From positions 456,936-520,935 of the forward strand of contig VXTP01000043.1 in NCBI GenBank assembly GCA_009837395.1: a DNA stretch of 64,000 bases, read 5' to 3'. The position numbers were made by a program, and so were the translations under genes. Shown one piece after another: positions 1-64,000 of the stretch (within the stretch, counting starts at the first letter, position 1; each line of letters starts with the position of its first letter). Origin of the DNA: Gemmatimonadota bacterium. Lineage in GTDB: Bacteria > JAAXHH01. Under the pieces are notes generated by a model. That model had not been told where the DNA came from. It saw nothing but the letters and a program-made list of their open reading frames with translations, and ran no database searches.

Positions 1-29
1 TGTCCACCGTATGCGACGGCCGGTCCTGG

Positions 30-938
30 TCATCCATCGTTACGCTCCTCGTGCATTGAACATGATGAGTCGGCGGCATTGTCCGGAATCGATTCCATAT
101 TTACCTCCACTTCAAGCTCGATATCGCCCCCTCCGAACAATACGCCTCGCGTGGGGGACACGTCCTGGTAGTCCCGCCCCACCGCCACCCGTACGTGGCG
201 TTCGTCGGCCAGCGTTGCGTTCGTGGGATCAAATCCCGTCCAGCCGGGGCCGGGCAGACGGCACTCCGCCCAGGCGTGCGAGGTCGTTCCCCCGCCGGCC
301 GCGGACTCGTCATGGAGATAGCCGGATACGTACCTGGCGGGAATGCCCCAGGTCCGCGCGACGGCGATCATGACGTGGGCGTAATCCTGGCATACGCCGC
401 GACCGGTATCCAGAATGTGTTCGATCGTGGAAGAGATCGAGGTACTCCCGGGCACGTACTCGAAGCATTCGAAGAGTGCGCCGGACAGCCGTTTCAGCGA
501 GGCCAGCGGGTCTCCCGCGGGTGCTATGCCGCTTCGTTGCACGAACCTTTCAAGGGCAGGAGAAGGAAGGGCCAGGCCGCTGTGATCCATATAGTCCCAC
601 TGGTGGAACGAATCGCGCCAGCTCCGGATGGTCTCCCAGGCGCCTTCTTCGCACTTTTCGGGTGGCGCATCACTTGCCCTGACGTCAACCGTTGAACGTG
701 CGGTGATGGACAGCGACTGGTGTTCGTGGTTCAGGTGAAGCTGGTGACGCGCATTGCCGAACGCGTCCGTGACCGGAAAGACCGAGCCTTCCGGTTCCGT
801 CCCGACCCGGAACGCGGAGACGCGCTGCCTGCGGTCCTCGATTGGTCTGAGTGCCAGGGACATGGCGCAGTTTCGCACGGGTAAGCCATAACGGTACTTC
901 GTGACATGCTCAATCCGGTATCGCACGTGTTTGGCCAT
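30..938 (-). CDS. Transglutaminase-like family protein (N-terminal bacterial TGase-like region plus TGase core)
   Basis: 302-aa ORF. Motifs GRGVCQDYAHVMIAVARTWGIPARYVSGY and SHAWAECRLPGPGWTGFDPTN are typical of the transglutaminase-like cysteine protease core. It is the last gene of a cpATP-grasp/alpha-E/TGase triad, 5 bp from the upstream gene. Confidence 0.8.
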   Translation of the reverse strand: MAKHVRYRIEHVTKYRYGLPVRNCAMSLALRPIEDRRQRVSAFRVGTEPEGSVFPVTDAFGNARHQLHLNHEHQSLSITARSTVDVRASDAPPEKCEEGAWETIRSWRDSFHQWDYMDHSGLALPSPALERFVQRSGIAPAGDPLASLKRLSGALFECFEYVPGSTSISSTIEHILDTGRGVCQDYAHVMIAVARTWGIPARYVSGYLHDESAAGGGTTSHAWAECRLPGPGWTGFDPTNATLADERHVRVAVGRDYQDVSPTRGVLFGGGDIELEVEVNMESIPDNAADSSCSMHEERNDG

Positions 939-942
939 AGCG

Positions 943-1911
943 TCATCGTACAGCCAGAGATTCCAGGGGATAGTCGATATAGGCGTCCATAATCTGCCGG
1001 TGAAGCTTCCGGCTGGCGCCGTTCACCTGTTCCAATGTGGCGCTCCAGGCCGAAACGTCGTTCCTGCCGTCCCGGACGACCACGCAAAGAGAGGCGCTGA
1101 TCGATACCGCTTCCCTGCTCGCATCGGGCGACGGACCCGATCCAATGGCGTCCAGCACGGAGGCGATCGCGTCGAGGGACCGGCGCAATGAACCTGGAAG
1201 CAGTGCGTCTGTTACGATCAGGTCGAGCACCTGTCCGGGCTGAACCACTACGCTGTAGGCATGCACGTAGGCGTCGAAGGCGCGGAACACGTGCAGCAGG
1301 TTCGCCCAGTCCGCGTCGAACGATTCGTCCTGCCTGTCCTGCGCCGCGATCTGCGCCAACAGGACCGATGCGGAAAGCTGCACCCGTTCAATGTACCTGC
1401 CCAGCTGGATGAAATGCCAGCCTTCATCGCGGTACATGGTCGCCTCGGCCACGCCGGTGAAAGTGGCGATGTCCTTTGCCGTCCCCGCGTAAAAAGACTC
1501 CGGGGCCGTCTTCCATATCTCCTGGATGGTCAACCCCTGCAAGCGCAGGAAGGTCAGATTCAGCGAAAGCCACATCTCGGCGCTGATGTAGTTGCGGGCC
1601 TGCCGCGCGTTCTCCCGGGCATAGGCGAAACAGTTCCATATGGAATCCGGATTCGTGGGTTCGAAAGTAAGATGATCGGCCAGGGTATAGGAGTCGGCCA
1701 GCGCGTAGTCGTCGCTGCCGAAGGCTTCCAGCGTACCGGCTGGGGGAAGCTGGCTCATGCTGCTGTACACGCGGTTCCAACCGAAATGGATCTCGCGAAG
1801 CGGACGGTCCACCAGCGTCTCCACCTGCAGCTGCATCAAGCGGCTGAGGTGGGCAGCGCGCTCCAGATACCGGCCCATCCAGTACAGGCCCTGTGCGCTT
1901 CTGGACAGCAT
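943..1911 (-). CDS. Alpha-E domain protein (DUF403 family)
   Basis: 322 aa. The N-terminus LSRSAQGLYWMGRYLERAAHLSRL is the hallmark of the alpha-E family. Its start abuts the stop of the upstream ATP-grasp gene (1911/1912). Confidence 0.8.
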   Translation of the reverse strand: MLSRSAQGLYWMGRYLERAAHLSRLMQLQVETLVDRPLREIHFGWNRVYSSMSQLPPAGTLEAFGSDDYALADSYTLADHLTFEPTNPDSIWNCFAYARENARQARNYISAEMWLSLNLTFLRLQGLTIQEIWKTAPESFYAGTAKDIATFTGVAEATMYRDEGWHFIQLGRYIERVQLSASVLLAQIAAQDRQDESFDADWANLLHVFRAFDAYVHAYSVVVQPGQVLDLIVTDALLPGSLRRSLDAIASVLDAIGSGPSPDASREAVSISASLCVVVRDGRNDVSAWSATLEQVNGASRKLHRQIMDAYIDYPLESLAVR

Positions 1912-3345
1912 TCAGTCCCCCAGTACCCAGACGTCCTTGCCTCCGCCCCCCTGGCTGGAGTTTACGACCAGGCTGCCCTCACGCAGCGCGACCCGGCAGA
2001 ACGCACCCGGCACGATACGGGTCTCGCGGCCATGGAGCACGAAGGGCCGCAGGTCCACGTGCCGCGGCGCGGCACGGCCCCCGATCAGGCAGGGCGCGCG
2101 CGAAAGGTCCAGTACGGGCTGCGAAATGAAGTCCGCGGGGTCTTCCCGCAATGCGCGGGCGCAGGCTTCTCGTTCATCAGGCGTCGATTCCGGCCCGACC
2201 AGCATGCCGTGACCTCCCGACCCGCCTACCTGTTTCACGACGAGGTCCCGGAGGTTGTCCAGGGTGAACTCGAGATCCTCCGGACGTCGGCAGATGTAGG
2301 TCTTCACGTTCGGCAGCAGCGGTTCTTCGGCCAGGTAGTACCGTATCATATCGGGGACGTAGGCGTATACGCTCTTGTCGTCCGCGACGCCGGTGCCCGG
2401 CGCGTTCACCAGCGTGACGTTTCCGGCCCGGTAGACGCCCATGAGGCCCGGGAAGCCCAGCAGGGAGTCCGTCCGGAATACGAGCGGGTCCAGGAAATCG
2501 TCGTCCACCCGCCGGTAGATGACGTCCACCCTTTGCAGCCCTGATGTGGTGCGCATGTATACAAAACCGCCGTCGACCAGCAGGTCCCGTCCCTCGACCA
2601 GGGTCGCACCGATCTCGTCCGCCAGGTAGATGTGCTCGTAAAACGCCGCGTTGTATACGCCGGGCGTCAGCAGCACGACGCAAGGATCGTCCTCCGCGCG
2701 CGGCGCGAGTTCCCTCAGCGTTTCACGGAGCATGTGCCCGTAATGTTCGACCTCCCGCACCCGGCAGCTGCGGTAGAGCCGGCGCAGGTTGGCCTTGACC
2801 GCCTTCCGGTTGGCGACCATGTAGGATACGCCGGAAGGTACGCGCAGGTTGTCCTCGAGCACGTGAAACCCTTCGTTCGTGCGGACCAGGTCGGTGCCGC
2901 AGACCGCGACATAGGTCCCGTGCGGCACGGTCACTCCCCGCATTTCGACGCGATATTGGGGACAGCCGCGCACCAGGTCGACCGGGACGATCCCGTCTTC
3001 GACAATGCGGGCGGGACCGTATACATCGGCAAGAAACCGGTTCAACGCCTTCAACCGCTGGGCAAGTCCGGCTTCTAGCTGCCGCCAATCTGCTGCGGGC
3101 AGGATCCGGGGCAGGCAGTCGACGGGCATGATGCGCTCGCCGGCTTCATCTCCGCCGTATACCGTAAACGTGATGCCTTCGCTGGAAAAGGAATGCGTGA
3201 CCCGCTCCTGCATGCGAACGAGTTCTTCGACGGGAAGCCGGAGCAGAGATTCGTGCAGACTGCGGCAATGTGCGCGCGGCGTACCGTCAGGCAGGAACAT
3301 CTCGTCGTAGAAAGCGCTGTCCAGGTCGTATGCGTCGAAATCCAT
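1912..3345 (-). CDS. Circularly permuted type-2 ATP-grasp protein (amidoligase-like)
   Basis: Long ORF 1912-3525. The conserved N-terminal YDEMF motif lies just after Met61 (MDFDAYDLDSAFYDEMF), which is preceded by a GGGGA Shine-Dalgarno. I therefore place the start at 3345; alternatives are 3396 and 3525. Family assignment is from overall pattern (DUF404/DUF407-like). Confidence 0.7.
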   Translation of the reverse strand: MDFDAYDLDSAFYDEMFLPDGTPRAHCRSLHESLLRLPVEELVRMQERVTHSFSSEGITFTVYGGDEAGERIMPVDCLPRILPAADWRQLEAGLAQRLKALNRFLADVYGPARIVEDGIVPVDLVRGCPQYRVEMRGVTVPHGTYVAVCGTDLVRTNEGFHVLEDNLRVPSGVSYMVANRKAVKANLRRLYRSCRVREVEHYGHMLRETLRELAPRAEDDPCVVLLTPGVYNAAFYEHIYLADEIGATLVEGRDLLVDGGFVYMRTTSGLQRVDVIYRRVDDDFLDPLVFRTDSLLGFPGLMGVYRAGNVTLVNAPGTGVADDKSVYAYVPDMIRYYLAEEPLLPNVKTYICRRPEDLEFTLDNLRDLVVKQVGGSGGHGMLVGPESTPDEREACARALREDPADFISQPVLDLSRAPCLIGGRAAPRHVDLRPFVLHGRETRIVPGAFCRVALREGSLVVNSSQGGGGKDVWVLGD

Positions 3346-3693
3346 TACGAGGGTCCCCGATCGTCGGACCAGCTCATGCTTTCCACCGGCTAACATGTTA
3401 TATCGGGCAAAGCGGTAGATCAAGGGAAGTCTCCTCGCGCGATCAGGGCCCGGACGGCAAGACTTCATTGTCCAGCCGTGACATAAGCAAACCTGCCTTC
3501 TGCCGCCAACATTTCTATTGCGCATTCAAGTTCACTCGGTATAATCACGCTTGGGTCTATTCACTCGTCAGGTGTACCGTCCGCGCACGAATCCCGTCTC
3601 GCTGATACCGGTAACAACGGCCTGATCGTCCTTTCAACACAACCTGAGACATAACCGGAGGTTTCCGCGTTAGTCAAAGCAGCGGGAGATGGA

Positions 3694-5046
3694 TTGATGG
3701 GCGCTACGCTGGCGAATACACTTACCGCGTATTTTGACTTCATCTGGATGTCCTTCCTGTTGCTGGGTCCGATGTTGATCCTGGGTCTGCTGCTCTCCGG
3801 CCTGATCCACGTGTTCATCTCCCGCGAAGCGATCCTCAGATGGCTCCGGGACGACAGCCTCCGGTCGGTCTCCGTCAGCTCCGCGGTCGGTGTGCCAATT
3901 CCGCTTTGCAGCTGCTCTGTCGTCCCCGTCGTGGCTGAAATGCGACGGAAGGGCGCATCCCGTTCGTCTTGCATGGCCTTCCTGATCACCGCGCCGGAGA
4001 CCGGAGCGGACTCCATCCTCGTCACCAACGCATTTTTCGGGTTCGTCGCCGCCTTGGTACGTCCCGCCATCAGTTTTATCACGGCTGTCGTGGCGGGCGT
4101 TTTCTGCATTGGTCTGATCAGGGACGACAGCGGTGCTGTCAAGCCGAGGGAGGAAGATCACGACCATGGCCGCGACCAACATGACCATCACGACCAAGGC
4201 CGCGACCAACATGACCATCGCCACGCGGGTCACATTCCGTTGACATCGGTCAGGGACGATTGCTATGTCAGTCCCTCCGCCATGAAAGTCATGGTAACGC
4301 GGTGGATAAATGAAATAACCACCGTGGCTTCCACCTGGAGGTTCGGATCGAGGATCAAGCCCGGATTATACCGCGAAATCGATGGTGAACAGGCGAGAAA
4401 GTCTGGCAAGGTCGGCGAAGCGGACCGGGTGGAAGCGCAATACCCCGGGCTCGATTTCAAGAAGATCGTCCGTCACATCATGCACTACGGCTTTGTGGAG
4501 ATCGCCGACGATATACTCTTTGCGCTGCTCGTCGGTATCGCGCTGGGTGGCGTGCTCTTTCTTGTCATTCCGGCCGACCTGATGTCGAACGATTACGCAC
4601 GTTGGCTGTCCTATCCCGTCATGATTATCGTCGGTGTGCCCCTCTACATCTGCGCCTCGGCCAGCACACCGATAGCGGCTGCGCTGGTTGCCCGAGGCGT
4701 GAGCCCCGGCGCCGCGCTGATTTTCCTGATGACAGGACCGGCTACCAACACGAGTACCATCGCCATCATCATGAGTCGATTCGGCGCGCGCTTCGCGGCC
4801 GTTTACGTTACCTCCGTCATCGCGGTTACCGTCGTGATTGGCATAGCCATCGATTTCATGCTGCTCTCGACGGGCTTCACGATTACCGTCAACCTGCTCC
4901 CTTCCGAATCCCCCACGATCCAGTTCATACAGTGGGGCGGTGCAATGGCATTGATCGCGCTGATCATCTGGCGGTACCGCGCAGGTGCCATGCGCAGAGG
5001 ATACGAAGACATGATGGCCAACTTCAGGACTCGTACTGCGAAATGA
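3694..5046 (+). CDS. SO_0444-family (COG0701) metal permease with a His-rich cytoplasmic loop
   Basis: 450 aa with multiple TM segments and CxC motifs (PLCSCSVVP). The loop DHDHGRDQHDHHDQGRDQHDHRHAGH is encoded by a tandem DNA repeat at about 4150-4218. The stop overlaps the downstream ZIP gene start (ATGA at 5043-5046). Confidence 0.7.
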   Translation: MMGATLANTLTAYFDFIWMSFLLLGPMLILGLLLSGLIHVFISREAILRWLRDDSLRSVSVSSAVGVPIPLCSCSVVPVVAEMRRKGASRSSCMAFLITAPETGADSILVTNAFFGFVAALVRPAISFITAVVAGVFCIGLIRDDSGAVKPREEDHDHGRDQHDHHDQGRDQHDHRHAGHIPLTSVRDDCYVSPSAMKVMVTRWINEITTVASTWRFGSRIKPGLYREIDGEQARKSGKVGEADRVEAQYPGLDFKKIVRHIMHYGFVEIADDILFALLVGIALGGVLFLVIPADLMSNDYARWLSYPVMIIVGVPLYICASASTPIAAALVARGVSPGAALIFLMTGPATNTSTIAIIMSRFGARFAAVYVTSVIAVTVVIGIAIDFMLLSTGFTITVNLLPSESPTIQFIQWGGAMALIALIIWRYRAGAMRRGYEDMMANFRTRTAK

Positions 5047-5993
5047 ACGATATCGTCTTGCTACTCCTTGCGTATTCGACGGTGATCTTTGCCGTGTCCC
5101 TGATCGGTGGCAAGCTCTCGGCCGTTGTCACCCTGACCCACACCCGGACGCATCTGGTCATGAGTTTCGTGGCGGGGTTTCTTCTGGGCGTCGCCATGTA
5201 CCATCTGCTGTTGCACAGCCTCGATGACATCCCCGGTCCGCATGCCGGTGAAATCGCCGTGGGTTGCGTGGTACTGGGCGTCATCATGATGATCGTACTG
5301 CTGCGGTTCTTCAGGTTCCATCAACACGAATTCGGCCAGGATGCGGTCCTAATATCGGATCATGATGACCAGCCCGACCAGCCCGACCAGCACGGCCACC
5401 CGGTCCAGCACGGCCACCCGGTCCAGCACGGCCACCCGGTCCAGCACGGCCATCATGCTGCGGTAGTCGTCAATCCCCGAAGCGTGTTCGGTGTCGCCAC
5501 GGGCCTCGGCCTGCATACCATCACCGAGGGGATCGCCCTCGGCTCAAGCATGCGAGTGGGACTGATTCACGACGAGGGAGCGAGCCTCGTGGGACTGGGC
5601 GTGTTTCTGGCGATCATGCTGCATAAACCCCTGGACGCATATTCCATCATCGGATTGATGCGGGTATCCGGTTACCGGAAGCGGGCCTGCTCGCTGACCA
5701 ACATCGGGTTCGCCCTGCTGTGTCCGCTCATCACCGTATTGACCTTTTACGGCGTCGGCCTGCTGAGTGAACTCGACGAACTGCATGTGGTGGGTTACGT
5801 CATGGCCTTCGCCGCCGGTGTTTTCCTGTGCATCGCCCTGAGCGACCTGCTCCCCGAGATACAGTTTCACAGCCACGACCGCGGAATCCTCGTCCTGGCC
5901 TTTCTTATAGGGGTCGGGCTCGCATACGCCCTTTTCCTCTTCGAATCCGAGACTATGCACGGGCTGGAGACGTTGGATACTCATATCCATTAG
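5043..5993 (+). CDS. ZIP-family (ZupT-like) divalent metal transporter with an (HGHPVQ)n loop
   Basis: In-frame Met (MNDIVLLLLAYST...) inside the long ORF 4602-5993. It has a ZIP-like TM topology, conserved HxxxD/E-type TM motifs and the central loop DQPDQPDQHGHPVQHGHPVQHGHPVQHGH. The start overlaps the upstream stop as ATGA. Confidence 0.7.
   Translation: MNDIVLLLLAYSTVIFAVSLIGGKLSAVVTLTHTRTHLVMSFVAGFLLGVAMYHLLLHSLDDIPGPHAGEIAVGCVVLGVIMMIVLLRFFRFHQHEFGQDAVLISDHDDQPDQPDQHGHPVQHGHPVQHGHPVQHGHHAAVVVNPRSVFGVATGLGLHTITEGIALGSSMRVGLIHDEGASLVGLGVFLAIMLHKPLDAYSIIGLMRVSGYRKRACSLTNIGFALLCPLITVLTFYGVGLLSELDELHVVGYVMAFAAGVFLCIALSDLLPEIQFHSHDRGILVLAFLIGVGLAYALFLFESETMHGLETLDTHIH
5370..5455 (+). repeat. 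In-frame tandem repeat (9-bp x2 then 18-bp x3-4) encoding DQPDQP(HGHPVQ)n in the ZIP transporter
   Basis: The unit cagcacggccacccggtc is repeated three times, followed by a degenerate copy. Confidence 0.8.
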
Positions 5994-6020
5994 CATCCCC
6001 CAGCGCCGCGAGCTGCGCCT

Positions 6021-8249
6021 ATGTCGACTTCCATCCAGGGAACACCAAACGACGTGGATACCGAAACCCGCGTATTCCAGGTAGAGGGCATGACTTGCAG
6101 CGCGTGCTCGGCAAGGGTAGAAAAGATCCTCGCCCAGGTCCCCGGTGTCGCTGCCGCCCACGTGAACCTCGCGCTGGAAAGAGCGACGCTGACCGTTGCG
6201 CCCGGCGTGGAAGAAGGCGCGCTGGCCGGGCCCGTAGCCGCCGCGGGGTACCGGCTGAACGCCATTCAGGACGATCGACACGAGCCCGAGAAGAATCCTG
6301 GTCAGTCACGCCGGGACCGTATCGCCATGGTCGTCGCGATTTGCCTGACGATTCCCTTCCTGCTGCAGATGCTGGCCGGACTGCTGCGGGGCTGGACCGG
6401 TTTCGACGGGCACATGCCCGTATACGCGGAAGCGATGCTCGCGACCGTACTGCAGATCGGGGTCGGCGCCCGCTACTACCGGAGCGCTTTCCACGCGCTG
6501 CGCGGTGGCAGCGCGAACATGGACGTACTGGTGGCCCTTGGAACCACTGCGGCCTATGCGTACAGTGGTTACCTCGCCTTCCGCCTGGGGGCCGCCGCGG
6601 CAGGCCTGCTCTACTTCGAAGCCTCCGCGATCATCATTACCCTCGTACTCATCGGCAAGCACATCGAGACCCGGGCGCGTCGCAGCGCGAGCCGGGCGAT
6701 TCGGGAACTGCTCGCGATCCGGCCGGTCACCGCGCGGGTACGGACTGCAGACGGCACGGAGCGGGATACGCCGGTACATGCCTTGAAGGCCGGTGACGTC
6801 GTCATCTGCCGTCCAGGCGACCGGGTGGCCGCAGACGGTGTCGTGCTCCGGGGCGAAGCCGAGATCGACGAAGCGCTTATCACAGGTGAGAGCGTCCCGG
6901 CGTCCAAACACCCGACCGACAACGTGATCGCCGGATCGATGAACGTCAACGGCTTCCTGGAAATCGAGGCCCGGGCCGTAGGGAGCGATTCGACGCTGGG
7001 ACGGGTGATACGCCTGGTCGAAAGCGCGCAGGCTGCCAAGCCGGCGATTCAGCGCATGGTGGATCGCGTAAGCGCTGTTTTCGTACCGGTGGTCGTCGGC
7101 CTGGCCGTGATCACCTTCACCGCGTGGGCCCTTTCAGGGGCCGGCCTGGATTCCGCGTTGATCAATGCCGTCTCCGTCCTCGTCATCGCCTGTCCTTGCG
7201 CGCTGGGCCTGGCGACGCCGACGGCCATCGTGGCCGGTGCGGGCGTGGCGGCCAGGGCGGGCATCCTGATCCGGGATATCGAATCCCTGGAACAGTCGAA
7301 CGACCTGACGCACGTCATTTTCGACAAGACGGGCACGCTGACCGAAGGCCGGCCCGTGATCGCGGCCGTCACGCCCCTGGCCGAGCGGGATGAAGGCGAT
7401 CTGATACGGATCGCCACATCGCTGCAGCAGGGCAGTGAGCATCCCTTCGCCGCCGCGTTTCTGCGCATGGCCACGGAACGGTACCTCGCCCTTTCAGATG
7501 TAAGAGGATTCAGGAGCGTGGTAGCGAAAGGCGTCCAGGGAGACATCGATGGCACACGCTACCTGCTGGGAAACCGGAGGCTCTTCGAAGCATACTGTCC
7601 GGGCATCACGCCGCCCGATGTACCGGATGACGGGGGTTTCACGGCGGTTTGGCTGGCAGCCCGAACCGATGCCGGATGCGCATTCCTCGCGCGATTCGAT
7701 CTCATCGACGCGTTGCGGTCCGATGCCGTCGAGGCGGTGGACGGGCTCAGAAAGCTGGGGGTCAGGATCCTGCTGGTTTCGGGCGACGCGGAGACCGTCG
7801 TGGAGCGTATCGGACGGCAGGCCGGCGTTGACGAAACCCACGGCGCCGCTACGCCGGTAGAAAAGGAGCGTATCGTAAGCCGGCTGGCAGAAGGCGGCGC
7901 GAAGGTCTGTATGGTCGGCGACGGGATCAATGACGCACCCGCCCTCGCCCGGGCTACCGTGGGGATCGCTATGGGCTCCGGTACGGACGTGGCCATGGAA
8001 ACGGCCGCGATCACGCTGATGAGACCCAATCCGACCCTTGTGGCCGGCGCGATCGACGTGAGCCGGAAGACGATCCGGAAAATCAAGCAGAATCTGTTCT
8101 GGGCGTTTATCTACAACGTGATCGGACTGCCCCTCGCGACGCTGGGATTCCTCGTCCCCGCGTTCGCTGCGGCCATGATGGCAGCCTCCAGCATCAGCGT
8201 CGTCCTGAACGCGCTGACGCTTCGCTCGTGGCGTCCAGGAACCAGGTAG
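6021..8249 (+). CDS. copA: Copper-translocating P1B-type ATPase
   Basis: 742 aa. N-terminal HMA domain with GMTCSACSARVE, TM CPC motif (ACPCALG), DKTGTLT phosphorylation site and GDGINDAPAL hinge. Confidence 0.9.
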   Translation: MSTSIQGTPNDVDTETRVFQVEGMTCSACSARVEKILAQVPGVAAAHVNLALERATLTVAPGVEEGALAGPVAAAGYRLNAIQDDRHEPEKNPGQSRRDRIAMVVAICLTIPFLLQMLAGLLRGWTGFDGHMPVYAEAMLATVLQIGVGARYYRSAFHALRGGSANMDVLVALGTTAAYAYSGYLAFRLGAAAAGLLYFEASAIIITLVLIGKHIETRARRSASRAIRELLAIRPVTARVRTADGTERDTPVHALKAGDVVICRPGDRVAADGVVLRGEAEIDEALITGESVPASKHPTDNVIAGSMNVNGFLEIEARAVGSDSTLGRVIRLVESAQAAKPAIQRMVDRVSAVFVPVVVGLAVITFTAWALSGAGLDSALINAVSVLVIACPCALGLATPTAIVAGAGVAARAGILIRDIESLEQSNDLTHVIFDKTGTLTEGRPVIAAVTPLAERDEGDLIRIATSLQQGSEHPFAAAFLRMATERYLALSDVRGFRSVVAKGVQGDIDGTRYLLGNRRLFEAYCPGITPPDVPDDGGFTAVWLAARTDAGCAFLARFDLIDALRSDAVEAVDGLRKLGVRILLVSGDAETVVERIGRQAGVDETHGAATPVEKERIVSRLAEGGAKVCMVGDGINDAPALARATVGIAMGSGTDVAMETAAITLMRPNPTLVAGAIDVSRKTIRKIKQNLFWAFIYNVIGLPLATLGFLVPAFAAAMMAASSISVVLNALTLRSWRPGTR

Positions 8250-8272
8250 GTCTATCGGATCATCGAACCGGC

Positions 8273-10456
8273 TCAGGCGGGTTGGTCGGAAGGGGAAGCG
8301 GCGGGGGGTTCCGGTGCGTTCTCGACGGCGGCCAGTGGCAGCCTGATGGCCATTTCGGTGTATTGGCCAGATTCCGAATCCACCTCGATCGAACCACCGT
8401 GTTCACGGACGATATCGTTCGACAGGGCCAGGCCGAGGCCAGTGCCCTCGTCGGTGGGCTTGGTGGTGAAGAAGGGGTTGAAGATCTTGTCGATCACGTG
8501 GGGCGGAATCCCCTTGCCGTTGTCCTTTATCCGGACGACGAGCTGATCCTCCTCGCGGCGGGTGGACAACCAGATGCCAGGTACGTAACCGGATTCCGTG
8601 TCCGGATCCTCACGCTTCTCGTTGGTGGCGTGACAGGCGTTGTTCACCATGTTCAGGAATACCCGGGCCATTTCCTGGGAAACGATCTCGATCTCGCCCA
8701 GATCGGATTCGAAGTCTTCGTGGATTTCAAGCTGGAAGTCCGCGTTCGATGCCCGGGCGGCATGGTAGGCGAGGCGGGCGTGTTCTTCCAGCAGGGCATT
8801 GATGTCCGTCGACTGTTTATCTCCCGAACCTCGGCCCATCTGAAGCATATCGCGCACGATGCGGTTGGCCCGTTCGCCATGCTCCCGGATCCGGCGCAGG
8901 TTTTCCGTGAGGTCGCCGCCGATCTCCTTGATCAGTCCGTCCTGCTCCTCGTCGATCGAGCCGCCGGCCTCGGGCAGTTCTTCCTTCATTTCCTCGAGGA
9001 GTTCTTCCGAGGACTCCGCGAAGTTCTTGACGAAGTTCAACGGGTTCTGGATCTCGTGCGCCACGCCCGCGGTGAGTTCGCCCAGGGCCGCCAGTTTCTC
9101 CCGCATGACGATCTGGTCCTGCGCTTTCTGCAGTTCTGCCAGGGTGCTCTCCAGCTCGTCGTTTTTTCCGCGCAGTTCCTCGGCCAGTTTCTCAACGAGG
9201 TTCAGCCTTTGCGCTTCGATGGAGTGAAGCCTGAAGACTTCCAGCGCGGCGGCCATGTCCGCCACCTCGTCACGGCCGTCCAGTTCGACTTTCTGCTTCA
9301 GATCCCCTCCCGCCATCCGCCGCATGTGTTCCGATAGAAACCCCAGCCTGCGCAGCAGCACCTTGCCGACGAACAACCACGCGATCAGCAAGGCGCCGAC
9401 CAGACTGACCGCGTTCAGGGCCAGGAGAAGCTGCCGGCCCACCTGGATCGTCTGCGTCGACGCGACCGTGGCGGCCCGGGTACTCTCCTGCGCCGAATTC
9501 ACGAGGCTTTCCACTTCGGCCACCAGTTCGACGGAGAGATCCCGGTTGTTTTCGATCAGGGCCCGTTGCTGAGCGATCAGGTCCAGGTCCTCTCCGCGAA
9601 TCTCGAAGATCTTCCCCTGGCCGCTGCCCAGTTCGAAGAGCTGGGCGAATACCGGTTCGAGCCGTTGCCGCAGGGGCGCCGTACCCAGGCCGGCGAGACT
9701 TCGCTCCACGCCGCCGTCGGCCGACTCGAAGCGTTCCAGCAGGGGTTCCAGCCGATCGGCATCGGACAGGTTGAAGACGTTAGACAGGATCCGGGTGCTG
9801 ACGGTCGCCTCGGCCTGCAGATCGGCCAGATGCCTGTAACGTTGCAGTTCCTCTTCGGAGAGGTATTCCTCGCGGGGCGCCACCGGCTGATCGATGTCCC
9901 GGTATCCCGTTACCGTGTAGAACAACTGGTTGTCAATCGCCGGGACCAGGATATTCGTCAGTTCGAACTGCAGCCGTTCCAGTTCAAGACGAAGCTGCCG
10001 GCCCTGCTCCTGGAGCACGAAGCGTCTGGCCACGGACTCCTCGATCATTTCGATATTCGACATCAGCGTGTTGCCGGCTTCGCTGATGTGTTGAAAGCGT
10101 TCGTCTTCCATGCCGTAGCCGGCGATGGCTTCCAGCTGCACCGCGAAACTCTCCCGTTCCTCGGCGATGCTCGCGGTTACGGATTCAAAGGTTTCGGGGG
10201 TTTCCGCGGCCGTCAGGCGCGGCGCGGCCGCCGCCAGCGTCCCGCTCCGCTGGGCCACGCCGAAGGCCGCCGCGATCTCCGGTACGGCGACCTCGTTTAC
10301 TTCGCGCTGGGCCTCGCCGACCTCGTTGAAGGCGAACCACGCCACCATACTGGCCAGCATGGTCAGCGCTACCGCCGCCCCGATGCCCAGGTACAACTGC
10401 CCCGATATTCGGGAAGGGCCCTTGTCGTACAACCACAACAGCCACTGCTTGATCAT
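8273..10456 (-). CDS. Sensor histidine kinase (TM-periplasmic domain-TM-HAMP-HisKA-HATPase)
   Basis: 727 aa. Two hydrophobic segments flank a periplasmic region of about 300 aa. A HAMP-like region follows TM2. H-box LAALGELTAGVAHEIQNPLNF and G-box GTGLGLALS are present. The start overlaps the upstream binding-protein stop (10453-10456). Confidence 0.85.
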   Translation of the reverse strand: MIKQWLLWLYDKGPSRISGQLYLGIGAAVALTMLASMVAWFAFNEVGEAQREVNEVAVPEIAAAFGVAQRSGTLAAAAPRLTAAETPETFESVTASIAEERESFAVQLEAIAGYGMEDERFQHISEAGNTLMSNIEMIEESVARRFVLQEQGRQLRLELERLQFELTNILVPAIDNQLFYTVTGYRDIDQPVAPREEYLSEEELQRYRHLADLQAEATVSTRILSNVFNLSDADRLEPLLERFESADGGVERSLAGLGTAPLRQRLEPVFAQLFELGSGQGKIFEIRGEDLDLIAQQRALIENNRDLSVELVAEVESLVNSAQESTRAATVASTQTIQVGRQLLLALNAVSLVGALLIAWLFVGKVLLRRLGFLSEHMRRMAGGDLKQKVELDGRDEVADMAAALEVFRLHSIEAQRLNLVEKLAEELRGKNDELESTLAELQKAQDQIVMREKLAALGELTAGVAHEIQNPLNFVKNFAESSEELLEEMKEELPEAGGSIDEEQDGLIKEIGGDLTENLRRIREHGERANRIVRDMLQMGRGSGDKQSTDINALLEEHARLAYHAARASNADFQLEIHEDFESDLGEIEIVSQEMARVFLNMVNNACHATNEKREDPDTESGYVPGIWLSTRREEDQLVVRIKDNGKGIPPHVIDKIFNPFFTTKPTDEGTGLGLALSNDIVREHGGSIEVDSESGQYTEMAIRLPLAAVENAPEPPAASPSDQPA

Positions 10457-11754
10457 GGCATCACGTCCCGGAGGGTACGGATGGGATGGTAACGGCCATC
10501 CTGTCCGATCACCGTAAGGAAGACCGCGTCCGAACCCTGGTTATCCCCTTCGCCGAACTCGAGACGAAGACCGCCCAGGTCGATCGTCCCCGCCCGGTTC
10601 AGACTCTCCATGAGGCAGGATCGCCTTACGTCAGGGCCACAGCCCTCGAGGGCGGTGATCGTCAGCTTGCCGGCGAGGTATCCTTCGAAGGAAACGAATC
10701 CGGGGGTCGTGCCCGGCGCGTGCGCGGAGAGCGCTCTGCGGTACTGGACGGCGATGGCGATGTTACCGGCCGCGGGGAAGGGCACCACCTGAGAGACCAG
10801 GACACCGCGTCCGTCGGGACCCAGTTCTCCGGCCAGCGCATTACTCCCCACGAATGAAATCGTTGCGAATACGGGATTGAAACCCACGTGCCGCGCCCAC
10901 GCGATGAGCGTGGCAACCGGCTGGTAGGCGCCGATCACCACCACAGCGTCCGGTTTTCCCTGCTGCAGATCGAGCAGGCCGGCCTTGATCGCGGTGGTGT
11001 TCCTCGGATACACGCCGATCGCTACGGGATCGAGTTGCCGGCGCTCCAGCGCGCGCCGTACGCCGCGGTATCCGACCCGGCCGAAGGAGTCGTTCTGGTA
11101 CATCACACCGATGCGGGTGATGCCGAGATCGCGCGAAAGCCGGTCGACGATTTCCTCGGTCTCCTGGAAATAGGAGGCCCGCAGGTTAATGACGCCCGTA
11201 TCCGTGTTGTCACGTAAAAAAATCGCGCCGGTGAATGGCGCGATATAGGGTACGCCGGCCTCCGAAGTAATGGGAACGGCCGAGCGGGAGGTAGGGGTGC
11301 CGACGGCACCGATGAGCGCGAAAACCTCTTCTTCCTCGATCAGTTTCCGGGTATTCGCGATCGCGGCTTCCGGTTCATAGGCGTCATCGAGCGTGATCAG
11401 CTCGAGCTGCCTTCCGTGTACGCCGCCCCGGCGATTCGCTTCCTGGAAGGCCGCCTCGATCCCGAGGTTCATGTTCCGCCCGAGTTCGCGGGCGGGTCCG
11501 CTGAAGGCCGCGGACTGGCCGAAGAGTATGCGTTCGGCCGTCACACCGGGCTCGGTCGCCGCTCCGGGCTCGGTCGCCGCTCCGGGCTCGGTCACCGCTC
11601 CGGGCTCGGTCACCGCTCCGGGCTCGGTCACCGCTCCGGGCTCTTCGACCTGGGAGGCGTTCGCGCCGCTGTTTTCAGAGGATAAAGCGGGAGAGAACGC
11701 CGTCGCACAAAGGGCGAGCAGGATGACCGCCCAGTGGTCGCGCGTTCGTCTCAT
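10453..11754 (-). CDS. Periplasmic solute-binding protein (type-1 PBP, Leu/Ile/Val-binding-like) with an (EPGAVT)n linker
   Basis: 433 aa with an N-terminal signal peptide (ILLALCATAFSPALS). It has the LivK-like fold pattern. The low-complexity linker TEPGAVTEPGAVTEPGAVTEPGAATEPGAATEPG is encoded by an 18-bp tandem repeat at about 11539-11646. It overlaps both neighbouring genes by 4 nt. Confidence 0.75.
   Translation of the reverse strand: MRRTRDHWAVILLALCATAFSPALSSENSGANASQVEEPGAVTEPGAVTEPGAVTEPGAATEPGAATEPGVTAERILFGQSAAFSGPARELGRNMNLGIEAAFQEANRRGGVHGRQLELITLDDAYEPEAAIANTRKLIEEEEVFALIGAVGTPTSRSAVPITSEAGVPYIAPFTGAIFLRDNTDTGVINLRASYFQETEEIVDRLSRDLGITRIGVMYQNDSFGRVGYRGVRRALERRQLDPVAIGVYPRNTTAIKAGLLDLQQGKPDAVVVIGAYQPVATLIAWARHVGFNPVFATISFVGSNALAGELGPDGRGVLVSQVVPFPAAGNIAIAVQYRRALSAHAPGTTPGFVSFEGYLAGKLTITALEGCGPDVRRSCLMESLNRAGTIDLGGLRLEFGEGDNQGSDAVFLTVIGQDGRYHPIRTLRDVMP
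11539..11646 (-). repeat. In-frame 18-bp tandem repeat (about 6 copies) encoding the (EPGAVT)n linker of the solute-binding protein
   Basis: The units ggctcggtcgccgctccg and ggctcggtcaccgctccg are repeated back to back. Confidence 0.8.
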
Positions 11755-12176
11755 CCGTTTTCCTTCCGCTTGACGATCGTGAGTATGTTCTGGTTGTCTT
11801 CGCGGCGGTAGCTCAGTTCATCCATCATGGTCCGGACGAGGTAGATACCCAGGCCGCCCACGGGCCGATCGTCCAGTCCGGAGTCGACATCCGGTTCCGG
11901 CGAATCGGTCAGGGGGTTGAAGGCCCGTCCCTCGTCCCGCAATTCGATCGTGAGGGCTTCGGTATCCGAGCTCATCACGATTTCGAATTCATGGTCGGGA
12001 TCGCCGCCGTGGCCGTGCGTGACGATATTCACGCCCAGTTCCTCGAGGACCAGCTTGACCTGGTAGACCATACCCGGCGGCCATTCTTCGGTCTCGCCGA
12101 GTTCATCCACCGCTTCGTAGATGCGCTCCAGCTGGTCAAGCTTCGTGGGCAGGCTTAGGGACAGTCTTCTGCTCAT
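11751..12176 (-). CDS. Anti-sigma regulatory factor, serine kinase (RsbW/SpoIIAB-like, HATPase_c_2)
   Basis: 141 aa. GHGGDP, DEG..FNP and GGLGIYL motifs are typical of RsbW-type GHKL kinases. It lies between the REC-PP2C gene and the binding-protein gene. Confidence 0.75.
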   Translation of the reverse strand: MSRRLSLSLPTKLDQLERIYEAVDELGETEEWPPGMVYQVKLVLEELGVNIVTHGHGGDPDHEFEIVMSSDTEALTIELRDEGRAFNPLTDSPEPDVDSGLDDRPVGGLGIYLVRTMMDELSYRREDNQNILTIVKRKENG

Positions 12177-12178
12177 GG

Positions 12179-13342
12179 TCAGACCTGGCGTTGAAGCACG
12201 GTAACACAGGTAATATCATCCGATTGCGGCGTTTCTCCGGCGAACTCATGGACCGCCTTGAACACCGCTTTGTTTGCGTCTTCCGTACTGCCGGGAGGGT
12301 CATCCGCGAAAACCGCCTGCAGGCGGTCCATGCCGAATTCCTCCCCGTCGGCGTTCATGGCTTCCGTTACGCCGTCGGTATAGAGCAACAGGAGATCGCC
12401 CGGGGAGAGCACAACGGCGGACTGGCCGAAATTTACGCCCGGAAAAACCCCGAGCGCCAGGCCGTCCGTACCGGGGAGAAGCGTCGATGAGCCGTCGGAA
12501 TGCACCACCAGCGGAGGATTGTGCCCTCCGTTGGAATAGTCCACCTGTCCGGTCTGGGGGTTGTATACCGCGTAGAAAGTCGTGACGAACATGGCCGCTT
12601 CGTTTTCCTCGGTAAGCAGGTCGTTGACCTCCTTGAGCACGGCGCCCGGTTCGATGGCGCCGATCGCCGAGCCCTTCAGCAGGGTCCTGCTGGACATCAT
12701 GAACAGGGCGGCAGGAACGCCCTTGTCGGAAACATCGGCGATGGCCAGGGCGATCTTGCCTCCGGGCAGGCCGAAAACGTCGAAAAAGTCGCCGCCAACC
12801 TCCCGGGCCGGTTCCATGTTCGCGTATATCTCGCAATGATCGGAATCTGGGAACTCGGTGGGCAGAATCGACTGCTGCATCTTGCTGGCCACGTTCAGTT
12901 CGTTCTGCAGCCGAACGAGCTTGTCCCGCGACTCCAGGGCTTCGCGCCATTCCTCCATGTTCTTCAGCGTACGTTCAATCGTTACCCGCAAGTCCTGGAA
13001 ATCGATCGGCTTGGTAATGAAATCGAAGGCGCCCCGGTTCATGGCCGTGCGGATGTTCTTCATGTCCCCGTAGGCGGATACCACCACGGCGCGGATGTCG
13101 GGGGCAATGTTCGGTATCTGCGCCAGCAGCGTAAGACCGTCCATCCGGGGCATGTTGATATCGGACAGGACCATGTCTATATCGGGCACTTCATTGAGGC
13201 GTTCCAGGGCTTCCACGCCGTTCTGGGCGAAATATAGCGTATACAGGCCGGAACGCACGTCACGGCGCATGCGCTGCCGCATCAGGTGTTCGAGATCCGG
13301 CTCGTCGTCCACTACAAGGATTTTGTACGGTGTCTGCGTCAT
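12179..13342 (-). CDS. Response-regulator receiver fused to PP2C (SpoIIE/RsbU-type) phosphatase
   Basis: 387 aa. N-terminal REC domain (ILVVDDEPDL, phospho-acceptor LSDINMPRMDG). C-terminal PP2C domain with GGDFFDV and ADVSDKG metal-binding motifs. Confidence 0.85.
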   Translation of the reverse strand: MTQTPYKILVVDDEPDLEHLMRQRMRRDVRSGLYTLYFAQNGVEALERLNEVPDIDMVLSDINMPRMDGLTLLAQIPNIAPDIRAVVVSAYGDMKNIRTAMNRGAFDFITKPIDFQDLRVTIERTLKNMEEWREALESRDKLVRLQNELNVASKMQQSILPTEFPDSDHCEIYANMEPAREVGGDFFDVFGLPGGKIALAIADVSDKGVPAALFMMSSRTLLKGSAIGAIEPGAVLKEVNDLLTEENEAAMFVTTFYAVYNPQTGQVDYSNGGHNPPLVVHSDGSSTLLPGTDGLALGVFPGVNFGQSAVVLSPGDLLLLYTDGVTEAMNADGEEFGMDRLQAVFADDPPGSTEDANKAVFKAVHEFAGETPQSDDITCVTVLQRQV

Positions 13343-13443
13343 TTCACCCCCGGAAACCGCCGCGGCCTATACTGTTTCCGCTATACGCCACACAGCGCTT
13401 TGGAATAAACGCTGCGACGCAGTGTGGAAACAGGTAGAGGCGT

Positions 13444-13782
13444 TTACCGGCCGATCTTATCCACTGCTTCGGCCTGGGAATCGTGAATGGATATGATCTT
13501 GTCGAAACCGCTGATTTCGAAGACTTCCCGGATCGGATCCGAAAGCGAGCACAATGCGAACGCGGCATTACGCTTCTGGAGCAGTCGCGCGATCAGCAGG
13601 ATGACCCTCAGGCCCGCGCTGCTTATGTAGGACAAGGCACTGAAATCCAGCAGCACCTTGCTGTCGTCTTCACCGATGGCGCCGTTGAGCGCGTCTTCGA
13701 ATTCCCGCGCGTTGGCGCCGTCGATTCGACCTTCAACCTTCGCAATAAGTACTTCGTTTGCTCGGTCGACACTGATCTCCAT
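13444..13782 (-). CDS. STAS-domain anti-sigma-factor antagonist (RsbV/SpoIIAA-like)
   Basis: 112 aa. The motif DFSALSYISSAGLRVIL carries the conserved phosphorylatable Ser in the DxSxxxxxSSxG context. It is the first gene of the minus-strand operon. Confidence 0.8.
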   Translation of the reverse strand: MEISVDRANEVLIAKVEGRIDGANAREFEDALNGAIGEDDSKVLLDFSALSYISSAGLRVILLIARLLQKRNAAFALCSLSDPIREVFEISGFDKIISIHDSQAEAVDKIGR

Positions 13783-13924
13783 GAAACCAACCCCCTTTAC
13801 AGGTTTATAATACTGCCTTGTTCGGCAAAATCAGCAATCTGTACTCCATAGGTTTTTCCTGGTTTCTGTACATCTGGACCTGCCTGGCCCGGTCCGGCCA
13901 GGATCTGCCCGGCCACGCGTCTGC

Positions 13925-14716
13925 TCAACCCGACGCCAGGATGGGATGCAGCGGTCCACCGAACGGCTCGCCCGGTTTCATAGTCTGGTCGCCGCCCGCG
14001 TCCCACCGGCCGTTGTAGTTCACGTACTCCGGTATGTATATGATCGCCAGCGCTCTCCGGGGAGATGCGGTGCGATTGGGCGTAGCGTAGTGGAACGTGC
14101 ATCCATGGTGAAACGTCACGCCGCCCGCTTCCATGTCCATCACGACGGGTTCTACATCGACTTCGACGTCCGTACTCTCGATATCTTTCAGTACGCTGGC
14201 GCCTTCCGTGCTCAGTGCCACCGGCGCCAGCCGGCCATACTTGTGCGATCCTGGTATGAACTGCATGCAACCGTTGTCCACCGTTACATCGTCCACGGCG
14301 ATCCATGCCGAAAGCGCGCCGACCTGTTCCATGGGCCAGTACGGTGCGTCCTGGTGCCAGTTGGTGGCCTTGCTCTGTTCACCACCGGGCTTGATCAGAC
14401 CATGGTCATGGTAGATGACCAGGCGCTTGCACTTCGAAATCTTCCGGGCGATCTCCGCCAGCCGCGTATCAAACGAGTATTTCCGGATGACCTCGTAGTC
14501 GACCCACAGGTTGACCATCTGGTTGAAAACGCGGTTGTAATCGTCGTCCGTCTCGCGTCCACCGCCCAGTATACGTGCTCTCTTTTCGGCAACCGTCTTG
14601 TCCAGCGCGTCGGCCAGTTCCTCGATTTCCCGCTTCGAGAAAAACCCCGGAATCTGGAGATAGCCGTTCTCCTGAAAGAACTCAACCTCATCGGCGCCAA
14701 TGTGATTTGGATTCAT
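13925..14716 (-). CDS. PhyH-family Fe(II)/2-oxoglutarate dioxygenase (paralogue 1)
   Basis: 263 aa. HQD facial triad (WHQDAPYWP) and distal His (FHHGCTFHYATPN). Phytanoyl-CoA dioxygenase fold pattern. Confidence 0.75.
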   Translation of the reverse strand: MNPNHIGADEVEFFQENGYLQIPGFFSKREIEELADALDKTVAEKRARILGGGRETDDDYNRVFNQMVNLWVDYEVIRKYSFDTRLAEIARKISKCKRLVIYHDHGLIKPGGEQSKATNWHQDAPYWPMEQVGALSAWIAVDDVTVDNGCMQFIPGSHKYGRLAPVALSTEGASVLKDIESTDVEVDVEPVVMDMEAGGVTFHHGCTFHYATPNRTASPRRALAIIYIPEYVNYNGRWDAGGDQTMKPGEPFGGPLHPILASG

Positions 14717-14962
14717 AACGCTGTAGAACCCGGGGACTGGAACGCATAACTCATATATAGTCCAAGCCTATACAAATCAACAACAATAAACATTTCAGTG
14801 CAGAATTTCGCACGAATAACGTAAATTAACTTACGAGCAAGAAATTTCAACCCCTTTTCACAAATCGAGGGTTTTATTCGACATTGCAGCGCCCGGTCGG
14901 AATGTGTACGGCGCCGGCCGAAATCGATACATCCATCATCGTACAACCCGGAGGAATGCACC

Positions 14963-15940
14963 ATGTCGACGGACCGGTACCGGATCGGCGTCCAGGACTA
15001 TATCGATTTCCACCGCGACGGCTACCTCGTCGTCCGCGGACTCGTGCCCGGAGCGGAAGTGGAAGAAATACGCCGCCATACCGAAGCACTGATGCAGGGA
15101 AGGATTACCATCGAAGGGGTCGATCCGCCGCCGCCCGGATTGACGTCCGAACAGATGGGACAGCACTGGCTGCGCATACACATGCTTCACCGGAAGCACG
15201 CGCTGCATGAGCGGTTTCTGCTCCAACCCCGTATCCTGGACGTGCTCGAAGCCCTGATCGGCCCGGACGTGCTGGCGCTCCAGACCATGTTGTTCCTGAA
15301 ACCGCCCGGCCGCGAAGGCCAGGGTTTTCACCAGGACTCGTACTACATACCCACCTATCCCGACACGCTGATCGGTTCCTGGCTGGCCGTGGATCCCGCC
15401 GATGAAGAAAACGGCTGCATGATGGTCATGCCGGGATCGCATCATGAGCCGATTTATCCGGACGAAAACAAGCTCGGCCAGAACCACACCGACGGCGCCA
15501 TAGGGGACCTTGGGACCATCGAGGGCGCCAGTGCGACGGATGAGTCCCTGAACGGACTGGCCCCTGTCGCCGGGAAGTACGCCGGCGGCGAGGTGGCCGC
15601 GCGCATGGTGCCGGGAGATGTCCTGTTCTTCCACGGGCATCTCCTGCACCGGTCGCACGAGAACCGGACCGGGACGCGGTTTCGCCGGGCATTCGTGGGT
15701 CATTACTGCAACGCGAGGTCCTGGGTGCCGTGGAATCATGGCGCCGAATTCGAGGGGCCGACTGCGAATAACCTCCACATCCTCGCCCGGGGAAATACCC
15801 ACCTGCCCTTCGCCCTGCCGAAGTTCGGCACGCCATGCGACGCGCTCAATCCCAGGGAAACGGCCGGCGGCGTGCGGCCCGCGCGCATGATGGGCGACAT
15901 GCCCAAATCGACCGTGAAGGGCGTCATGGTACCGCGTTGA
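14963..15940 (+). CDS. PhyH-family Fe(II)/2-oxoglutarate dioxygenase (paralogue 2)
   Basis: 325 aa. Motifs FHQDSYYIP and MVMPGSHHEP, distal FFHGHLLHRSHEN. Divergent from paralogue 1 across an AT-rich 246-bp spacer. Confidence 0.75.
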   Translation: MSTDRYRIGVQDYIDFHRDGYLVVRGLVPGAEVEEIRRHTEALMQGRITIEGVDPPPPGLTSEQMGQHWLRIHMLHRKHALHERFLLQPRILDVLEALIGPDVLALQTMLFLKPPGREGQGFHQDSYYIPTYPDTLIGSWLAVDPADEENGCMMVMPGSHHEPIYPDENKLGQNHTDGAIGDLGTIEGASATDESLNGLAPVAGKYAGGEVAARMVPGDVLFFHGHLLHRSHENRTGTRFRRAFVGHYCNARSWVPWNHGAEFEGPTANNLHILARGNTHLPFALPKFGTPCDALNPRETAGGVRPARMMGDMPKSTVKGVMVPR

Positions 15941-16030
15941 CCGATCCGACATCAAGCCGGTTGAATGGATCAGGCGGGAACCGGAGACCGGACGGAAGAA
16001 CCAGGTACGGCGCTCCGGACTGACGAACGA

Positions 16031-17311
16031 CTACGTGCCGAAGAGGTTCCGTGCCCGGTGGATGGCTCCGATCATGATATCGATTTCTTCGGAGGTGTTG
16101 TAGAAATAGAGGCTTGCCCGCGCCGTGGCGCCGTAGGGCGTCCCGATCCGGCGCATGAGGGGCTGCGCGCAGTGGTGCCCGGCGCGGATGGCGATGCCCT
16201 GGCGGTCCAGCACCGTCGACAGGTCGCTGGGATGCATATTGTCGAGGTTGAAGGAGATCGCCCCTCCCCGACCCGGTGCGTGACCGAAGACCGTCAGGCC
16301 GTCGATTTCCTCGAGCCGCTCGATCGTGTAGTTCGTCAGCGCCTTTTCGTGGGTGTGGATGTGCTCCATCCCGACGGCGGAGAGGTAGTCCACCACGTCG
16401 CCGAAGACGATAGCATGGGCGATATTGGGAGTGCCCGCCTCGAATTTCTCCGGGATGTCCGCGCAGGTGAACCCATCGAGCCGGACTTCGTCGATCATCG
16501 AACCCCCGCCCATGTAGGGATCCATCGATTCGAGCAGCTCCTGCCGGCCGTATAGTCCGCCGATGCCGGTCGGACCGCACATCTTGTGGCCGGAAAACGC
16601 AAAGAAATCGCATCCCAGACGCCCCACGTCCACCGGCATGTGCGGCACGCTCTGCGCGGCGTCCACGAAGACCAGCGCGCCGACGGCGTGGGCCCGTTCC
16701 ACGATGGCTTTGACGGGATTGACCGTGCCCAGCACGTTCGACATGTGTGCGATGGACACGATGCGCGTCCGCTCCGTGATCAGTTCGTCCGCCTGGTCCA
16801 TGTCGAGCGATCCGTCTTCACGGATGTCGAAATACCGCAGCACGGCGCCGGTTTCCCGCGCAAGTATCTGCCAGGGCACGATGTTGCTGTGGTGCTCCAT
16901 GACCGAAAGCAGGATTTCGTCGCCCGCCCCGACGTTCTTCCGGCCCCAGGCGCTCGCTACGAGGTTGATGCCCTCAGTCGTGTTCCGCACGAAGACCAGG
17001 TTCCGGGCCGGCGCATTGATGAAGCGCGCCACCCGTTCGCGGGCGGCCTCGTAGGCGTTGGTCGCCTCCTCGCTGAGCGTATGGAGTCCGCGGTGCACGT
17101 TGGCGTTCAACCGCGTGTAGTAGTCGTCCAGGGCGTCGAGCACGGCCCGGGGTTTCTGCGACGTGGCGCTGTTGTCCAGGTAGACCAGCGGCTTGCCGTG
17201 CACCTTCCGGTCCAGGATGGGGAAATCCCCGCGGTAACGCAGCGCGTGCTCGTCAGACAGGCGGACTGCCTCATCCAACTTGCGTGGCACTTCTACCAGT
17301 GTTTCTTCCAT
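16031..17311 (-). CDS. sufS: Cysteine desulfurase, SufS subfamily
   Basis: 426 aa. Class-V aminotransferase pattern with LDNSATSQKP near the N-terminus. PLP-lysine motif SGHKMCGPTGIGGLYG. Catalytic Cys in RAGHHCAQPL. Terminal gene of the suf operon. Confidence 0.9.
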   Translation of the reverse strand: MEETLVEVPRKLDEAVRLSDEHALRYRGDFPILDRKVHGKPLVYLDNSATSQKPRAVLDALDDYYTRLNANVHRGLHTLSEEATNAYEAARERVARFINAPARNLVFVRNTTEGINLVASAWGRKNVGAGDEILLSVMEHHSNIVPWQILARETGAVLRYFDIREDGSLDMDQADELITERTRIVSIAHMSNVLGTVNPVKAIVERAHAVGALVFVDAAQSVPHMPVDVGRLGCDFFAFSGHKMCGPTGIGGLYGRQELLESMDPYMGGGSMIDEVRLDGFTCADIPEKFEAGTPNIAHAIVFGDVVDYLSAVGMEHIHTHEKALTNYTIERLEEIDGLTVFGHAPGRGGAISFNLDNMHPSDLSTVLDRQGIAIRAGHHCAQPLMRRIGTPYGATARASLYFYNTSEEIDIMIGAIHRARNLFGT

Positions 17312-17331
17312 GATTCCCTAACCGTCTGCGA

Positions 17332-17646
17332 TCAGTAGTCTATGCCAAGTTCGAGCTTGGCGTCCTCGGTCATCATGTCGATATGCCAGGGCGGCTCCCA
17401 GACGATTTCGATCAGGGCGTCCGACACTTCGTCCAGGTCCTTGACCTTGGTTTCCACCTCGGCGGGCAGCGACTGGGCCGCCGGGCAGTTCGGCGAAGTG
17501 AGCGTCATCTTGATGTTGGTCATGCCGTCCTGCTGCACGTCGATTTCGTAGATGAGTCCCATTTCGTAGATGTTGACCGGGATTTCCGGGTCGTAGCACG
17601 TCTTCAATACGTCCACGATCCGTTCTTTAACGGCATCCGTATCCAT
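17332..17646 (-). CDS. DUF59/MIP18-family Fe-S assembly protein (SufT-like)
   Basis: 104 aa. CYDPEIPVNIYEMGLIY and conserved Cys in TSPNCP are typical of DUF59. Located between sufD and sufS. Confidence 0.75.
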   Translation of the reverse strand: MDTDAVKERIVDVLKTCYDPEIPVNIYEMGLIYEIDVQQDGMTNIKMTLTSPNCPAAQSLPAEVETKVKDLDEVSDALIEIVWEPPWHIDMMTEDAKLELGIDY

Positions 17647-17678
17647 TCGTCAGCCCCTGTGCGCGTGTAAGGTATCCG

Positions 17679-19076
17679 CTATCTTTCCGTACGGCCCCGG
17701 GCCGCCGAAAGATCCCGGATGGTGGTTTCAAAAAGCGTATCCAGCGAGGTACGGACGGCCTCGATCCCGAGTCGACGGATCAGGTCGGCCGCGAACCCGT
17801 AGGTAAGGAGGTGGCATGCGCTGTCATGGGACAGGCCGCGGGTCCGCAAGTAGAAGATCTGGTCCTCGTCGAGCTGGCCCACGGTGGCGCCGTGGGTGCA
17901 TTTCACCTGGTCCGCGTAGATCTCGAGCTGCGGCTTGGTGTGTATCATCGCGTTTGACGAGAGCATCAGGTTCTTGTTCAGCTGCTTGGCATCCGTTTCC
18001 TGGGCGTCCTGGTGCACGAACACCTTGCCGTTGAACACGCCGCGGGACCGGCCCTCGAGGATGCCCTTGTAAACCTCGTAGCTGTCGCAGTTCGGCACGG
18101 CGTGATCGATGGCGGTGTGATTGTCCACATGCTGGTCGCCCGCGACCAGGTACAGCCCGTTCATGCGTACCACCGCGTGCTCGCCCGTGAGCCGGGCGTT
18201 CGTGTCATTGCGGGTCAACGCGCCGCCCATGCTCATATTGAAGGTGGAGATTCTGCCGTTCCCCGCCAGGTGGAGCTGGGTGGTGGACAGATGGGCGGCT
18301 CCTTCGCCTTCCCGGTTGATCCGGTAGTGGTCCACGTTGCCGTCCCGCCCCACGGAGATTTCCGTTACGGCGTTGGTGAGGTAGACCTGATCCGTCAAAC
18401 CGGAATAACTCTCGACCACCTTGAGGCTCGCCCCGTCGCCCGCCGCGATGAGCGTGCGCGGCTGCGTGGCCAGGGGCGCGTCGAGTCCGGTCGTTACGTA
18501 GTGCACGTGCACCGGGGTTTCCAGCGCTCCCGCGCGCGGTACGTGGATGAACAGGCCGTTTTCGATCAGGGCCGTGTTCAGTGCCGTCAGCCCCGTGCTT
18601 TCGTAGTCGGCATAGCGCGCGAGGTGCGGATGAACGAGCTCCGGATGCTCCACGAGGGCATCGGCGAGGCTGCTTACCACGACGCCCCGGGGCAAGTCCG
18701 GCCCGTGCGACAACGCGGGTGCATGCACACCGTTTACGAACACGATCCGGTGCCAGCCGTCCTGGCCGAATTCGTATGGCGCGAGCGCGTCCTCGTCCAG
18801 CCTGACTTCCACTGGTCGGCCTGGCCCACCTGGACTGCCCGGTCCGTCCTGGTAGTAAGTCTCCGCGATCTGCCGGAGATCGGTGTAGATCCAGTCTTCC
18901 TTAAGTGGAAAGGAGAGCTCGCGGGCGACCGGCATGCCGAGTTCCCGGAAGCGCTTCATGGCATCCGAACGGATCCGATGCAGCCAGAGCGGTGCATCAA
19001 GGGAACGGATGCGGTCGTAAGCGTCGTAAAACGTGGTGTATCTGCTGGTCGTCGTCTGCTTCAGTGATTCCGTCAT
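17679..19076 (-). CDS. sufD: Fe-S cluster assembly protein SufD
   Basis: The C-terminal half matches the SufB/SufD beta-helix family (GATVGQLDEDQIFYLRTRGL). Start placed at MTESLKQ (19076), which avoids a 59-nt overlap with sufC; the ORF extends to 19163. Confidence 0.8.
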   Translation of the reverse strand: MTESLKQTTTSRYTTFYDAYDRIRSLDAPLWLHRIRSDAMKRFRELGMPVARELSFPLKEDWIYTDLRQIAETYYQDGPGSPGGPGRPVEVRLDEDALAPYEFGQDGWHRIVFVNGVHAPALSHGPDLPRGVVVSSLADALVEHPELVHPHLARYADYESTGLTALNTALIENGLFIHVPRAGALETPVHVHYVTTGLDAPLATQPRTLIAAGDGASLKVVESYSGLTDQVYLTNAVTEISVGRDGNVDHYRINREGEGAAHLSTTQLHLAGNGRISTFNMSMGGALTRNDTNARLTGEHAVVRMNGLYLVAGDQHVDNHTAIDHAVPNCDSYEVYKGILEGRSRGVFNGKVFVHQDAQETDAKQLNKNLMLSSNAMIHTKPQLEIYADQVKCTHGATVGQLDEDQIFYLRTRGLSHDSACHLLTYGFAADLIRRLGIEAVRTSLDTLFETTIRDLSAARGRTER

Positions 19077-19104
19077 TTCGTGATTCCATGCTCCTTGGAT
19101 GAAT

Positions 19105-19869
19105 TCAACCCGCGGCTTCCACTTCTTCCCGTATCCACTCGTAGCCCTTTTCTTCGAGCTCAAAGGCCAGTTCTTTCCTGCCCGACTTCACGATCCGGCC
19201 CTGGTACATGACATGGACGTAGTCCGGCACGACGTAGTCCAGCAACCGCTGGTAGTGGGTGATGACGATCATCGCGTTCTCCGCGGTGCGCTGCTGGTTG
19301 ATCCCATGGGCTACGATGCGCATGGCATCGATGTCCAGCCCGGAATCCGTCTCGTCCAGAATGGAGAGGGTCGGTTCGAGCACGGCCATGTGAAAGATCT
19401 CGTTGCGTTTCTTCTCGCCGCCGGAGAAGTCCTCGTTAACCGGCCGCCGGGCCAGTTCGGGGTCCATGTCGACCTGTTTCATCTTCTTGTCCAGCAGCCG
19501 CCGGAACGCGCCGGCGCTTATCTCCGGCTCGCTGCGGTACTTCAGGCGTTCGTTCATCGCCGCCCGGAGGAAGTAGGCGTTGCTGACGCCGGGGATCTCC
19601 ACCGGGTACTGAAAGGCCAGGAACATGCCCTCGTTGGCCCGCTCCTCGGGGGTGAGTTCGAAGAGATCCTTGTTCTGGAAACGTACCGTGCCACCGGTTT
19701 CTTCGTATTCCTCGTGGCCGGCCAGGATCTTGCCCAGCGTGCTCTTCCCGGAGCCGTTGGGTCCCATGATCGCATGGACCTCGCCCCGTTCGACGGTCAG
19801 GTCGATCCCGTTGATAATGTCCTGGTCCTTGATGCCGCCACGTAGATTCCTGATTTCGAGTAATGCCAT
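19105..19869 (-). CDS. sufC: Fe-S cluster assembly ATPase SufC
   Basis: 254 aa. Walker A GPNGSGKST, ABC signature FSGGEKKR and Walker B ILDETDSGLD. Confidence 0.9.
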   Translation of the reverse strand: MALLEIRNLRGGIKDQDIINGIDLTVERGEVHAIMGPNGSGKSTLGKILAGHEEYEETGGTVRFQNKDLFELTPEERANEGMFLAFQYPVEIPGVSNAYFLRAAMNERLKYRSEPEISAGAFRRLLDKKMKQVDMDPELARRPVNEDFSGGEKKRNEIFHMAVLEPTLSILDETDSGLDIDAMRIVAHGINQQRTAENAMIVITHYQRLLDYVVPDYVHVMYQGRIVKSGRKELAFELEEKGYEWIREEVEAAG

Positions 19870-19963
19870 CTTGCTTGCTTTCTCCTGTTGTTATCTTGTT
19901 TTCCGCAGTTTTGGGCCTGGCCGTCCTGGACATGGCCGTCCTGGACCCGGCCGCCCGTCCTCG

Positions 19964-21397
<1,434 letters not shown>

Positions 21398-21459
21398 TGC
21401 ATCTCCTTGAAACAATTGAAAACTGTCGTGCTAAAATCTGTCGTGCTGAACCTGCCGTG

Positions 21460-21978
21460 CTAACGGCCTATCTGGATAATGCCGCTCGTCGCCTGGTCCC
21501 GCATGGTATCCTGGGAGACCTGCTCCACCACCTCGAGGACCTGGTGTTCCGTCTGCAGCAGGTCCATCAGGGTAATGTGATCGAGCACGCCGGACAGGTA
21601 CCGGGCCAGGACCGTCCAGACCGGCCGGATGGCGCAGGCGTTCAGGTGCGCGCACGCCTCCAGGTGGCCGGAGAAGTGATCGCACATGTGGCTGTCCGGG
21701 CTGGTGATCACGATCCCCTCTTCCGAACTCAGGGCGCGCATGACCTCGCCCAGCGTTACGCTCTGCGGTTCCCGGGCCAGCGCGTAGCCGCCCCGGATCC
21801 CCCGCACGCTTCGGACGAGCTCCGCCCGTCTGAGGATCATCAGCAGCTTGGATACGTAGTCCAGGGATATGCCCTCCGACTCGGCGATCTGCCGTCCCGT
21901 AACCGGGTCGCGGGAATGGTGCCGCGCGAGTTGCAGAATGCACCGGAGGCCGTATTCTTCCTGGGCGGTCACTTTCAT
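21460..21978 (-). CDS. Rrf2-family transcriptional regulator (IscR/SufR-like)
   Basis: Start at MKVTAQEEYGLRCILQLA, the canonical Rrf2 N-terminus and wHTH. There are C-terminal Cys/His residues (SPDSHMCDHFSGHLEACAHLNAC) that could ligate a cluster. It is the first gene of the suf operon. Confidence 0.8.
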   Translation of the reverse strand: MKVTAQEEYGLRCILQLARHHSRDPVTGRQIAESEGISLDYVSKLLMILRRAELVRSVRGIRGGYALAREPQSVTLGEVMRALSSEEGIVITSPDSHMCDHFSGHLEACAHLNACAIRPVWTVLARYLSGVLDHITLMDLLQTEHQVLEVVEQVSQDTMRDQATSGIIQIGR

Positions 21979-22265
21979 GATCGAGTCTCCATCGATGGCC
22001 AGATAACAGTGTGAATATAGCAAACCTGACTTTTATGTCAAGTATTAAATCCGGTGCGTATCGAAGCGATGATCGCGTGCGCTTTCCACTGTGCTCAACC
22101 TGTGCTCAAGCTTTGCTCAGGCCTTTGATGAATCGTGCCGGCCGCTAAGAGGTGACGCCGCAGTTTCCCGAGCGATCTCCTTGACATCGAAGGCGACCGG
22201 CGTTACCGTCGGTCCCATATCCACCTAACCGAATCTCACGCTTAAGCGAGGACGAAAGATCACCC

Positions 22266-23363
22266 ATGTCCGAAAAACTCGATGTGCGCCGGCTCCCCGG
22301 CACCCAGACGGCCGACGCCGCCGTGGGACAAGGCTATTTTCCGGTCATAACCCGTCTGGGCGGCAGTGAACTGCTCATGGCCTACCGCGGCGGCGCCGGG
22401 CACATCGGCCTGGGCGGCCGGCTGGACGTGGGGCGCTCCCTGGACGGAGGCTTGACCTGGTCCGCGCCCGTGACCGTGGCCGACAGCGAACGGGACGACC
22501 GCAACCCCGCGCTCGGCGTGGCGCCGGACGGCACGCTCGTGCTGGCCTACCACTGGCAGGGCTCCTATGACGAAGAGGGCGCCTGGAAACCGGAAATGGG
22601 CCGGACCGATACCCGGGTCGTATTCTCCACGGACGGCGGCCATTCCTGGGTGGACGACGCCCTCATCGATTATGCCCCGATCAACGGCGCCTCGCCCTTC
22701 GGAAAGATCTTCACGGCAGACGGCGTCATGCACATGCTGATCTACGGAGGGGGACACCCGATATGCGAGCCCGGCGGCGTAACAGTCCGGGTCGGTGAAG
22801 GGGCGTCGACGCCGACGTACATACTCCGGTCGAAAGACAACGGCCGTTCCTGGGGCGATCCGACCCTGGTGGCGCTGGGACTGAACGAATCGGACGTGGC
22901 CCTCCTCCCCGACGGCCGCTGGTTGTTCGTCGCCCGTTCGGAGGACCGCGCCGAGCAAGCGCTGTATTCCTGCGTATCGGAAGACGGCGGGTACACCTGG
23001 CGCCTGGTCGGCCGGGTCACGGACGCGAAGGAACACCCGCCGGACCTCACCCTGTTGCCCAACGGCTGGCTGCTGCTCGTCTTCGGGCGCCGGCATCCGC
23101 CCTTCGGCGTGGAGGGCCTGATCAGCCGGGACGGCGGGACGACCTGGGATGCGCGGCGGCTGGTATTCGACGATTCCCTGCCCGGTGGCGACATCGGCTA
23201 TCCCTCCACAGCCCGCCTCGACGACGGGCGGCTGGTCACGGCCTACTACACGGCGGGCACACCGAACAGGCAGTGGGAATTGTTCCGCGCCGTGGACGCC
23301 GCATGCAAGGTCGTGACCTACGACGCAGCCAGCCTGATCCACCACTGGACCAAAAACGTGTAA
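22266..23363 (+). CDS. BNR/Asp-box repeat protein, sialidase-like, cytoplasmic (no signal peptide)
   Basis: 365 aa with five S-x-D-x-G-x-T-W type Asp-boxes: DGGLTWS, DGGHSWV, DNGRSWG, DGGYTWR and DGGTTWD. Confidence 0.7.
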   Translation: MSEKLDVRRLPGTQTADAAVGQGYFPVITRLGGSELLMAYRGGAGHIGLGGRLDVGRSLDGGLTWSAPVTVADSERDDRNPALGVAPDGTLVLAYHWQGSYDEEGAWKPEMGRTDTRVVFSTDGGHSWVDDALIDYAPINGASPFGKIFTADGVMHMLIYGGGHPICEPGGVTVRVGEGASTPTYILRSKDNGRSWGDPTLVALGLNESDVALLPDGRWLFVARSEDRAEQALYSCVSEDGGYTWRLVGRVTDAKEHPPDLTLLPNGWLLLVFGRRHPPFGVEGLISRDGGTTWDARRLVFDDSLPGGDIGYPSTARLDDGRLVTAYYTAGTPNRQWELFRAVDAACKVVTYDAASLIHHWTKNV

Positions 23364-23402
23364 CAAACTGTTCACGAACGGGTTACGGTTCTGGAGCCTT
23401 GC

Positions 23403-24533
23403 GTGCGAATCCTGGATTCCGGCACGGTCTGCGACGGCCATCCAATCCCCGGTCACCGCAGTAATTGCGCCTTCACCACCATCAACCGACTGCATGACGG
23501 CACGATACTCGTCTCGGGCCGCTGGGGCTCGGACCGCGATTCGGCGGACGGGCACGCCTGTGTCTGGGCGACCGTGGATCGCGGCCGTACCTGGGGCCTT
23601 CGATACGACGGATTCGGGAAGGGATCCTGGGAGGGTACGCCGGGCGAAATGAAGGGCCTGACCAGTACGGAACTCGCTCCGGGCAGACTCACGGCCACGG
23701 CCCTGTGGGTCGACCGATCCAACCCGGATCTTCCTTTCATCCACCCGCAAACGCAGGGCCTGCTGCCCATGCGCATCCTGCACGTCGAGTCGGAGGACGG
23801 CGGCCGCACCTGGAGCCCACCGCAGCCCATGGACACGTCGCCCCACCTCGCCGCTTCACCCTGTTCGCATGCCGTCATCCAATTCCCCGGCGGCATCCTT
23901 GCACAGCCCTACGAACAGTGGAAGGAATACGAGGATCCGACACCCGGCCGGCCCGTGGCGCGGCTGCGCTTCTCCCGGGACGGCGGCCGGACCTGGCCGG
24001 AGTTCGTCACCGTGGCCCGCCATCCGGACAACGCGCTGGCCTACTGGGACCAGCGGCTGGCTATCCACCCCGGTGACGGGCGCCTCGTCGCCACGTTCTG
24101 GACCCATGATTTCAGGATGGGGTCGGACATCGATATCCATATCGCCTATGGAACCCCGGACGGCCGGTCGTGGACCATCCCGCGGGGTACCGGCCTTCCC
24201 GGCCAGCACTGCCAGCCCCTGTCCCTGGGCGGCGACCGGCTGCTGGCCGCCTATCCGCGGCGGCGTGATCCCCCCGGCATCGTACTTTCCATCAGCGAAG
24301 ATTTCGGGAAGCACTGGGAACGCGAGCGGGATCTCCTGGTCTACGACAGCACCACCGGCACCGAATCCGGCGCCAGCGGCGGGCGAACCCAGTCTGAACT
24401 GTGGGGCGACATGGAACGCTGGCGTTTCGGGCATCCCCGGATGGTGCGGCTACCGGGCAACGAGGTCTTCGTGGTTTACTACGCGGGCGATGACGCCGTC
24501 AAGACCGCAAGGTGGGTGCGGGTGCGCGTTTAG
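23403..24533 (+). CDS. BNR/Asp-box repeat protein, sialidase-like (second paralogue)
   Basis: 376 aa. Asp-boxes DRGRTWG, EDGGRTWSP, RDGGRTWPE and EDFGKHWE. No signal peptide. Confidence 0.7.
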   Translation: MRILDSGTVCDGHPIPGHRSNCAFTTINRLHDGTILVSGRWGSDRDSADGHACVWATVDRGRTWGLRYDGFGKGSWEGTPGEMKGLTSTELAPGRLTATALWVDRSNPDLPFIHPQTQGLLPMRILHVESEDGGRTWSPPQPMDTSPHLAASPCSHAVIQFPGGILAQPYEQWKEYEDPTPGRPVARLRFSRDGGRTWPEFVTVARHPDNALAYWDQRLAIHPGDGRLVATFWTHDFRMGSDIDIHIAYGTPDGRSWTIPRGTGLPGQHCQPLSLGGDRLLAAYPRRRDPPGIVLSISEDFGKHWERERDLLVYDSTTGTESGASGGRTQSELWGDMERWRFGHPRMVRLPGNEVFVVYYAGDDAVKTARWVRVRV

Positions 24534-24560
24534 GTAGACGCGGGTACGTGTTTAACGGCT

Positions 24561-25751
24561 TCAGCCCCGCACATCCCGCCACGGCCGGGCCATGATCTGT
24601 TCGAAACCTTCCGGATCGATATCCACACCGAGCCCCGGTCCCAGGGGTACCGCCACGCAACCGTCTTCGTCCAGAACGAAAGGCTCGGCGAAGTAGCCCT
24701 TGCCGATGTACGTCCTGCCCCCCTCCCGCCAGCAGTTCACTTCGTTGTGTTCCTGCACGAGGAAATTCGAAGCGCAGGCGTCGACCTGGATAGACGCGGC
24801 CAGGGCAAGAGGGCTCAACGGGCAGTGCAGGGCGAGTTTCGCGTAGGCGCTTTCGCCCATCACCGCGATCTTGTGGCACTCGGTGATGCCGCCGGCGTGG
24901 CACAGGTCCGGCTGCATCACGGACAGGGCGTTCTTGCGCAGGGCATCATAGAAGATCCATTTCCCCATCCATCGTTCCCCGGCAGCGATGGGGATCTCGC
25001 TGTTGCGCGCGATGTCCGCGAGCACGTCGACCCGTTCCACGGGCATGGGTTCCTCGATGAACAGGGGACGATGGGGCGTGAGGGCGGAAATCATCTGCCT
25101 GGCCATCACGGGGTGGGGATTGTGGATATCCACGGCCACCTCGACATCGGGACCAGCACCCTTCCGCACGGCGGCAAAGGCTTCGGCGATACGATCCACT
25201 TCAGCGGTAGGTTCCAGCCCGGTACCCATGCCCACGTGCAGTTTCATGCACCGAAAGCCCCATTCTTCGATGATGACCCGGGCCGCTTCCTCGTGACCCG
25301 CCGGGAAATCCCAATCCGGTTCCCGGGAAGGATCCCAACCCGCGTCGTAGGGCTGTCCGGGTTCCACGTACCAGGGCAACTGACCGCCGACCGCGCGGTA
25401 CATGCGAATCCGGTCGCGGCAGGCCCCGCCCAGCATGCGGTGTACCGGCAGTCCCGCGGCCTTCCCCGCGAGGTCCCAGAGCGCCATGTCGATCCCGCTG
25501 ATCGCGCTCATCTTCACCGGGCCGCCCACGTAGCCGGAACCGCCTTCGTACATCTTCTGCCAGAGCGATTCGACGCGGCAGGGATCCTCGCCGACGAGCA
25601 ACGGCTCGAGGCGCCGGACCTCGGCGATGACGCTTTCGGGGTGGTTTTCAAGGTAGGGTTCGCCCCAGCCGAACAACTCGGTGTCCGTGTGAATCTTCAG
25701 CCACACCCAGCTCGGTGGTACGCGCAGGATTTCAAAATGGGTGATTCGCAT
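24561..25751 (-). CDS. Enolase-superfamily sugar-acid dehydratase, D-galactonate-dehydratase (DgoD)-like
   Basis: 396 aa. The N-terminus MRITHFEILRVPPSWVWLKIHTDTELFGWGEPYLENHP…DLWQKMYEGG…MSAISGIDMALWDLAGK closely follows the DgoD/ManD pattern. It has the MR/MLE-type barrel. Confidence 0.7.
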   Translation of the reverse strand: MRITHFEILRVPPSWVWLKIHTDTELFGWGEPYLENHPESVIAEVRRLEPLLVGEDPCRVESLWQKMYEGGSGYVGGPVKMSAISGIDMALWDLAGKAAGLPVHRMLGGACRDRIRMYRAVGGQLPWYVEPGQPYDAGWDPSREPDWDFPAGHEEAARVIIEEWGFRCMKLHVGMGTGLEPTAEVDRIAEAFAAVRKGAGPDVEVAVDIHNPHPVMARQMISALTPHRPLFIEEPMPVERVDVLADIARNSEIPIAAGERWMGKWIFYDALRKNALSVMQPDLCHAGGITECHKIAVMGESAYAKLALHCPLSPLALAASIQVDACASNFLVQEHNEVNCWREGGRTYIGKGYFAEPFVLDEDGCVAVPLGPGLGVDIDPEGFEQIMARPWRDVRG

Positions 25752-25762
25752 GCTCGATTCTC

Positions 25763-26740
25763 CTATCGTCCGTAGACCGTCTGGATCGTGGCCCGGATGT
25801 ATCCGTTCGCAAAGGCCTTGCCGGCCGGACCGGCCGAGGACTGAGGGAAACCCGGGGTGTGGTCCATGCCGAAGGGTCCGAAGTACCCGTTATCGCGGTA
25901 GGTTTCCATGGCCCGGTGCATATCCACTTCGCCTTCGTCGATGAAGACCTCGGCGAACCTGGGCAGCTGCCCCCGTACGTTCCGGAAGTGGACCAGGGCG
26001 ATCTTGTTCCGGGAGGCCATCTCGGCAATGATATCGTATACTTTCTGCGGGCCCGCCAGTTCGGTCATGCAGCCCTGGCAGAAGAGCATCCGGTGATGTT
26101 CGCTGGGCACCGCGTCGAAGATGCGTCCGAAATGCTCCAGCGTGGAACAGATCTGGGCGACGCCGCCCAGTGGTTCGGGAATGGGCGGGTCGTCCGGGTG
26201 AAGTGCCAGGTTGACGCCGGCCTTCTCGGCCGCCGGGACCGCGGCGCCCATGAAGGAGACCATGTTGTCCCACATCACGGTCTCGGAGACGGGCGGTTCG
26301 TGGGGCGGTGGACGGTTCCGGTCGAATTCGGCATAGTCGAAAGTGCTGTACACCGCACCGCCGCGACCGATGTCGGAGGTGGTCCGGAAATTGCCCATCG
26401 GCTTGAAATTCCAGGCCAGGGTCGGTATACCCGCCTTTCCCAGGCTTTCGATGAGCTGCAGGAAGGCGCCCAGTTCCTCGTCCCGGTCTTCTGTGGCCAG
26501 GGTGATCCCCTCCAGGACCGGCATGAATACGGTCTGCAGCTTCAATCCGTGAGACTCCGTCTTTTCCCGGGCCCGTTCGAACAGTTCCGTGCTGTCCTTT
26601 CCGGCCCTCACGTGCCGTTCAGCGTCGGATTTCCCTCCCGTCCTGAGGTCCAGCTGGATCATGTCCACGCTGATCGCGCGGTAGAAGCTGAGCGTTTCAT
26701 CATCGAAATCGGTCCAGTTTACGACATCGTGCAGATACAT
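25763..26740 (-). CDS. Mannonate-dehydratase (UxuA)-family TIM-barrel protein
   Basis: 325 aa with a xylose-isomerase-like TIM-barrel pattern and UxuA-like motifs. Only 11 bp from the upstream DgoD-like gene. Confidence 0.55.
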   Translation of the reverse strand: MYLHDVVNWTDFDDETLSFYRAISVDMIQLDLRTGGKSDAERHVRAGKDSTELFERAREKTESHGLKLQTVFMPVLEGITLATEDRDEELGAFLQLIESLGKAGIPTLAWNFKPMGNFRTTSDIGRGGAVYSTFDYAEFDRNRPPPHEPPVSETVMWDNMVSFMGAAVPAAEKAGVNLALHPDDPPIPEPLGGVAQICSTLEHFGRIFDAVPSEHHRMLFCQGCMTELAGPQKVYDIIAEMASRNKIALVHFRNVRGQLPRFAEVFIDEGEVDMHRAMETYRDNGYFGPFGMDHTPGFPQSSAGPAGKAFANGYIRATIQTVYGR

Positions 26741-26872
26741 CGGGCTCCTCCAATGCGGTCATGGCGGACCGGGTACCGGGCCTGATCAGTCAGTCCGGTC
26801 CATTCAGTCTGAATCCGGGGACGGCGGTCTGATGTCAAGATAGGCTGGCCGGTGGTCCCGGCAACTGCGAAG

Positions 26873-26890
26873 TGGACAGATGAATGTCCA
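26873..26890. promoter_or_regulatory. Perfect 6-6-6 palindrome TGGACA-N6-TGTCCA, a candidate operator in the divergent DgoD/UxuA-aldolase intergenic region
   Basis: Read directly: tggaca gatgaa tgtcca. A TATAAT hexamer lies about 30 bp downstream at about 26920-26926. Two ATGAAT-containing imperfect direct repeats (tcaaatgaatatgccag and tcaatgaatggcagg) lie at 27017-27052. Confidence 0.35.
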
Positions 26891-27072
26891 TTTCCGCAGA
26901 TTGGGCTATCGAAAAGGGACATCGCACATTATAATCGTGGTTGCCCGGACCGTGCAAGGACGGTTCGGACGGGACGGGCGGGTCCACAGAACAGCAGGTC
27001 CATAAAACCTCTGTACTCAAATGAATATGCCAGTTTTCAATGAATGGCAGGCCATCACAACAGGAGTAGCAC

Positions 27073-27798
27073 ATGGCGGAGCACAATCTGAAACAACGCA
27101 TCGGCGCGGGAGAGCAGGTCATTGGCGCCAATGTCGGCATGACCCATACCCGGGACCAGCTGAAAAAGATCGCCGAATCCGGACAGTTTGACTTTCTCTG
27201 GGTGGATGGACAGCACAGCGCCTTCAGCGAGGAACGGCTGGTGGAATTCTGCGACCGGGCGGATACACTGGATGCCGACGTCATGTTCCGCATCAAGCAC
27301 ACCCATCATAGCTACCTGGTCGGCAACCTGCTCGACCTCGGTCCCGCGGGGATCGAAGTGCCCCAGGTTGAAACGGAAGCGACGGTCGAGGAAGCGGTCG
27401 ATTTCTTCTACTATCCACAGCAGGGCACGCGAAGCTGGGGAGGCGCGGCGCGGCGCAAAGTAAGCGAAGTCGGGGGCGACCGGCTGCAGTACGCCGCATG
27501 GTGGAACAACTACGGCGTGCTGATGATGCAGCTCGAATCCATCCCGGCGGTGACCGGAGCACGACGACTGGCCAAAGCGGGCGTGGACTGCCTGTCCTTC
27601 GGTCCGAACGACCTCATGTACAGTATCGAAGCCCACCCGCAACACCCCTTCCGGGACGTGGACGACTGCGTCCGGCACGTGGTCGACCAGCTACAGGATT
27701 CGGAAACGATGGTGTGCTTCAGGAACCACCCACGTGAAGATCGGGAGAAATACGTGGATATGGGCGTGACCGTGTTCCTGGAAAGCCCGGTTATGTAA
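27073..27798 (+). CDS. HpcH/HpaI-family 2-keto-3-deoxy-acid aldolase
   Basis: 241 aa. Class-II aldolase (PEP-utilising-like barrel) motifs FLWVDGQHSAF…, GIEVPQVET and CLSFGPNDL. Confidence 0.75.
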   Translation: MAEHNLKQRIGAGEQVIGANVGMTHTRDQLKKIAESGQFDFLWVDGQHSAFSEERLVEFCDRADTLDADVMFRIKHTHHSYLVGNLLDLGPAGIEVPQVETEATVEEAVDFFYYPQQGTRSWGGAARRKVSEVGGDRLQYAAWWNNYGVLMMQLESIPAVTGARRLAKAGVDCLSFGPNDLMYSIEAHPQHPFRDVDDCVRHVVDQLQDSETMVCFRNHPREDREKYVDMGVTVFLESPVM

Positions 27799-28009
27799 AT
27801 GACCGGTTCACCCACGGGTGCCGCCGCTTCCTGTTCTGTCGATCGCACCGCTAATCCCTGCCCGACGAGAACACGCCCAGCTCCACGTTGGCCAGTACAA
27901 ATGCCTCGGCGAGCTTCAGCGATGTCGTCCAGGACAGCGTATCTACAAAAGACAACCTCCTCGATTGAGTATAGCTGCACGAGAGATCCCGATCAATTCA
28001 GCACCCTGA

Positions 28010-28062
28010 AAACAGGCAAGCCCCCGGCAGTTCGTACCACCGGAGGCCTGGTCCTGTTTCCT
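28010..28062. terminator. Candidate bidirectional intrinsic terminator between the convergent aldolase and aminotransferase genes
   Basis: Inverted repeat AACAGG…CCTGTT enclosing a GC-rich CCGG-containing core. T-rich tracts lie on both flanks (…cctgtttcctgatatccttatttt on plus; cctgttttcagg on minus). Confidence 0.3.
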
Positions 28063-28079
28063 GATATCCTTATTTTGAA

Positions 28080-29351
28080 TTAACCCTGGCTCGACCCACC
28101 CAGGATATTCTCGAGTTCATTCACGAAGACCTCGAGTTCATCGGGCTTGCCGATGGTCACCCGCAGGTGGTTGCCGAGGAGATTAACCTCTTGGGTGCGG
28201 TATCCGGAACCACTCCGAACCATGACGCCGCGCCTGAACAGTTCACCGGACATCCGGCGGCTGTCCCGCCCGACGTTCACGATCATGTAGTTCCCGTGAC
28301 TCGGCGTGTATTCCAGGCCCAGACGATCGAACTCGGCGGACAGATAGTCCTTGCCGTCGTTCACGACCGTCAGCGTACGGTCGACGAATTCATCATCGTC
28401 AATGGCCGCGAGCGCCGCGTGCATGCCCAGGGTGCTCAGTCCGCCCCCGAAGAATCCCATGTGCGCCATCAGCATATTCATCATGCGCTGGCCGCCGACG
28501 GCGTAACCGATGCGCATGCCGGCCAGGCCGTAGATCTTGGAGAAGGTACGGGCGACCACCACGTTTTCCCGCTCCAGGGCGAGTTTGACGGCATCCTGGT
28601 AGTTCGGGTCGCGAACGAAGTGGATATAGGCTTCGTCGATGAGCACGATGGCCTGTTCGGGCGCCGCATCCACCAGGGACACGAGATCATCGTAGGGCAC
28701 GATCGTTCCGGTGGGATTGTTGGGATTGGTGACGACGATCAGGGACGTTTTCGGGGTGATGGCCGCTTTCATGGCGCCGAGATCGTGTACGAAATCACCC
28801 GTGGTCGGCACGCGGACGACACTGACGTCCTTCCCCATCATCTGAAAACTCTGAAAGCCCCGGGCGACCGATCCATATCCCGGAACCGCCTCGATGCATT
28901 CTCCGCCGTTGCCGGCGGCGATGACGGCGAGCGCCTGAAGAATGGGACCGGAACCCGGCGTGACCATGACCCGGTTCAGTTCACGAAAACGCATGAACGA
29001 CCGCATGTCTTCAAAACTCAGTTCGAAACCCTCTACGCCCGGGACGTCGTGCATCTTGTTGAGGCGGACGGGCAGGTCCACACCGAAATCGTACCGGTTG
29101 ATCTTGTGCAGGTTCTCGGCGATGGCCGCCACAGCGCGAGGGGACGCGCCGAGGGGGTTCTCATTGGAACCGATATTGACCCGGCCCGGCTCGACGCCGT
29201 ATCCGCGGACGTCGCCGGCCTTCTTTCCGGTCGCCATCGCCTGCGCGATGTCCCAGGCTGAACCGGTGGCCACGGCACCGGCACCCAAAAGGGCACCCTT
29301 CATGAACCGCCGCCGCGTAAAGCCGTTCTTCAGTACACTCGCGAAACCCAT
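28080..29351 (-). CDS. Class I/II PLP aminotransferase (HisC-like) carrying a Tat signal peptide
   Basis: 423 aa. N-terminus TRRRFMKGALLGAGAVATGSA fits the S/T-R-R-x-F-L-K Tat motif. PLP-Lys motif TFSKIYGLAGMRIGYA. Last gene of the GMC dehydrogenase operon. Confidence 0.75.
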   Translation of the reverse strand: MGFASVLKNGFTRRRFMKGALLGAGAVATGSAWDIAQAMATGKKAGDVRGYGVEPGRVNIGSNENPLGASPRAVAAIAENLHKINRYDFGVDLPVRLNKMHDVPGVEGFELSFEDMRSFMRFRELNRVMVTPGSGPILQALAVIAAGNGGECIEAVPGYGSVARGFQSFQMMGKDVSVVRVPTTGDFVHDLGAMKAAITPKTSLIVVTNPNNPTGTIVPYDDLVSLVDAAPEQAIVLIDEAYIHFVRDPNYQDAVKLALERENVVVARTFSKIYGLAGMRIGYAVGGQRMMNMLMAHMGFFGGGLSTLGMHAALAAIDDDEFVDRTLTVVNDGKDYLSAEFDRLGLEYTPSHGNYMIVNVGRDSRRMSGELFRRGVMVRSGSGYRTQEVNLLGNHLRVTIGKPDELEVFVNELENILGGSSQG

Positions 29352-29405
29352 GATCTTGCCTCCACAGTTAAAGTGATTTAAACACGTTCTAAAAACCCGA
29401 TCCCG

Positions 29406-31070
29406 CTACCTGATATTGAGCCTTGCCATCTGGGTGACGATGTAATCCGCACAGCGGAAGGCCAGCGCCTGTATCGTCAGCGTCGGGTTGCTCTTGCCGC
29501 TGGTGACGAAGGACGATCCGTCCACGATGAACAGGTTGTCCACGTCGTGAGCCTGGTTGAACTTGTTGACCACCGACGTCGCCGGATCGTTGCCCATGCG
29601 GCAGGTGCCCATGAGATGGGCGTCGCCGCGGGGTACGAAGTTCGGCGAGGCCACGACCCCGTGGGCGCCGGCTGCATCGAGCAGTTCCCGGGCCCGTTCG
29701 CGGAAGAAGTCCCCGAGTTTATGTTCATTGGGATGCACATTGTAGGTCACGCGCGGGACGGGCAGGCCCCACTTGTCGTTGACGTCGGGGTCGAGGTCGA
29801 TCGTATTGGACTCCTGGGACATGGACTGCATGCTGGTGAGGGCGACCATGTACCGGGTGTAGTTGTCCATGATCCACTTCTTGCGCCGGGCGCCCCACCT
29901 GCGCAGACGCGGCATGTTCAGGTTGGCGAAAGAGATGGTCTCGCCGTCCCCCCGCGGTTCGAGCACGCCCCCGCCGAAGAAACCGTACTTGTCCGGGTCC
30001 GGGTCGTAGAAATCCTGTATGATCCGGGTATCCATGACGCCCTTGTACTCGTTCAGGTCCTTCTCGTAGAAACCCCGCGCGGACTGGTAGTAGTTGAACA
30101 TCAGGTGCTTGCCCACCTTGCCGCTGCTGTTGGCCAGGCCGTCCGGGAAGAGATTGGATTTCGACATGAGCAGCAGGCGGGGAGTATGGACGCCGTTGCA
30201 GCATACGATGACCGCGCGGGCTTCCAGCCGGTGCTCGCGCAGGTCCTTGTCCAGGTAGATGACCCCTTCCGCCCTGCCGTCCTCGTCGACCACGATCTCC
30301 CGCACGCAGGCGTCGGCACGGATCTGGCAATTGCCCGTACGCAGCGCCTGCGGAATCATGGTGACCAGCATGCTGGACCGCGCCTGGATGGTACAGACGT
30401 AGCTTTCGCAGAATCCGCAGTTCATGACCGGCGATCTTCCGCCGTATTCCCGGGAGTTGATGGCCAGGGGCGCCGGGTAGGAATGCCAGCCGAGTTTCCC
30501 GGCGGCCAGGTCGGACAGGGCGCCCGAACTGGTCCGCGGCACCGGGGGCATGGGATAGGGCCGGCGGCGCGGCGGATCGAAGGGATTGGCGCCGGCCAGG
30601 CCCGAAATGCCGATCTCGTACTCGGCTTTCTCGTAGTAATGTTCCAGGTCCCAGTAGTCGATGGGCCAGTCCTGCACGTCGGCGCCGTCCAGGTCGCCGA
30701 AGAGGCTTCGCTCTTTGAAATCGTTCTCGTGAAGCCGCCATGAAATGCCGGTGTAGTGGAGCGTGCTGCCGCCGACGGTGCTCTGCATGTGGATCCCGTG
30801 GTCTTCGGTAGCCTGCACGTCCGCCGACTGCCGGTACGTATTGGGCTGGTCGTGGCGGTAGATGTTGGGATGGTCCGGATTGTTGCTGGCGGGATGCATG
30901 GCCTGAAGCTCGTCCTGGTCGAAATGGCGGGTCTTAAGAAAAGATCCCATTTCCATGGCGACCACGCGCAGCCCCTTCGTGCTCAATTCCTTCGCCAGTA
31001 CCGCGCCCGCGGCACCGGTGCCGATGATGATTACGTCCGGCCGTCGTATGTTGGGATTGGGTAGGGACAT
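29406..31070 (-). CDS. GMC-family FAD oxidoreductase (large subunit, no own signal peptide)
   Basis: 554 aa. N-terminal Rossmann GxGxxG (VIIIGTGAAGAVLA) and a C-terminal GMC-oxidoreductase region with active-site His. Confidence 0.85.
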   Translation of the reverse strand: MSLPNPNIRRPDVIIIGTGAAGAVLAKELSTKGLRVVAMEMGSFLKTRHFDQDELQAMHPASNNPDHPNIYRHDQPNTYRQSADVQATEDHGIHMQSTVGGSTLHYTGISWRLHENDFKERSLFGDLDGADVQDWPIDYWDLEHYYEKAEYEIGISGLAGANPFDPPRRRPYPMPPVPRTSSGALSDLAAGKLGWHSYPAPLAINSREYGGRSPVMNCGFCESYVCTIQARSSMLVTMIPQALRTGNCQIRADACVREIVVDEDGRAEGVIYLDKDLREHRLEARAVIVCCNGVHTPRLLLMSKSNLFPDGLANSSGKVGKHLMFNYYQSARGFYEKDLNEYKGVMDTRIIQDFYDPDPDKYGFFGGGVLEPRGDGETISFANLNMPRLRRWGARRKKWIMDNYTRYMVALTSMQSMSQESNTIDLDPDVNDKWGLPVPRVTYNVHPNEHKLGDFFRERARELLDAAGAHGVVASPNFVPRGDAHLMGTCRMGNDPATSVVNKFNQAHDVDNLFIVDGSSFVTSGKSNPTLTIQALAFRCADYIVTQMARLNIR

Positions 31071-31083
31071 GGAGGCTTCGGAG

Positions 31084-31764
31084 TTATTCCTCGCCGATAA
31101 TCCGGCTCTTCATGGGACCGTCGTAGGGTTTCCATTCGGGATATTCGGTTTCCGGAATGGTCATGTCGAATTCGCTGAAGGGGGGATCGTAGCCGAACGG
31201 CGCCCGGCCCGGAAACCGGATCAGCTTCCAGCCGGTCTCGCGGTAGTTGCCCCCGTAGGACGGATCGCTGAACATGCCTTCCATGGTATGGGTAACCACC
31301 ATGCGCAGGAAGTCCCGGGCGCCCATGGGGGCGTCCTCCGGCCAGGTCCCGGGAGACCTCGGTCGGTCCATGCCCATCAGCACCCGACGTTGTGTCCTGG
31401 CGTCCAGTTCCAGGAAAGGCGCTTCGTGCGCATTCAGGCAATACTGATCGAAGGCGGCCAGGCCCGATTCATACGTCTCCCTGTATTCGGCCCGGTGTGC
31501 GCCCAGCGCCCGGTCGATATAGACGACTACCCGGGCTTCCGCCGCGCCCGGACCGTTGTCGTCGGACGGCATGATCATCCGGGTCAGCGCGTCGACGGTA
31601 CGTCCCTGGTGCGCGTCCAGGTGCTGCCACGCGTGTTCGAAGGGCGGCGCTTCCTGGGCGTCCAGCACGCCGGTACGGGACAGCACGCCGAGGGTGATCA
31701 CGCCCCCGGTCGCCTGCGCGGTGCTGGCGATAAACGAACGGCGGGAAAAGCGCTTCTTCGTCAT
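31084..31764 (-). CDS. Gluconate 2-dehydrogenase subunit-3 family protein (Tat signal; hitch-hiker small subunit)
   Basis: Start at MTKKRFSRRSFIAS (Tat motif). C-terminal FSDPSYGGNYRETGWKLIRFPG is characteristic of this family. 14 bp upstream of the GMC gene. Confidence 0.75.
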   Translation of the reverse strand: MTKKRFSRRSFIASTAQATGGVITLGVLSRTGVLDAQEAPPFEHAWQHLDAHQGRTVDALTRMIMPSDDNGPGAAEARVVVYIDRALGAHRAEYRETYESGLAAFDQYCLNAHEAPFLELDARTQRRVLMGMDRPRSPGTWPEDAPMGARDFLRMVVTHTMEGMFSDPSYGGNYRETGWKLIRFPGRAPFGYDPPFSEFDMTIPETEYPEWKPYDGPMKSRIIGEE

Positions 31765-31961
31765 GGTTTCAAGGCTCCGGAATCCGGCGTTTTTCAGGTC
31801 CGTACGCACATCAGGAATGTATACACGATTCAGCCCGGTTTATTCAAACTATCCGCTCCAAAAATACGGATGGACACCGGGTTGACAACAGAATTCGACC
31901 ACGCACAAACTGGCGGGCAAAGAAGTTGACGGCGATACCCGCGAATCTATATTCATTTAGC

Positions 31962-32918
31962 ATGGATATTCTGAAACCGCCGGCATTGAAACCGGGCGAT
32001 ACCATCGGGATCGTCGCACCGGCCAGCCGCTCCGCACTGCCGAGCGCCCTGAAGAACGGCCGCCGGTCGATCGAAGCCCTCGGATTCCGCACGGAGACCG
32101 CCCCGCACCTTTCGGACCGGCACGGATTCCTCGCCGGCAGGGACGCCGACCGCCTGGCCGATCTCCAGGCCATGTTCGCCGACCCGGAAATCAAGGGCAT
32201 CGCATGCCTTCGCGGGGGATACGGGTCCGTCCGCATGCTGCCCGACCTGGATTACGACGTCTTCCGCGCCCATCCGAAGGTCTTTGTCGGCTACAGCGAC
32301 ATCACGGCCCTCCACGGGGCGATTCAACGGCATGCCGGACTGGTCACCTTCTGGGGACCCATGGTCTCTTCCGACATGAGCCCCGTTTTTCAACCGTATA
32401 ATCGGGATGCCTTCGTGAAGGCGGTTGCGGGAACCGATCCCATCGGTGAGATTCCGCACCCCGACGACATGCCGCCGGTGCAGACCATACAGGGCGGCCG
32501 GGCCAGCGGACCGCTGATCGGGGGCACGCTTTCGTTGCTTGCGGCCGCGGTGGGAACGCCCTACGAATTCGATTACGACGGCGCCGTCCTGTTCTTCGAG
32601 GACGTGGGCGAAGAACCCCACCGGATCGACCGGATGCTCACGCAACTGCTGCAGTCGGGCCGGCTTGCCCGCGTCTCCGGCATCGTGATCGGCGAATGCG
32701 CCGGGTGCGGCAGTGCGCCGCACAACCCCGCGTTTCCTTACGGCAGTTTCAGTATAGAGGAAGTGTTCATCGACCGGCTGAAACCACTGGGGATTCCGGT
32801 TGTCTACGGTCTGGGAATCGGCCACGGCACGTACAAGGCGACGCTGCCCCTGGGCGTGCGGGCCACCCTCGACGGTGATGCCTGCACCCTCACGATCGAC
32901 GAGCCGGGCGTCATCTAG
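31962..32918 (+). CDS. LD-carboxypeptidase (S66 peptidase, LdcA-like)
   Basis: MDILKPPALKPGDTIGIVAPAS N-terminus. Ser-nucleophile context GYSDITAL. Conserved GIVIGEC and C-terminal GHG region. Confidence 0.75.
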   Translation: MDILKPPALKPGDTIGIVAPASRSALPSALKNGRRSIEALGFRTETAPHLSDRHGFLAGRDADRLADLQAMFADPEIKGIACLRGGYGSVRMLPDLDYDVFRAHPKVFVGYSDITALHGAIQRHAGLVTFWGPMVSSDMSPVFQPYNRDAFVKAVAGTDPIGEIPHPDDMPPVQTIQGGRASGPLIGGTLSLLAAAVGTPYEFDYDGAVLFFEDVGEEPHRIDRMLTQLLQSGRLARVSGIVIGECAGCGSAPHNPAFPYGSFSIEEVFIDRLKPLGIPVVYGLGIGHGTYKATLPLGVRATLDGDACTLTIDEPGVI

Positions 32919-33003
32919 CCCCCCGACCGGTCCAGGCGTCCAGTAGCCCCCCGACCGGTCCGGACGCCGGGCGAGTACGGGTTTCGCATGAACAGGAACC
33001 TCC

Positions 33004-33945
33004 ATGGGCATTCACATACTGCTGGACGTACCCCTGCCGGACTCGGTAATGGAACTCTTCGATGCCGGAGACCGTTTCCATATGCTCGACGACCTGGCCG
33101 ACGGTGACGAACGGTGGCATCTCATCGACGCCTATCTCACCTATGGCCATCCCCCCACGGACGGGGAAGTGATGGACCGCATGCCGAACCTGAAGGTCAT
33201 CAGCAATTTCGGGGTAGGCGTCGACCATATCGACACGGAAGCGGCCCGCGAGCGCGGGATTCCCGTGGGAAATACGCCCCACATGCTCGACGGCGCAACT
33301 GCGGATATGACCTTTACCCTCCTGATGGCGGCGGCAAGGCGCGTCGTCGTGGGCGACCGGTTCGCCCGGAGCCCCGGGTTCACGCACTATGACCCCAGCA
33401 TCCTTCACGGATTCGAAGTCCATGGGAGCACCATCGGCATCATCGGCATGGGCAGCATCGGGAAGCAGGTCGCCCGCCGGGCGAACGGGTTCGACATGGA
33501 GATCGTCTATCACAACCGGAAGCCGGACCCGGATGACCACCTTTACCGGGCCCGGTATGTCTCGCTGGAGTTGCTGCTCGAGGTCTCGGATTTCGTGACG
33601 CTGAACTGTCCACTCACGGAGGAGACGCGGGAACTGATCGACGAAGCCGCGCTGCGGCGCATGAAAAAGACCGCTATCCTGATCAATCTGGCCCGGGGCG
33701 CCGTCGTGGATCACGACGCCCTCCACATTGCCCTGAGCAACGGCTGGATCGCCGCGGCGGCGTTGGACGTCACCGAACCGGAGCCCCTGCCGCGGGACCA
33801 TCCCCTGCTCAAACTGGAAAACCTGGTGATCGCGCCGCATCTGGGCAGCGCGACCACGCGCACACGCGACGCGATGGCTCGGAGGACGGTCGAGAACCTC
33901 AAGGCGGGACTCGCCGGGCGGCCCCTCGCGAGCTTCGTCGTCTGA
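33004..33945 (+). CDS. D-isomer-specific 2-hydroxyacid dehydrogenase (glyoxylate/hydroxypyruvate reductase-like)
   Basis: 313 aa. NAD-binding GIIGMGSIG. Catalytic His context (PHLGSAT). 2-Hacid_dh family pattern. Confidence 0.8.
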   Translation: MGIHILLDVPLPDSVMELFDAGDRFHMLDDLADGDERWHLIDAYLTYGHPPTDGEVMDRMPNLKVISNFGVGVDHIDTEAARERGIPVGNTPHMLDGATADMTFTLLMAAARRVVVGDRFARSPGFTHYDPSILHGFEVHGSTIGIIGMGSIGKQVARRANGFDMEIVYHNRKPDPDDHLYRARYVSLELLLEVSDFVTLNCPLTEETRELIDEAALRRMKKTAILINLARGAVVDHDALHIALSNGWIAAAALDVTEPEPLPRDHPLLKLENLVIAPHLGSATTRTRDAMARRTVENLKAGLAGRPLASFVV

Positions 33946-33952
33946 GGCCCCA

Positions 33953-35539
33953 TTGTATTCCTTCGCGCCGCTCGAGCGACGGGTCGCCATAATCGATCTG
34001 GGTTCCAACACGGCCCGGCTTATGATCGCCCAGTTCACGCGGGACCGGGTCTTCAAGATCACCGACGAAGTCAGCAGGCGGGTCCGCCTGGGTGAAGGCA
34101 TCGCCGGGGACGGGCGGCTTCGCTCCGCGGCGCGGTCCCGTGCGCTGGACGCCGTCCGCATGTTCAAGTCGTTCTGCGACGCCCAGGGCATAGACCATAT
34201 ACTGCCTGTAGCCACCGCGGCGGTGCGGGACGCCGCGAACGGCGCCCGCTTCCTCGAGGAGATCGCCCGCGGCACCGGGTTGAACTTCCGACTGATCGGC
34301 GGCGAAGAGGAGGCGTTCTACAGCACCGTGGGCGTGATCAACAGCCTGGGTCTCTTCGACGGGATCATCCTGGACGTCGGCGGCGGCAGCGCGGAAATCG
34401 GTCTGATCCGGGACGGCGCGTTCGCGAAGGGGGCGTCCACGCCCTTCGGCACGGTCAGGACCACCGAGACCTACTTCCCTGGTACGGAGGTTACCCCTGG
34501 ACAGACGAAGCGGCTCGACGGGGACATCGACCGGGCGCTGGATGACATCGGCTGGCTCAAGACCGACGGGAAGGTACCGGTCGCCGGCGTAGGAGGCGTC
34601 GTCCGCGCCCTGGTCCGCATCGACCGGATGGAACGCAAGTACCCCCTCGGGCTCGTGCACGGCTACGAACTGAAGCGGCGCCGGCTGGAAAAGCTGATCG
34701 AGCGCATCGCGTCCATGCCCGTTTCCGAGCGGTCGCGGCGGATCCCCGGGTTGCAGAAGGAAAGAGAGGACATCATCCTGGGCGGCGCCATGATCGTGTT
34801 CGGTGTGATGCGGAAGACCGGCGCGCGGATACTGACCGTGAGCGGCCAGGGCCTGCGGGAAGGGCTGTTCTTCGAAGAGGCGTTCAAGCCCGCGTCGAAA
34901 CCGGACAGTATCGGCCGGCTTCGACGGTTCACGGTCCTGAACCTGGCGCGGCTATACGGTTACGAGGGCGCCCACACCGGCCACGTCGCCCGTTTGTCGC
35001 TCTCCATGTACGACCAACTCCAGGAAATGCATGGTTACGGCAAGCGCGAACGGGAGTACCTGTGGGCCGCGGCCCTGTTGCACGACATCGGCACGGTGAT
35101 CGACTACTACGATCATCACAAGCATTCGGCCTATATCATCCTGAACGCCGGCCTGCCCGGATTCGACCACCGGGAAATCGTGATCATCGCCTGGCTATGC
35201 CTCAATCACCGGCGCGGCAAGCCGAACTTCTCCCGGTACCAGAGCCTGTTGAAGAAGGAAGAACGGACCATGGTGTACCGGCTGTCCTCACTGCTCAGAC
35301 TGTCCGAATACCTGGACCGCAGCCGGGCGCAGATCGTCGAGGACGTCAAGCTGGAGACCGGTAGCAGGAAGGTGCGCATGAAGGTCGTTCCACGGGACGG
35401 CCGGGACGTCACCGTCGAATTGTCTGAAGCAAGAAACCGCGTGCAACTATTTGAAGAATGTTTCGGCAGGCGGCTCGCTATCGAGCTGGACCGTACGGGC
35501 GGGAAGGGAGATCCGAGCGGACCGAGCCGGGCGAACTGA
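33953..35539 (+). CDS. Ppx/GppA-family phosphatase fused to a C-terminal HD domain
   Basis: 528 aa. N-terminal actin-like ASKHA motifs (VAIIDLGSNTARL, LDVGGGS). C-terminal HD motif (LLHDIG). 7-bp gap from the upstream gene. Confidence 0.8.
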   Translation: MYSFAPLERRVAIIDLGSNTARLMIAQFTRDRVFKITDEVSRRVRLGEGIAGDGRLRSAARSRALDAVRMFKSFCDAQGIDHILPVATAAVRDAANGARFLEEIARGTGLNFRLIGGEEEAFYSTVGVINSLGLFDGIILDVGGGSAEIGLIRDGAFAKGASTPFGTVRTTETYFPGTEVTPGQTKRLDGDIDRALDDIGWLKTDGKVPVAGVGGVVRALVRIDRMERKYPLGLVHGYELKRRRLEKLIERIASMPVSERSRRIPGLQKEREDIILGGAMIVFGVMRKTGARILTVSGQGLREGLFFEEAFKPASKPDSIGRLRRFTVLNLARLYGYEGAHTGHVARLSLSMYDQLQEMHGYGKREREYLWAAALLHDIGTVIDYYDHHKHSAYIILNAGLPGFDHREIVIIAWLCLNHRRGKPNFSRYQSLLKKEERTMVYRLSSLLRLSEYLDRSRAQIVEDVKLETGSRKVRMKVVPRDGRDVTVELSEARNRVQLFEECFGRRLAIELDRTGGKGDPSGPSRAN

Positions 35540-35578
35540 ACCGGGCGGACCGGCCAAGTTGACCAGGAGATCCACAAG

Positions 35579-36307
35579 ATGAAACTGAGCGGCGGGCAGA
35601 AACGGTTTTTCAGCGACTTCGGTTACCTCGTCCTACCGGGCCTCCTGCGAGAGGAGATTCCCTGGATCATCGAGGAATTCGAACGGGTGTTCCGTGAGGC
35701 CGGGATCGTGCACGACGGTACCGCCCGGTCGAGCCTGGGGCGCTTCATCGAACGCAGTGAACGGCTGTGCACATTACTCGACCACTCCAATGTCGACGGA
35801 TTGCTGTCGGGCCTCCTGGGGGAGGGCTACAACTATCTGGGCAGCGGCGGCGAGCTGTACGTCGGTGACGGCATGTGGCATCCGGACTGTCACGGGGACC
35901 CGGTTGTCCAGGTAAAATGGGCGATGTATCTCGATCCCCTGACCCCTGAGACCGGCGCCCTCAGATTCGTGCCGGGTTCCCACCGGCAGGGATGGCAGGG
36001 CAATCTCGATACCCATGCGCTCTGGGGCATGGGCATGGAAGAAGTACCCTGCGTCGCGCCCCATAACCAGCCCGGCGATGTCGTCGTGTTTAACCAGATG
36101 ACCCTGCACAATGCCCTTGGCGGCGGAAACCGCCGTCGCATGCTGAACATGACGGCCTGTTCGTCCTGTCGTTCGGAGGCCGAACTCGCCTTTCTTCGGC
36201 GCAGGCTCCCGGCCGACCGGGGCGAACTGCGGTGGGACCTGATGCGCAGGACGGCGACGCCGGAGCGGATGCGCCACCTGGAACAGCCATGGCAGATACT
36301 GGCATAA
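35579..36307 (+). CDS. PhyH-family Fe(II)/2-oxoglutarate dioxygenase (paralogue 3)
   Basis: 242 aa. Motifs MWHPDCHGD and distal HN in MTLHNALGG. The 3' end overlaps the IlvD/EDD gene by about 19 nt. Confidence 0.6.
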   Translation: MKLSGGQKRFFSDFGYLVLPGLLREEIPWIIEEFERVFREAGIVHDGTARSSLGRFIERSERLCTLLDHSNVDGLLSGLLGEGYNYLGSGGELYVGDGMWHPDCHGDPVVQVKWAMYLDPLTPETGALRFVPGSHRQGWQGNLDTHALWGMGMEEVPCVAPHNQPGDVVVFNQMTLHNALGGGNRRRMLNMTACSSCRSEAELAFLRRRLPADRGELRWDLMRRTATPERMRHLEQPWQILA

Positions 36308-37977
36308 AGGGAATAGACCGTAACCTGACCCGGTACGGCGATACGGAATTCAGCCGCTATCTGCGGCGGGCGTTCCTGTCTTCCGCGGGCTATGACGGCG
36401 AAGACCTCGACCGCCCGATCATCGGCGTCGCGGACACGTCATCGGATTACAACACGTGTCACCGGGATATGCCGGCACTCGTGGAAGGCGTCCGGCGCGG
36501 GATCACCCAGGCCGGCGGTCTCGCCCTGGCCTTCCCCACCATCTCGCTGGCCGAAACACTGCTTTCGCCCACTTCCATGCTCTTTCGCAACCTGATGGCC
36601 ATGGGCACGGAGGAAATGATCCGGTCGCAGCCGATGGACGGCGTCGTGCTGCTGGGTGGCTGCGACAAGACCGTGCCGGCCCAGTTGATGGCCGCCGCTT
36701 CGGCCGGCCTGCCGGCGATCTCGCTGGTGACCGGCGCCATGCGCACGGGGAGCTGGCAGGGCGAACGTCTCGGCGCCTGCACGGACTGCCGACGGTACTG
36801 GCTTCGGCATCGGGCGGGTGAAATCGACCAGGAAGAAATCGAAGAAATCGAACAGTCCCTGTGCCCCACGGGCGGAACGTGCATGGTCATGGGAACGGCC
36901 TCGACCATGGCCTGCCTCACGGCGACGCTGGGGCTGATGCTGCCCGGCGGCGCCACGCCGCTCTCCGGATCGGGCGACCGGCTTCGGCAGGCGGTGATGA
37001 CGGGCAGGCGTATCGTCGAACTGGCCCGAAGCGGCGCGGTTCCGCACAAGTTCCTTACCCGGGCGTCGTTCCACAACGCGTCGGTCGTACTCGCGGCGCT
37101 GGGCGGGTCCACCAACGCGGTGATCCACCTCATCGCCATTGCCCGCCGCGCCGGCGTCCCCCTTACGCTGGAAGACCTCCACGAGGCGGCGCGGGAAACG
37201 CCCGTGCTGGTGAACTGCAAACCCGTGGGTACGGGATACATGGAGGACTTCCACAAGGCGGGTGGCCTCCCCGTACTGTGGAAGGCCCTGGAATCCAGGC
37301 TGGACCTCGATGCCACGAACGTGAACGGCGCGTCCCTGGGGGATATCCTGCAGGACACGGCCTCGCCGGACGACTGGCAGGATACCATAGGCACTCTTGA
37401 AGCACCCATCGGACCACCCGGCGCCCTGGTCGTCCTGCGTGGCAGTCTCGCGCCCGACGGGGCCTTGATCAAACGGGCCGCTGCCGCGCTGGACCGCCAG
37501 CGCCACCGGGGCCCGGCCGCCGTATTCGAATCCCCCGACGACGTGGCGGCGCGGATCGACGACCCGAAACTGGGGCTGACCCCCGATCACGTGCTCGTCC
37601 TGCGAAACGCCGGTCCCGTGGCCATGGGCATGCCCGAAGCCGGTTCGCTGCCCATTCCGGCTTACCTGGCGAAAGAGGGGGTCATGGACATGGTGCGCGT
37701 CTCCGATGCGCGGATGAGCGGTACGGCCTACGGTACGGTCGTGCTGCACTGTTGCCCCGAGGCCGCGGTTGGCGGCCCTTTGGCGCTCGTCCAGGACGGC
37801 GATCCGATCGAACTCGACGTGGAGGGCCGGCGGCTCGACCTGTGCGTGCCCGCGGAGGAACTGGCCCGCCGGAAGGCCGGACACGTCCCTCCCCCGCCGC
37901 CCGACCGGGGTTGGCGCCGGCTGTACGCCGAACACGTCCTGCCCGCCCACCTGGGGGCCGACCTGGATTTTCTATGA
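36289..37977 (+). CDS. IlvD/EDD-family dehydratase (sugar-acid dehydratase-like)
   Basis: About 562 aa. Cluster-binding Cys motifs CTDCRR and PTGGTCMVMGTASTMA. Conserved C-terminal SGT…ALITDGRFSG-like region (MSGTAYGTVVLHCCPEAAVGGPLA). Start at MADTGIKGIDRN. Confidence 0.8.
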   Translation: MADTGIKGIDRNLTRYGDTEFSRYLRRAFLSSAGYDGEDLDRPIIGVADTSSDYNTCHRDMPALVEGVRRGITQAGGLALAFPTISLAETLLSPTSMLFRNLMAMGTEEMIRSQPMDGVVLLGGCDKTVPAQLMAAASAGLPAISLVTGAMRTGSWQGERLGACTDCRRYWLRHRAGEIDQEEIEEIEQSLCPTGGTCMVMGTASTMACLTATLGLMLPGGATPLSGSGDRLRQAVMTGRRIVELARSGAVPHKFLTRASFHNASVVLAALGGSTNAVIHLIAIARRAGVPLTLEDLHEAARETPVLVNCKPVGTGYMEDFHKAGGLPVLWKALESRLDLDATNVNGASLGDILQDTASPDDWQDTIGTLEAPIGPPGALVVLRGSLAPDGALIKRAAAALDRQRHRGPAAVFESPDDVAARIDDPKLGLTPDHVLVLRNAGPVAMGMPEAGSLPIPAYLAKEGVMDMVRVSDARMSGTAYGTVVLHCCPEAAVGGPLALVQDGDPIELDVEGRRLDLCVPAEELARRKAGHVPPPPPDRGWRRLYAEHVLPAHLGADLDFL

Positions 37978-38043
37978 GTCAGATTCGTTGGCAACCAGTT
38001 TGCGATGCGCCTTGCGCCGTTCGATCGAGAAAGGAATGCTGTC

Positions 38044-38790
38044 ATGGCAGATAACTGGATTGCCCTGAAGCTGCGCCGCCAGGAGCTGGCGCGTGATAAC
38101 GGCTTTGCAGCGTGGAAGACGATCACGACCGAAACCCGCTGGGAGCCGGAGCGCACCGCGCTGGTGCTGTGCGACGTCTGGGATGCCCACTGGTGCCGCG
38201 GCGCGGTCGAGCGGCTGAACGCGCTGACGCCCCGAATGAACGAGGTCGCGGCCGCCTGCCGGTCCCGGGGCGTCCTGATCGTGCACGCCCCGTCCGACAC
38301 CCTGGATTTCTACCGGGATGCGCCCGCACGGAAAAGAGCCGAGTCCGTACCGTCCGTGGATACGCCGCCGGACCTGGGCCTCCCGGACCCGCCGCTCCCC
38401 GTGGATGCATCCGACGAAGGCGCGGATACGGGCGAAACGGAGACCTTCCGTGCCTGGTCCCGTCAGCACCCGGACATCGACATCGACCAGGAGAGGGACC
38501 TGATGTCCGACAGCGGCGCGCGGATCTACGCCTGTTTCAGGCACTACGGGATCCGCAACATGCTGATGATGGGCGTGCACACCAACATGTGCATCCTGCA
38601 CCGGACTTTCGGCATAAAGCAGATGGTCCGCTGGGGCGTTCCCGTGGCGCTGGTCCGCGATCTCACCGACGCCATGTACAATCCCGCCATGCCGCCCTAC
38701 GTCAGCCATGATGAGGGCACCCGCCTGGTGGTCTCTTTCATCGAGAAGCACTGGTGTCCCACCGTGCACAGTTCGGACATACTCTCGTAA
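38044..38790 (+). CDS. Isochorismatase-family cysteine hydrolase
   Basis: Start at MADNWIALK. Motifs ALVLCDVWDAHW and catalytic-Cys context GVHTNMCIL fit the isochorismatase fold. Confidence 0.55.
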   Translation: MADNWIALKLRRQELARDNGFAAWKTITTETRWEPERTALVLCDVWDAHWCRGAVERLNALTPRMNEVAAACRSRGVLIVHAPSDTLDFYRDAPARKRAESVPSVDTPPDLGLPDPPLPVDASDEGADTGETETFRAWSRQHPDIDIDQERDLMSDSGARIYACFRHYGIRNMLMMGVHTNMCILHRTFGIKQMVRWGVPVALVRDLTDAMYNPAMPPYVSHDEGTRLVVSFIEKHWCPTVHSSDILS

Positions 38791-38880
38791 TGACGGGAAG
38801 GGCAAGACCGTGACCAGATGGAAGGACCGTCACCTCGCCGATACGCGTCGTATCTTGCGGCCGGATTTCTGGGACATCCG

Positions 38881-39840
38881 ATGAATCGTGCGCTGGACGT
38901 GTTGGCGGTCGGGGACGGCAACCTCGACGTGTGGATGCGTGTGCCGCGCCATCCGGACCGGCACCGTGGAGGTGTTCGGGGATCCGGCGTGGTCGGCGAG
39001 GCCTGTCGGGTCGGGCCGGGCGGGGCGGCCGCGAACGTTGCCATGGGCATGGCTCGGTTGGGCGCCAGTGCGGCCTTTGTAGGCGCGATCGGCGACGACG
39101 CGCCGGGTACGCGTTTCGCGGAGGGCATGCGGGCCGGCGGCGTAGACACGTCCCGTCTTCACGTCATGGAGGGACAGGCGACTTCGTTGGCCTGCATGTT
39201 CGAGACACCGGACGGCGAATACACGTTCTACGTGTGTCCGGGTTCCCGGACCATACCTTCCCACTGCCTGGCCGGTGATTTCGTCCGTTCCGCGCGCCTC
39301 CTATACGTCACCGGCCATGTGCTTACCGAAGACGAATCGACCTGCGCAGCCATCCTCGACGCGATGGCCACGGCCCGAGACTCCGGCGTTACGGTAGCCC
39401 TCGATCCGGGAAAGTTCTGGCTCAATCCCGCCCTGGAATCCCGCGTGCACGAGGCCGTGAAGCATACGGACATCATCTTGCCCAACCAGGAGGAAGCGGA
39501 ACAGCTCACGGGCCGGCAAGCGCCTCGTGACGCCGCCGCCGACCTGCTGGAGGCAGGCGTCGGCATCGTATCGGTGACGCTGGGTGGCCGGGGTTGCCTG
39601 GCGGCCTCCGAAGACCGCATGGTCGAGCTGCCGGCCTTCCGCGTCCGGACCGGGTCCACGGTCGGTGCGGGCGACGCTTTCGCCAGCGGACTGCTTTACA
39701 GTTTTCTTTTGAAGGAGAACCTGGAGGAAATGGCGGCTTTCGCCAATGCCGCGGCGGCCATCAAGATCGGTACGCCCGGTGCGTCGGAGGGCATGCCCGG
39801 GGTGGATGAGGTAAGGGCGTTCCTCAGGGAAAACGCATAG
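38881..39840 (+). CDS. PfkB-family carbohydrate kinase (KdgK/ribokinase-like)
   Basis: Start at MNRALDVLAVGDG. Di-Gly region LGGRGC. C-terminal anion-hole motif GAGDAFASG. Confidence 0.75.
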   Translation: MNRALDVLAVGDGNLDVWMRVPRHPDRHRGGVRGSGVVGEACRVGPGGAAANVAMGMARLGASAAFVGAIGDDAPGTRFAEGMRAGGVDTSRLHVMEGQATSLACMFETPDGEYTFYVCPGSRTIPSHCLAGDFVRSARLLYVTGHVLTEDESTCAAILDAMATARDSGVTVALDPGKFWLNPALESRVHEAVKHTDIILPNQEEAEQLTGRQAPRDAAADLLEAGVGIVSVTLGGRGCLAASEDRMVELPAFRVRTGSTVGAGDAFASGLLYSFLLKENLEEMAAFANAAAAIKIGTPGASEGMPGVDEVRAFLRENA

Positions 39841-39859
39841 CGTGATCAGGCCGACCAGC

Positions 39860-40957
39860 CTACTTCCGGCTTCCGGCATAGAACGGCAGTTTTACCACTT
39901 CGGCGGCGATGTGCCTGCCTCGGATGCCGATGGCGAGGCCCGTTCCGGGTTCCGCCAGTTCGGCGGGCACGAAACCCGTGCCGATCCCCATCCCCAGCGT
40001 GGGTGAAATCGCTCCGCTGACGACCTGGCCGACCTGGACCCGGTCGTGGAGGATCTCGTAGCCTTGCCGGGGTATCCCCCGTTTCAGCAACTTCAGTCCC
40101 ACCAGCTTCCGTTTCACACCTTCACGCCGGACCCCCAGCAGGGCGTCCCGGCCGACGAAGTCCGGTTTCTTCAGCTTGACCGTCCATCCCAGGCCGGCTT
40201 CGATGGGATTGATCGATTCGTCGATCTCGTGCCCGTAGAGCGCGAGTCCGGCTTCCAGGCGCAGGGTATCTCTAGCGCCGAGTCCGCAGGGCTTCAAGCC
40301 GCTTGAAGCGCCGGATTCCAGCAAGAGATCCCATAGCGCGGCCGCATGTTCCACCGGATACCAGATCTCGAAGCCGTCCTCGCCCGTGTATCCGGTTCGA
40401 AAAACCCGGGCATCGATGCCACCGACCCGGGTTTCGACAAACCCCTGAAACCTGAGCGCATCCAATTCGGCCTCCACCAGCGGATCGAGTATCTGTTCGC
40501 TGCGGGGTCCCTGCAACGCGATGAGCATGCTCTCCTGGCTCAGGTCCCGGATTTCGACGTCGTACGCGGCGGCATGGCCGCGGAACCAGTCCAGGTCCTT
40601 TTCCCGGTTGCCCGCGTTGGGAACGACCAGCAATCGGTCCGGCATGCGGTAAACAAGGAAGTCATCGATGACGCCGCCGTCGGTCCGGCAGGCCAGGGTA
40701 TACTGGGACCGATAGGGCTTAAGCCGTTCGACGTCATTCACCGTGATGTGGTTGGCGAAGGCGACGGCGTCGGGTCCTGATATCTCGACGCGGCCCATGT
40801 GCGAGACATCGAAGAGACCGGCCGCCGTGCGGACCGCGTGGTGTTCAGCCAGAATCCCCTCATACTGGACCGGCATCTCCCAGCCGCTGAAAGGCACCAA
40901 CTTCGCGCCCAACGCCACGTGGCGGTCATATAGCGCGGTTTTTCGGAGTTCCGTCAT
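39860..40957 (-). CDS. gcvT: Glycine cleavage system aminomethyltransferase (T protein)
   Basis: Start at MTELRKTALYDRHVALGAKLVPFSGWEMPVQYEGILAEHHAVR…FDVSHMGR, the canonical GcvT N-terminus. A GGGGGAG Shine-Dalgarno precedes the ATG. Confidence 0.9.
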   Translation of the reverse strand: MTELRKTALYDRHVALGAKLVPFSGWEMPVQYEGILAEHHAVRTAAGLFDVSHMGRVEISGPDAVAFANHITVNDVERLKPYRSQYTLACRTDGGVIDDFLVYRMPDRLLVVPNAGNREKDLDWFRGHAAAYDVEIRDLSQESMLIALQGPRSEQILDPLVEAELDALRFQGFVETRVGGIDARVFRTGYTGEDGFEIWYPVEHAAALWDLLLESGASSGLKPCGLGARDTLRLEAGLALYGHEIDESINPIEAGLGWTVKLKKPDFVGRDALLGVRREGVKRKLVGLKLLKRGIPRQGYEILHDRVQVGQVVSGAISPTLGMGIGTGFVPAELAEPGTGLAIGIRGRHIAAEVVKLPFYAGSRK

Positions 40958-40997
40958 GCAACGCTCCCCCTGCAAGGTCCCGATTATCACCCATCGC

Positions 40998-41027
40998 ATT
41001 TAACGCAAGGGCTTCCTGCGGTGTCAA
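40998..41027 (-). promoter_or_regulatory. Candidate sigma-70 promoter for gcvT (TTGACA-18-TTAAAT)
   Basis: On the minus strand, TTGACA (complement of 41022-41027) is followed after 18 nt by TTAAAT (40998-41003), about 40 nt upstream of the gcvT ATG. No glycine-riboswitch-like sequence was recognised. Confidence 0.3.
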
Positions 41028-41126
41028 TACAAAACGAGATTCATGATAGGGCTTCGACTGATATGAACAGGCGGGCATCGAGGGTCAAATCACCCGAATC
41101 ACCATCATCAAAAGGAGTTCCTTATC

Positions 41127-42842
41127 ATGATACGAAACCACCATCTCGCCATCACCGTGCTATGCCTCGGTTTCGCGGGGAAGGCGGCGGGCGCGGGCAT
41201 CGTCATTTCAGAGGTACTGGCCGATCCCCATTCGGAATCCAAAGGAGAGTTCGTCGAACTCTACAACGCGGGGGAAGAACCGGTGGATCTCGAAGGCTGG
41301 CCACTCGGCGATTCACGGGATGTGAACGACACGATTACGGACTTCACCGGTCCCCATGACTTCGGCCTGGCGGGTACGGTGCTGGCACCGGGCGCATACG
41401 CGCTTGTCGTCGATCCGGACTACGAAGGCGAATACAACGCGCGAGTTGCCGCGGCGGGCGATCCTGCCCGTCTACTGATGCTGACCATCAAGGGAGACCG
41501 GACACTGGGCAATGGGCTGGGGAACAGCGGAGACCTGGTCTTCATCAAAAGGGACGAGGTTACGATCGACCAGTTCGCATGGACCGAATCGGCGGGAGGG
41601 AACGGCGTTTCGTGGGAACGGCCGCGACTCGACCTGCCCGTGGACGAGTCCAACCGTTTGCCGTCCACACATCCGGACGGATCGACTCCGGGGTTCCGAA
41701 ACAGCACGGCGAACGACCTATCTCCCACGCCCGGGCCGGAGGATCCAACAATGCCCGAGGATCCCGAGCAGCCGGTAGAACCCTCAGAGCCGGAAGAGCC
41801 AGCGACACCCGAGGAACCCGAGCAGCCCGCCGAACCTGACACACCCACCGATCCCGAGGAACCCGCGGAGCCGGATGAGCCAGCGACACCCGAGGTACCG
41901 GAAGCACCCACCGAACCTGACACGCCCACCGATACCAAGGAACCCGCCGATCCCGAGGAACCCGAGGAACCCGAGGAACCGGCAGAGCCAGCGACGCCCG
42001 AGGAACCCATGGCGCCTGTAGACACCGGGAGATCGATGGAAAACGTAGTCATCAATGAGATCATGTTCAACCCCGGCCCCAACCGGACCGAATGGATTGA
42101 ACTGTACAATCGGGGTAGTGGTGCGGTCGATCTCACCGGCAGCGCGCTGCGGCTGGATCACTTGGAACGGGTGCGCCTCATTTCCTCGGGCGGCCTGTCT
42201 ATCGAAGGCCAGGGATATGTCGTAATTGCCCATGATGTCGCCCTGTTCCGGGAAACGCATCCCGGCTTCGGCGGTACCGTGGTGGAAGCGATAGGCGGCT
42301 GGGAAAGGCTACGGAACAGCGGTGCGAGGATATGGCTTCTGGATGCAGTGGGAAAACCCGTCCATGGCGCAGAATTCGACGAGGCCTCGAATCCCGAACC
42401 GGGTCGTTCCGTGGAACTGGTGAACCCGGACTTCGATCCACCGGTCTGGGGACCATCCGCCGACACGGGCGGCGGTACTCCGGGCCGGCAGAACTCACTC
42501 TATGTTTCCCGTATACCGGACGGCGTCTCCGTGCATTTCAGCAACAATCCGTTCTCCCCGGATGGCGATAACTTCGAAGACGTCTGCCTGGTGACGATCG
42601 ACCTGCCCGCACCCCACGGTATACTTCACGCCATGGTGTTCGATATCCAGGGCCGTTTCCTTAGAACGCTCATTGATCAGACGACCGTAGCCAGCCGGCA
42701 TGTCTTTACATGGGACGGAACGGATCAGCACGGACGCGGGCTGCCTGCCGGTCCGTACATCCTATACGTGGAACAGATGCTGCCCACACTCGACAGGCTG
42801 ACGGCTTCCAAGCATCTGGTCGTGATCGCCTCTTCGCCGTGA
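41127..42842 (+). CDS. Secreted protein with two lamin-tail domains, a Pro/Glu-rich repeat linker and a FlgD-Ig-like C-terminal domain
   Basis: 571 aa with a signal peptide (LAITVLCLGFAGKAAGAG). Lamin-tail motifs ISEVLADPHS…EFVELYN and INEIMFNPGPNRTEWIELYNRG. There are about 90 aa of PEDPEQPVEPSEPEEPATPEEPEQPAEP-type repeats. C-terminus NNPFSPDGDNFED…VFDIQGRFLRTL…WDGTDQHGRGLPAGPYILYV. Confidence 0.7.
   Translation: MIRNHHLAITVLCLGFAGKAAGAGIVISEVLADPHSESKGEFVELYNAGEEPVDLEGWPLGDSRDVNDTITDFTGPHDFGLAGTVLAPGAYALVVDPDYEGEYNARVAAAGDPARLLMLTIKGDRTLGNGLGNSGDLVFIKRDEVTIDQFAWTESAGGNGVSWERPRLDLPVDESNRLPSTHPDGSTPGFRNSTANDLSPTPGPEDPTMPEDPEQPVEPSEPEEPATPEEPEQPAEPDTPTDPEEPAEPDEPATPEVPEAPTEPDTPTDTKEPADPEEPEEPEEPAEPATPEEPMAPVDTGRSMENVVINEIMFNPGPNRTEWIELYNRGSGAVDLTGSALRLDHLERVRLISSGGLSIEGQGYVVIAHDVALFRETHPGFGGTVVEAIGGWERLRNSGARIWLLDAVGKPVHGAEFDEASNPEPGRSVELVNPDFDPPVWGPSADTGGGTPGRQNSLYVSRIPDGVSVHFSNNPFSPDGDNFEDVCLVTIDLPAPHGILHAMVFDIQGRFLRTLIDQTTVASRHVFTWDGTDQHGRGLPAGPYILYVEQMLPTLDRLTASKHLVVIASSP
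41740..42010 (+). repeat. Degenerate in-frame repeats encoding the Pro/Glu-rich (PEEP/PEQP/PTEP) linker of the lamin-tail-domain protein
   Basis: Repeated gaacccgaggaaccc / gagccagcgacacccgag units. The translation is more than 50% Pro+Glu over about 90 aa. Confidence 0.7.
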
Positions 42843-42980
42843 CGGCCGGATTTCGCCGTGAACGGCCGGATATTGTACTTGACACGGTGCTTTGGTTTCC
42901 CTTGATTTACGGTGGCTTCACGCAGCATTGCTCCAGGCCGCCCGGAGCATGAATCGGGTCGCGCGTACAGAGACGGATAC

Positions 42981-43928
42981 ATGAACAGTATCGTGGTATT
43001 CAGCGGCTCTTCCCATCCCGCGCTGTCGGAAGAGGTGTGCCACTATCTCAACGTGCCGCTGAGAGCCAGTACCCTGACGCGATTCAGCAACGACTGCCTC
43101 CAGGTCCAGTTGAATGCGAACTGCCGGGAAGGCGATGTCTACATCATCCAACCGCTGGGTCCTCCGGTGCAGGAGAACCTGGTTGAATTGCTGTTGATGC
43201 TGGATGCCGCCCGGGGGGCGTCGGCGGCGCGCACCACGGCCGTGCTGCCCTATTACTCCTACTCGAGATCCGACAAGAAGGATGCTCCCCGCATATCCAT
43301 CGCCGGCCGCCTGGTGGCCGATCTGCTGGGAACGGCCGGCGCCAATCGCATTCTCACCCTGCAAATGCACCAACCGCAGGTTCACGGATTCTTCAGTATC
43401 CCGGTAGATCACCTGAACGCGATCAAGGTACTGGCCCAACATTTCCAACAGCGGGATCTGAGCAATACGGTGGTGGTTTCTCCCGACCTGGGCAACGCCA
43501 AGAACGCGGCCCATTTCGCGCGTCTGCTGATGTTGCCGGTGGCGGCGGGCAACAAGCGCCGCATTTCGGACGACAAGGTCGAAATCGACATGATCGTGGG
43601 GGACGTCACCGGCAAGAACGCGATCATCATGGACGATGAGATCGCAACCGGCGGCAGTATCTTCGAACTGATCCAACGGCTGGAAGAACGCAACGTACAG
43701 CGGGTCTGCGTCGTGTGTACGCACGGGGTATTCAGCGGCGGGGCGATCGAACGGTTCAGAGATTGTTCCCGGATCGACGAAATCGTCACGACGAATACGG
43801 TACCCATCGGTGAAGACAAGCGACTTCCCCACATGGTCATCCTTTCCGTCGCTTCACTGCTGGCGGAGACGATTCGAAGGATCCACAACGGAGAATCGGT
43901 GAGCAGCCTGTTTGCCGATACGATGTAG
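42981..43928 (+). CDS. prs: Ribose-phosphate pyrophosphokinase
   Basis: Start at MNSIVVFSGSSHP. PRPP-binding motif VVSPDLGNAKNA and DDEIATGGS. Confidence 0.9.
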   Translation: MNSIVVFSGSSHPALSEEVCHYLNVPLRASTLTRFSNDCLQVQLNANCREGDVYIIQPLGPPVQENLVELLLMLDAARGASAARTTAVLPYYSYSRSDKKDAPRISIAGRLVADLLGTAGANRILTLQMHQPQVHGFFSIPVDHLNAIKVLAQHFQQRDLSNTVVVSPDLGNAKNAAHFARLLMLPVAAGNKRRISDDKVEIDMIVGDVTGKNAIIMDDEIATGGSIFELIQRLEERNVQRVCVVCTHGVFSGGAIERFRDCSRIDEIVTTNTVPIGEDKRLPHMVILSVASLLAETIRRIHNGESVSSLFADTM

Positions 43929-44023
43929 GGTACGGCCGGGAGGGTTGCTCCCGGCCGGCCGCACGACGCAGGACGACTTTTGTAAACCAAACGCGGGACG
44001 AACCCGATTCATGGAGGAAGAGG

Positions 44024-45142
44024 ATGGACCAGATCAAACGGCGCGAGTTTCTGAAGACGGCATCCACGGCCGGATTGGCCGGCGGGGCCGCACTGATGGC
44101 GGGTTGTGGTTCCGGGCAGGAAAGCAGCGGTCCCGCCATCCGCACGGACAGGACCTATGAGTGGAAGATGGTCACCACCTGGACACCGAATCTGCCCATA
44201 TTGCAGGAGAGTGCGCGACTCCTTTCCCAATGGGTGGAGGAAATGTCCGAGGGGAGGATGAAGATCACGGTGTATGCGGGCGGCGAGTTGATTCCGGCCC
44301 TCGAGGGATTCGAAGCGGTCAGCCAGGGTGTGGCGGAAATGGGACACGGCGCCGCGTACTACTGGGCCGGGAAGGCGCCCGCCACGCAGTTCTTCTCTTC
44401 GGTACCTTTCGGGATGAACGCACAACAGGTCACCGCCTGGCTCTACAGCGGCGGCGGGTTGGAGTTATGGGAGGAAATCTACGCCCCATTCAACCTGATC
44501 CCCATGCCCGCGGGCAATACCGGCTTCCAGATGGGGGGCTGGTTCAGGAAGGAAATCAACACCGCCGACGACCTCCAGGGACTGAAGATGCGGATACCGG
44601 GCCTGGGGGGCGACGTGATCAAGCGGGCGGGCGGTTCGGCCATTCTGTCTCCCGTAGGCGAGATTTACACCAACCTCGAACGCGGCGTCATCGACGCCAC
44701 CGAATGGATCGGCCCGTATCACGACTACCTCATGGGCTTCTACCGGGCGGCCCAGTACTACTACTATCCCGGTTGGCATGAACCGGGCACCGTGACGGAA
44801 CTCATGGTCAACAAGAGCGCTTTCGAGGAACTCCCGGCCTATCTGCAGACGGTGATCCGGACCGCGGCGGCCCGGTCGACGCACTGGGTGCTGTCCGAGT
44901 TCGACGCCAGGAACAACGAGTACCTGCAGAAGCTGGTCAACGAAGAAGGGGTACAGCTCAAACGCTTTCCGGATTCCGTGCTCACGACCCTCAAGGGATA
45001 CTCGGAGGAAGTCATCGCCCAGCTGGTCGAAACAGACGAAGACAGCAGGCGGGTGTACGAGTCCTTCACGTCTTTCCGGAACACGGTTACCGGATGGACG
45101 GACCTGGGAGAGAAGATCTACTACTCGGGCGCCATGGGGTAA
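44024..45142 (+). CDS. TRAP-transporter solute-binding protein, DctP family (Tat signal plus lipobox), orphan
   Basis: 372 aa. N-terminus RREFLKTASTAGLAGGAALMAGC. DctP-family pattern throughout. No dctQ/dctM nearby. Confidence 0.7.
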   Translation: MDQIKRREFLKTASTAGLAGGAALMAGCGSGQESSGPAIRTDRTYEWKMVTTWTPNLPILQESARLLSQWVEEMSEGRMKITVYAGGELIPALEGFEAVSQGVAEMGHGAAYYWAGKAPATQFFSSVPFGMNAQQVTAWLYSGGGLELWEEIYAPFNLIPMPAGNTGFQMGGWFRKEINTADDLQGLKMRIPGLGGDVIKRAGGSAILSPVGEIYTNLERGVIDATEWIGPYHDYLMGFYRAAQYYYYPGWHEPGTVTELMVNKSAFEELPAYLQTVIRTAAARSTHWVLSEFDARNNEYLQKLVNEEGVQLKRFPDSVLTTLKGYSEEVIAQLVETDEDSRRVYESFTSFRNTVTGWTDLGEKIYYSGAMG

Positions 45143-45190
45143 GGCGGTAAATCGGCGGGGCGCTGGCGATAGAGCTGCAGGGCGCTGGCG

Positions 45191-45907
45191 CTATCCGTCG
45201 AAAACGCCTTCGATCCGGGCGATCCAGCCCGTCATCGCGTCGCAGTACAGCAGGTCGTCTCCGCAACGCGCCAGGCCGTGCGGTTCCGGATGTTCCGGAC
45301 CGATATGGATCTCGTCGAGCACGTTGCCGGTATCGACGTCCATCTTCGCGATGACGCGGTCCATCTTGAATACCATCCACAGGGCATCGTCGCCGGTCCT
45401 CACGATGCCGTGGCCGGCGTCGTAGGGCAGCGGAATGACGCGCTTCACCGACCAGTCCGGGATTCGGACCTGCGTGAGCGTCTTCTCCTTAAGCGTGCTC
45501 AGCCAGATCGTGCCTGTATCCACGAAATCGTAGTCCAGGCCATGGGTGCCGCCGGCAGCGGGAAGGGGCCGGCGGAGCAGAGTAGCGCCGGTCCGCGGAT
45601 CGACCTTGAGGATCTCGCCCGTCCCGGGCGGCGCGTCGGTCTCCCTCGAAAATCGCCACCGTTCGCCCGGACCGTTGGCGGCCAGCCACAGCCCCCCTTC
45701 GCCGAATGACATCCCACTCGTGTTGGAGGATTCCGTCGGCAACTCGCGCAGTATCCTGCTGGTTCCGTACTCGTGGGGAGCTTCCAGGGCGAGGAGCGCG
45801 ATGCGATCGGTGAATTGATCGACGACCCACAGGCCTTCGTCGGTGACCTGCAGACCGTTTGGCGCACTGTACGGCGCCCGCATGTACCGGGTGATCCGTG
45901 GGTTCAT
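45191..45907 (-). CDS. Beta-propeller protein (NHL/SGL/Vgb-like)
   Basis: 238 aa with repeated blade-like segments (LWVVDQ…, LWLAANG…, IWLST…, LWMVFK…). Its start overlaps the PhyH-4 stop by 4 nt. Confidence 0.45.
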   Translation of the reverse strand: MNPRITRYMRAPYSAPNGLQVTDEGLWVVDQFTDRIALLALEAPHEYGTSRILRELPTESSNTSGMSFGEGGLWLAANGPGERWRFSRETDAPPGTGEILKVDPRTGATLLRRPLPAAGGTHGLDYDFVDTGTIWLSTLKEKTLTQVRIPDWSVKRVIPLPYDAGHGIVRTGDDALWMVFKMDRVIAKMDVDTGNVLDEIHIGPEHPEPHGLARCGDDLLYCDAMTGWIARIEGVFDG

Positions 45908-46878
45908 GCCTCTTTCCTGTCCTTGAGACGGGTCCAGCCCCTGCCCGGGTTATAGGGCTTCGCCTCGTGGTAACGGTCCCGGAGTTCCCTGAAGGCTTCC
46001 GGCGTCGTGACCTCCCGCTCGGGATGATTCGAATCCCGGATCACGAAGTCGGCCTCGCTCGGATAGCAGGCCATGGTGACCGGATCCCGTTCCGGCGTGT
46101 AGGTCTCCGGGTCCTCCTCCGAGTTGTTCGGCGCGTCCATGGACTGGTACCTCAGGTCGATACTCCAGCGAACGATCCCGGTATGGTTCACGAAGGAGGC
46201 GTGGGGGGTCAGATTGGTCATGAACAGGACGTCGCCCCGTTTCATTTCCAGGGGAATGGGCTGGTTCTCCGGCAATTCGTCCCCGGGGATCTCCAGGTAG
46301 CCGCCGTGCCCCCCCGTGTAATGCCGGAACACGCCGCCCTTGTGGACCCCGGGAATCACGTGCAGACAACCGTTTTCCACGGTCGTGTCGACCAGCGGGA
46401 TCCAGCAGGTCACGATCAGGTGCCGGTCGCAGTGGGGCAGGAAGTAGCCTGAGTCCTGGTGCCAGGGCACTTCCGTCCGCGTATGCCCCGGAAGCTTCGG
46501 ACGGATGCGATAAGCGGAAGCGCCCACGATGTCCGGTCCGATCAGGTCCGAAACACAGTCTACCAGGTCCGCATTCCGCAACAAATCCAGCATCGACTCG
46601 CCGTTGAACTGCCCTCCACCCCGTCCCATGATCATCGCCAGGACGGCCTCGCCGGCTTCTTCGGACTCTTTGTAAATATGCGCCAACCTGGTTTCGAATC
46701 CTTCTCCCGCATAAGGGCTGGGCAGTTTTCCCTCGTCGTGCAGCCGGCGCGCGCCTTCGTCCACGATGCCGCTCAGGGCCCGGATCAAAGGATGCAGCGC
46801 GGCTTTGGACAGCAGCCCGGTTTTGACCAGGTAACCCTGATTTTCGAATTGCGTGGTTTCCGCCTGAGATAAACCCAT
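45904..46878 (-). CDS. PhyH-family Fe(II)/2-oxoglutarate dioxygenase (paralogue 4)
   Basis: 324 aa. WHQDSGYF HxD motif. Distal His in MTNLTPHASF. Translationally coupled to the downstream beta-propeller gene. Confidence 0.75.
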   Translation of the reverse strand: MGLSQAETTQFENQGYLVKTGLLSKAALHPLIRALSGIVDEGARRLHDEGKLPSPYAGEGFETRLAHIYKESEEAGEAVLAMIMGRGGGQFNGESMLDLLRNADLVDCVSDLIGPDIVGASAYRIRPKLPGHTRTEVPWHQDSGYFLPHCDRHLIVTCWIPLVDTTVENGCLHVIPGVHKGGVFRHYTGGHGGYLEIPGDELPENQPIPLEMKRGDVLFMTNLTPHASFVNHTGIVRWSIDLRYQSMDAPNNSEEDPETYTPERDPVTMACYPSEADFVIRDSNHPEREVTTPEAFRELRDRYHEAKPYNPGRGWTRLKDRKEA

Positions 46879-46940
46879 TTACGCCTCTCTTGTTCCCTGG
46901 TCCGCAACCGGCGTTGCGACCGCGTCGGCCAGGCTGACCG

Positions 46941-48701
46941 TCAGATGCGCATCATGTCCGATACATCCAGTTCGGTCTTCGGCTGGTGGGGTTTCAGGAA
47001 ACGCATGATCTCTTCCGACGTGGACAGGTCCAGCGCCTCCCGGGTAATGGTCTTGAGCTCCTGGTAATCTGCCGAGCGGATCAGGCTCTTGATCTCGGGA
47101 ATGTCGATGGGGCTCATGCTGAGCTCGTCAACGCCGAGTCCGAGCAGTATGCAGGCCGCAAGGGGATGGGCGGCCATGGCGCCGCACACGCCCACCCAGA
47201 TATCGTTGTCGTGCGCGGCGTCGATCACCGACGCGACCAGGCGGAGCACGGCCGGGTGGCACGGATTGTACAGGGAGGCGATGCTCGGATTGCCCCGGTC
47301 GGCCGCCACGGTGTACTGGATCAGGTCGTTCGTGCCGATGCTGAAGAAGTCCACCTCCTTCGCCAGGTCGTGGGCGGTCAGTGCGGCCGAAGGGATTTCG
47401 ACCATGATTCCGACGGGCATCGACTGGTTGACGGGCACCCCATCCTCCAGCAGTTCATTCCGCGCCTCTTCGAAAAGCGCCTTCGCCCTCCTGAGCTCCT
47501 GCAATCCCGATATCATGGGGAACATGAGACTCACGTTGCCCTCGGCACCGGCCCTCAGGATGGCTCGCAACTGCACCTTGAACATTTCCGGCCGGTCGAG
47601 ACAGAGCCGGATACCTCGCTGGCCCAGGGCGGGATTGGCTTCGTCCGGCATCTCTTTCGGCATCTTGTCCGCCCCGAGGTCCAGCGTCCTAATGATCACG
47701 TGGTTCGGCGCCATGCGCCGCGCGATGCGCTGGTACGTCCGGGTCTGATCTTCTTCGGACGGCAATTCGTTGCCTACCAGATAGAGGAATTCGGTACGGT
47801 ACAGGCCGATGCCGTCCGCGCCGTGGTTCAGGACATCCTCCAGTTCAGCCGGCAGTTCGATATTGGCCGAAAGCTCGATGCGCCTTCCGTCCCGCGTCTC
47901 CGCTGGCAGGTCGTGAAGTTCCTGCAGCTCATGCTCCAGCACCGATAGCTGGGACTTCGTTTCCCTGTACCGGCCGATCGTATCGGCATCCGGATCGAGA
48001 TGGACCATCCCGGTGTTGCCGTCGATGATGATCATCATGCCGTCCGAAATAGTCTGGGTGGCGATGTTGGTCCCGACTACCGCCGGCACGGCAAGACCGC
48101 GGGCGACGATCGCCGTATGCGACGTCTGACCACCGGCGTCGGTGATGAAGCCGCAGACCGCAGACCGGTCTATTTCCGCGGTGTCCGAAGGGGACAGGCT
48201 GTGCGCTACGAGCACGATCTCACCGTCCTTGGCCTCGATCCCGGTATGCGCGCTGCCGGTGAGCTTCGCCAACACCCGGTATTGCACGTCTTCGAAATCG
48301 GCGGTCCGTTCACGGAAGTATGGATTCTCTATCGAGGAGTAACTGGCGATCCATCCTCTCATGACCTCGTCGAAGATATACTCGGCGTTGGTCCGTTCAC
48401 GCCGGATACGCACGACGGTAACATCCACCACTTCCGGGTCTTCGAGTACGGCCTGGTGCGCGCGGAAAATCTTCAGTATGTCCTGGTCGAAATCAACCGC
48501 GATGCGGCGCTGCAACCGGGTCAGGTCGTCCAACGCTTCGTCGACGGCGGTCCGGAATCGAAGAATCTCCGCCTCCACGCCGTCGGCGGGAATCGGACGC
48601 TGGTGTATGGAGGCAAACCGGCGATTATAGACCAGGGCGCGTCCGATAGCGATGCCCGGCGATGCCGGTATGCCTTTAAGTACGCGGCGCTCGTCGCTCA
48701 T
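46941..48701 (-). CDS. ptsI: Phosphoenolpyruvate-protein phosphotransferase (PTS enzyme I)
   Basis: 586 aa. Active-site His region GGQTSHTAIVARGLAVPAVVG and PEP-utilising C-terminal barrel (FFSIGTNDLIQY). Confidence 0.9.
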   Translation of the reverse strand: MSDERRVLKGIPASPGIAIGRALVYNRRFASIHQRPIPADGVEAEILRFRTAVDEALDDLTRLQRRIAVDFDQDILKIFRAHQAVLEDPEVVDVTVVRIRRERTNAEYIFDEVMRGWIASYSSIENPYFRERTADFEDVQYRVLAKLTGSAHTGIEAKDGEIVLVAHSLSPSDTAEIDRSAVCGFITDAGGQTSHTAIVARGLAVPAVVGTNIATQTISDGMMIIIDGNTGMVHLDPDADTIGRYRETKSQLSVLEHELQELHDLPAETRDGRRIELSANIELPAELEDVLNHGADGIGLYRTEFLYLVGNELPSEEDQTRTYQRIARRMAPNHVIIRTLDLGADKMPKEMPDEANPALGQRGIRLCLDRPEMFKVQLRAILRAGAEGNVSLMFPMISGLQELRRAKALFEEARNELLEDGVPVNQSMPVGIMVEIPSAALTAHDLAKEVDFFSIGTNDLIQYTVAADRGNPSIASLYNPCHPAVLRLVASVIDAAHDNDIWVGVCGAMAAHPLAACILLGLGVDELSMSPIDIPEIKSLIRSADYQELKTITREALDLSTSEEIMRFLKPHQPKTELDVSDMMRI

Positions 48702-48702
48702 G

Positions 48703-48966
48703 TTACGGCTCCTGATCCTTGTCGAACATGTCGGTAATGGCCTTCAGGGCATCCGTTTCGTCCGGTCCGTCGATCTCCACCGTAATGGAACTGCCGTGCT
48801 CCGCTGCCAGCATCATGACCCCCAGGATGCTCTTGCCATTCACCGGAATGTCGTCCTTGACCAGCGTGACTTCCGACTTGAATCTGGACGCCGTGCGAAC
48901 CAGTTGCTCGGCGGGTCGCATGTGCAACCCCTTCCTGTTCTTTACGGAAACGGTTTTCCTTATCAA
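48703..48966 (-). CDS. ptsH: Phosphocarrier protein HPr
   Basis: 87 aa. His15 context NRKGLHMRPAEQ and Ser46 context GKSILGVMML, the HprK target. Confidence 0.9.
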   Translation of the reverse strand: MIRKTVSVKNRKGLHMRPAEQLVRTASRFKSEVTLVKDDIPVNGKSILGVMMLAAEHGSSITVEIDGPDETDALKAITDMFDKDQEP

Positions 48967-49004
48967 ATCGCTGCCCGATCCATTCAGACCTGCGTGACAT
49001 GCTT

Positions 49005-49988
49005 CTACTCGTAGTCTTCCCTGCGATACCGGACCTTTTCGCCTTCCTTCATGACCTCCAGCACCCGCTGATTCAATATGGATGCCGGGTTGATTCCGAC
49101 GACTTTCAGGAGATGCCGGAGTGCAACGACCTCGGAAATGACCGTCAGATTCTTGCCCGGGTTGATGGGAATCCGGACATAGGGCAGTTCCGCGTCGAGC
49201 AACGTCGTGGTCTTCTCATCGAGGGCCGTACGTTCGTAGACCTCGTCGCTGTTCCAGTCCTCCAGGTTTACGACGACTTCTATCCGCTTGCGCACGCGGA
49301 TGCTGCGTATGCCGAACATGCTGGTGACGTCGATAATGCCCACGCCGCGTATTTCCATGAAGTGCTGCGTGATCGTGTTGCTCGTCCCCATGATGACGCC
49401 GCGCCGCATCCGGTAAGCCGTAACCACGTCGTCCGCCACCAGCCGGTGACCCCGTTCCACCAGGTCCAGGGCCGTTTCGCTTTTGCCGATTCCGCTGCGT
49501 CCGGTGAACAGGAGACCCACGCCGTACACGTCGACCAGGGCGCCGTGTATGGTCGTCATCGGCGCGAAGTAGGGTTCCAGGTACTCGATCAGGGACTGCG
49601 CGAAGGCATCCGTCGTCAGTGAAGTACCCAGAACGGCGATATCGAACCGCTCGGCGGTCTCGGTCAATTCCCGGGGCGGATCCATACCCTTCGTGATCAC
49701 CATGCAGGGAAAGCCCAGGTCGAACAGCCGGTCCAGCGACGCACGCCGCTGGTCCGCGGGCAGACTGTTCAGGTAGGATAATTCGGTCTCCCCCAGGATC
49801 TGGATCCGGTTGCTGGAAAACCGCTCGACAAATCCCGCCAGCGCGAGTCCCGGCCGGTTCGTCTCCGCGTTTGTTATCTTCCTGGACAGTCCCGTTTCAC
49901 CCGTCAGCGGGGACAGTTTCAGGTCGACCTGCTCGACCAGGTTCTTGATCAGCAGGACGCGCGATTTCAGGGGCGATGTCGTGGCCAT
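49005..49988 (-). CDS. hprK: HPr kinase/phosphorylase
   Basis: 327 aa. P-loop GRSGIGKSETALDL. HprK/P family pattern. Confidence 0.85.
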   Translation of the reverse strand: MATTSPLKSRVLLIKNLVEQVDLKLSPLTGETGLSRKITNAETNRPGLALAGFVERFSSNRIQILGETELSYLNSLPADQRRASLDRLFDLGFPCMVITKGMDPPRELTETAERFDIAVLGTSLTTDAFAQSLIEYLEPYFAPMTTIHGALVDVYGVGLLFTGRSGIGKSETALDLVERGHRLVADDVVTAYRMRRGVIMGTSNTITQHFMEIRGVGIIDVTSMFGIRSIRVRKRIEVVVNLEDWNSDEVYERTALDEKTTTLLDAELPYVRIPINPGKNLTVISEVVALRHLLKVVGINPASILNQRVLEVMKEGEKVRYRREDYE

Positions 49989-49998
49989 CGTCCGCTAC

Positions 49999-50301
49999 CT
50001 AGTGACGCCGGTTTCTGTGATCGTGCAGCTTGCCGTTGTGCTTCTTCAACTGGGTTTCCATCTTGTTGACCGCCTGATCGAGGGCCGTGTAGGCTTCGGC
50101 GTTCTCCTCTTTGCTGGTCAGGACGTGCCCGCCGACGTGCACGTTCAGTTCAACCATGTACCGGTATTTTTCCTGCGAGACGATAAGGTCCGCACTCAGG
50201 ATGTTGTCGCTGTATCTGTTTAAACGGTCGATCTCTCTGTCCGCATGCTCCTTGTAAGCGTCTGCCAGTTCGCAGTGTCGGGCCGTCATGGATTTCTGCA
50301 C
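49999..50301 (-). CDS. hpf: Ribosome hibernation-promoting factor (short HPF/RaiA)
   Basis: 100 aa. Sigma-54 modulation protein pattern (…YRYMVELNVHVGGHVL…). Sits immediately downstream of rpoN, as in many Gram-negatives. Confidence 0.8.
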   Translation of the reverse strand: MQKSMTARHCELADAYKEHADREIDRLNRYSDNILSADLIVSQEKYRYMVELNVHVGGHVLTSKEENAEAYTALDQAVNKMETQLKKHNGKLHDHRNRRH

Positions 50302-50333
50302 GTTCGCCTCCCTTCGCCGTATGGCCTGTCGGG

Positions 50334-51776
50334 TCAGATCCTTCTGCGCATCCGCGCAATGGGTATTCCCAGGTTCTCGCGGTACTTCGCCACCGTCCGC
50401 CGCTTGATCTGCACGCCTTCCTTCGTGCGGAGAATCTCCTCAATCGCCTGGTCGCTCAGCGGCGCACGCGCGTCTTCTTCCTCGATGATCCGCGCGATGC
50501 GGTCTTTGACCGTCTTGGTCGCCAACTGGCCGGCCGCGGCTTCCCCGGTCTCCTCGTCCGTCTTTTTCTTCAATCGCCCGTCGAAGAAGAACCGCAGCGC
50601 GAAAATGCCCCGTGGCGTCTGAACGTACTTGCCTTGCGTGGCCCGGCTGACGGTCGTTACATGCAGGCCCACCTCGTCGGCCACTTCCTGGAGAATCATC
50701 GGCTTGAGACTGGAAAGGCCCGCATCCAGGAACTCGCGCTGTGCCCTGACGATGCAGTTTGTCACCTTCAACAGGGTTGACCGCCGCTGTTCGATGGAGT
50801 TGACGAAGTGGTTCGCTTCGGTCAGCTTGCGCCTCACGTAACGCCGGTCTTCATCTGAAGACTGCGCGTTCCGGTTCAGGATGGCCTGGTAGGCATGGCT
50901 GACACGCACCCTGGGCAGGTTGCGATCATTGAGGTAGACGAGGTACTCTCCGTCTACTTTCTCGACGATCAGGTCGGGATGTATGGCGATAACGGATGAA
51001 TCGCTGACGGCCAGCCCCGGATGAGGATTGAGTCCGGCGATCACGTTCAGGGCGTCGCCGATTTCCTGCTCGGACGCCCTGATCTTCTTTCGAATCGAAG
51101 CGATGCGCCGCAACTTGACGTCGCGCCAGTGTTCCGATACCAGCCGGTATGCAAGGGAATCGCTCAAGCTCAACGCTTCCAGTTGAAGCATGAGACACTC
51201 TCGCAGGTCCCGCGCGCCGACACCCGTAGGCTCGAGGGTCTGCACGACCTTCAGCACCCGTTCCGCCTCGTCGAACGGCACGCTCGATTCCAATGCCAGG
51301 TCCAGCAGTGGGACGTCGAGGAGACCGCTGTCGTTCAGGTTTCCGATCAGGTACTCGCCGATTTCGCGGTCCTGGGCGGAGAGGTCGAGAAGCCGCAATT
51401 GCTCGATCAGGTAGTCGGTGAGCGTCGTATCCGACTTTCCCTCCCGTTCCAGGATGTGCTGATCTTCCCTTTTTTCCGTCTCTTCACGGGCATCCATCTG
51501 GTTGTGCATGCCGTCCTGAATGTAGGCATCCCAATCGATTCGGTCCTGATCGGACGCGGGGTCCTCCGCCTGGGGTTCCTCCGCCTGGGGTTCCTCCGCC
51601 TGGGGTTCCTCCGCCGTCTCGCCCGCCTCTTCCTCGAGTTCCAGCAGCGGATTCTCCTCGATTTTCTCCTTGATCTCCTGCTCGAGTTCCAGCGTGGTGA
51701 ACTGCAGCAGCTTGAGCGAGTACATCAACTGGGGAGAAAACTGCTGCCTGGTCTGGGGCTGAAGTTGAAATTCCAT
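50334..51776 (-). CDS. rpoN: RNA polymerase sigma-54 factor
   Basis: 480 aa. Gln/Leu-rich region I (MEFQLQPQTRQQFSPQLMYSLKLLQ). C-terminal RpoN box ARRTVAKYRE. An acidic (EEPQA)n repeat is encoded by a 15-bp tandem repeat at about 51562-51615. Confidence 0.9.
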   Translation of the reverse strand: MEFQLQPQTRQQFSPQLMYSLKLLQFTTLELEQEIKEKIEENPLLELEEEAGETAEEPQAEEPQAEEPQAEDPASDQDRIDWDAYIQDGMHNQMDAREETEKREDQHILEREGKSDTTLTDYLIEQLRLLDLSAQDREIGEYLIGNLNDSGLLDVPLLDLALESSVPFDEAERVLKVVQTLEPTGVGARDLRECLMLQLEALSLSDSLAYRLVSEHWRDVKLRRIASIRKKIRASEQEIGDALNVIAGLNPHPGLAVSDSSVIAIHPDLIVEKVDGEYLVYLNDRNLPRVRVSHAYQAILNRNAQSSDEDRRYVRRKLTEANHFVNSIEQRRSTLLKVTNCIVRAQREFLDAGLSSLKPMILQEVADEVGLHVTTVSRATQGKYVQTPRGIFALRFFFDGRLKKKTDEETGEAAAGQLATKTVKDRIARIIEEEDARAPLSDQAIEEILRTKEGVQIKRRTVAKYRENLGIPIARMRRRI

Positions 51777-51791
51777 GGGCGTGCCTTCCGG

Positions 51792-52535
51792 TTACTCCAG
51801 GCGGAACCGCTCGCCGAGGTAGATACGGCGGGCTTCGGGGTCCTCGGCCAGATCCTTGGCCGTTCCCGATATGTAAATCCGGCCGTCGGCCATGATATAG
51901 GACCGGTCCGTGATCTGCAACGTTTCCCGTACCATGTGATCCGTGACCAGGATGCCCAGTTTTCGTTCCTTCAGGCGTCCGATGACTTCCTGTATGTCCT
52001 CCACGGCAATGGGATCGATGCCGGCGAAGGGCTCGTCGAGCAGAATGAACTTCGGTTCGGTCACCAGGGCGCGGCTGATCTCGGTTCTTCGCCGCTCGCC
52101 GCCCGACAGGGTATAGGCCTTGTGCTTGGCCAGATGGGCGATGCCGAAATCCTCCAGCAGATCCTCCATCTTCTGGCGCCGGGCCTTGCGGGTCATGGGC
52201 AGGGTCTGGAGAATGGACATCAGGTTCTGTTCCACCGTCATCCTGCGGAAGATCGACGGCTCCTGGGCCAGATAGCCTATCCCCACGCGAGCCCTGCGGT
52301 ACATCGGCCACCGCGTGATGTTCCGGCTTTCCCCGGTCTCCCGGTCATCGATGAGCACCCGGCCCGACCCCGGTTTGATCATGCCGACGATCATATAGAA
52401 CGAGGTGGTCTTCCCCGCCCCGTTGGGCCCGAGCAGTCCGACCACCTCGCCCTGGTCTACACGCAGGCTCACATCGTCGACGACGCGATGATTCTGGTAG
52501 GACTTCACCAGATTCTCAGCTCGCAGGCACTGCAC
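51792..52535 (-). CDS. lptB: LPS export ABC transporter ATP-binding protein
   Basis: 247 aa. Walker [10 protein letters not shown], signature LSGGERRR. Position between an lptA-like gene and rpoN. Confidence 0.85.
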
Positions 52536-52547
52536 GGATCCTCCGAT

Positions 52548-53927
52548 TCATCGGTTGCCGTCTTCGTCTTCCGGGTTGAGGTAGGATCCGTCCACGCCGC
52601 CATCCGCGTTCACCTTGACCGGTTCGCCTTCATTCAATTCGATCACGATTTCCTTCGCCCGGACCACGTTGTGGCCGGTCGGACCACTTTCGAGCGCAGA
52701 CGGATTGTAGGTACTCACCGCGTTCCCTTGCGCGGTAATCATCCTCACCGATTCGCCCTCGAAGTCCACGATCATGCTGCGGCCTTCAATGGTGCTGCGG
52801 CCAGCCTGGCCCGATTGGCCCTCCTGGTCCGCCTGATCGGTCTGGTCCGTCTGATCGGTCTGGTCCGTCTGGTCCGTCTGATCGGTCTGGTCCGCCTGAT
52901 CGTTCTGGTCCGCCTGATCGGTCTGGTCCGTCTGGCCGGTCTGGTTGTCTGCCTGGCCGGCTGTCCGGTCCGCCAAATCATCCGCCAGATTCGTCCCCTC
53001 TTGCTCTTCCGCGGTATAGGAACCCCGGGCATTGCCCGTAACCAGAGCGCGTGCGACCTCGCCGTCCTCCATTTCGAGGATGATCTCATCCCCGGTGATC
53101 TCGCTGTGAACGCTCCGAATCACCGGGTTGCCGAGGAGATCGATCTGCTGGCCTTCGCTGTCGAAGCGCAACGTATCGCAAATCCCCTCCAGCGTTCCTT
53201 TGACGACGCTGACCGAATCGAACACGTCGGCAGTCCGGTCTTCGAAGGCGTAGGCCATGCCTTTCCCGGTCGCCACGATTTCGCCCGCATTGCCTTCCAG
53301 TCGCTTGACCAGCCGGGGATCGCCGCTGAAACGAGCGCTATCCGTTGCCTTGTAATACTCCGCGTGATCGCAGTAAATAGTCACGCCTTCGCCCTCGTCC
53401 ACCACGATGACGGATTCCACTGCCAGCGCTTTCAGCAGGGAGTTGGTTTCGGTGAAGAAGTACTCAAGACGAAAGCCCTCGATGTTGATTTTGCTTTCGT
53501 TTTGCCCCCAGGTCATATTCGGCTTGCCCGTCGCCACGGCGCGGTGGGGATCCTGGGTGAAAACCATGCGATTGCCCGTCAGCACCACGCCGTCCAACGC
53601 GTCATCGAGCCTCACCTGCCCCGCTCCGATAGCCCGCTGGTCCTCCTCGTAGTACACCGCGGCGTCGGCGGTGAGCGTGGTGGTCCCGCGGATCATGCGT
53701 ACGTTTCCGTAAAGATGTACGATACCTTTCAAGCGATCATAGTTCACCCGGTCACTCGTCAGCACGGTATTTCCGTGCTTGAGCCGCACCGACTCGGCCA
53801 GGTCGAAAACCTCGTCGACACCAGTAGCCCGGAAGCTGCCCGCTTCCTCGATTTGCACCGGTTCGCGAGGCTCCTGGCCCTCCGCCTGAGCAGCGGAAAG
53901 CACGATGAAACAGCAGACCGAAATCAC
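52548..53927 (-). CDS. Elongated OstA-like (LptA-family) periplasmic protein with tandem OstA domains and a (DQT)n acidic repeat
   Basis: The ORF extends to 54137. The signal-peptide-like segment VISVCCFIVLSAAQA follows a GTG at 53927; an alternative ATG lies at 54050. Two beta-jellyroll OstA-like regions are present. The repeat QTDQTDQADQNDQADQTDQTDQTDQTDQTDQTDQADQ is encoded by tandem repeats at about 52824-52960. Start uncertain. Confidence 0.55.
   Translation of the reverse strand: MISVCCFIVLSAAQAEGQEPREPVQIEEAGSFRATGVDEVFDLAESVRLKHGNTVLTSDRVNYDRLKGIVHLYGNVRMIRGTTTLTADAAVYYEEDQRAIGAGQVRLDDALDGVVLTGNRMVFTQDPHRAVATGKPNMTWGQNESKINIEGFRLEYFFTETNSLLKALAVESVIVVDEGEGVTIYCDHAEYYKATDSARFSGDPRLVKRLEGNAGEIVATGKGMAYAFEDRTADVFDSVSVVKGTLEGICDTLRFDSEGQQIDLLGNPVIRSVHSEITGDEIILEMEDGEVARALVTGNARGSYTAEEQEGTNLADDLADRTAGQADNQTGQTDQTDQADQNDQADQTDQTDQTDQTDQTDQTDQADQEGQSGQAGRSTIEGRSMIVDFEGESVRMITAQGNAVSTYNPSALESGPTGHNVVRAKEIVIELNEGEPVKVNADGGVDGSYLNPEDEDGNR
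52824..52960 (-). repeat. In-frame tandem repeats (6/18-bp units) encoding (DQT/DQA)n in the LptA-like protein
   Basis: ctggtccgtctgatcggt and ctggtccgcctgatcg units are repeated about 8 times. Confidence 0.8.
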
Positions 53928-54033
53928 CCACCTGACGGACCCTGTTCCATGACATAATATACCGAAATTACCGTTGAACGTCAAGGATGCGTGCCCCCCG
54001 TGACGGCGGTCGAAGTACTGCTCTGCGAAGGGG

Positions 54034-54645
54034 TCATTGCGGTTGTGCATCCGGAAGAAAACGGCCTTTGACGTTGCGCCGGATGATATAACGGCGCATG
54101 CCCGGATCGGCTTCAAACCCATCGCCCGCAATGACATCCGTGTCCCCGGTCAATCGAACGGCGGCATCCGTTACGATAAGATTCGCGGCGTTCAACCAGG
54201 TCAGGGAATCGGTTTCCAGGGTGCCCCGCTCCGTGCTGTGGACCGTTACACCGCCCCGGACGCGCAGGTTGTGGGTCAGCCCGTCGATTTCGCCCCACTC
54301 CGCTTCGAGCGTAGAGGCCAGGCTGCCGTCATCTTCAAAGAACTCGACGTGGATGCCCTCATCAATGACGGTGACGTTGGTTTCCGAGAAATAAAGGCGG
54401 TGCCCTGCCCGGATCGTGGCTTCCTGCCGGCCGTCTCGGCTCAGGTATATGGTCGTGTTCCACGCTTCCTGGTCCGGCAGCGCGTCCTGCGCGCCTTCTT
54501 CAGGAACCGGCTGATCGACGGGCTGACACGCTGCCGTGCACAGGGCGATGGCCATGGCCAGGTGCCACGGCCGGAAGCGGGCGAGCCTTTTGGATGCATG
54601 GTGATTCAGGCGGGTCGGAACATGCGGATTGCGGGTAGTCGGCAT
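54034..54645 (-). CDS. LptC-like LPS export protein (membrane-anchored)
   Basis: An N-terminal hydrophobic anchor (LAMAIALCTAAC) is followed by an LptC-like beta-jellyroll region. The position upstream of lptA/lptB supports the call. The start may be the internal Met at 54555. Confidence 0.55.
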   Translation of the reverse strand: MPTTRNPHVPTRLNHHASKRLARFRPWHLAMAIALCTAACQPVDQPVPEEGAQDALPDQEAWNTTIYLSRDGRQEATIRAGHRLYFSETNVTVIDEGIHVEFFEDDGSLASTLEAEWGEIDGLTHNLRVRGGVTVHSTERGTLETDSLTWLNAANLIVTDAAVRLTGDTDVIAGDGFEADPGMRRYIIRRNVKGRFLPDAQPQ

Positions 54646-54755
54646 GACTGAATATACCTGGTTTCATGCATACCTGCAAGATCAAGTTGGACCGTGTACG
54701 CTGGGTCAAGCCTACCTGGACACCTTGTCAGTTCGCCCTGGCAGTCGCGCCGGGC

Positions 54756-55625
54756 CTACTTTGACACCCTCCATCGGTCATGCATCCATACCCACTGCTC
54801 CGGCGCCTTCCTGATGAACCGTTCCAGTTCCCCGGTATACGCCCTCGTCGTTGTTTCCACGTCTTCCGGCGTCCGTCCTGCGGGCCGGATCGGCGGCCGG
54901 ACCGTCACGAGATGCGTGTCGTCCGGAAGACGGTGAATGGCCATGGGCACGATAGGCGCGCCCGTCCGGTCCGCCAGCACCGCGGGTCCGGTCGGGGTCC
55001 GGGCCGGGTGGCCGAAGAAAGGGACCGCGATGCCGGCGCCCCGGGTATCCTGGTCCACCAGGAGCCCCACCACGTGCCCCTTTCTCAGCGCGCGTAGTAT
55101 GGCGGTGGTAGCCCGGTCGCGGGGTACCACTTCCAGTCCGCTCCGCACCCGGTTCTCCCGCAGGAGCGCGTCCAGCCTGTCGTCGTAAAGCGGGGCCGCC
55201 ACCACGGTTACCGCGTATCCCTTGAGCGCCAGGAACGCGCCCATCAGTTCGAAGTTGCCCAGGTGGGCACTTACCGCGATCACGCCCTTGCCCTCGCCAT
55301 AGGCCGATTGCAGGTGGGACAGGCCATCGGCCCCGACCAGGCCGTCCACGTTCTCCGCCGTTACCCGGGGCAGCCGGGCGACATCCACGACATTCCGTCC
55401 CAGCTCCCGGAAGACGGTCCTGCCCAGACGCCGGATCTGCCCGCGCGACTGCGTTTCGCCGTAAGCCAGCGTCAGATTGGAAAGTGCAAGGCGCCGGGGA
55501 CCGCGGGCAGACAGGTACGCCAGTCCACCGATCCACCCGCCGAAGGACAACGCCCGCGGCCTCGGTAACGCGTTCATCAGGCCGATGAGCGCGCACACTG
55601 CCCGATAGATCGCGGCATTTCGCAT
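54756..55625 (-). CDS. LpxL/HtrB-family Kdo2-lipid-IVA late acyltransferase
   Basis: Start at MRNAAIYRAVCALIGL, which gives an N-terminal membrane anchor. HX4D-like acyltransferase motif region (AVSAHLGNFE). Located directly downstream of kdsA. Confidence 0.7.
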   Translation of the reverse strand: MRNAAIYRAVCALIGLMNALPRPRALSFGGWIGGLAYLSARGPRRLALSNLTLAYGETQSRGQIRRLGRTVFRELGRNVVDVARLPRVTAENVDGLVGADGLSHLQSAYGEGKGVIAVSAHLGNFELMGAFLALKGYAVTVVAAPLYDDRLDALLRENRVRSGLEVVPRDRATTAILRALRKGHVVGLLVDQDTRGAGIAVPFFGHPARTPTGPAVLADRTGAPIVPMAIHRLPDDTHLVTVRPPIRPAGRTPEDVETTTRAYTGELERFIRKAPEQWVWMHDRWRVSK

Positions 55626-55665
55626 GCGCTTGATCAGAGAGGCCAAGAGTGCACTCGCATGGAGG

Positions 55666-56496
55666 TTAACCCGCCGCGTGGGGCCGCACGACTTCGTCGA
55701 TCGCCTTGAGGCTTTCCAGCAGAGGCTCCAGGCGGTCGAGCGGCAACATGCTCGCGGCGTCGCACAGCGCCTCGGAAACCCGGGGATGGGTTTCGATGAA
55801 TACCGCTTCGCATCCCGCGGCCACCGCGGCACGGGCGAGGGGTTCGATGAATTCGGGGGTGCCGCCGCTCGCGTCGCTGCTCGGACGGCCGTACAGTCTC
55901 ACCACGTGAGTGGCATCGAACACCACGGGGTATCCCGTCCGGCGCATGATGGCCAGCGACCGCATGTCGGCGACCAGGTCGTGATAACCGAAAGAGACGC
56001 CGCGTTCGGTCAGGAGGATGTTCCGGTTGCCTGCGCTTTCGATCTTGGCGACGACTGACACCACGTCTTCCGGCGCAAGGAACTGTCCCTTCTTCACGTT
56101 GACGGGCTTTCCGGTCCGGGCCAGGGCGAGGGTGAGCTCCGTCTGCATGGACAGGTGCGCGGGAAGCTGCAGAACGTCCAGGACCTCAGCGGCCTCGTCT
56201 ACCTCCGGCAACGCGTGAACGTCCGAAAGTACGGGCACGCCGAGCGCTCGGACTTTCCGGAGCACACGCAACCCTTCGCGCAGCCCCGGTCCCGCGTAGT
56301 AGGCGGCCGAAGAGCGGTTCGCCTTCGCATAGGATGATTTGAACACGAGCGGGATGCCCAGGTGCGTGGTAGCCGTAATCAGGCGCTCCGCGGTCTCCAT
56401 GACCACGGCCTCGCTCTCGATCACGCAAGGCCCCGCAATCAGCGCCAGCGGCCGTCCGCCTCCTATGGCCACGTCTCCCACGGCGACTTCTTTCAC
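55666..56496 (-). CDS. kdsA: 3-deoxy-8-phosphooctulonate synthase
   Basis: 276 aa. DAHP/KDO8P synthase barrel (LIAGPCVIES…, FKSSYAKANRSS). Overlaps kdsB by 4 nt. Confidence 0.9.
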   Translation of the reverse strand: MKEVAVGDVAIGGGRPLALIAGPCVIESEAVVMETAERLITATTHLGIPLVFKSSYAKANRSSAAYYAGPGLREGLRVLRKVRALGVPVLSDVHALPEVDEAAEVLDVLQLPAHLSMQTELTLALARTGKPVNVKKGQFLAPEDVVSVVAKIESAGNRNILLTERGVSFGYHDLVADMRSLAIMRRTGYPVVFDATHVVRLYGRPSSDASGGTPEFIEPLARAAVAAGCEAVFIETHPRVSEALCDAASMLPLDRLEPLLESLKAIDEVVRPHAAG

Positions 56497-57263
56497 GACG
56501 CATCTTCCTCCGCGGCCAGCCTGCGTTCCGCCTTTACCAGGTCTTCGGGCACATCGACGCCAAGGGGGGCGTAGTCGGTTTGCCGCACGGTGATACGGTA
56601 TCCGTTTTCCAGGGCCCGCAACTGTTCCAGCCTTTCGATCCGCTCCAGGGGCGTCGGTTCAAGCCCGGCGAAGGTGAGCAGGAACGACCGCCGGTACCCG
56701 TAGAGACCCACCGTATTGTAGAACCGGTGTTCTCGCAGGAATGCCCGGTCCGGCCGCTCCCCCGGCCAGGGCAACGGTGAGCGGGAAAAGTACAGCGCCA
56801 GACCCCGTCCGTCGATGACCACCTTGCCCATGTGGGGATTGAGCAGGTCCTCCGTCGTGGTGATCCGGTGGGCGAGGGTCGTCATGGGCAGGTCCGGATC
56901 GTCGACCAGGGGCTGCACGACCGTTTCGATGGCTTCGGGCGTGATCAGCGGCTCGTCTCCCTGGATGTTGACGACCACGTCCGTATCCATCTCCTGAACG
57001 GCCGCGGCCAGCCGGTCCGTACCGCTCGGGTGATCCGGCGCGGTCATGATGGGTTCGCCGCCGAACCCGCGGACGGCGTCCGCTATGCGCCGGTCGTCGG
57101 TCACGACATACAGATCGGTGAGACACCGCGCCCGGCGGGACCGCTCATAGGTGTGCTGTATCATCGGTTTGCCCCGCAAGGGCGCGAGCGCCTTGCCGGG
57201 GAAACGCGTCGAAGCGTAGCGGGCCGGTATGAGACCCGTGATTCTCGGGGTATCGGATCCCAT
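56493..57263 (-). CDS. kdsB: 3-deoxy-manno-octulosonate cytidylyltransferase
   Basis: 256 aa. Motifs GLIPARYASTRFPGKAL and NIQGDEPLI. Confidence 0.9.
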   Translation of the reverse strand: MGSDTPRITGLIPARYASTRFPGKALAPLRGKPMIQHTYERSRRARCLTDLYVVTDDRRIADAVRGFGGEPIMTAPDHPSGTDRLAAAVQEMDTDVVVNIQGDEPLITPEAIETVVQPLVDDPDLPMTTLAHRITTTEDLLNPHMGKVVIDGRGLALYFSRSPLPWPGERPDRAFLREHRFYNTVGLYGYRRSFLLTFAGLEPTPLERIERLEQLRALENGYRITVRQTDYAPLGVDVPEDLVKAERRLAAEEDAS

Positions 57264-57270
57264 ATCGTCT

Positions 57271-57555
57271 TCAGATTACCTTGGGCACCGTGAAATGGCC
57301 GCGATCGGACGCCGGAGCGTTCCGCAACGCTTCTTCCTGGCTCAGGGATGTTCCGGCTTCGTCGTCGCGGAAGACGTTCTTCAGCTGCAGCACGTGGGAA
57401 GTCGGACCTACGGCCGTCGTGTCGAGCGTATTGAGCTTCTCCATGTACGCGAGTATGGCGTTCAACTGATCTACCAGTTGTTCCCGTTCTTCTTCCGAGA
57501 ACTTCAGGTGGGCCAGTGCCGCGACATGGTCGACGTCCTTGACGGTTACCGTCAT
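57271..57555 (-). CDS. gatC: Asp-tRNA(Asn)/Glu-tRNA(Gln) amidotransferase subunit C
   Basis: 94 aa. VAALAHLKFSEEE…L.YMEKL pattern typical of GatC. Confidence 0.85.
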   Translation of the reverse strand: MTVTVKDVDHVAALAHLKFSEEEREQLVDQLNAILAYMEKLNTLDTTAVGPTSHVLQLKNVFRDDEAGTSLSQEEALRNAPASDRGHFTVPKVI

Positions 57556-57633
57556 GGTTTGTTGCCCCTTCCCATGCGCCGGATCATCCGGCGCTTGTTC
57601 ATTACATCAATATATCCATATATCGATTTAGCA

Positions 57634-59844
<2,211 letters not shown>

Positions 59845-59937
59845 TCACCGTTCCCAAACGGCCAAGAGAGAAGGACAGTCCACCCGGAATTCAGCCAGCT
59901 TCATCCATCTGGAAATTTCGGTGAGCAGGGCGATACC

Positions 59938-59967
59938 ATAATACACGGCCAAAATCGGTCCTGTCAA
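59938..59967 (-). promoter_or_regulatory. Candidate sigma-70 promoter for uvrD (TTGACA-18-TATTAT)
   Basis: On the minus strand, TTGACA (complement of 59962-59967), an 18-nt spacer, then TATTAT (complement of 59938-59943), about 90 nt upstream of the uvrD ATG. The surrounding 250 bp has lower GC than the coding sequence. Confidence 0.35.
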
Positions 59968-60020
59968 TACAATCATGGCCCGGTCGACGACCGTCGAAGG
60001 GCGTCCGAGCCAAAGTTTCG

Positions 60021-60048
60021 TTGAATATCCAGGGCAGTCGGATATATT
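60021..60048 (+). promoter_or_regulatory. Candidate sigma-70 promoter for the GHMP kinase gene (TTGAAT-16-TATATT)
   Basis: Read directly on the plus strand, about 57 nt upstream of the ATG at 60105. Divergent from the uvrD promoter. Confidence 0.25.
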
Positions 60049-60104
60049 AAGGCGGATCGATTCCAGCCTGTTTGACCGGAGCATGAAACGCGGGATCACT
60101 GGAA

Positions 60105-61562
60105 ATGCTGGATTGCCTGACGGATCGTGGAAACCTGCCCGCCGACGCGGAGGCCTTCGAACACGCCCTGGCCTGCACGCCGGAGAGTCCGTTCGGCCCG
60201 CTGGGGACGCGCTTCGCGGTACGGAAGCCGATCTACGTCGTACGGGCGCCCGCCCGGCTCGACTGTATGGGCGGCATCGCGGACTACAGCGGTTCGCTGG
60301 TCTGCGAGATGACCCTCGACCGTGCCGTTCTGATGGGCCTTCAGGCCCGGGACGACCGGAAGGTGGTCGTGCACAGCGCCGGCGTGGACGAACTGGGCCT
60401 TTCTCCAGACGTTACACTGGCGCTCGACGAACTGGCGCCGGGCTCGCGCGCCGTGGACTACGATACCGTAAAACGGCGTTTCTCCAGCGTGCCGGAATCC
60501 GCCTGGGCGGCCTACGTTGCCGGGGCGTTCAGCGTGCTGCAGGGCGAAGGGCATATGGAACGATTCCCCCACGGCGCCACGATCGTGCTGGCCAGCAACA
60601 TACCGTTCCGGGTAGGCGCGTCCTCGTCGGCCGCGCTGGAAATCGCGGCCATGCATGGACTGAACCTGCTCTACGGGATCAACCTGGACGGAATGACGCT
60701 GGCCGTCCTCTCCCAGAAGGTGGAAAACCACGTGGTCGGTGCGGCCTGCGGCATCATGGACCAGGTCACCTGCGCAATGGGTATCCGGGGCCACGTCCTT
60801 TCCCTGCTTTGCCAGCCCCATACCGTGCGGGAACAGATACCGATCCCGGACGGCGTACATTTTATCGGCATCAACTCTGGCGTCCGCCGTGAGATCAAGG
60901 GCGCGAGGTATACGAACAGCAGAATCGGCGCGTTCATGGGCCTGGCGATCTTACAGGATCATCTGCGGTCCGGCAACGGAGCCGCCGCGAATCTTCGCCT
61001 GGGATACCTGTGTAACCTGTCCACGTCCGAATATGTGGATTCCTGCCGGTCCCTGCTGCCATCTAGCATCTCGGGCCGGACTTTCAAGCGGCGATACGGA
61101 ACCACCCCCGACCCCGTGACGACCGTCGATCCGGAGGTCGTGTACAAGGTGCGCAGCCGCGTGGAACACCCGGTCTACGAACACCGCAGGGTGACCGACT
61201 TCACCGAGTGCATCCGGCTGGCGGGGTCTTCCGAAAAAACGGCACTACTCGAACGGGCGGGCAGGCTGATGTACGCGTCGGACTGGAGTTACACGCACCG
61301 GTGCGGGCTCGGGTCCACCGAAACGGCCTGGATCGTCCGGGAAGTAAGGAAACTGGGGGTGGAAGCCGGATTCTACGGCGCCAGGATTACGGGAGGCGGA
61401 GCAGGCGGGACGGTCGCCGTCGCGGGAAACGATCGCATGTTCGACCACCTCGGTCCTCTGCTGGAACGTTACGGCGAAGCGACGGGGATCGAGGCCGATG
61501 TTTTTATCGGTACTTCGCCTGGCGCACTCGAGTTCGGGCACCGCGTCTATCGGATCGCCTGA
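60105..61562 (+). CDS. GHMP-family sugar kinase (galactokinase-like)
   Basis: 485 aa. Galactokinase-signature-like VRAPARLDCMGGIADYSG. GHMP ATP-binding motif PFRVGASSSAALE. C-terminal GHMP domain (ARITGGGAGGTV). Confidence 0.75.
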   Translation: MLDCLTDRGNLPADAEAFEHALACTPESPFGPLGTRFAVRKPIYVVRAPARLDCMGGIADYSGSLVCEMTLDRAVLMGLQARDDRKVVVHSAGVDELGLSPDVTLALDELAPGSRAVDYDTVKRRFSSVPESAWAAYVAGAFSVLQGEGHMERFPHGATIVLASNIPFRVGASSSAALEIAAMHGLNLLYGINLDGMTLAVLSQKVENHVVGAACGIMDQVTCAMGIRGHVLSLLCQPHTVREQIPIPDGVHFIGINSGVRREIKGARYTNSRIGAFMGLAILQDHLRSGNGAAANLRLGYLCNLSTSEYVDSCRSLLPSSISGRTFKRRYGTTPDPVTTVDPEVVYKVRSRVEHPVYEHRRVTDFTECIRLAGSSEKTALLERAGRLMYASDWSYTHRCGLGSTETAWIVREVRKLGVEAGFYGARITGGGAGGTVAVAGNDRMFDHLGPLLERYGEATGIEADVFIGTSPGALEFGHRVYRIA

Positions 61563-61596
61563 ATACTCACGGCGGGTTTGAAGGAGTTGGACCAGA

Positions 61597-62502
61597 TTGA
61601 AACCAATTCGAAAGGCGGTCATCCCCCTGGCGGGACACGGGTTGCGCATGTTGCCGGCGACCCTCGCCGTGCGCAAGGCGCTCTTCCCCATCGTGGACGC
61701 CCGGGGACGGGTATGCCCCGTTCTTCATCTGATCGTGGAGGAAGCGGTCAACGCGGGCATTGAAGAAATCGGCCTGGTGATCGCGCCGGAGGACGAGGCC
61801 ATGGTCCGCGCCTACTTCTCGCGGATGTCCGGTCCGTTAAAATCCGCGGTCGGGCATCGTGCGGACCTGCTTGCCGCGGCCGAATCCCCCGGTGAACTTT
61901 CGGATAAGGTGACATTGATCTTGCAGGATCGTCCACTGGGGTTCGGCGATGCGGTCCTCCGCGCGAAATCCTGGGTCGGCGGCGACCCGGTCCTGGTCAT
62001 GCTCGGCGACCACCTGTACCTCAGCGGGGAGGACCGGTGCTGCGCGCGTCAGTTGCTGGACGCCTTTGCAGAACTGCAGGCGCCGGTTTCGGGCGTGACC
62101 CGCAAATCCGTCGACGGCATCCACCACTTCGGAACGGTTTCGGGCCGTCCCGTGTCCCGGTGGAACGGTCTCTACGAACTGGACACCGTGGTGGAAAAGC
62201 CCGATCCGGGCCTGGCGCGGGAACGGCTGCGCGTGGAGGGCATGCCGGCGGACACCTACCTCTGCTGGTTCGGCCTGCACGCCATGACGTCCGATATCTT
62301 TGAGTGCCTTGCGCGGATGGAAAGAGACGGCGCCACGGATGGCGGCGAACTGCAGCTGACCGGTGCACAGGCCATGCTGTCGGCTCAACGGGCGTACTTC
62401 GCCCTCGAAGTCAACGGCGATCACTTCGACACGGGTTCGCCGGAAGGGTATGTGGAGGCCGTCGCGGCCTTCGCCGGCCCAACCGGCATTACCAACAAGT
62501 GA
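61597..62502 (+). CDS. UTP-glucose-1-phosphate uridylyltransferase-like sugar-1-phosphate nucleotidyltransferase (TTG start)
   Basis: KAVIPLAGHGLRMLPATLAVRKALFPIVD matches the GalU-type G-x-G-T-R-x-L-P-x-T-K motif. The first codon is TTG, preceded by an AAGGAG Shine-Dalgarno. Confidence 0.7.
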   Translation: MKPIRKAVIPLAGHGLRMLPATLAVRKALFPIVDARGRVCPVLHLIVEEAVNAGIEEIGLVIAPEDEAMVRAYFSRMSGPLKSAVGHRADLLAAAESPGELSDKVTLILQDRPLGFGDAVLRAKSWVGGDPVLVMLGDHLYLSGEDRCCARQLLDAFAELQAPVSGVTRKSVDGIHHFGTVSGRPVSRWNGLYELDTVVEKPDPGLARERLRVEGMPADTYLCWFGLHAMTSDIFECLARMERDGATDGGELQLTGAQAMLSAQRAYFALEVNGDHFDTGSPEGYVEAVAAFAGPTGITNK

Positions 62503-62518
62503 AAGGGAAACAGATACC

Positions 62519-63235
62519 ATGTCTGAACAGCAAGCACCATCGCGGGAAACCCTCGAATCCCTGCTCATTCCGAGTACGGCCACACTGACCTCCGTACTCA
62601 CGGAATACGGCCTGTACAACACGTTCATGCAGGACGTCGCGCCCCTGGCCCCGGACATGCGCATAGCCGGGGCCGCCTTTACCCTCCGGTACATACCCGG
62701 CCGGGAAGACATCACGCACGTGCCCGTGGACAACCTGACGGACATGCAGCGGATCGGTATCGAAAGCATCGGGCAAGGCGAGGTGCTCGTAATCGACGCG
62801 CGGGGCGACACCCGGGCCGGCGTAATGGGCGACATCCTCGCCACTCGGATTCTGCAGCGCGGCGCCGCAGGGGTGGTGAGCGACGGCGCGTTCCGGGATA
62901 CCCCGGCCATCGTCGAATCCGGGCTCGCCGCGTATGCGAAGGCCATGAACGCCCACAACAGCAAAAGCGTGCACTACCCGAGCGATATACAGCGTCCCAT
63001 TGCGTGCGGCGGCGTAGCCGTGTTCCCCGGAGACATCATCGTGGGCGATGCGGAGGGTGTTGTGGTCATCCCGCGCCACCTTGCCGAAGAAGTGCCGGCA
63101 AAGGCCGTGGCGCAGGAGGACCGCGAAGTCTTCATCCTGCAGAAGATCCAGCAGGGAGCGAGCATTATCGGCGTTTACCCGCCCGATGAAAAGACCCTGG
63201 CCGAATACGAGGCCTGGAAGGCGAAAAAGGGCTGA
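62519..63235 (+). CDS. RraA-family protein (RraA / 4-hydroxy-4-methyl-2-oxoglutarate aldolase-like)
   Basis: Start at MSEQQAPS. Conserved GDILATR…GAAGVVSDGAFRD and VVVIP motifs of the RraA/MenG-like swivelling beta/beta/alpha fold. Confidence 0.65.
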   Translation: MSEQQAPSRETLESLLIPSTATLTSVLTEYGLYNTFMQDVAPLAPDMRIAGAAFTLRYIPGREDITHVPVDNLTDMQRIGIESIGQGEVLVIDARGDTRAGVMGDILATRILQRGAAGVVSDGAFRDTPAIVESGLAAYAKAMNAHNSKSVHYPSDIQRPIACGGVAVFPGDIIVGDAEGVVVIPRHLAEEVPAKAVAQEDREVFILQKIQQGASIIGVYPPDEKTLAEYEAWKAKKG

Positions 63236-63239
63236 CCCT

Positions 63240-64000
63240 TCATTCGGTGGCCAGATCCGCCATGCGCTGAAAGGCCACAACCGCCAGCAGTCTCTCCTCG
63301 GCGTGCAGGGTTCTGCTCCGGCCTTCCGATTCCAGGTCCGCCAGGACCCTGTACGCCAGTTCGAGATCGTCAGGACGCGCTGCGGGTCCTTCCGCCGGCG
63401 CCGTATCTTCGGTTGCATGGTCCGGGCGGTCCGGACGGTCCGGGCCAGCTTCCGCAACGACGTCCCGGGCGATCTCCACGAGCCGCTTCAGCACCTCACC
63501 GGTCTGCTGACGCTCGAACGCGACCATGGCGCGGTCGACGGCTTCCGTGAACCGGTTCCTTGCCGCTCTCTCAACATGCGACCAGCCACCCAGCTGCCGG
63601 CGGGCGGATCGGAAAATCCGCACCGTCGCCCGGTCCTGGTCCATCTCGCCGGACTGCAGCAATCGGTACAGCAGATCCGATGCGCCGAGGAGGTGCCCCG
63701 CCGACATGACCAGCACCCCCCGCTCGAGGCTGGTTTCGCTGCTCCGGATGAGGTCCTGAAGCCGTCCCAGGATGCCGGTACTCCCCATCCTGGCCAGCGT
63801 TTCCAGTGCGGACTGGATGATGGCGGGGTCCCGCTCATGCTCGAGCAGGGCTTCCAGCGCGGTTTCCGCGCGCCGGTCTCCGATGCGATCCAGTGCGAGA
63901 ATGGCGCTTCGTCGGATACCCGGGCGTTCGTCGTGCAGCAAGGTCACCAGAATGTTGAGACTGAGCGACGAAGGCACCGCGCCCAGGGCTTCCACGGCTT
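63240..64000 (-). CDS. HEAT/PBS-lyase-type repeat protein (partial; N-terminus beyond the window end)
   Basis: Repeated …R..A..AL..IGD… HEAT-like units (RRSAILALDRIGDRRAETALEALL; IIQSALETLARMGS). The ORF runs to the window edge. Confidence 0.55.
   Translation of the reverse strand, partial: AVEALGAVPSSLSLNILVTLLHDERPGIRRSAILALDRIGDRRAETALEALLEHERDPAIIQSALETLARMGSTGILGRLQDLIRSSETSLERGVLVMSAGHLLGASDLLYRLLQSGEMDQDRATVRIFRSARRQLGGWSHVERAARNRFTEAVDRAMVAFERQQTGEVLKRLVEIARDVVAEAGPDRPDRPDHATEDTAPAEGPAARPDDLELAYRVLADLESEGRSRTLHAEERLLAVVAFQRMADLATE

What the first reader, a model, noticed from the sequence alone, without database searches (positions are those of the whole stretch)
30..3525. Circularly permuted ATP-grasp / alpha-E / transglutaminase triad, placed divergently from a metal-efflux cluster
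The three minus-strand genes have abutting coordinates (1911/1912) or a 5-bp gap. They form a conserved amidoligase-type cassette. The ATP-grasp enzyme is predicted to make or modify a peptide or metabolite and the transglutaminase-like thiol peptidase to process it. No substrate or product has been defined for this cassette. Here it shares a roughly 170-300 bp divergent control region with the His-rich permease / ZIP / copA genes, which hints at co-regulation with metal stress. That region, 3526-3693, contains a TATAAT hexamer and a duplicated ttcactcg motif.
Basis: partly seen in the sequence, partly recalled or inferred. Interest (0 to 1): 0.5.

Follow-up and report, generated by a model that had tools for sequence, protein, structure and literature searches.

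The report
Known amidoligase operon; metal link incidental
The three genes are an intact copy of a widespread, already catalogued bacterial operon (ATP-grasp ligase, alpha-E protein, transglutaminase-like enzyme) of unknown chemistry; comparison with 80 related genomes shows its metal-pump neighbours are a recent local insertion, while its recurring partners are an ammonium transporter and a nutrient-sensing signalling module.

Summary
The gene triad is real. Pfam gives CP_ATPgrasp_2 (2e-154), Alpha-E (3e-62) and Bact_transglu_N plus Transglut_core, all full length, with tightly coupled genes. The ATP-grasp gene most likely starts at 3345, not 3525. The window comes from a Gemmatimonadota MAG, and NCBI already names all three proteins.

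This is the known ATP-grasp/alpha-E/transglutaminase cassette (the core of the "Anbu operon") without Anbu. Its chemistry is still undefined in the literature I could reach.

The proposed metal link is not supported:
- Metal genes lie next to the triad in only 3 of 80 related loci, the three closest relatives.
- The ttcactcg duplication and the TATAAT are at chance level and are not conserved.

In relatives from several phyla the triad is linked to orthologues of the window's own STAS / REC-PP2C / RsbW-like / periplasmic-binding-protein / TorS-like kinase genes (8273-13782). The linkage holds in four different arrangements. An ammonium transporter is also frequent (27/80), usually between the ATP-grasp and alpha-E genes.

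The ArsP-ZIP-CopA block (3697-8249) therefore looks like an insertion between the kinase gene and the triad. Together with published NtrC/sigma-54 and nitrogen-limitation induction of homologues, nitrogen status is the best-supported context. This is an ordinary member of a known kind; interest is modest.

The parts
1912..3345 (-). Circularly permuted ATP-grasp amidoligase, 477 aa. The ORF can be read up to 3525, but that extension is not conserved.
   Evidence: Pfam CP_ATPgrasp_2 2.2e-154 and CP_ATPgrasp_1 4.5e-138. PDB 3n6x 5e-160 over residues 13-477. Most of the 80 homologues align from residue 1. NCBI MXZ76271.1 is 477 aa.
943..1911 (-). Alpha-E protein, 322 aa. Its start codon abuts the ATP-grasp stop.
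   Evidence: Pfam PF04168 2.9e-62. Both ER motifs are invariant in 46 homologues (E17 R18, E175 R176). The AF2 model is all-helical, pLDDT 74. No solved relative by sequence.
30..938 (-). Transglutaminase-like Cys-His-Asp enzyme, 302 aa, 4 nt after alpha-E.
   Evidence: Bact_transglu_N 1.3e-20 plus Transglut_core 6.4e-24. C183, H221 and D237 are conserved in at least 97% of 46 homologues.
1..37 (-). Start of a fourth, overlapping gene that runs off the window: a 636-650 aa alpha/beta serine hydrolase.
   Evidence: Seen in L081 5364-7316, L082 5248-7158 and L001 13355-15304. AXE1-like, with a GLSGGG nucleophile elbow. Present only in L001-L003-type genomes.
3391..3423 (-). Candidate promoter/operator of the triad. 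TTGATC (3418-3423), 15 nt, TATAAC (3397-3402), overlapping the perfect palindrome TAACATGTTA (3391-3400).
   Evidence: This is among the best-conserved non-coding stretches of the spacer in the window and L001-L003. Palindrome I5. Unique in the window. Function is inferred, not shown; the 15-nt spacer is suboptimal.
3346..3696 (.). Divergent intergenic spacer between the ATP-grasp and ArsP genes.
   Evidence: The motifs are at chance level and not conserved. No sigma-54-like motif facing the triad with up to 3 mismatches; the only hit is a 3-mismatch one on the ArsP-facing strand. No sigma-70 consensus hit.
3697..8249 (+). Metal block, read here as a lineage-specific insertion. ArsP_1/SO_0444 Cu/Zn efflux 3697-5046; ZIP 5043-5993 (ATGA overlap); copper P1B-ATPase 6021-8249.
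   Evidence: Adjacent to the triad in 3 of 80 loci only. It sits on the opposite strand, between genes that are neighbours in other phyla.
8273..10456 (-). Sensor histidine kinase with TorS-like periplasmic sensor, HAMP, HisKA and HATPase domains.
   Evidence: Orthologues (46-62% identity) lie upstream of the ATP-grasp gene on the same strand in 16 loci, usually directly.
10453..11754 (-). Secreted periplasmic binding protein (Peripla_BP_6; LivJ/UrtA-like), the likely ligand-binding partner of the kinase.
   Evidence: Pfam 2.4e-53. Weak LivJ and UrtA hits. Orthologues travel with the kinase.
11751..12176 (-). RsbW-like serine kinase (HATPase_c_2), 141 aa.
   Evidence: Pfam 5.6e-28. RsbW and SpoIIAB hits.
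12179..13342 (-). Response regulator with a PP2C (SpoIIE) phosphatase output.
   Evidence: Response_reg 7.6e-25 plus SpoIIE 5.5e-53. Orthologues of 64-71% identity lie next to the triad in 25 of 80 loci.
13444..13782 (-). STAS anti-sigma-factor antagonist, 112 aa.
   Evidence: Pfam STAS 3.3e-21. TIGR00377 78 bits against a cutoff of 53.

Best explanation
Identity (shown). 30-3345 is an intact, ordinary copy of the widespread bacterial operon cpATP-grasp -> Alpha-E -> transglutaminase-like enzyme. This is the core of the 'Anbu operon', here without Anbu. In this Gemmatimonadota lineage a fourth, overlapping alpha/beta-hydrolase gene follows it.

Chemistry (inferred from the families).
- The ATP-grasp enzyme, probably working with Alpha-E, uses ATP to activate a carboxylate as an acyl-phosphate and joins it to an amine or ammonia, making an amide or isopeptide bond.
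- The Cys-His-Asp enzyme cleaves or transfers such an amide through a thioester intermediate.
- The substrate is unknown.

Context (best supported by comparison). The cassette belongs to a nitrogen or nutrient-status response, not a metal response.
- In relatives it is co-encoded with a marine-type ammonium transporter.
- It is also co-encoded with a signalling module: periplasmic binding protein + TorS-like kinase -> REC-PP2C phosphatase -> STAS / RsbW-like partner switch.
- That module is present in this window at 8273-13782, on the same strand and in the same order as in relatives.
- The ArsP-ZIP-CopA block (3697-8249) was inserted, in the opposite orientation, between the kinase gene and the triad in this lineage. 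The 'shared divergent control region' is a by-product of that insertion.
- The triad is probably now transcribed from its own promoter near 3397-3423.

Graded belief:
- Member of the cassette: 0.97.
- Metal adjacency incidental: about 0.85.
- Functional tie to nitrogen or nutrient status: about 0.6.
- Specific chemistry of ATP-driven capture of ammonia or an amine on a carboxylate, with later thiol-dependent release or transfer (analogous to gamma-glutamylation routes): about 0.2.

The overall confidence of 0.6 refers to the combined claim of known cassette, incidental metal adjacency and a nitrogen or nutrient context.
For: Identity.

Gene order and coupling are conserved in nearly all of the 80 loci.

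Source and existing annotation.

Metal genes lie next to the triad in 3 of 80 loci, the closest relatives only. There the block holds eight genes, including three Band_7 genes and a binding protein. Protein accession numbering in sister MAGs puts the kinase eight genes from the ATP-grasp gene.

Signalling module:
- STAS, PP2C or RsbW homologues (45% identity or more) lie within 10 kb in 31 of 80 loci.
- REC-PP2C of at least 60% identity in 25; the kinase in 21.
- Four arrangements occur: upstream same strand 16, upstream divergent 4, downstream convergent 3, downstream same strand 2.

Ammonium transporter (TIGR03644, 521 bits against a cutoff of 514):
- Present in 27 of 80 loci. In 17 of these it lies between the ATP-grasp and alpha-E genes on the same strand.
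- In L008 the reading frames overlap.

Literature:
- Homologous operons drop 6- to 9.4-fold in a B. cenocepacia ntrC mutant (PMC5491218).
- They are induced (log2 4.0-4.4) on nitrate versus ammonium in P. putida (PMC8050072).
- One carries a sigma-54 motif in Bradyrhizobium (PMC13207237).
- Their abundance tracks urea genes in marine metagenomes (PMC3597751).
- The Yersinia ATP-grasp protein releases phosphate from ATP (PMC6376114).
Against: - There are no expression data for this organism.
- There is no ammonium transporter anywhere in the 64-kb window.
- 36 of 80 loci show neither the signalling module nor the transporter within 10 kb.
- The 80 loci are the nearest relatives of one query and are not phylogenetically independent. 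The module may travel as a block by horizontal transfer, which inflates the counts.
- No sigma-54 promoter lies upstream of the triad, unlike the proteobacterial examples.
- The candidate sigma-70-like promoter has a 15-nt spacer and was not called by the consensus scan.
- The ArsP/ATP-grasp divergent junction is stable in at least four genomes, so lineage-specific co-regulation with metal genes cannot be excluded.
- The ligand of the binding protein is unassigned.
- The Alpha-E fold search was uninformative.
- The chemistry is inference only.
Confidence: 0.6

Rival explanations
1. The triad and the metal-efflux genes form a divergon controlled from one shared region. The cassette makes or processes a peptide or thiol compound that helps with Cu/Zn stress, for example a glutathione- or phytochelatin-like chelator.
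For: The divergent adjacency of the ATP-grasp and ArsP genes is conserved in the window and in L001-L003. The closest solved structure, 3n6x, was deposited as 'putative glutathionylspermidine synthase'. A TATAAT faces ArsP at 3540.
Against: Adjacency holds in only 3 of 80 loci. The metal block interrupts a gene order kept in other phyla. In L001-L003, unrelated Band_7 and binding-protein genes lie inside the block. There is no metal-sensor gene in the block. The motifs are at chance level and not conserved; in L001 the TATAAT reads in the opposite direction. No NCBIfam model, including those for glutathione-type ligases, matches the ATP-grasp protein. Published regulation of homologues is by nitrogen (PMC5491218, PMC8050072).
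Confidence: 0.07
2. A protein-tagging and turnover system (Iyer 2009; Valas and Bourne 2008). The ATP-grasp/Alpha-E pair ligates an amino acid or peptide tag onto target proteins. The transglutaminase-like peptidase, and here the downstream serine hydrolase in place of Anbu, removes the tag or degrades tagged proteins. This would recycle protein nitrogen during starvation.
For: The hypothesis is summarised in PMC5666114 and PMC6376114. The catalytic triad is intact. A hydrolase gene overlaps the TGase stop, in the position Anbu holds elsewhere. Nitrogen-limitation induction fits protein turnover (PMC5666114).
Against: There is no Anbu in this clade. The extra hydrolase occurs only in L001-L003-type genomes and resembles esterases of the CE7/AXE1 type rather than peptidases. 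No tag gene or target gene is evident. Yersinia operon proteins did not form detectable complexes, and Anbu showed no peptidase activity (PMC6376114). An ammonium transporter inside the operon points to small-molecule nitrogen chemistry as much as to proteolysis.
Confidence: 0.2
3. The neighbourhoods carry no functional meaning. The triad is a housekeeping or orphan operon. Its links to both the metal genes and the signalling/Amt genes reflect shared ancestry or block transfer among symbionts from one habitat.
For: Many relatives are MAGs whose names suggest one habitat (sponges). Very high cross-phylum identity of the kinase (46-62%) and REC-PP2C (64-71%) suggests block transfer. 36 of 80 loci lack both partners.
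Against: Linkage to the signalling module survives four different rearrangements, and the transporter occupies three different positions. Simple block inheritance does not predict this. Independent experimental nitrogen regulation exists in three proteobacteria that lack this module (PMC5491218, PMC8050072, PMC13207237).
Confidence: 0.15

Closest known systems
Anbu operon of Pseudomonas and Yersinia (ATP-grasp, alphaE, transglutaminase, Anbu; e.g. P. putida PP_2685-PP_2688)
   Same: It has the same three leading gene families in the same order. [quoted passage not shown] Function is unknown in both.
   Different: There is no Anbu here. In this lineage the fourth gene is instead a 636-650 aa alpha/beta serine hydrolase. 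There is no sigma-54 promoter, whereas PP_2685 and PP_2688 respond to nitrogen source (PMC8050072).
B. cenocepacia H111 I35_5080-5083 (DUF404/407, DUF403 and two transglutaminase-domain proteins), NtrC/sigma-54 activated
   Same: It carries the same domain set. It is the best experimental evidence that the cassette belongs to the nitrogen-limitation regulon (PMC5491218).
   Different: It is proteobacterial and NtrC-dependent, and has a second large transglutaminase protein. The window instead has a nearby partner-switching two-component module and shows no NtrC/sigma-54 signature.
M. tuberculosis Rv2411c-Rv2409c (my own knowledge for the operon; Rv2411c, UniProt P9WLA9, is named in the 2026 preprint 10.64898/2026.04.15.718621)
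   Same: It is an Anbu-less three-gene form, still uncharacterised. Rv2411c did not make GABA-trehalose.
   Different: It is actinobacterial. I did not examine its context here.
PDB 3n6x (Methylobacillus flagellatus, deposited as 'putative glutathionylspermidine synthase')
   Same: E = 5e-160 with an end-to-end alignment to the window ATP-grasp protein. This is a solved structure of the same family.
   Different: The deposited name is a fold-level guess. No NCBIfam functional model matches the window protein.
RsbU/RsbV/RsbW-type partner switches with a REC-PP2C input (Pseudomonas RssB-like), and the TorS/TorT arrangement of a kinase with a binding protein. These are comparators for the upstream module only.
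   Same: STAS, an RsbW-like kinase and REC-PP2C are all present. RssB_Pseudo is the best NCBIfam hit (7.9e-34). The kinase N-terminus matches TorS (TIGR02956 over residues 17-441; Pfam TorS_sensor_domain), and a binding-protein gene lies directly upstream.
   Different: All hits are far below the equivalog cutoffs. The binding protein is of the Peripla_BP_6 family, whereas TorT, to my knowledge, belongs to a different periplasmic-binding-protein family. There is no sigma-factor gene in the module. The kinase lacks the receiver and Hpt domains of TorS.
Gamma-glutamylation routes for amine nitrogen (PuuA/PuuD, GmaS). This is a mechanistic analogy from my own knowledge.
   Same: An ATP-dependent carboxylate-amine ligase is paired with a thiol-type amide hydrolase, and both are induced when nitrogen is scarce.
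   Different: Those ligases have the glutamine-synthetase fold and the hydrolases are class-I amidotransferase-like. There is no sequence relationship. This is an analogy only.

Membership tests
cpATP-grasp / Alpha-E / transglutaminase cassette (Anbu-operon core) | Full-length circularly permuted ATP-grasp domain | tested here: met
   CP_ATPgrasp_2 matched over 1-374/374, 514 bits. 3n6x 5e-160.
cpATP-grasp / Alpha-E / transglutaminase cassette (Anbu-operon core) | Alpha-E domain with conserved ER motifs | tested here: met
   PF04168 211 bits. E17 R18 and E175 R176 are invariant in 46 sequences.
cpATP-grasp / Alpha-E / transglutaminase cassette (Anbu-operon core) | Transglutaminase-like protein with the bacterial N-terminal domain and a Cys-His-Asp triad | tested here: met
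   PF08379 plus PF01841. C183, H221 and D237 are at least 97% conserved.
cpATP-grasp / Alpha-E / transglutaminase cassette (Anbu-operon core) | Gene order ATP-grasp -> Alpha-E -> TGase on one strand, tightly spaced | tested here: met
   The 1911/1912 junction abuts and the next gap is 4 nt. The same order is seen in relatives.
cpATP-grasp / Alpha-E / transglutaminase cassette (Anbu-operon core) | ATP-dependent ligase activity | not testable with these tools
   The only data are phosphate release from ATP by the Yersinia homologue (PMC6376114).
Anbu operon (four-gene form) | Proteasome-beta-like Anbu gene as the fourth gene | tested here: not met
   The gene downstream in the source lineage is an AXE1-like alpha/beta hydrolase, followed by a glycosyltransferase and an RND pump. 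No recurrent Anbu-sized (about 250 aa) neighbour cluster appeared among the 80 loci; the largest ones were read and a few spot-checked with Pfam, but not every neighbour cluster was scanned.
NtrC/sigma-54 nitrogen-limitation regulon (as in Burkholderia, Pseudomonas, Bradyrhizobium) | Sigma-54 promoter (TGGCAC-N5-TTGC) upstream of the ATP-grasp gene | tested here: not met
   No match with up to 3 mismatches on the triad-facing strand of 3346-3696; the only hit is a 3-mismatch one on the ArsP-facing strand.
NtrC/sigma-54 nitrogen-limitation regulon (as in Burkholderia, Pseudomonas, Bradyrhizobium) | Induction under nitrogen limitation | not testable with these tools
   Only indirect evidence: an ammonium transporter is embedded in or next to the operon in 27 of 80 relatives.
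   3 of 80 loci.
   ttcactcg and TATAAT are at chance level and not conserved.
   Only ArsP, ZIP and CopA lie between 3346 and 8273. A regulator encoded elsewhere cannot be excluded.
   Needs expression data.
Partner-switching module (RsbU/V/W type), upstream genes 11751-13782 | STAS antagonist, RsbW-like kinase and PP2C phosphatase encoded together | tested here: met
Partner-switching module (RsbU/V/W type), upstream genes 11751-13782 | Cognate sigma factor or other defined output partner | tested here: inconclusive
   None lies within the module. The rest of the window was not scanned for sigma factors.
Glutathionylspermidine or glutathione synthetase (label on PDB 3n6x) | Match to a curated functional model of those enzymes | tested here: not met
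   No NCBIfam family matched the ATP-grasp protein at E <= 0.01.
Anti-phage defence systems | Match to PADLOC models | tested here: not met
   No hits for the triad or for the PP2C and RsbW-like proteins.

The most novel reading that the evidence does not exclude
The triad may be the effector arm of a previously undescribed 8-9 gene nitrogen or nutrient module, exchanged horizontally among symbiont phyla. The genes are STAS, REC-PP2C, RsbW-like kinase, periplasmic binding protein, TorS-like kinase, cpATP-grasp, (Amt), Alpha-E and TGase. In this reading, an extracellular nitrogen compound sensed by the binding protein and kinase controls, through a partner switch, an ATP-driven amide-forming and amide-cleaving enzyme pair that works on imported ammonium or amines. 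If so, these compact operons would give the first concrete handle on the substrate of a cassette that has lacked a function since 2008-2009.
Probability: 0.3. Interest if true: 0.55.

Novelty: new member of a known kind. Interest (0 to 1): 0.3.

Why it matters
The cassette is found in many bacterial phyla. It includes the operon that houses Anbu, a protein discussed as an early relative of the proteasome. Its chemistry has been unknown since it was described in 2008-2009.

This copy adds nothing new on its own, and the metal-stress idea would send experiments in the wrong direction. What is useful is the comparative pattern found along the way. An ammonium transporter is inserted inside the operon. 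There is also rearrangement-resistant linkage to a binding-protein-dependent kinase and partner switch. Both agree with the published NtrC and nitrogen-limitation data. Together they narrow the search for substrates to ammonium, amine or amide chemistry, and they suggest specific conditions for assays and metabolomics.

Tried and rejected
- **Solved structures.** No sequence relative for Alpha-E. Only remote hits for the TGase. One structural-genomics entry for the ATP-grasp protein.
- **RNA and tRNA.** Rfam at gathering threshold and a tRNA scan of the whole window found nothing, so no known riboswitch was detected in the leader at that threshold.
- **Promoters.** The consensus promoter scan of 1-6200 found no sigma-70 site. 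The sigma-54 search found none facing the triad.
- **Mobile-element signs.** A search for flanking repeats, target duplications or other mobile-element signs around the metal block found none. The insertion mechanism is unknown. ArsP and ZIP have about 5% lower G+C than the flanks, which is weak evidence.
- **Upstream motifs.** The 200 nt upstream of the ATP-grasp gene in all 80 loci show no motif shared across lineages.
- **Other recurrent neighbours.** Clustering of 1,397 ORFs found nothing beyond Amt and the signalling genes in more than 8 loci. The inserts at the ATP-grasp/alpha-E junction in L016, L025 and L026 are lineage-specific.
- **Defence systems.** PADLOC gave no hits.
- **Literature.** Searches for a defined product found none. 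A 2026 preprint that mentions the terms (uS11 isoaspartate) is unrelated. Iyer et al. 2009 could not be read and is cited only through papers that summarise it.

Full report
**1. What is in the sequence**

Three minus-strand ORFs occupy 30-938, 943-1911 and 1912-3525. Pfam assigns them with full-length matches:
- Bact_transglu_N plus Transglut_core.
- Alpha-E (2.9e-62).
- CP_ATPgrasp_2 and CP_ATPgrasp_1 (2.2e-154 and 4.5e-138).

The alpha-E start abuts the ATP-grasp stop. The next gap is 4 nt.

The 537-aa ATP-grasp ORF is over-extended:
- The domain begins at residue 139.
- Most of the 80 homologues align from the Met at 3345.
- NCBI calls the gene 477 aa.
- The ATG at 3525 is not conserved in L001.

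The spacer to the divergent ArsP gene (ATG 3697) is therefore 3346-3696.

Other sequence features:
- The TGase keeps C183, H221 and D237, each at least 97% conserved in 46 homologues.
- Alpha-E keeps both ER motifs.
- The ATP-grasp protein aligns end to end with PDB 3n6x (5e-160).
- Exact look-up shows the window comes from a Gemmatimonadota MAG. NCBI already labels the proteins as circularly permuted type 2 ATP-grasp protein, alpha-E domain-containing protein and transglutaminase family protein.
- A fourth gene overlaps the TGase stop (ATG at 37-35) and leaves the window. In sister contigs it is a 636-650 aa alpha/beta serine hydrolase.

**2. The neighbours**

- An SO_0444-family Cu/Zn efflux permease (NF033936, above its cutoff).
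- A ZIP transporter, whose ATG overlaps the ArsP stop.
- A copper P1B-ATPase.

Just beyond CopA, and on the same strand as the triad, lie five signalling genes:
- A TorS-like HAMP histidine kinase (8273-10456).
- A secreted Peripla_BP_6 binding protein (10453-11754).
- An RsbW-like kinase (11751-12176).
- A REC-PP2C response regulator (12179-13342).
- A STAS antagonist (13444-13782).

**3. Test of the metal link**

I fetched 80 loci from species-representative genomes that encode close relatives of the ATP-grasp protein (70-92% identity). I then mapped homologues of all window genes onto them.

Metal genes are adjacent in only three loci, L001-L003, the nearest relatives. There, five further genes (three Band_7 genes, a binding protein and a small ORF) sit between ArsP and ZIP.

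Orthologues of the window's signalling genes behave differently:
- REC-PP2C is 64-71% identical and the kinase 46-62% identical to the window proteins.
- They lie next to the triad under many taxon labels: Chloroflexota/Dehalococcoidia, Latescibacterota, Gammaproteobacteria, Azotimanducaceae, Acidobacteria.
- Sixteen loci have the REC-PP2C orthologue upstream on the same strand. Most of these show the order STAS - REC-PP2C - RsbW - binding protein - kinase - ATP-grasp - alpha-E - TGase.

The window has exactly this order and orientation, except that the 4.6-kb metal block lies, inverted, between the kinase and the ATP-grasp gene. Accession numbering in sister MAGs places the kinase eight genes from the ATP-grasp gene, matching the L001-type insert.

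The simplest reading is that the metal genes were inserted in this lineage. The 'shared divergent control region' follows from that insertion. No transposon scars were found, so the mechanism is open.

**4.
- ttcactcg x2 and TATAAT exist.
- A repeated 8-mer arises in 14-51% of shuffles and a TATAAT in 5-9%.
- Neither is conserved in L001-L003. In L001 the AT-rich hexamer reads the other way.
- Among the best-conserved non-coding stretches of the spacer is TTGATC-N15-TATAAC, overlapping a perfect palindrome TAACATGTTA (3391-3423, triad strand). It lies 46-78 nt upstream of the ATG.
- I take this as the likely promoter/operator. That is an inference.
- There is no sigma-54 motif facing the triad.

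**5. What recurs with the triad**

Clustering of 1,397 neighbouring ORFs found only two recurrent partners.
- The signalling module: 31 of 80 loci have at least one partner-switch gene, in four different arrangements.
- An ammonium transporter of the marine subtype (TIGR03644, above its cutoff): 27 of 80 loci. In 17 of them it lies between the ATP-grasp and alpha-E genes on the same strand, and in L008 the reading frames overlap.

There is no Anbu. Linkage that survives rearrangement argues for a functional tie. The sample is not phylogenetically independent, however, and the module may move as a block.

**6. What is known**

The cassette was described by Valas and Bourne (2008) and by Iyer et al. 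(2009), as summarised in PMC5666114 and PMC6376114. It was proposed to synthesise or modify peptides.

Published experimental and survey data:
- The Yersinia ATP-grasp protein releases phosphate from ATP. No complexes among the operon proteins and no Anbu activity were found (PMC6376114).
- Expression is NtrC/sigma-54 dependent in B. cenocepacia, dropping 6- to 9.4-fold in the mutant (PMC5491218).
- It is induced on nitrate versus ammonium in P. putida (log2 4.0-4.4 for PP_2685 and PP_2688; PMC8050072).
- It carries a sigma-54 motif in Bradyrhizobium (PMC13207237).
- The domains co-vary with urea genes in marine metagenomes (PMC3597751).
- A 2026 preprint still lists Rv2411c as uncharacterised and found that it does not make GABA-trehalose (10.64898/2026.04.15.718621).

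I found no paper that defines a product.

**7. Interpretation**
- **Shown:** identity, gene structure, the corrected start and the comparative neighbourhood statistics.
- **Inferred with fair support:** the metal adjacency is incidental, and the physiological context is nitrogen or nutrient status.
- **Inferred weakly:** the chemistry. This would be ATP-grasp/Alpha-E forming an amide from a carboxylate and ammonia or an amine, with the Cys-His-Asp enzyme cleaving or transferring it, perhaps like gamma-glutamylation routes.

The protein-tagging model remains a live rival.

The Alpha-E model (pLDDT 74) gave only generic helical-bundle matches. Defence-system models do not match.

**8. Verdict**

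This is an ordinary, already annotated member of a known cassette of unknown chemistry. The comparative by-product, an ammonium transporter and a partner-switch kinase module as recurring partners, is a modest but usable lead.

Noticed in passing
window 1-37 (minus strand); L081 5364-7316; L001 13355-15304: A fourth gene overlaps the TGase stop codon and runs off the window. It encodes a 636-650 aa alpha/beta serine hydrolase (GLSGGG elbow; AXE1/CE7-like; 6fkx 2e-10). It is found only in the Gemmatimonadota-like lineage and occupies the slot that Anbu has in Anbu operons.
   Followed up: partly
L001-L080: The kinase (46-62%), the REC-PP2C (64-71%) and the ATP-grasp protein (70-82%) are unusually similar across MAGs labelled as different phyla. 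Many of these MAG names look sponge-associated (APA_bin, RHO3, COS3, SB0662). This suggests the whole module is shared horizontally within one habitat. For comparison, the ATP-grasp protein appears roughly 55-58% identical to Methylobacillus 3n6x, by eye from the alignment.
   Followed up: partly
L008 11416-12900 and 16 other loci; L016 11433-15433; L025 5419-6591; L026 11612-11992: The ATP-grasp/alpha-E junction is an insertion hot spot in relatives. Inserts include the ammonium transporter (17 loci), DUF1800 + DUF1501 + an NHL propeller, a PD40 propeller, and an aspartyl-protease-like ORF.
   Followed up: partly
window 3346-3400 and L001 about 9870-10000: The 5' leader of the ATP-grasp gene lacks an 83-nt segment present in L001-L003; that segment carries repeated GCATGAGCAAG-like units. 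Next to the palindrome, a conserved GTTAN-N6-GAAAG resembles the actinobacterial GlnR box gTnAc-n6-GaAAc. That resemblance is from memory only and is an untested lead.
   Followed up: no
window 5360-5458 and 4157-4216: The His-rich loops of the ZIP and ArsP transporters are encoded by tandem DNA repeats: a 9-nt period with 8 registers in ZIP, and 30 nt x 2 at 97% identity in ArsP.
   Followed up: no
window about 11550-11650 (within 10453-11754, minus strand): The periplasmic binding protein has a TEPGA(V/A) x5 repeat linker directly after its signal peptide.
   Followed up: no
L001 7255-9591: In L001 the ArsP reading frame continues without a stop into a Band_7/SPFH gene, giving a 778-aa ORF. 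This could be a fusion or an assembly or frame artefact. Two more Band_7 genes and a second Peripla_BP_6 gene follow inside the metal block.
   Followed up: no
window 13925-19163: Directly upstream of the STAS gene lie two PhyH-family dioxygenase genes on opposite strands (13925-14716 minus, 14963-15940 plus). They are followed by a class-V aminotransferase (SufS-like) gene and a SufB/D gene.
   Followed up: no

What the first reader, a model, noticed from the sequence alone, without database searches (positions are those of the whole stretch)
3694..8249. Metal-transport cluster: an importer-type ZIP transporter translationally coupled (ATGA) to a His-rich efflux-type permease, followed by a Cu P-type ATPase
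The SO_0444-type permease stop and the ZIP start overlap as ATGA at 5043-5046. Both proteins carry long His-rich loops, (HDH/DQH)n and (HGHPVQ)n, each encoded by perfect tandem DNA repeats. ZIP proteins normally import Zn/Fe, whereas SO_0444-type permeases and CopA export metals. Obligatory co-translation of an importer with two exporters is paradoxical. Either this ZIP acts in efflux or as a metallochaperone-like sensor, or the unit balances Zn uptake against Cu efflux. The tandem repeats could also allow repeat-number variation of the metal-binding loops.
Basis: partly seen in the sequence, partly recalled or inferred. Interest (0 to 1): 0.5.

Follow-up and report, generated by a model that had tools for sequence, protein, structure and literature searches.

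The report
ZIP–permease–CopA metal operon, deletion-made overlap
This is a real three-gene metal-transport operon (an SO_0444-type permease, a divergent ZIP transporter and a copper-exporting ATPase) in an uncultured marine bacterium; the ATGA gene overlap that looked like deliberate coupling is the scar of a ~5 kb deletion, and expressing an importer together with exporters is not paradoxical.

Summary
The window encodes an SO_0444-family permease (3697-5046), a ZIP protein (5043-5993) and a Cu(I) P1B-1 ATPase (6021-8249). Permease and ZIP overlap by ATGA, and each has a His-rich loop encoded by in-frame tandem repeats.

- **The overlap is a deletion scar.** Most relatives carry about 5 kb between permease and ZIP: an SPFH domain fused to the permease, two SPFH genes, a binding-protein gene and a 162-aa ORF. 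The window joins permease codon ~443 to the 17 bp that precede ZIP, keeping ZIP's own AGGA box. Only 3 of 80 related genomes share the overlap.
- **The ZIP is genuine but divergent.** It has the BbZIP fold and a single metal site (H158/E162/H194/D198). Lys195 fills the second site, as in human ZIP1/2/9.
- **The linkage is the real signal.** An SO_0444-type permease lies within 8 kb in 65 of 80 genomes of this subclade, but in 0 of 80 loci of the wider HKPLD-ZIP clade.
- **Likely function (inferred).** ZIP uptake and permease/CopA efflux are co-transcribed as a hard-wired flow equilibrium. Transport direction is untested.
- **The loops vary between species** but not among three near-identical assemblies.

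Interest is modest.

The parts
3518..3545 (+). Promoter-like element TTGCGC-N16-TATAAT upstream of the permease. It implies a 5' UTR of about 140 nt.
   Evidence: The TTGC and GGTAT(A/T) blocks are conserved at this spacing in 17 aligned upstream regions. The -35 hexamer matches only 3 of 6, so the consensus scan did not list it. Function is inferred.
3697..5046 (+). SO_0444-family (ArsP_1) permease, 449 aa. An alternative in-frame TTG lies at 3694.
   Evidence: Pfam ArsP_1 at 4.5e-44. NCBIfam NF033936 scores 313.4 bits against a cutoff of 300. The gene caller starts it at the ATG. It is truncated compared with the ~770-aa permease::SPFH fusions that make up most close relatives.
4157..4219 (+). 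Tandem repeat of 30 bp x 2.1 (29 of 30 identical) encoding the His/Asp-rich loop of the permease (EEDHDHGRDQHDHHDQGRDQHDHRHAGH).
   Evidence: TRF score 119. Units compared. Loop length varies among relatives. It lies in a 119-residue loop with 20 K+R, predicted cytoplasmic by the positive-inside rule.
5020..5030 (.). Deletion junction. Homology to the relatives' permease ends at ...AACTTC (5025). Homology to the sequence just upstream of the relatives' ZIP begins at AGGAC (5026).
   Evidence: Alignment of the window with both flanks of L006. There is a 7-bp imperfect microhomology, CAACGTC versus CCACGTT.
5026..5029 (+). AGGA box 13 nt upstream of the ZIP ATG, retained from the ancestral ZIP leader.
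   Evidence: It is conserved as (T/C)AGGA(C/T)(T/G)CG in L003, L004, L017, L006, L008 and L012, including loci where ZIP is not overlapped.
5043..5046 (+). ATGA: ZIP start codon overlapping the permease stop codon.
   Evidence: The same junction is present in L001-L004 and L017 only.
5043..5993 (+). Divergent ZIP-family transporter, 316 aa, 8 TM helices.
   Evidence: Pfam Zip at 4.4e-21. The AF2 model (pLDDT 77.9) matches only BbZIP structures (prob 1.00, TM up to 0.78 on the target).
5367..5452 (+). Tandem repeat of 18 bp (three perfect units plus 12 nt), preceded by a 9-bp GACCAGCCC repeat. It encodes the (HGHPVQ)3HGHH loop between TM3 and TM4.
   Evidence: TRF scores 109-133. Units listed. 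L003 has two diverged units and P0002 lacks 12 residues. The loop is disordered in the model (residues 95-142).
5514..5531 (+). TM4 metal-site motif HTITEG (H158, T159, E162).
   Evidence: Invariant in 120 homologues. hhalign pairs it with ZupT HNFPEG.
5622..5639 (+). TM5 motif HKPLDA (H194, K195, D198). Lys sits at the position of an M2 ligand.
   Evidence: Invariant H-K-P-L. hhalign pairs it with ZupT HNIPEG. HKP(L/F)D(A/S) is present in about 130 of 149 family representatives.
6021..8249 (+). P1B-1 type Cu(I)-exporting ATPase (CopA-like), 742 aa, with one N-terminal CxxC HMA domain. It starts 27 bp after the ZIP stop.
   Evidence: Domains. Motifs found: CSAC26, TGE288, CPC391, DKTGT435, HP474, GDGIND633, N-x6-YN-x4-P (YN698) and MAASS720.

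Best explanation
**What it is.**
- The region is one operon of an uncultured bacterium labelled Gemmatimonadota.
- It probably starts at a promoter near 3518-3545.
- It encodes an SO_0444-type permease, a ZIP transporter and a Cu(I)-exporting P1B-1 ATPase.

**How the overlap arose.**
- The ATGA overlap is a by-product of a ~5 kb deletion.
- The ancestral arrangement was permease::SPFH, SPFH, SPFH, periplasmic-binding protein, 162-aa ORF, ZIP, CopA.
- The deletion joined permease codon ~443 to the last 17 bp of the ZIP leader.
- The permease frame therefore runs on for seven codons and stops on the ZIP start codon.
- ZIP keeps its own AGGA box, so it need not depend on coupling.

**Proposed function (inferred, not shown).**
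- The ZIP has the canonical topology: N- and C-termini outside, His-rich loop inside.
- It has a single transport site (H158, E162, H194, D198), with Lys195 occupying the second site.
- I propose that it carries a divalent metal, most likely Zn2+ and possibly Cd/Mn/Fe, into the cytoplasm.
- I propose that the permease removes excess Zn/Cu and CopA removes Cu(I).
- Co-transcription would then fix the ratio of influx to efflux capacity. This would be a genetically hard-wired 'flow equilibrium'.
- The cytoplasmic His-rich loops of ZIP and permease would act as local metal-binding or regulatory elements.
- These loops evolve quickly by in-frame repeat gain and loss.
For: **Shown: gene identities.**
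- Family and motif assignments.
- ZIP fold.
- Site mapping against ZupT.
- Literature on single-site ZIPs with Lys at M2: hZIP2 K203 (PMC6527156); hZIP1/2/9 (PMC9530640); hZIP9 with an M1-only site (bioRxiv 2025.08.09.669477).

**Shown: deletion scar.**
- The window matches the permease of L006 up to YEDMMANF. It then matches the 17 bp upstream of the L006 ZIP.
- 31-33 of 80 related genomes carry the SPFH/PBP/162-aa insert.
- About two-thirds of the 120 closest permease homologues are ~770-aa ArsP_1+Band_7 fusions.
- Non-fused relatives also extend beyond the window's truncation point, with RPLSRPW....
- The ATGA junction occurs only in L001-L004 and L017.

**Shown: one operon is ancestral.** In L006/L085 the gaps between the seven or eight genes are 6-96 bp or overlaps.

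**Shown: linkage.**
- A permease lies within 8 kb in 65 of 80 genomes. It is on the same strand and upstream in 63.
- ZIP and permease identities to the window co-vary, r = 0.90.
- In the wider HKPLD clade, 0 of 80 loci have a permease neighbour.

**Supports the import direction (weak).**
- All biochemically characterised bacterial ZIPs import (general knowledge).
- In the wider clade, relatives are stand-alone genes. Three of 48 sit next to a Fur-family regulator.
- The periplasmic loops are acidic and the cytoplasmic loops basic, as in canonical ZIPs.

**Supports compatibility of import with export.** The flow-equilibrium model includes ZupT (PMC11647595).

**SO_0444 as exporter.** The Shewanella mutant is Zn- and Cu-sensitive and was complemented (PMC3219624). 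The gene is induced by Cd and Cu in Nitratiruptor (PMC10092412).
Against: **Direction.**
- The direction of transport was not tested for any of the three proteins.
- 'Efflux' for SO_0444 is itself inferred from sensitivity phenotypes.

**Context.** This ZIP subclade sits among exporters in nearly every genome (SO_0444 permease, CopA, CDF, CzcBA). That is unusual for an uptake gene and fits a resistance role equally well.

**Regulation.** No metal-responsive regulator, operator or riboswitch was found, so the regulatory logic is unknown.

**Futile cycling.** If the permease also exports Zn, co-expression costs energy.

**Independence.** The linkage statistics come from a few related lineages, so the 80 genomes are not independent observations.
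Confidence: 0.5

Rival explanations
1. The ZIP subclade has been recruited for detoxification. It would move metal out of the cytoplasm, or act as a bidirectional valve, possibly by H+ antiport through the titratable Lys195. All three genes would then work in the same direction.
For: - This subclade is persistently embedded among exporters: 65 of 80 loci with an SO_0444 permease, 17 with CopA, 11 with a divergent CDF, plus CzcBA nearby.
- The wider clade shows no such neighbours, 0 of 80.
- The lineage tolerated forced co-expression after the deletion.
- There is a precedent for a ZIP moving metal out of the cytosol: Drosophila ZIP13 (PMC4130162).
- In hZIP2 the equivalent Lys tunes H+ and voltage dependence (PMC6527156).
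Against: - I know of no bacterial ZIP shown to export.
- An inside-negative membrane potential opposes passive cation efflux.
- The metal site and topology are those of importing single-site ZIPs.
- No sequence feature was found that separates this subclade from its unlinked relatives, apart from E for D in TM4.
Confidence: 0.15
2. Import is part of the pathway. The ZIP would clear metal from the periplasm into the cytoplasm. There the metal would be sensed, bound by the His-rich loops and handed to CopA or the permease. This resembles MerT or PbrT in resistance operons, or the CcoA-to-CcoI copper relay that supplies cuproenzymes.
For: - Putative uptake genes occur inside resistance operons: PbrT with PbrA (PMC3431237).
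- A Cu importer (CcoA) and a P1B ATPase (CcoI) both act in cbb3 oxidase biogenesis (PMC3903287 and PMC5829832).
- ZIP lies immediately upstream of CopA, with a 25-75 bp gap, in 17 of 80 genomes and in a Tara contig.
- Nearly invariant Cys227 (TM6, next to the residue aligned with ZupT's TM6 Glu) and invariant Cys263 (TM7) would suit softer metals.
Against: - No cuproenzyme, chaperone or reductase gene lies in the cluster.
- The role of PbrT is itself unproven.
- ZIPs are not known to carry Cu(I).
- CopA is absent from most linked loci, so it is not the conserved partner.
Confidence: 0.12
3. The linkage has no functional meaning. Permease, ZIP and CopA would simply be neighbours inherited together in a few related lineages, and the deletion brought two unrelated genes into contact.
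For: - The 80 genomes fall into a few related groups, and ZIP and permease identities co-vary as expected for vertical co-inheritance.
- The spacing and the intervening genes differ widely between loci.
Against: - The linkage survives at least four rearranged layouts (overlap, short gap, divergent CDF in between, 4-kb insert).
- It persists down to about 50% ZIP identity and in MAGs labelled as different phyla.
- Unlinked relatives show no conserved neighbourhood at all.
- All neighbours that recur next to ZIP in the short-gap and CDF layouts are metal transporters.
Confidence: 0.15
4. The ATGA overlap would enforce obligatory, stoichiometric co-translation because permease and ZIP act as a unit or complex.
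For: - The overlap is real and has been kept in four species-level genomes with 78-87% ZIP identity.
Against: - 60 of 63 linked genomes have no overlap.
- The T and G of the TGA stop are also the second and third bases of the ZIP ATG, and its A is the first base of the conserved Asn codon. The overlap is therefore conserved for free.
- The seven-codon read-through tail is not conserved: FRTRTAK versus VRMRPSR.
- ZIP keeps its own AGGA box.
Confidence: 0.05

Closest known systems
Bacterial GufA-type ZIPs: E. coli ZupT and Bordetella BbZIP
   Same: - Same Pfam family and the same 8-helix fold. BbZIP structures are the only PDB matches (prob 1.00).
- The TM4 H-x-x-x-E and TM5 H-x-x-x-D/E ligands of the M1 site align.
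- The variable His-rich loop lies between TM3 and TM4.
   Different: - Only 16-20% identity.
- A profile search of PDB sequences does not reach BbZIP.
- The ZupT equivalog model scores 28.8 bits against a cutoff of 252.
- The M2 ligands are replaced (N to T159, N/D to K195), so there is no binuclear centre.
Single-site eukaryotic ZIPs: human ZIP2 (H175/S176/E179, H202/K203), ZIP1 and ZIP9
   Same: - The same H-(S/T)-x-x-E ... H-K pattern, with Lys in place of the second metal (PMC6527156; PMC9530640; bioRxiv 2025.08.09.669477).
- From memory, the ZIP9 TM5 sequence 'AIMLHK' resembles the window's 'LAIMLHKPLDA'. This is a lead and was not tested.
   Different: - The window protein is prokaryotic.
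- Asp198 is retained one turn after His194, where ZIP1/2 have hydrophobic residues.
- No direct sequence comparison with human ZIPs was possible with these tools.
Shewanella oneidensis SO_0444 (Cu/Zn efflux permease; ArsP_1/PF03773)
   Same: - It passes the NCBIfam equivalog cutoff (313.4 against 300).
- The motifs PLCSCSVVP and PLYICASASTP are invariant in 63 homologues.
   Different: - It carries a ~100-residue central insertion with a His/Asp-rich repeat. The model spans 351 positions and the protein 449 residues.
- No ZntR-like regulator is adjacent, whereas SO_0444 has SO_0443 (PMC3219624; context).
- Most close relatives are fused to an SPFH domain.
- No solved structure resembles the model.
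CopA-type P1B-1 Cu(I) ATPases
   Same: All signature motifs are present (CPC, N-x6-YN-x4-P, M-x2-SS, DKTGT, TGE, HP), together with an N-terminal CxxC HMA domain.
   Different: - There is one HMA domain rather than the two of E. coli CopA. The E. coli equivalog model is not reached (593.7 against 1316).
- It was not determined whether this is a detoxifying CopA1 or a cuproenzyme-loading CopA2/CcoI type.
Flow equilibrium of zinc in Cupriavidus metallidurans (ZupT and other importers running together with ZntA/CzcCBA exporters)
   Same: Simultaneous activity of a ZIP importer and inner-membrane exporters sets the cytoplasmic metal pool (PMC11647595).
   Different: In Cupriavidus the genes are dispersed and separately regulated. 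Here importer and exporters lie on one transcript, so their ratio is fixed.
Resistance operons that contain an uptake gene (pbrTRABCD; mer operon MerT/MerP)
   Same: A putative importer is encoded together with a P-type efflux ATPase (PMC3431237).
   Different: - The importer family differs (ILT or MerT rather than ZIP).
- Those operons have a MerR-type regulator, which is absent here.

Membership tests
[quoted passage not shown] | Profile HMM match above Pfam's gathering score | tested here: met
   75.9 bits against 35.1; residues 10-294 match profile positions 6-319 of 323.
[quoted passage not shown] | Eight-TM fold of BbZIP | tested here: met
   The AF2 model has 8 helices and pLDDT 77.9. 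The top 10 Foldseek hits are all BbZIP, prob 1.00, TM on target 0.61-0.78.
[quoted passage not shown] | M1 transport-site ligands on TM4 (H-x-x-x-E/D) and TM5 (H/Q-x-x-x-E/D) | tested here: met
   H158/E162 and H194/D198 align with ZupT HNFPEG and HNIPEG. H158, E162 and H194 are invariant and D198 nearly invariant in 120 homologues.
[quoted passage not shown] | Binuclear centre (M2 ligands N/D on TM4 and TM5, E on TM6). This defines BbZIP/LIV-1-type members, not the whole family. | tested here: not met
   T159 and K195 replace the M2 ligands. In the ZupT alignment P228 pairs with the TM6 Glu, with C227 beside it. Human ZIP1/2/9 show the same situation.
[quoted passage not shown] | Transport of divalent metal towards the cytoplasm | not testable with these tools
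   This needs uptake or complementation assays.
ZupT equivalog (NF003243) | Score above the curated cutoff | tested here: not met
   28.8 bits against 252. The protein is not a ZupT orthologue.
SO_0444 family Cu/Zn efflux transporter (NF033936) | Score above the curated equivalog cutoff | tested here: met
   313.4 bits against 300, so it passes narrowly. Residues 20-425 match profile positions 4-348 of 351.
SO_0444 family Cu/Zn efflux transporter (NF033936) | Requirement for growth under Cu/Zn stress (the phenotype that named the family) | not testable with these tools
   Known only for Shewanella SO_0444 (PMC3219624).
SO_0444 family Cu/Zn efflux transporter (NF033936) | Adjacent ZntR/MerR-type regulator, as in Shewanella | tested here: not met
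   The flanking genes are a CP_ATPgrasp gene (divergent) and ZIP. No regulator was called within the operon.
P1B-1 Cu(I)/Ag(I) ATPase (CopA-like) | TM signature CPC, N-x6-YN-x4-P and M-x2-SS-x5-N, plus DKTGT, TGE and HP | tested here: met
   All motifs were found at residues 391, 689-703, 720-730, 435, 288 and 474. TIGR01511 scores 534.9 against 397.
Translationally coupled gene pair | Stop/start overlap | tested here: met
   ATGA at 5043-5046.
Translationally coupled gene pair | Overlap conserved among relatives, as expected if coupling is selected | tested here: not met
   3 of 63 linked genome loci have the overlap. The others have gaps of 42 bp to 5 kb.
Translationally coupled gene pair | Downstream translation depends on upstream translation | not testable with these tools
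   This needs reporter fusions. An independent AGGA box is present.
Contingency (rapidly repeat-variable) locus | Repeat number differs within a population or between near-identical genomes | tested here: not met
   The window, L001 and L002 come from three assemblies and differ by 4 SNPs each. All have the same repeat numbers. Variation is seen only between species. The units are multiples of 3 bp, so a change alters loop length and not the reading frame.

The most novel reading that the evidence does not exclude
A distinct bacterial ZIP subclade has been recruited into a conserved metal-resistance module. The module comprises an SO_0444-type permease, often fused to an SPFH domain, with two further SPFH proteins and a periplasmic binding protein. 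In it the ZIP would work in the efflux direction, or as a gated valve partnered with the permease. That would be the first bacterial ZIP with a detoxifying role.
Probability: 0.15. Interest if true: 0.7.

Novelty: new variant of a known kind. Interest (0 to 1): 0.3.

Why it matters
All three proteins belong to known families, and the overlap that prompted the finding is an ordinary deletion scar. As found, it is mostly ordinary.

**What is new.** One ZIP subclade is kept in an operon with an SO_0444-type permease across dozens of uncultured marine genomes. Many of these have isolate names that suggest sponge or coral hosts. Its nearest ZIP relatives are never linked to such a permease.

**If the ZIP imports,** this is a natural case of importer and exporter capacities being fixed on one mRNA, a hard-wired flow equilibrium. 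It could be used to test that model.

**If the ZIP exports,** it would overturn the working rule that bacterial ZIPs are importers.

**Other uses.**
- The SO_0444 family has never been assayed biochemically and has no structural relative, so a conserved partner gives a handle on its function.
- The deletion gives a natural before-and-after pair, with and without the SPFH/PBP module, for studying what SPFH scaffolds do for a transporter.

Tried and rejected
- **Riboswitch or leader RNA.** Rfam found nothing in the whole window at gathering thresholds. In 3340-3760 at E<=10 it gave only a chance snoRNA hit. The 156-nt leader folds no better than shuffles, z = 0.32.
- **SD-proximal hairpin.** A hairpin that seemed to covary by eye got only 3 pairs and -1.1 kcal/mol from RNAalifold. 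Rejected.
- **Consensus promoter scan.** No sites in 3200-8600.
- **Terminators.** The terminator-like hits lie inside coding sequence and are no more frequent than in shuffles.
- **Sequence route to a solved ZIP structure.** Profile searches of PDB sequences with 25 or 120 homologues did not reach BbZIP, even at E<=10. Fold comparison and hhalign against ZupT were used instead.
- **AlphaFold-DB fold search,** meant to find the nearest named ZIP subfamily. The library was unavailable.
- **Permease structure.** The AF2 model is only moderate (pLDDT 68.7). It has no significant PDB match: best E = 0.12, TM 0.15.
- **Regulon search.** The palindrome TAACATGTTA at 3391-3400 occurs once in the window and only at the syntenic site in relatives.
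- **CDF-ZIP divergent intergenic regions in Latescibacterota.** The sequences are too closely related to reveal an operator.
- **Greedy ORF clustering of neighbourhoods.** It was too noisy in these GC-rich loci and was replaced by targeted tblastn.
- **Horizontal-transfer signal.** Permease and ZIP have 58-59% GC against 61-66% in the flanks and CopA. This is a small difference that I attribute to membrane-protein composition, not to a clear island.
- **Exact-sequence cluster look-up.** The window's ZIP was not indexed. The permease cluster has 3 members, all 449 aa.
- **Literature.** Searches for PF03773, SO_0444 and ZIP with efflux found no description of a ZIP/SO_0444 linkage.

Full report
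**1. What is in the sequence**

Between a divergent CP_ATPgrasp/Alpha-E/transglutaminase cluster (minus strand, start at 3345) and a convergent sensor-kinase gene lie three plus-strand ORFs.

- *Permease, 3697-5046.* There is also an in-frame TTG at 3694. It matches Pfam ArsP_1 (4.5e-44). It just passes the NCBIfam equivalog model for SO_0444-family Cu/Zn efflux transporters (313.4 bits, cutoff 300).
- *ZIP, 5043-5993.* It matches Pfam Zip (75.9 bits, cutoff 35.1). It is far from ZupT (28.8 bits, cutoff 252).
- *ATPase, 6021-8249.* It is a heavy-metal P-type ATPase with one CxxC HMA domain. It carries the full P1B-1 (Cu+/Ag+) signature: CPC391, N-x6-YN-x4-P, MAASS720, DKTGT435, TGE288 and HP474.

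The permease stop and ZIP start overlap as ATGA at 5043-5046.

Tandem Repeats Finder reports two arrays.
- A 30-bp x 2.1 array lies at 4157-4219, with units identical at 29 of 30 positions.
- An 18-bp array lies at 5367-5452, with three perfect units plus 12 nt.

These arrays encode EEDHDHGRDQHDHHDQGRDQHDHRHAGH in the permease and DQHGHPVQHGHPVQHGHPVQHGHH in the ZIP. Only 'perfect' needs softening for the permease repeat.

**2. Source**

- The same genes occur on metagenome scaffolds ENGE20-1.
- Close homologues are labelled Gemmatimonadetes/Gemmatimonadota MAGs.
- Many related MAGs have isolate names (IRC, RHO, COS, APA) that match the sponge species sampled in PMC8163846. That paper lists Gemmatimonadota and Latescibacterota as typical sponge symbionts.
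- The host assignment is an inference from these names.

**3. The ZIP start and the origin of the overlap**

The ZIP N-terminus (M-N-D-x-x-L-L-L) is shared by independently called homologues. In relative L006 an in-frame TAG lies 18 nt upstream of the same ATG. The MNDIV start is therefore sound.

The overlap is not a conserved design. I looked at 80 species-representative genomes that encode a ZIP with 49-87% identity.
- The permease-ZIP junction is ATGA in only three of them, L003, L004 and L017, the closest relatives.
- 19 loci have gaps of up to about 400 bp.
- 11 loci have gaps of 0.4-1.5 kb, usually with a CDF exporter gene on the opposite strand.
- 27 loci have more than 3 kb between the two genes.

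The large insert was characterised in L006/L085 and in 31-33 loci overall. It consists of:
- an SPFH/Band-7 domain fused in frame to the permease;
- two further SPFH genes;
- a Peripla_BP_6 gene;
- a 162-aa ORF with no Pfam match.

About two-thirds of the 120 closest permease homologues are ~770-aa ArsP_1+Band_7 fusions.

Aligning the window with both flanks of L006 shows the breakpoint.
- The window follows the L006 permease to ...GACATGATGGCCAAC-TTC (residues YEDMMANF).
- It then continues directly with AGGACTCGT.C....A.ATGAACGAT, the 17 bp that precede ZIP in L006.
- The two L006 flanks share an imperfect 7-bp microhomology (CAACGTC and CCACGTT).
- Non-fused permeases in other relatives also extend beyond this point (…NIRPLTRPW…). 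The window's permease is therefore the truncated form.

After the junction the permease frame reads seven unconserved codons (FRTRTAK; VRMRPSR in L003). It then ends on a TGA that shares its T and G with the ZIP ATG and takes its A from the first base of the conserved Asn codon.

The overlap is thus a deletion scar and is maintained for free. The ZIP keeps the AGGA box of its ancestral leader (5026-5029, 13 nt upstream).

**4. What kind of ZIP this is**

- An AlphaFold2 model built from 120 homologues has eight helices and mean pLDDT 77.9. The loop at residues 95-142 is disordered.
- Against the PDB it matches only BbZIP structures (prob 1.00, 16-20% identity).
- Profile searches of PDB sequences do not reach BbZIP at all.
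- Profile-profile alignment with E. coli ZupT pairs HTITEG (158-163) with HNFPEG. It pairs HKPLDA (194-199) with HNIPEG. It places C227/P228 at ZupT's TM6 Glu.

The M1 ligands (H158, E162, H194, D198) are therefore kept. The M2 ligands are replaced by Thr159 and Lys195. This is the pattern reported for human ZIP2, with H175/S176/E179 and H202/K203. There the Lys amine occupies the second metal position and tunes H+ and voltage dependence (PMC6527156). The same pattern is reported for hZIP1 and hZIP9 (PMC9530640; bioRxiv 2025.08.09.669477).

An exhaustive HMM search finds 351 family representatives at E<=1e-30. About 130 of the best 149 carry HKP(L/F)D(A/S) together with H(T/S)xx(D/E)G. This is a sizeable, mostly unstudied bacterial ZIP clade with a single metal site.

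Charge distribution fits the canonical topology: basic loops and the His-rich loop inside, acidic loops and the C-terminus outside.

**5. Genomic linkage**

Within the window's subclade:
- an SO_0444-type permease lies within 8 kb in 65 of 80 genomes;
- it is on the same strand and upstream in 63;
- ZIP and permease identities to the window co-vary (r = 0.90);
- CopA follows ZIP directly in 17 genomes and in a Tara Oceans contig;
- CDF (11 loci) and CzcBA-type RND genes are other recurrent neighbours.

As a control I fetched 80 metagenome loci of the wider HKPLD clade (36-48% identity to the window's ZIP).
- None has an SO_0444-type permease nearby.
- Their neighbourhoods are not conserved.
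- A Fur-family regulator is adjacent in 3 of 48 long loci.

The linkage is therefore specific to this subclade. It has survived several rearrangements and is the most informative feature of the locus.

**6. His-rich loops**

- Both loops are predicted cytoplasmic.
- Their length and sequence vary among relatives. The ZIP loop ranges from about 10 to 36 residues. L003 has two diverged HGHP(D/L)Q units where the window has three identical ones. P0002 lacks 12 residues.
- The permease (HD)n tract ranges from about 6 to more than 25 residues.
- The three identical 18-bp units imply a recent expansion.
- Three near-identical assemblies (window, L001, L002; 4 SNPs each) have the same repeat numbers. 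All three members of the permease's 90% cluster are 449 aa.
- Repeat gain and loss is therefore evident between species. Rapid within-population variation is not.

**7. Regulation**

- A TTGCGC-N16-TATAAT element at 3518-3545 is conserved in position in 17 relatives. It is the likely promoter.
- No Rfam family matches and the leader shows no significant fold.
- The gaps within the operon are -4 and 27 bp.
- In the insert-bearing relatives the gaps are also small, 6-96 bp. Co-transcription of permease, ZIP and CopA is therefore probably ancestral and not created by the deletion.
- No metal-sensing regulator gene is adjacent.

**8. Most likely mechanism**

*Shown:* the identities, the fold, the single-site motif, the deletion scar and the conserved linkage.

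*Inferred:* the ZIP imports a divalent metal, probably Zn2+. The permease and CopA export Zn/Cu and Cu(I). One transcript fixes the ratio of influx to efflux capacity.

This matches the experimentally supported 'flow equilibrium' in Cupriavidus metallidurans. There, importers including ZupT and exporters run simultaneously (PMC11647595). The 'paradox' therefore dissolves.

Evidence that SO_0444 is an exporter is genetic only. The mutant is Zn- and Cu-sensitive, was complemented, and has a ZntR-like regulator (PMC3219624). The gene is induced by Cd and Cu in Nitratiruptor (PMC10092412).

Confidence in the whole account is about 0.5. It is about 0.9 or more for the identities and the deletion scar, and about 0.55 for the import direction.

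**9. Rivals**

- (a) The subclade works in efflux or as a valve, with Drosophila ZIP13 as precedent (PMC4130162). Confidence 0.15.
- (b) Import feeds a detoxification or relay pathway, as proposed for PbrT (PMC3431237) or as in the CcoA/CcoI copper route. Confidence 0.12.
- (c) The linkage is neutral co-inheritance. Confidence 0.15.
- (d) Obligatory coupling of a permease-ZIP unit. Confidence 0.05.

**10. Verdict**

The finding is real and correctly annotated, but its headline, a paradoxical translational coupling, is explained by a deletion and by known physiology. The residual novelty is a ZIP subclade conserved in operons with SO_0444-type permeases, often with an SPFH/PBP module. I found no description of this in the literature searches. 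Interest 0.3; new variant of a known kind.

Noticed in passing
L006:1655-7904 (same as L085:2658-8904); absent from the window: Between permease and ZIP, 31-33 of 80 related genomes carry a conserved module. It consists of an SPFH/Band-7 domain fused to the permease C-terminus, two further SPFH genes, a Peripla_BP_6 gene and a 162-aa ORF with no Pfam match. Most of the closest permease homologues are such ~770-aa fusions. What SPFH scaffolds do for this transporter is unknown.
   Followed up: partly
L088-L167 (80 metagenome loci): The wider HKP(L/F)D ZIP clade (36-48% identity) never has an SO_0444-type permease within 8 kb and has no conserved neighbourhood. A Fur-family regulator is adjacent in 3 of 48 long loci. 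The clade has 351 representatives at E<=1e-30 and appears uncharacterised.
   Followed up: partly
window 3372-3424: This is the most conserved non-coding block of the divergent intergenic region. It contains the perfect palindrome TAACATGTTA (3391-3400). The palindrome is unique in the window and present only at the syntenic site in relatives. It may be an operator or promoter element for the divergent CP_ATPgrasp operon or for the permease operon.
   Followed up: partly
window 3689-3699: A two-codon mini-ORF (ATG GAT TGA) ends overlapping the permease start as TGATG. It is kept in L003, L004 and L017, and as TTG GAT TGA in L006.
   Followed up: no
window 3343-3376, minus strand: A 10-codon upstream ORF (MSWSDDRGPS) ends as TAATG on the start codon of the CP_ATPgrasp gene (start 3345). 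In this intergenic region a 32-aa gene is called in relatives L085 and L086.
   Followed up: no
window 11546-11643, 41778-41982, 51558-51615, 52824-52945: There are other in-frame coding tandem repeats. One is 18 bp x 5.4 (98% matches), encoding (PGAVTE)n near the N-terminus of a 433-aa periplasmic-binding-like protein. The others are 81 bp x 2.5, 15 bp x 3.9 and 9 bp x 13.6. Repeat-encoded low-complexity loops are therefore not special to the metal genes in this genome.
   Followed up: no
window 8273-13782, minus strand: A signalling cluster lies convergent with CopA and is syntenic in relatives. It comprises a TorS-like sensor kinase (727 aa), a Peripla_BP_6-like protein (433 aa), an anti-sigma-type kinase (HATPase_c_2, 141 aa), a response regulator with a SpoIIE/PP2C phosphatase domain (387 aa) and a STAS protein (112 aa). 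Together these form a partner-switching module. No link to the metal operon was shown.
   Followed up: no
L083:2376-9867; L022, L025-L027, L038, L047, L051: In MAGs labelled Latescibacterota the ZIP is transcribed divergently from a CDF exporter gene, about 260 bp apart. It sits next to czcB-czcA-like RND genes and the permease, so the locus is a dense metal-efflux island.
   Followed up: partly
window 5721-5723 (Cys227) and 5829-5831 (Cys263): Cys227 (TM6, LLCP) is nearly invariant and Cys263 (TM7, FLCIALSDLLPE) is invariant in the ZIP. Cys227 lies next to the residue aligned with ZupT's TM6 Glu, a second-site (M2) ligand. This might shift selectivity towards softer metals. Not tested.
   Followed up: no
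L003-L082 record titles: Near-identical gene clusters are labelled Gemmatimonadetes, Candidatus Latescibacterota or simply 'bacterium' in different records. More distant copies occur in MAGs labelled Opitutales, Pseudomonadales, Anaerolineae and Candidatus Foliamicus. This means either inconsistent MAG taxonomy or transfer of the module between phyla.
   Followed up: no

What the first reader, a model, noticed from the sequence alone, without database searches (positions are those of the whole stretch)
8273..13782. Five-gene operon wiring a periplasmic binding protein and HAMP histidine kinase into a REC-PP2C / STAS / RsbW-like partner-switching module with no sigma factor in the operon
All five genes are on the minus strand with start/stop overlaps or 2-bp gaps (13444/13342; 12179/12176; 11754/11751; 10456/10453), which implies one transcript and translational coupling. 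The order is STAS, then REC-PP2C phosphatase, then an RsbW-like GHKL anti-sigma kinase, then a LivK-like periplasmic binding protein with an (EPGAVT)n linker, then a histidine kinase with a roughly 300-aa periplasmic domain. The predicted logic is as follows. A ligand-loaded binding protein (inference: an amino acid or small solute) docks on the kinase. The kinase phosphorylates the REC domain of the PP2C. The PP2C dephosphorylates the STAS protein. The STAS protein then sequesters the RsbW-like kinase. No sigma factor or other obvious RsbW target is encoded in the operon; rpoN lies about 37 kb away in an unrelated locus. The output partner is therefore unknown and could be non-sigma.
Basis: partly seen in the sequence, partly recalled or inferred. 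Interest (0 to 1): 0.7.

Follow-up and report, generated by a model that had tools for sequence, protein, structure and literature searches.

The report
Binding-protein-gated partner-switch signalling cassette
This is a real, strongly conserved five-gene bacterial signalling cassette: a periplasmic binding protein and a TorS-like sensor kinase feed a phosphatase/kinase/antagonist "partner switch". Every part is of a known kind, but I found no description of this wiring, of its spread across at least seven phyla of mostly sponge-associated bacteria, or of its tight linkage to ammonium-transporter and ATP-grasp/transglutaminase genes.

Summary
The five minus-strand genes and all domain calls are confirmed: STAS, REC-PP2C, RsbW-like GHKL kinase, Peripla_BP_6 binding protein with an (EPGAVT)n linker, and a HAMP histidine kinase with a 300-aa periplasmic domain. 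One detail is wrong. STAS and REC-PP2C are separated by 101 nt, not by an overlap.

The kinase's periplasmic domain is TorS-like by sequence and by predicted fold, which supports docking of the binding protein. The core REC-PP2C/RsbW/PBP/HK is collinear in 77 of the 80 best species genomes, from about seven phyla. STAS lies either upstream or convergent downstream.

Two relatives carry telling fusions. One has REC-PP2C-RsbW in a single protein (the HsbR/CrsR architecture). The other has the TorS-like sensor and HAMP joined directly to PP2C. These support the proposed signal flow.

No dedicated sigma factor lies beside any of the 80 loci, which is normal for REC-PP2C partner switches. The conserved neighbours are instead a marine-type ammonium transporter (37/80) and a CP-ATP-grasp/Alpha-E/transglutaminase trio (17-19/80). 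The window itself has that trio 4.7 kb downstream, behind an inserted metal-transport island. The binding pocket is not LivJ-like, so an amino-acid ligand is unsupported.

Verdict: a new variant of a known kind, probably nitrogen-related, with an unidentified output.

The parts
13783..13850 (-). Conserved non-coding block upstream of STAS. It contains a TGCC-N6-GGCA inverted repeat, an AT-rich TATAAA element and the RBS AAAGGGGG. Candidate promoter/operator.
   Evidence: Alignment with L007-L014 and sequence. The consensus sigma-70 scan found no promoter here, so function is inferred.
13444..13782 (-). STAS anti-sigma-factor-antagonist-like protein (112 aa). The Ser in YISSAGL falls in the column of SpoIIAA Ser58.
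   Evidence: Pfam STAS 75 bits. TIGR00377 78 bits, above its cut-off. YISS.GLR is conserved in at least 90% of 48 family members. Closest solved structures are TM1442 and SpoIIAA.
13343..13443 (-). 101-nt intergenic gap between STAS and REC-PP2C. It is not an overlap.
   Evidence: Only the RBS is conserved among close relatives. No terminator-like site was found.
12179..13342 (-). Response-regulator PP2C (PPM) phosphatase (387 aa): REC domain, helical linker, SpoIIE-type phosphatase.
   Evidence: Pfam Response_reg 88 bits and SpoIIE 180 bits. DD, D61, S89 and K111 of REC are conserved, as are VGGDF.D, ADVS.KG, YTDGVTEA and DD.TC of PP2C. The closest solved structure is P. aeruginosa REC-PPM 3eq2/3f7a, E 7e-27.
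11751..12176 (-). RsbW/SpoIIAB-like GHKL serine kinase (141 aa).
   Evidence: Pfam HATPase_c_2 98 bits. N-box E..N, D.G..F and GGLG are conserved. Weak hits to RsbW and SpoIIAB models and structures.
10453..11754 (-). Secreted Peripla_BP_6 (LivK-fold) solute-binding protein (433 aa), predicted co-sensor of the kinase.
   Evidence: Pfam 182 bits. Best solved relative is 4kv7, E 2e-71. Signal peptide here, lipobox in Chloroflexota relatives. None of the gene families that recur beside the 80 related loci is an ABC-transporter component, and none of the window ORFs I scanned is one. Always adjacent to the HK.
11546..11643 (-). 18-nt tandem repeat (5.4 copies) encoding the (EPGA[V/A]T)n linker between signal peptide and binding fold. 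Copy number varies between strains.
   Evidence: TRF. The protein is 433 aa here, 415 aa in L001-L006 and 403 aa in L007.
8273..10456 (-). Transmembrane sensor histidine kinase (727 aa): TorS-like double four-helix-bundle periplasmic domain (about residues 43-342), HAMP, HisKA, HATPase_c. It has no REC or HPt domain.
   Evidence: Pfam. TIGR02956 TorS N-terminal region, E 2e-53. AF2 model pLDDT 87, and the six best Foldseek hits are all TorS sensor domains, TM 0.54-0.83 (0.71-0.83 for the four chains from the TorS-TorT complex).
3694..8249 (+). Three metal-transport genes on the opposite strand: ArsP_1 permease, ZIP, CopA-type P-ATPase. They are not part of the system. They look like an insertion separating the cassette from the ATP-grasp operon.
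   Evidence: Pfam. In other phyla the HK is followed directly by CP_ATPgrasp.
30..3525 (-). Associated operon on the same strand as the cassette: CP_ATPgrasp (ORF 1912-3525, probable start near 3345), Alpha-E (943-1911), transglutaminase-like (30-938).
   Evidence: Pfam 514, 211 and 85 bits. Homologues lie next to the cassette in 17-19 of 80 loci from four phylum-level groups, and in L002 and L089.

Best explanation
The cassette is a two-component-fed partner switch.

1. A secreted LivK-fold binding protein, loaded with a still unknown small ligand, docks on the TorS-like periplasmic domain of the histidine kinase. This is inferred by analogy with TorT/TorS.
2. The kinase phosphorylates the receiver domain of the REC-PP2C phosphatase. 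This is inferred from invariant co-location and from a relative in which the same sensor and HAMP are fused directly to the PP2C.
3. The activated phosphatase dephosphorylates the conserved serine of the STAS protein, which the RsbW-like kinase otherwise keeps phosphorylated. This is inferred from conserved motifs and from the known chemistry of RsbU/V/W, RsbK/RsbY and HsbR/HsbA.
4. Unphosphorylated STAS then binds the RsbW-like kinase and changes what that kinase, or STAS itself, holds.

The terminal target is not encoded as a sigma factor in cis in any of the 80 genomes examined. My rough split is:
- about 40%: a sigma-70-family factor encoded elsewhere, as RpoS is for CrsR/HsbR;
- about 30%: a non-sigma target among the co-transferred neighbours;
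- about 30%: some other partner.

The physiological theme is most likely nitrogen acquisition. The cassette travels with a marine-type ammonium transporter and with the CP-ATP-grasp/Alpha-E/transglutaminase operon, and this window still carries that operon 4.7 kb downstream.
For: - Domains and ORFs are confirmed.
- The sensor is TorS-like by Pfam, by TIGR02956 (E 2e-53 over residues 17-441) and by fold (AF2 pLDDT 87; the top six PDB hits are all TorS sensor domains, four of them from the TorS-TorT complex). TorS signals only via its binding protein (PMC8050422).
- The PBP gene is always adjacent to the HK, and none of the gene families that recur beside the cassette is an ABC transporter. It is exported via a signal peptide or lipobox.
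- REC-PP2C/RsbW/PBP/HK are collinear in 77 of 80 species genomes from about seven phyla. STAS is within 10 kb in 71 of 80.
- Functional residues are conserved in at least 90% of relatives: the STAS Ser, the RsbW N/G boxes, the PP2C metal-binding Asp residues and the REC phospho-acceptor.
- Fusions in relatives: REC-PP2C-HATPase_c_2 in one 564-aa protein in L091, and TorS_sensor-HAMP-PP2C in one 700-aa protein in L092, each still next to the PBP.
- Precedents: REC-PPM phosphatases start partner switches (PMC12143880). HsbR/HsbA and CrsR/CrsA act on RpoS and FlgM encoded elsewhere (PMC6482189).
- Nitrogen theme:
  - A type-A Amt (TIGR03644 'marine subtype', above cut-off) is present in 37 of 80 loci. 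It is 70-84% identical across phyla and lies within 300 nt of STAS or HK in 21 loci.
  - A second, canonical AmtB clade sits next to STAS in five more loci.
  - The CP_ATPgrasp/Alpha-E/TGase trio is beside the cassette in four phylum-level groups and in the window.
  - The Anbu gene, which frequently shares an operon with this trio, is induced by nitrogen limitation in P. putida (PMC5666114).
  - These domains track urea-metabolism domains in marine metagenomes (PMC3597751).
Against: - Nothing here is biochemical. Phosphotransfer, docking, STAS phosphorylation and the sign of regulation are all inferred.
- The ligand is unknown, and the LivJ amino-acid contacts are not conserved.
- STAS is separated by 101 nt here and is on the opposite strand in 20 of 80 relatives, so co-transcription of all five genes is not general.
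- The window carries no Amt gene at all. Its ATP-grasp operon is separated from the cassette by 4.7 kb of opposite-strand genes, so the nitrogen link rests on relatives.
- No promoter motif, sigma-54 or otherwise, ties the neighbours to the cassette.
- All genomes are MAGs, and taxon labels are sometimes inconsistent.
Confidence: 0.6

Rival explanations
1. The output is non-sigma and local. The STAS protein (or the RsbW-like kinase), depending on its phosphorylation state, binds and gates the co-transferred ammonium transporter in a GlnK-like manner, or controls the CP-ATP-grasp/Alpha-E/transglutaminase enzymes post-translationally.
For: - The cassette has moved between about seven phyla without any sigma gene. 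Its target must therefore be universal or travel with it.
- The travelling genes are the type-A Amt, which is more conserved than the HK (70-84% versus 55-70% identity), and the ATP-grasp trio.
- Amt lies within about 50 nt of STAS and on the same strand in 15 loci. An unrelated AmtB clade also sits beside STAS in five loci.
- My ORF maps show no GlnK beside the type-A Amt.
- STAS proteins with non-sigma partners are known: HsbA with FlgM and SypA (PMC10120452).
Against: - There is no precedent for STAS-Amt binding, and no paper was found.
- The window and its clade lack a nearby Amt yet keep an intact cassette.
- Adjacency can equally reflect co-regulation.
- Only one lineage (Latescibacterota type 1) contributes 14 of the 15 type-A Amt-STAS pairs.
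Confidence: 0.2
2. This is a classical anti-sigma switch. The RsbW-like kinase sequesters an alternative (or the primary) sigma-70-family factor encoded elsewhere, and STAS binding releases it to transcribe a regulon that includes the amt and ATP-grasp genes. In this reading the RsbW-like protein is a true anti-sigma factor.
For: - The RsbW-like protein is the size of RsbW/SpoIIAB, and its best matches are RsbW and SpoIIAB.
- The fused form in L091 has the CrsR/HsbR architecture, and those proteins bind RpoS.
- In one of the 80 loci, housekeeping rpoD is the gene immediately upstream of REC-PP2C.
Against: - No alternative sigma gene lies beside the cassette. The only sigma-70-family hits within 10 kb are ECF-like hits 6 kb or more away in three loci and housekeeping rpoD in one.
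- A target-less module spreading across phyla needs a pre-existing compatible sigma in each recipient.
- No shared promoter motif was found.
Confidence: 0.35
3. The two halves are functionally independent. The PBP serves a transporter, and the HK signals to another response regulator. The PP2C/RsbW/STAS genes merely sit beside them.
For: - The HK lacks any direct test of partner specificity.
- L088 has RsbW/PBP/HK/STAS without a detectable REC-PP2C. L087 has a related HK in a different context.
Against: - Four-gene collinearity holds in 77 of 80 genomes across phyla.
- Start/stop overlaps join RsbW-PBP and PBP-HK.
- No other REC gene and no ABC transporter recurs nearby.
- The sensor-HAMP-PP2C fusion in L092 bypasses the kinase and receiver altogether.
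Confidence: 0.05

Closest known systems
Pseudomonas aeruginosa HptB-HsbR-HsbA and Shewanella oneidensis CrsR-CrsA
   Same: A receiver-controlled PP2C phosphatase works with an RsbW-like kinase on a STAS antagonist. The sigma or anti-sigma targets (RpoS, FlgM) are encoded elsewhere (PMC6482189). A relative of this cassette (L091) has the same REC-PP2C-kinase fusion.
   Different: - Here REC-PP2C and the kinase are two genes separated by 2 nt.
- Input is a dedicated binding-protein/TorS-like kinase pair in the same operon, not an Hpt relay.
- The hosts are not Proteobacteria with RpoS.
- Sequence similarity to the Pseudomonas RssB-type REC-PPM is modest (117 bits against a cut-off of 700).
Bacillus cereus RsbK-RsbY-RsbV-RsbW-sigmaB
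   Same: A sensor kinase controls a REC-PP2C phosphatase that starts an RsbV/RsbW partner switch (PMC4574943 abstract; de Been 2010 as cited in PMC12143880).
   Different: - RsbK is a cytoplasmic-type hybrid kinase regulated by the methyltransferase RsbM.
- sigB is in the locus.
- There is no binding protein and no TorS-like sensor.
TorT-TorS TMAO sensor (E. coli, Vibrio parahaemolyticus)
   Same: A double four-helix-bundle periplasmic sensor followed by HAMP, with an adjacent gene for a dedicated periplasmic binding protein that is not part of a transporter (fold match).
   Different: - TorT is Peripla_BP_1, whereas this protein is Peripla_BP_6.
- TorS is a hybrid kinase with REC and HPt that signals to the DNA-binding TorR.
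- This kinase ends after HATPase_c and sits with a REC-PP2C.
- It scores 182 bits against the TIGR02956 cut-off of 676.
Vibrio fischeri SypE-SypA and Bordetella BtrU/V/W
   Same: Partner-switch-type kinase/phosphatase plus STAS modules in Gram-negative bacteria for which no sigma factor target is known. The STAS protein is thought to be the effector (SypE/SypA: PMC10120452; Btr: own knowledge).
   Different: SypE carries kinase, REC and PP2C in one protein and belongs to a polysaccharide locus. Neither system has a binding-protein/kinase input in the operon.
Chlamydia RsbU (transmembrane PP2C with a periplasmic sensor domain)
   Same: It resembles the L092 variant, where a periplasmic sensor is fused through HAMP to the PP2C that acts on an RsbV/RsbW pair (own knowledge of Chlamydia; L092).
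   Different: The Chlamydia sensor domain is of another fold and binds metabolites directly. The window's system inserts a kinase-to-receiver step and uses a separate binding protein.

Membership tests
RsbU/RsbV/RsbW-type partner-switching module | STAS antagonist with a phosphorylatable Ser/Thr at the SpoIIAA Ser58 / RsbV Ser56 position | tested here: met
   YISSAGL aligns with DSSGLG/DSTGLG. The Ser is conserved in at least 90% of 48 relatives. TIGR00377 is above its cut-off.
RsbU/RsbV/RsbW-type partner-switching module | GHKL serine kinase of the HATPase_c_2 family with intact ATP-binding boxes | tested here: met
   PF13581 98 bits. E..N, D.G..F and GGLG are conserved.
RsbU/RsbV/RsbW-type partner-switching module | PPM/PP2C phosphatase with metal-binding aspartates | tested here: met
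   PF07228 180 bits. GGDF.D, ADVS.KG, YTDG and DD.TC are conserved.
RsbU/RsbV/RsbW-type partner-switching module | A sigma factor (or other target) bound by the kinase and released by the antagonist | not testable with these tools
   There is no sigma-70-family gene in the window and no dedicated one beside any of the 80 loci. The target may be encoded elsewhere.
HsbR/CrsR-type three-domain response regulators | REC, PP2C and HATPase_c_2 in one polypeptide | tested here: not met
   In the window they are two ORFs with a 2-nt gap. They are fused in relative L091. The window therefore has a split equivalent and is not itself a member.
HsbR/CrsR-type three-domain response regulators | Adjacent STAS partner gene | tested here: met
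   STAS lies 101 nt upstream and is within 10 kb in 71 of 80 relatives.
TorS sensor kinase (TIGR02956 equivalog) | TorS-type double four-helix-bundle periplasmic domain plus HAMP | tested here: met
   PF21689 scores 35 bits against a cut-off of 27. TIGR02956 positions 2-431 match at E 2e-53. Foldseek's top six hits are TorS, TM 0.54-0.83.
TorS sensor kinase (TIGR02956 equivalog) | Hybrid architecture with C-terminal REC and HPt, and a whole-protein score above the curated cut-off | tested here: not met
   There is no REC or HPt, and the protein ends after HATPase_c. It scores 182 bits against a cut-off of 676.
TorS sensor kinase (TIGR02956 equivalog) | Partner binding protein of the TorT (Peripla_BP_1) type | tested here: not met
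   The adjacent binding protein is Peripla_BP_6. TorT is listed as Peripla_BP_1.
LivJ/LivK branched-chain amino-acid binding proteins | Peripla_BP_6 fold | tested here: met
   PF13458 182 bits. PDB relatives are 4kv7, 3lop and LivJ/LivK.
LivJ/LivK branched-chain amino-acid binding proteins | Residues that bind the ligand's alpha-amino and alpha-carboxylate groups (LivJ S79, T102, Y202, E226) | tested here: not met
   They map to T153, G176, A276 and S300. T153, G176 and S300 are invariant or nearly so in 77 relatives; position 276 varies (A/T/S) and is never Tyr. The alignment is at low identity, so the mapping is approximate. NF011933 scores 51 bits against a cut-off of 477.
LivJ/LivK branched-chain amino-acid binding proteins | Genetic linkage to LivHMGF-type ABC transporter genes | tested here: not met
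   None of the neighbouring genes I scanned in the window is one, and none of the gene families that recur beside the related loci is one.
Bacillus cereus RsbK/RsbY sigmaB module | sigB and rsbM in the locus, with a hybrid kinase of the RsbK type | tested here: not met
   The locus has no sigma gene and no methyltransferase, and the kinase is not hybrid.

The most novel reading that the evidence does not exclude
The cassette is a horizontally shared nitrogen-sensing module of sponge and coral symbionts whose partner switch has no sigma-factor output. Instead, phosphorylation of the STAS protein directly gates the co-transferred marine-type ammonium transporter, playing the role GlnK plays for AmtB, and/or switches the enigmatic CP-ATP-grasp/Alpha-E/transglutaminase system on and off. 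That would link an extracellular ligand seen by the binding protein to ammonium uptake without transcription.
Probability: 0.15. Interest if true: 0.8.

Novelty: new variant of a known kind. Interest (0 to 1): 0.55.

Why it matters
- Partner switches fed by two-component systems are known, but their inputs and outputs are rarely identified outside a few model organisms. Here both ends are unusually tractable.
- The input is a dedicated soluble binding protein whose predicted pocket residues are nearly all invariant across 77 relatives. This implies one ligand, which can be screened.
- The conserved neighbours narrow the output to nitrogen acquisition: two independent Amt clades and the long-uncharacterised CP-ATP-grasp/Alpha-E/transglutaminase operon.
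- The cassette is shared at 55-70% identity by Latescibacterota/Gemmatimonadota, Chloroflexota, Acidobacteriota, Alpha- and Gammaproteobacteria, Spirochaetia, Opitutales and Rhodothermales MAGs. Several of these are documented as sponge-derived. It may therefore be a niche-specific trait exchanged among members of sponge microbiomes.
- It also gives a natural series of architectures (split, fused, kinase-less) for studying how PP2C partner switches are wired.

Tried and rejected
- **Sigma factor nearby.** phmmer/tblastn with RpoE and SigB found nothing in the window. Only four of the 80 loci gave hits. The one adjacent hit (L085) is the C-terminal half of housekeeping rpoD.
- **Sigma-54 promoters** upstream of STAS, REC-PP2C, Amt or CP_ATPgrasp. 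Hits were scattered and inconsistent, many of them inside coding sequence.
- **Consensus sigma-70 promoter and terminator scan** of 7900-15200. Nothing was informative, and counts were at or below the shuffled expectation.
- **Riboswitch or sRNA in the gaps.** There are no Rfam hits at gathering score and no tRNAs in the whole window.
- **Amino-acid ligand.** LivJ contact residues are not conserved. UrtA models match only weakly (29 bits), so urea is not supported either.
- **Sequence search of the sensor profile against PDB.** It found only HAMP matches. The fold search was needed to see TorS.
- **PBP-sensor fusions among distant relatives.** None was found. The TorS-like sensor is instead joined to MCP, cyclase, hybrid-kinase or PP2C outputs.
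- **Cultured hosts via the plasmid collection.** Only distant TorS-like chemoreceptors in Azospirillum turned up.
- **Paralogues of the five proteins elsewhere in the window.** None.
- **Literature searches** for this wiring or for a STAS-Amt link. Nothing was found.
- **PhyH dioxygenase neighbours.** These are confined to the Latescibacterota lineages (21 of 80), so I treat them as lineage context and not as part of the system.

Full report
**1. What is in the sequence**

- HK, 8273-10456
- PBP, 10453-11754
- RsbW-like kinase, 11751-12176
- REC-PP2C, 12179-13342
- STAS, 13444-13782

Pfam places each above its gathering score:
- STAS: 75 bits.
- REC-PP2C: Response_reg 88 bits plus SpoIIE-type PP2C 180 bits.
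- RsbW-like: HATPase_c_2 98 bits.
- PBP: Peripla_BP_6 182 bits.
- HK: TorS_sensor_domain 35 bits, HAMP, HisKA and HATPase_c.

Reading the junctions directly gives ATGA overlaps for PBP/HK and RsbW/PBP, and TGA-CC-ATG for PP2C/RsbW. The gap is not conserved among close relatives except for the ribosome-binding site. A block of about 60 nt just upstream of STAS is conserved and holds a TGCC-N6-GGCA inverted repeat.

The (EPGA[V/A]T)n linker is an 18-nt tandem repeat of 5.4 copies. Its copy number differs between near-identical assemblies.

The HK stop is 23 nt from the stop of a convergent copA-type gene. No paralogues of the five proteins and no sigma-70-family gene occur in the 64-kb window. 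rpoN is at 50334-51776, in an ordinary lptA/rpoN/ptsP-type neighbourhood.

**2. The parts look functional**

- The STAS serine sits in the SpoIIAA Ser58 column (YISS.GLR).
- The kinase keeps its N-box, D.G..F and GGLG motifs.
- The phosphatase keeps GGDF.D, ADVS.KG, YTDGVTEA and DD.TC.
- The receiver keeps DD, the acceptor Asp, Ser/Thr and Lys.

The HK has an intact H-box (AHEIQNPL), N, G1, F and G2 boxes (read).

The closest solved structures are:
- the P. aeruginosa REC-PPM protein 3eq2/3f7a for the phosphatase;
- RsbW and SpoIIAB for the kinase;
- TM1442 and SpoIIAA for STAS.

**3. The input**

The first 441 residues of the HK match the N-terminal part of the TorS equivalog model TIGR02956 at E 2e-53, far below the whole-protein cut-off. 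An AlphaFold2 model of residues 37-350 is all-helical, with pLDDT 87 and pTM 0.76. Its six best PDB matches are all TorS sensor domains, four of them chains from the TorS-TorT complex structures, with probability 1.0. TM-scores are 0.71-0.83 for those four complex chains and 0.54-0.79 for the two isolated domains.

TorS is the textbook kinase that senses its ligand only through a dedicated binding protein (PMC8050422).

Here the binding protein belongs to a different family, Peripla_BP_6, whereas TorT is Peripla_BP_1. Three observations fit a dedicated extracytoplasmic co-sensor:
- It is exported. It has a signal peptide in diderm lineages and a lipobox Cys plus a Pro/Thr-rich tether in Chloroflexota.
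- It always sits next to the kinase.
- None of the gene families that recur beside the cassette is an ABC transporter.

Its closest solved relatives are structural-genomics entries 4kv7 (E 2e-71) and 3lop, whose depositor names give only generic or 'probable' functions.

When aligned to E. coli LivJ, the residues that hold the amino acid's alpha-amino and carboxylate groups are replaced: S79/T102/Y202/E226 become T/G/A/S. Three of these four positions are invariant or nearly so in 77 homologues; the Y202 position varies (A/T/S) but is never Tyr. All members therefore probably see one ligand, and it is probably not a LivJ-type amino acid. The alignment is at low identity, so this is indicative only.

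**4. Conservation and spread**

A profile of the sensor region finds 510 clusters (at 50% identity) with E <= 1e-30 among 1.84 billion representatives. A scan of one genome per species found at least 409 stretches that encode a relative.

The 80 best carry these labels:

| Label | Loci |
|---|---|
| Latescibacterota/Gemmatimonadota | 38 |
| Chloroflexota | 21 |
| Acidobacteriota | 8 |
| Alphaproteobacteria | 5 |
| Gammaproteobacteria | 4 |
| Spirochaetia | 2 |
| Opitutales | 1 |
| Rhodothermales | 1 |

Many of these loci are on multi-megabase contigs, so mis-binning does not explain the spread.

tblastn with the five window proteins shows REC-PP2C, RsbW, PBP and HK collinear in 77 of 80. In the two Spirochaetia loci the RsbW-like gene fell below my thresholds. 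One contig is cut at its end.

STAS lies upstream on the same strand in 49 loci and downstream and convergent in 20. It was not found within 10 kb in 9.

Identities between phyla (55-70% for the HK) are no lower than between sub-clades of one phylum. This indicates horizontal transfer.

The source assembly and its closest relatives are MAGs. The 'jk18x..bins' series among the loci is documented as coming from Caribbean Ircinia sponges (PMC9531527). From my own knowledge, most of the other record names are also sponge or coral MAG series. I did not verify that.

**5. Fusions that fix the wiring**

Gene contexts of more distant kinase relatives include two Rosetta-stone cases, checked by BLAST:
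- **L091.** One 564-aa protein carries REC and PP2C (55% identical to the window protein) followed by the RsbW-like domain (30% identical). It is followed by PBP, HK and STAS. This is the HsbR/CrsR architecture.
- **L092.** The PBP gene is followed by a 700-aa protein. Its first 450 residues align with the window HK sensor and HAMP (34% identity). Its last 280 residues align with the window PP2C linker and catalytic domain (37.5% identity). The kinase core and the receiver are both absent, and an RsbW-like gene lies beside it.

Together these say that the TorS-like sensor talks to the PP2C, and that the PP2C and the RsbW-like kinase act as one unit.

Other distant sensors of this fold are attached to chemoreceptor, cyclase or hybrid-kinase outputs. 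One relative (L087) sits in a different context. The cassette is therefore a sub-clade of a modular sensor family.

**6. What it is linked to**

I clustered all ORFs of the 80 loci and then ran targeted tblastn. Three recurrent neighbours emerged.

*(a) An ammonium transporter, within 10 kb in 41 of 80 loci.*
- In 37 of these it is one clade. It matches TIGR03644 'probable ammonium transporter, marine subtype' above its cut-off.
- That clade is 70-84% identical across phyla, which is more conserved than the kinase.
- It lies within 300 nt of STAS in 15 loci and of the HK in 6.
- My ORF maps show no GlnK beside it.
- In five further loci a different, canonical AmtB clade sits next to STAS, with GlnK where I could see it.

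*(b) The CP_ATPgrasp/Alpha-E/transglutaminase trio, in 17-19 of 80 loci from four phylum-level groups.*
- It lies immediately after the HK or before STAS/REC-PP2C, and sometimes has the Amt inserted inside it.
- It also occurs in L002 and L089.

*(c) PhyH dioxygenases, in 21 of 80 loci.* These are confined to Latescibacterota lineages.

The window has no Amt. It does have the trio at 30-3525, on the same strand as the cassette. Three opposite-strand metal-transport genes (ArsP_1 permease, ZIP, CopA) separate the trio from the HK and look like an insertion.

Two published observations point to nitrogen. The trio frequently shares an operon with the Anbu gene, and Anbu is up-regulated in nitrogen-limited P. 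putida (PMC5666114). The trio's domains co-vary with urea-metabolism domains in marine metagenomes (PMC3597751).

Sigma factors are essentially absent from the neighbourhoods. There are ECF-like hits 6 kb or more away in three loci, and one adjacent gene that proved to be housekeeping rpoD.

**7. Mechanism**

The best-supported reading has four steps:
1. The ligand-loaded binding protein docks on the TorS-like sensor.
2. The kinase phosphorylates the receiver of the PP2C.
3. The PP2C, activated through its helical linker as proposed for REC-PPM phosphatases (PMC12143880), dephosphorylates STAS.
4. STAS then engages the RsbW-like kinase.

What is shown:
- the domains;
- the conserved catalytic residues;
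- the TorS-like fold;
- the invariant gene association;
- the fusions.

What is inferred:
- docking;
- phosphotransfer;
- STAS phosphorylation;
- the sign of the response;
- the ligand;
- the output.

For the output I give about 40% to a sigma-70-family factor encoded elsewhere, the CrsR/HsbR precedent. I give about 30% to a non-sigma target among the co-transferred genes, and about 30% to something else. A module that crosses phyla without its target needs a universal target or one that travels with it. That argument, together with the STAS-Amt adjacency involving two unrelated Amt clades, keeps the non-sigma reading alive.

**8. Comparison with known systems**

- The logic matches B. cereus RsbK/RsbY (abstracts) and HptB/HsbR/HsbA and CrsR/CrsA. 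Absence of a sigma gene is therefore not in itself surprising.
- The window does not meet the defining single-polypeptide architecture of HsbR/CrsR. It is a split equivalent.
- It is not a TorS orthologue. It has no REC or HPt, scores below the model cut-off, and pairs with a binding protein of a different family.
- Its binding protein is not a LivJ/LivK orthologue.

Literature searches for this wiring, or for any STAS-Amt connection, found nothing. The library does not hold most subscription-journal papers, so this is a limited negative.

**9. Verdict**

It overstates co-transcription of STAS, is unsupported on the ligand, and is wrong to treat the missing sigma factor as unusual.

This is a new variant of a known kind of system. 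Three things give it added interest: its cross-phylum spread in host-associated bacteria, its natural series of architectures, and its linkage to ammonium transport and to an operon of unknown function.

Noticed in passing
window 11546-11643: An 18-nt tandem repeat (5.4 copies) encodes the EPGA[V/A]T linker of the binding protein. Copy number differs between near-identical assemblies (433 aa here, 415 aa in L001-L006, no repeat in L007, a different repeat in L008), so the tether length is hypervariable.
   Followed up: partly
window 3694-8249 (+): Three metal-transport genes (ArsP_1 permease, ZIP, CopA-type P-ATPase with an HMA domain) lie on the opposite strand between the kinase and the CP_ATPgrasp operon. 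In other phyla the kinase is followed directly by CP_ATPgrasp, so this looks like an inserted metal-homeostasis island.
   Followed up: partly
L002 (GCA_009846145.1 VXYG01000072.1) 5495-13850: A second assembly has RsbW, PBP and HK essentially identical to the window (100% aa for RsbW and HK; the PBP differs in linker repeat number), but its REC-PP2C is only 91% identical. Upstream it carries CP_ATPgrasp, Alpha-E, a second RsbW-like gene (145 aa) and a different STAS (119 aa, 38% identical). This is either a recombination breakpoint inside REC-PP2C or a chimeric assembly.
   Followed up: no
window 13783-13850: A block of about 60 nt upstream of STAS is conserved in L007-L014 while the flanking non-coding DNA has diverged. 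It contains a TGCC-N6-GGCA inverted repeat followed by TATAAACC. It may be an operator or an unusual promoter.
   Followed up: partly
L085 6101-6850: In one Gammaproteobacteria (Azotimanducaceae) genome the housekeeping rpoD gene ends immediately upstream of REC-PP2C. At one in 80 this is probably chance, but it is a lead if the RsbW-like protein targets the primary sigma factor.
   Followed up: partly
L092 10196-11712: Beside the sensor-HAMP-PP2C variant lie a RelA_SpoT-family small alarmone synthetase gene and an HD_4 hydrolase gene. This hints at a link to the stringent or nutrient-limitation response.
   Followed up: no
window 13925-14716 (-) and 14963-15940 (+): Two divergent PhyH-family dioxygenase genes lie just upstream of STAS. 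They give weak matches to methylphosphonate hydroxylase, ectoine hydroxylase and chlorinating enzymes. PhyH genes accompany the cassette in 21 of 80 loci, all Latescibacterota-type.
   Followed up: partly
window 46941-54137: This is a standard rpoN neighbourhood: a PtsP-like enzyme I (46941-48701), rpoN (50334-51776) and an LptA/OstA-like gene (52548-54137). It is unrelated to the cassette.
   Followed up: partly
window 22260-23846 (-): A 528-aa ORF has no Pfam match at E <= 1e-5. It may be a spurious ORF in this GC-rich sequence or an uncharacterised protein.
   Followed up: no
window 41127-42842 (+): This ORF has two Lamin Tail Domain stretches and a C-terminal FlgD Ig-like domain. It is a secreted or surface-type architecture of the kind often noted in host-associated bacteria.
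   Followed up: no
L075 4860-6446 and 13978-15372: One Chloroflexota genome has both Amt types near the cassette. A canonical AmtB with GlnK lies upstream of STAS, and the marine-type Amt lies inside the CP_ATPgrasp/Alpha-E/TGase operon downstream of the kinase.
   Followed up: partly
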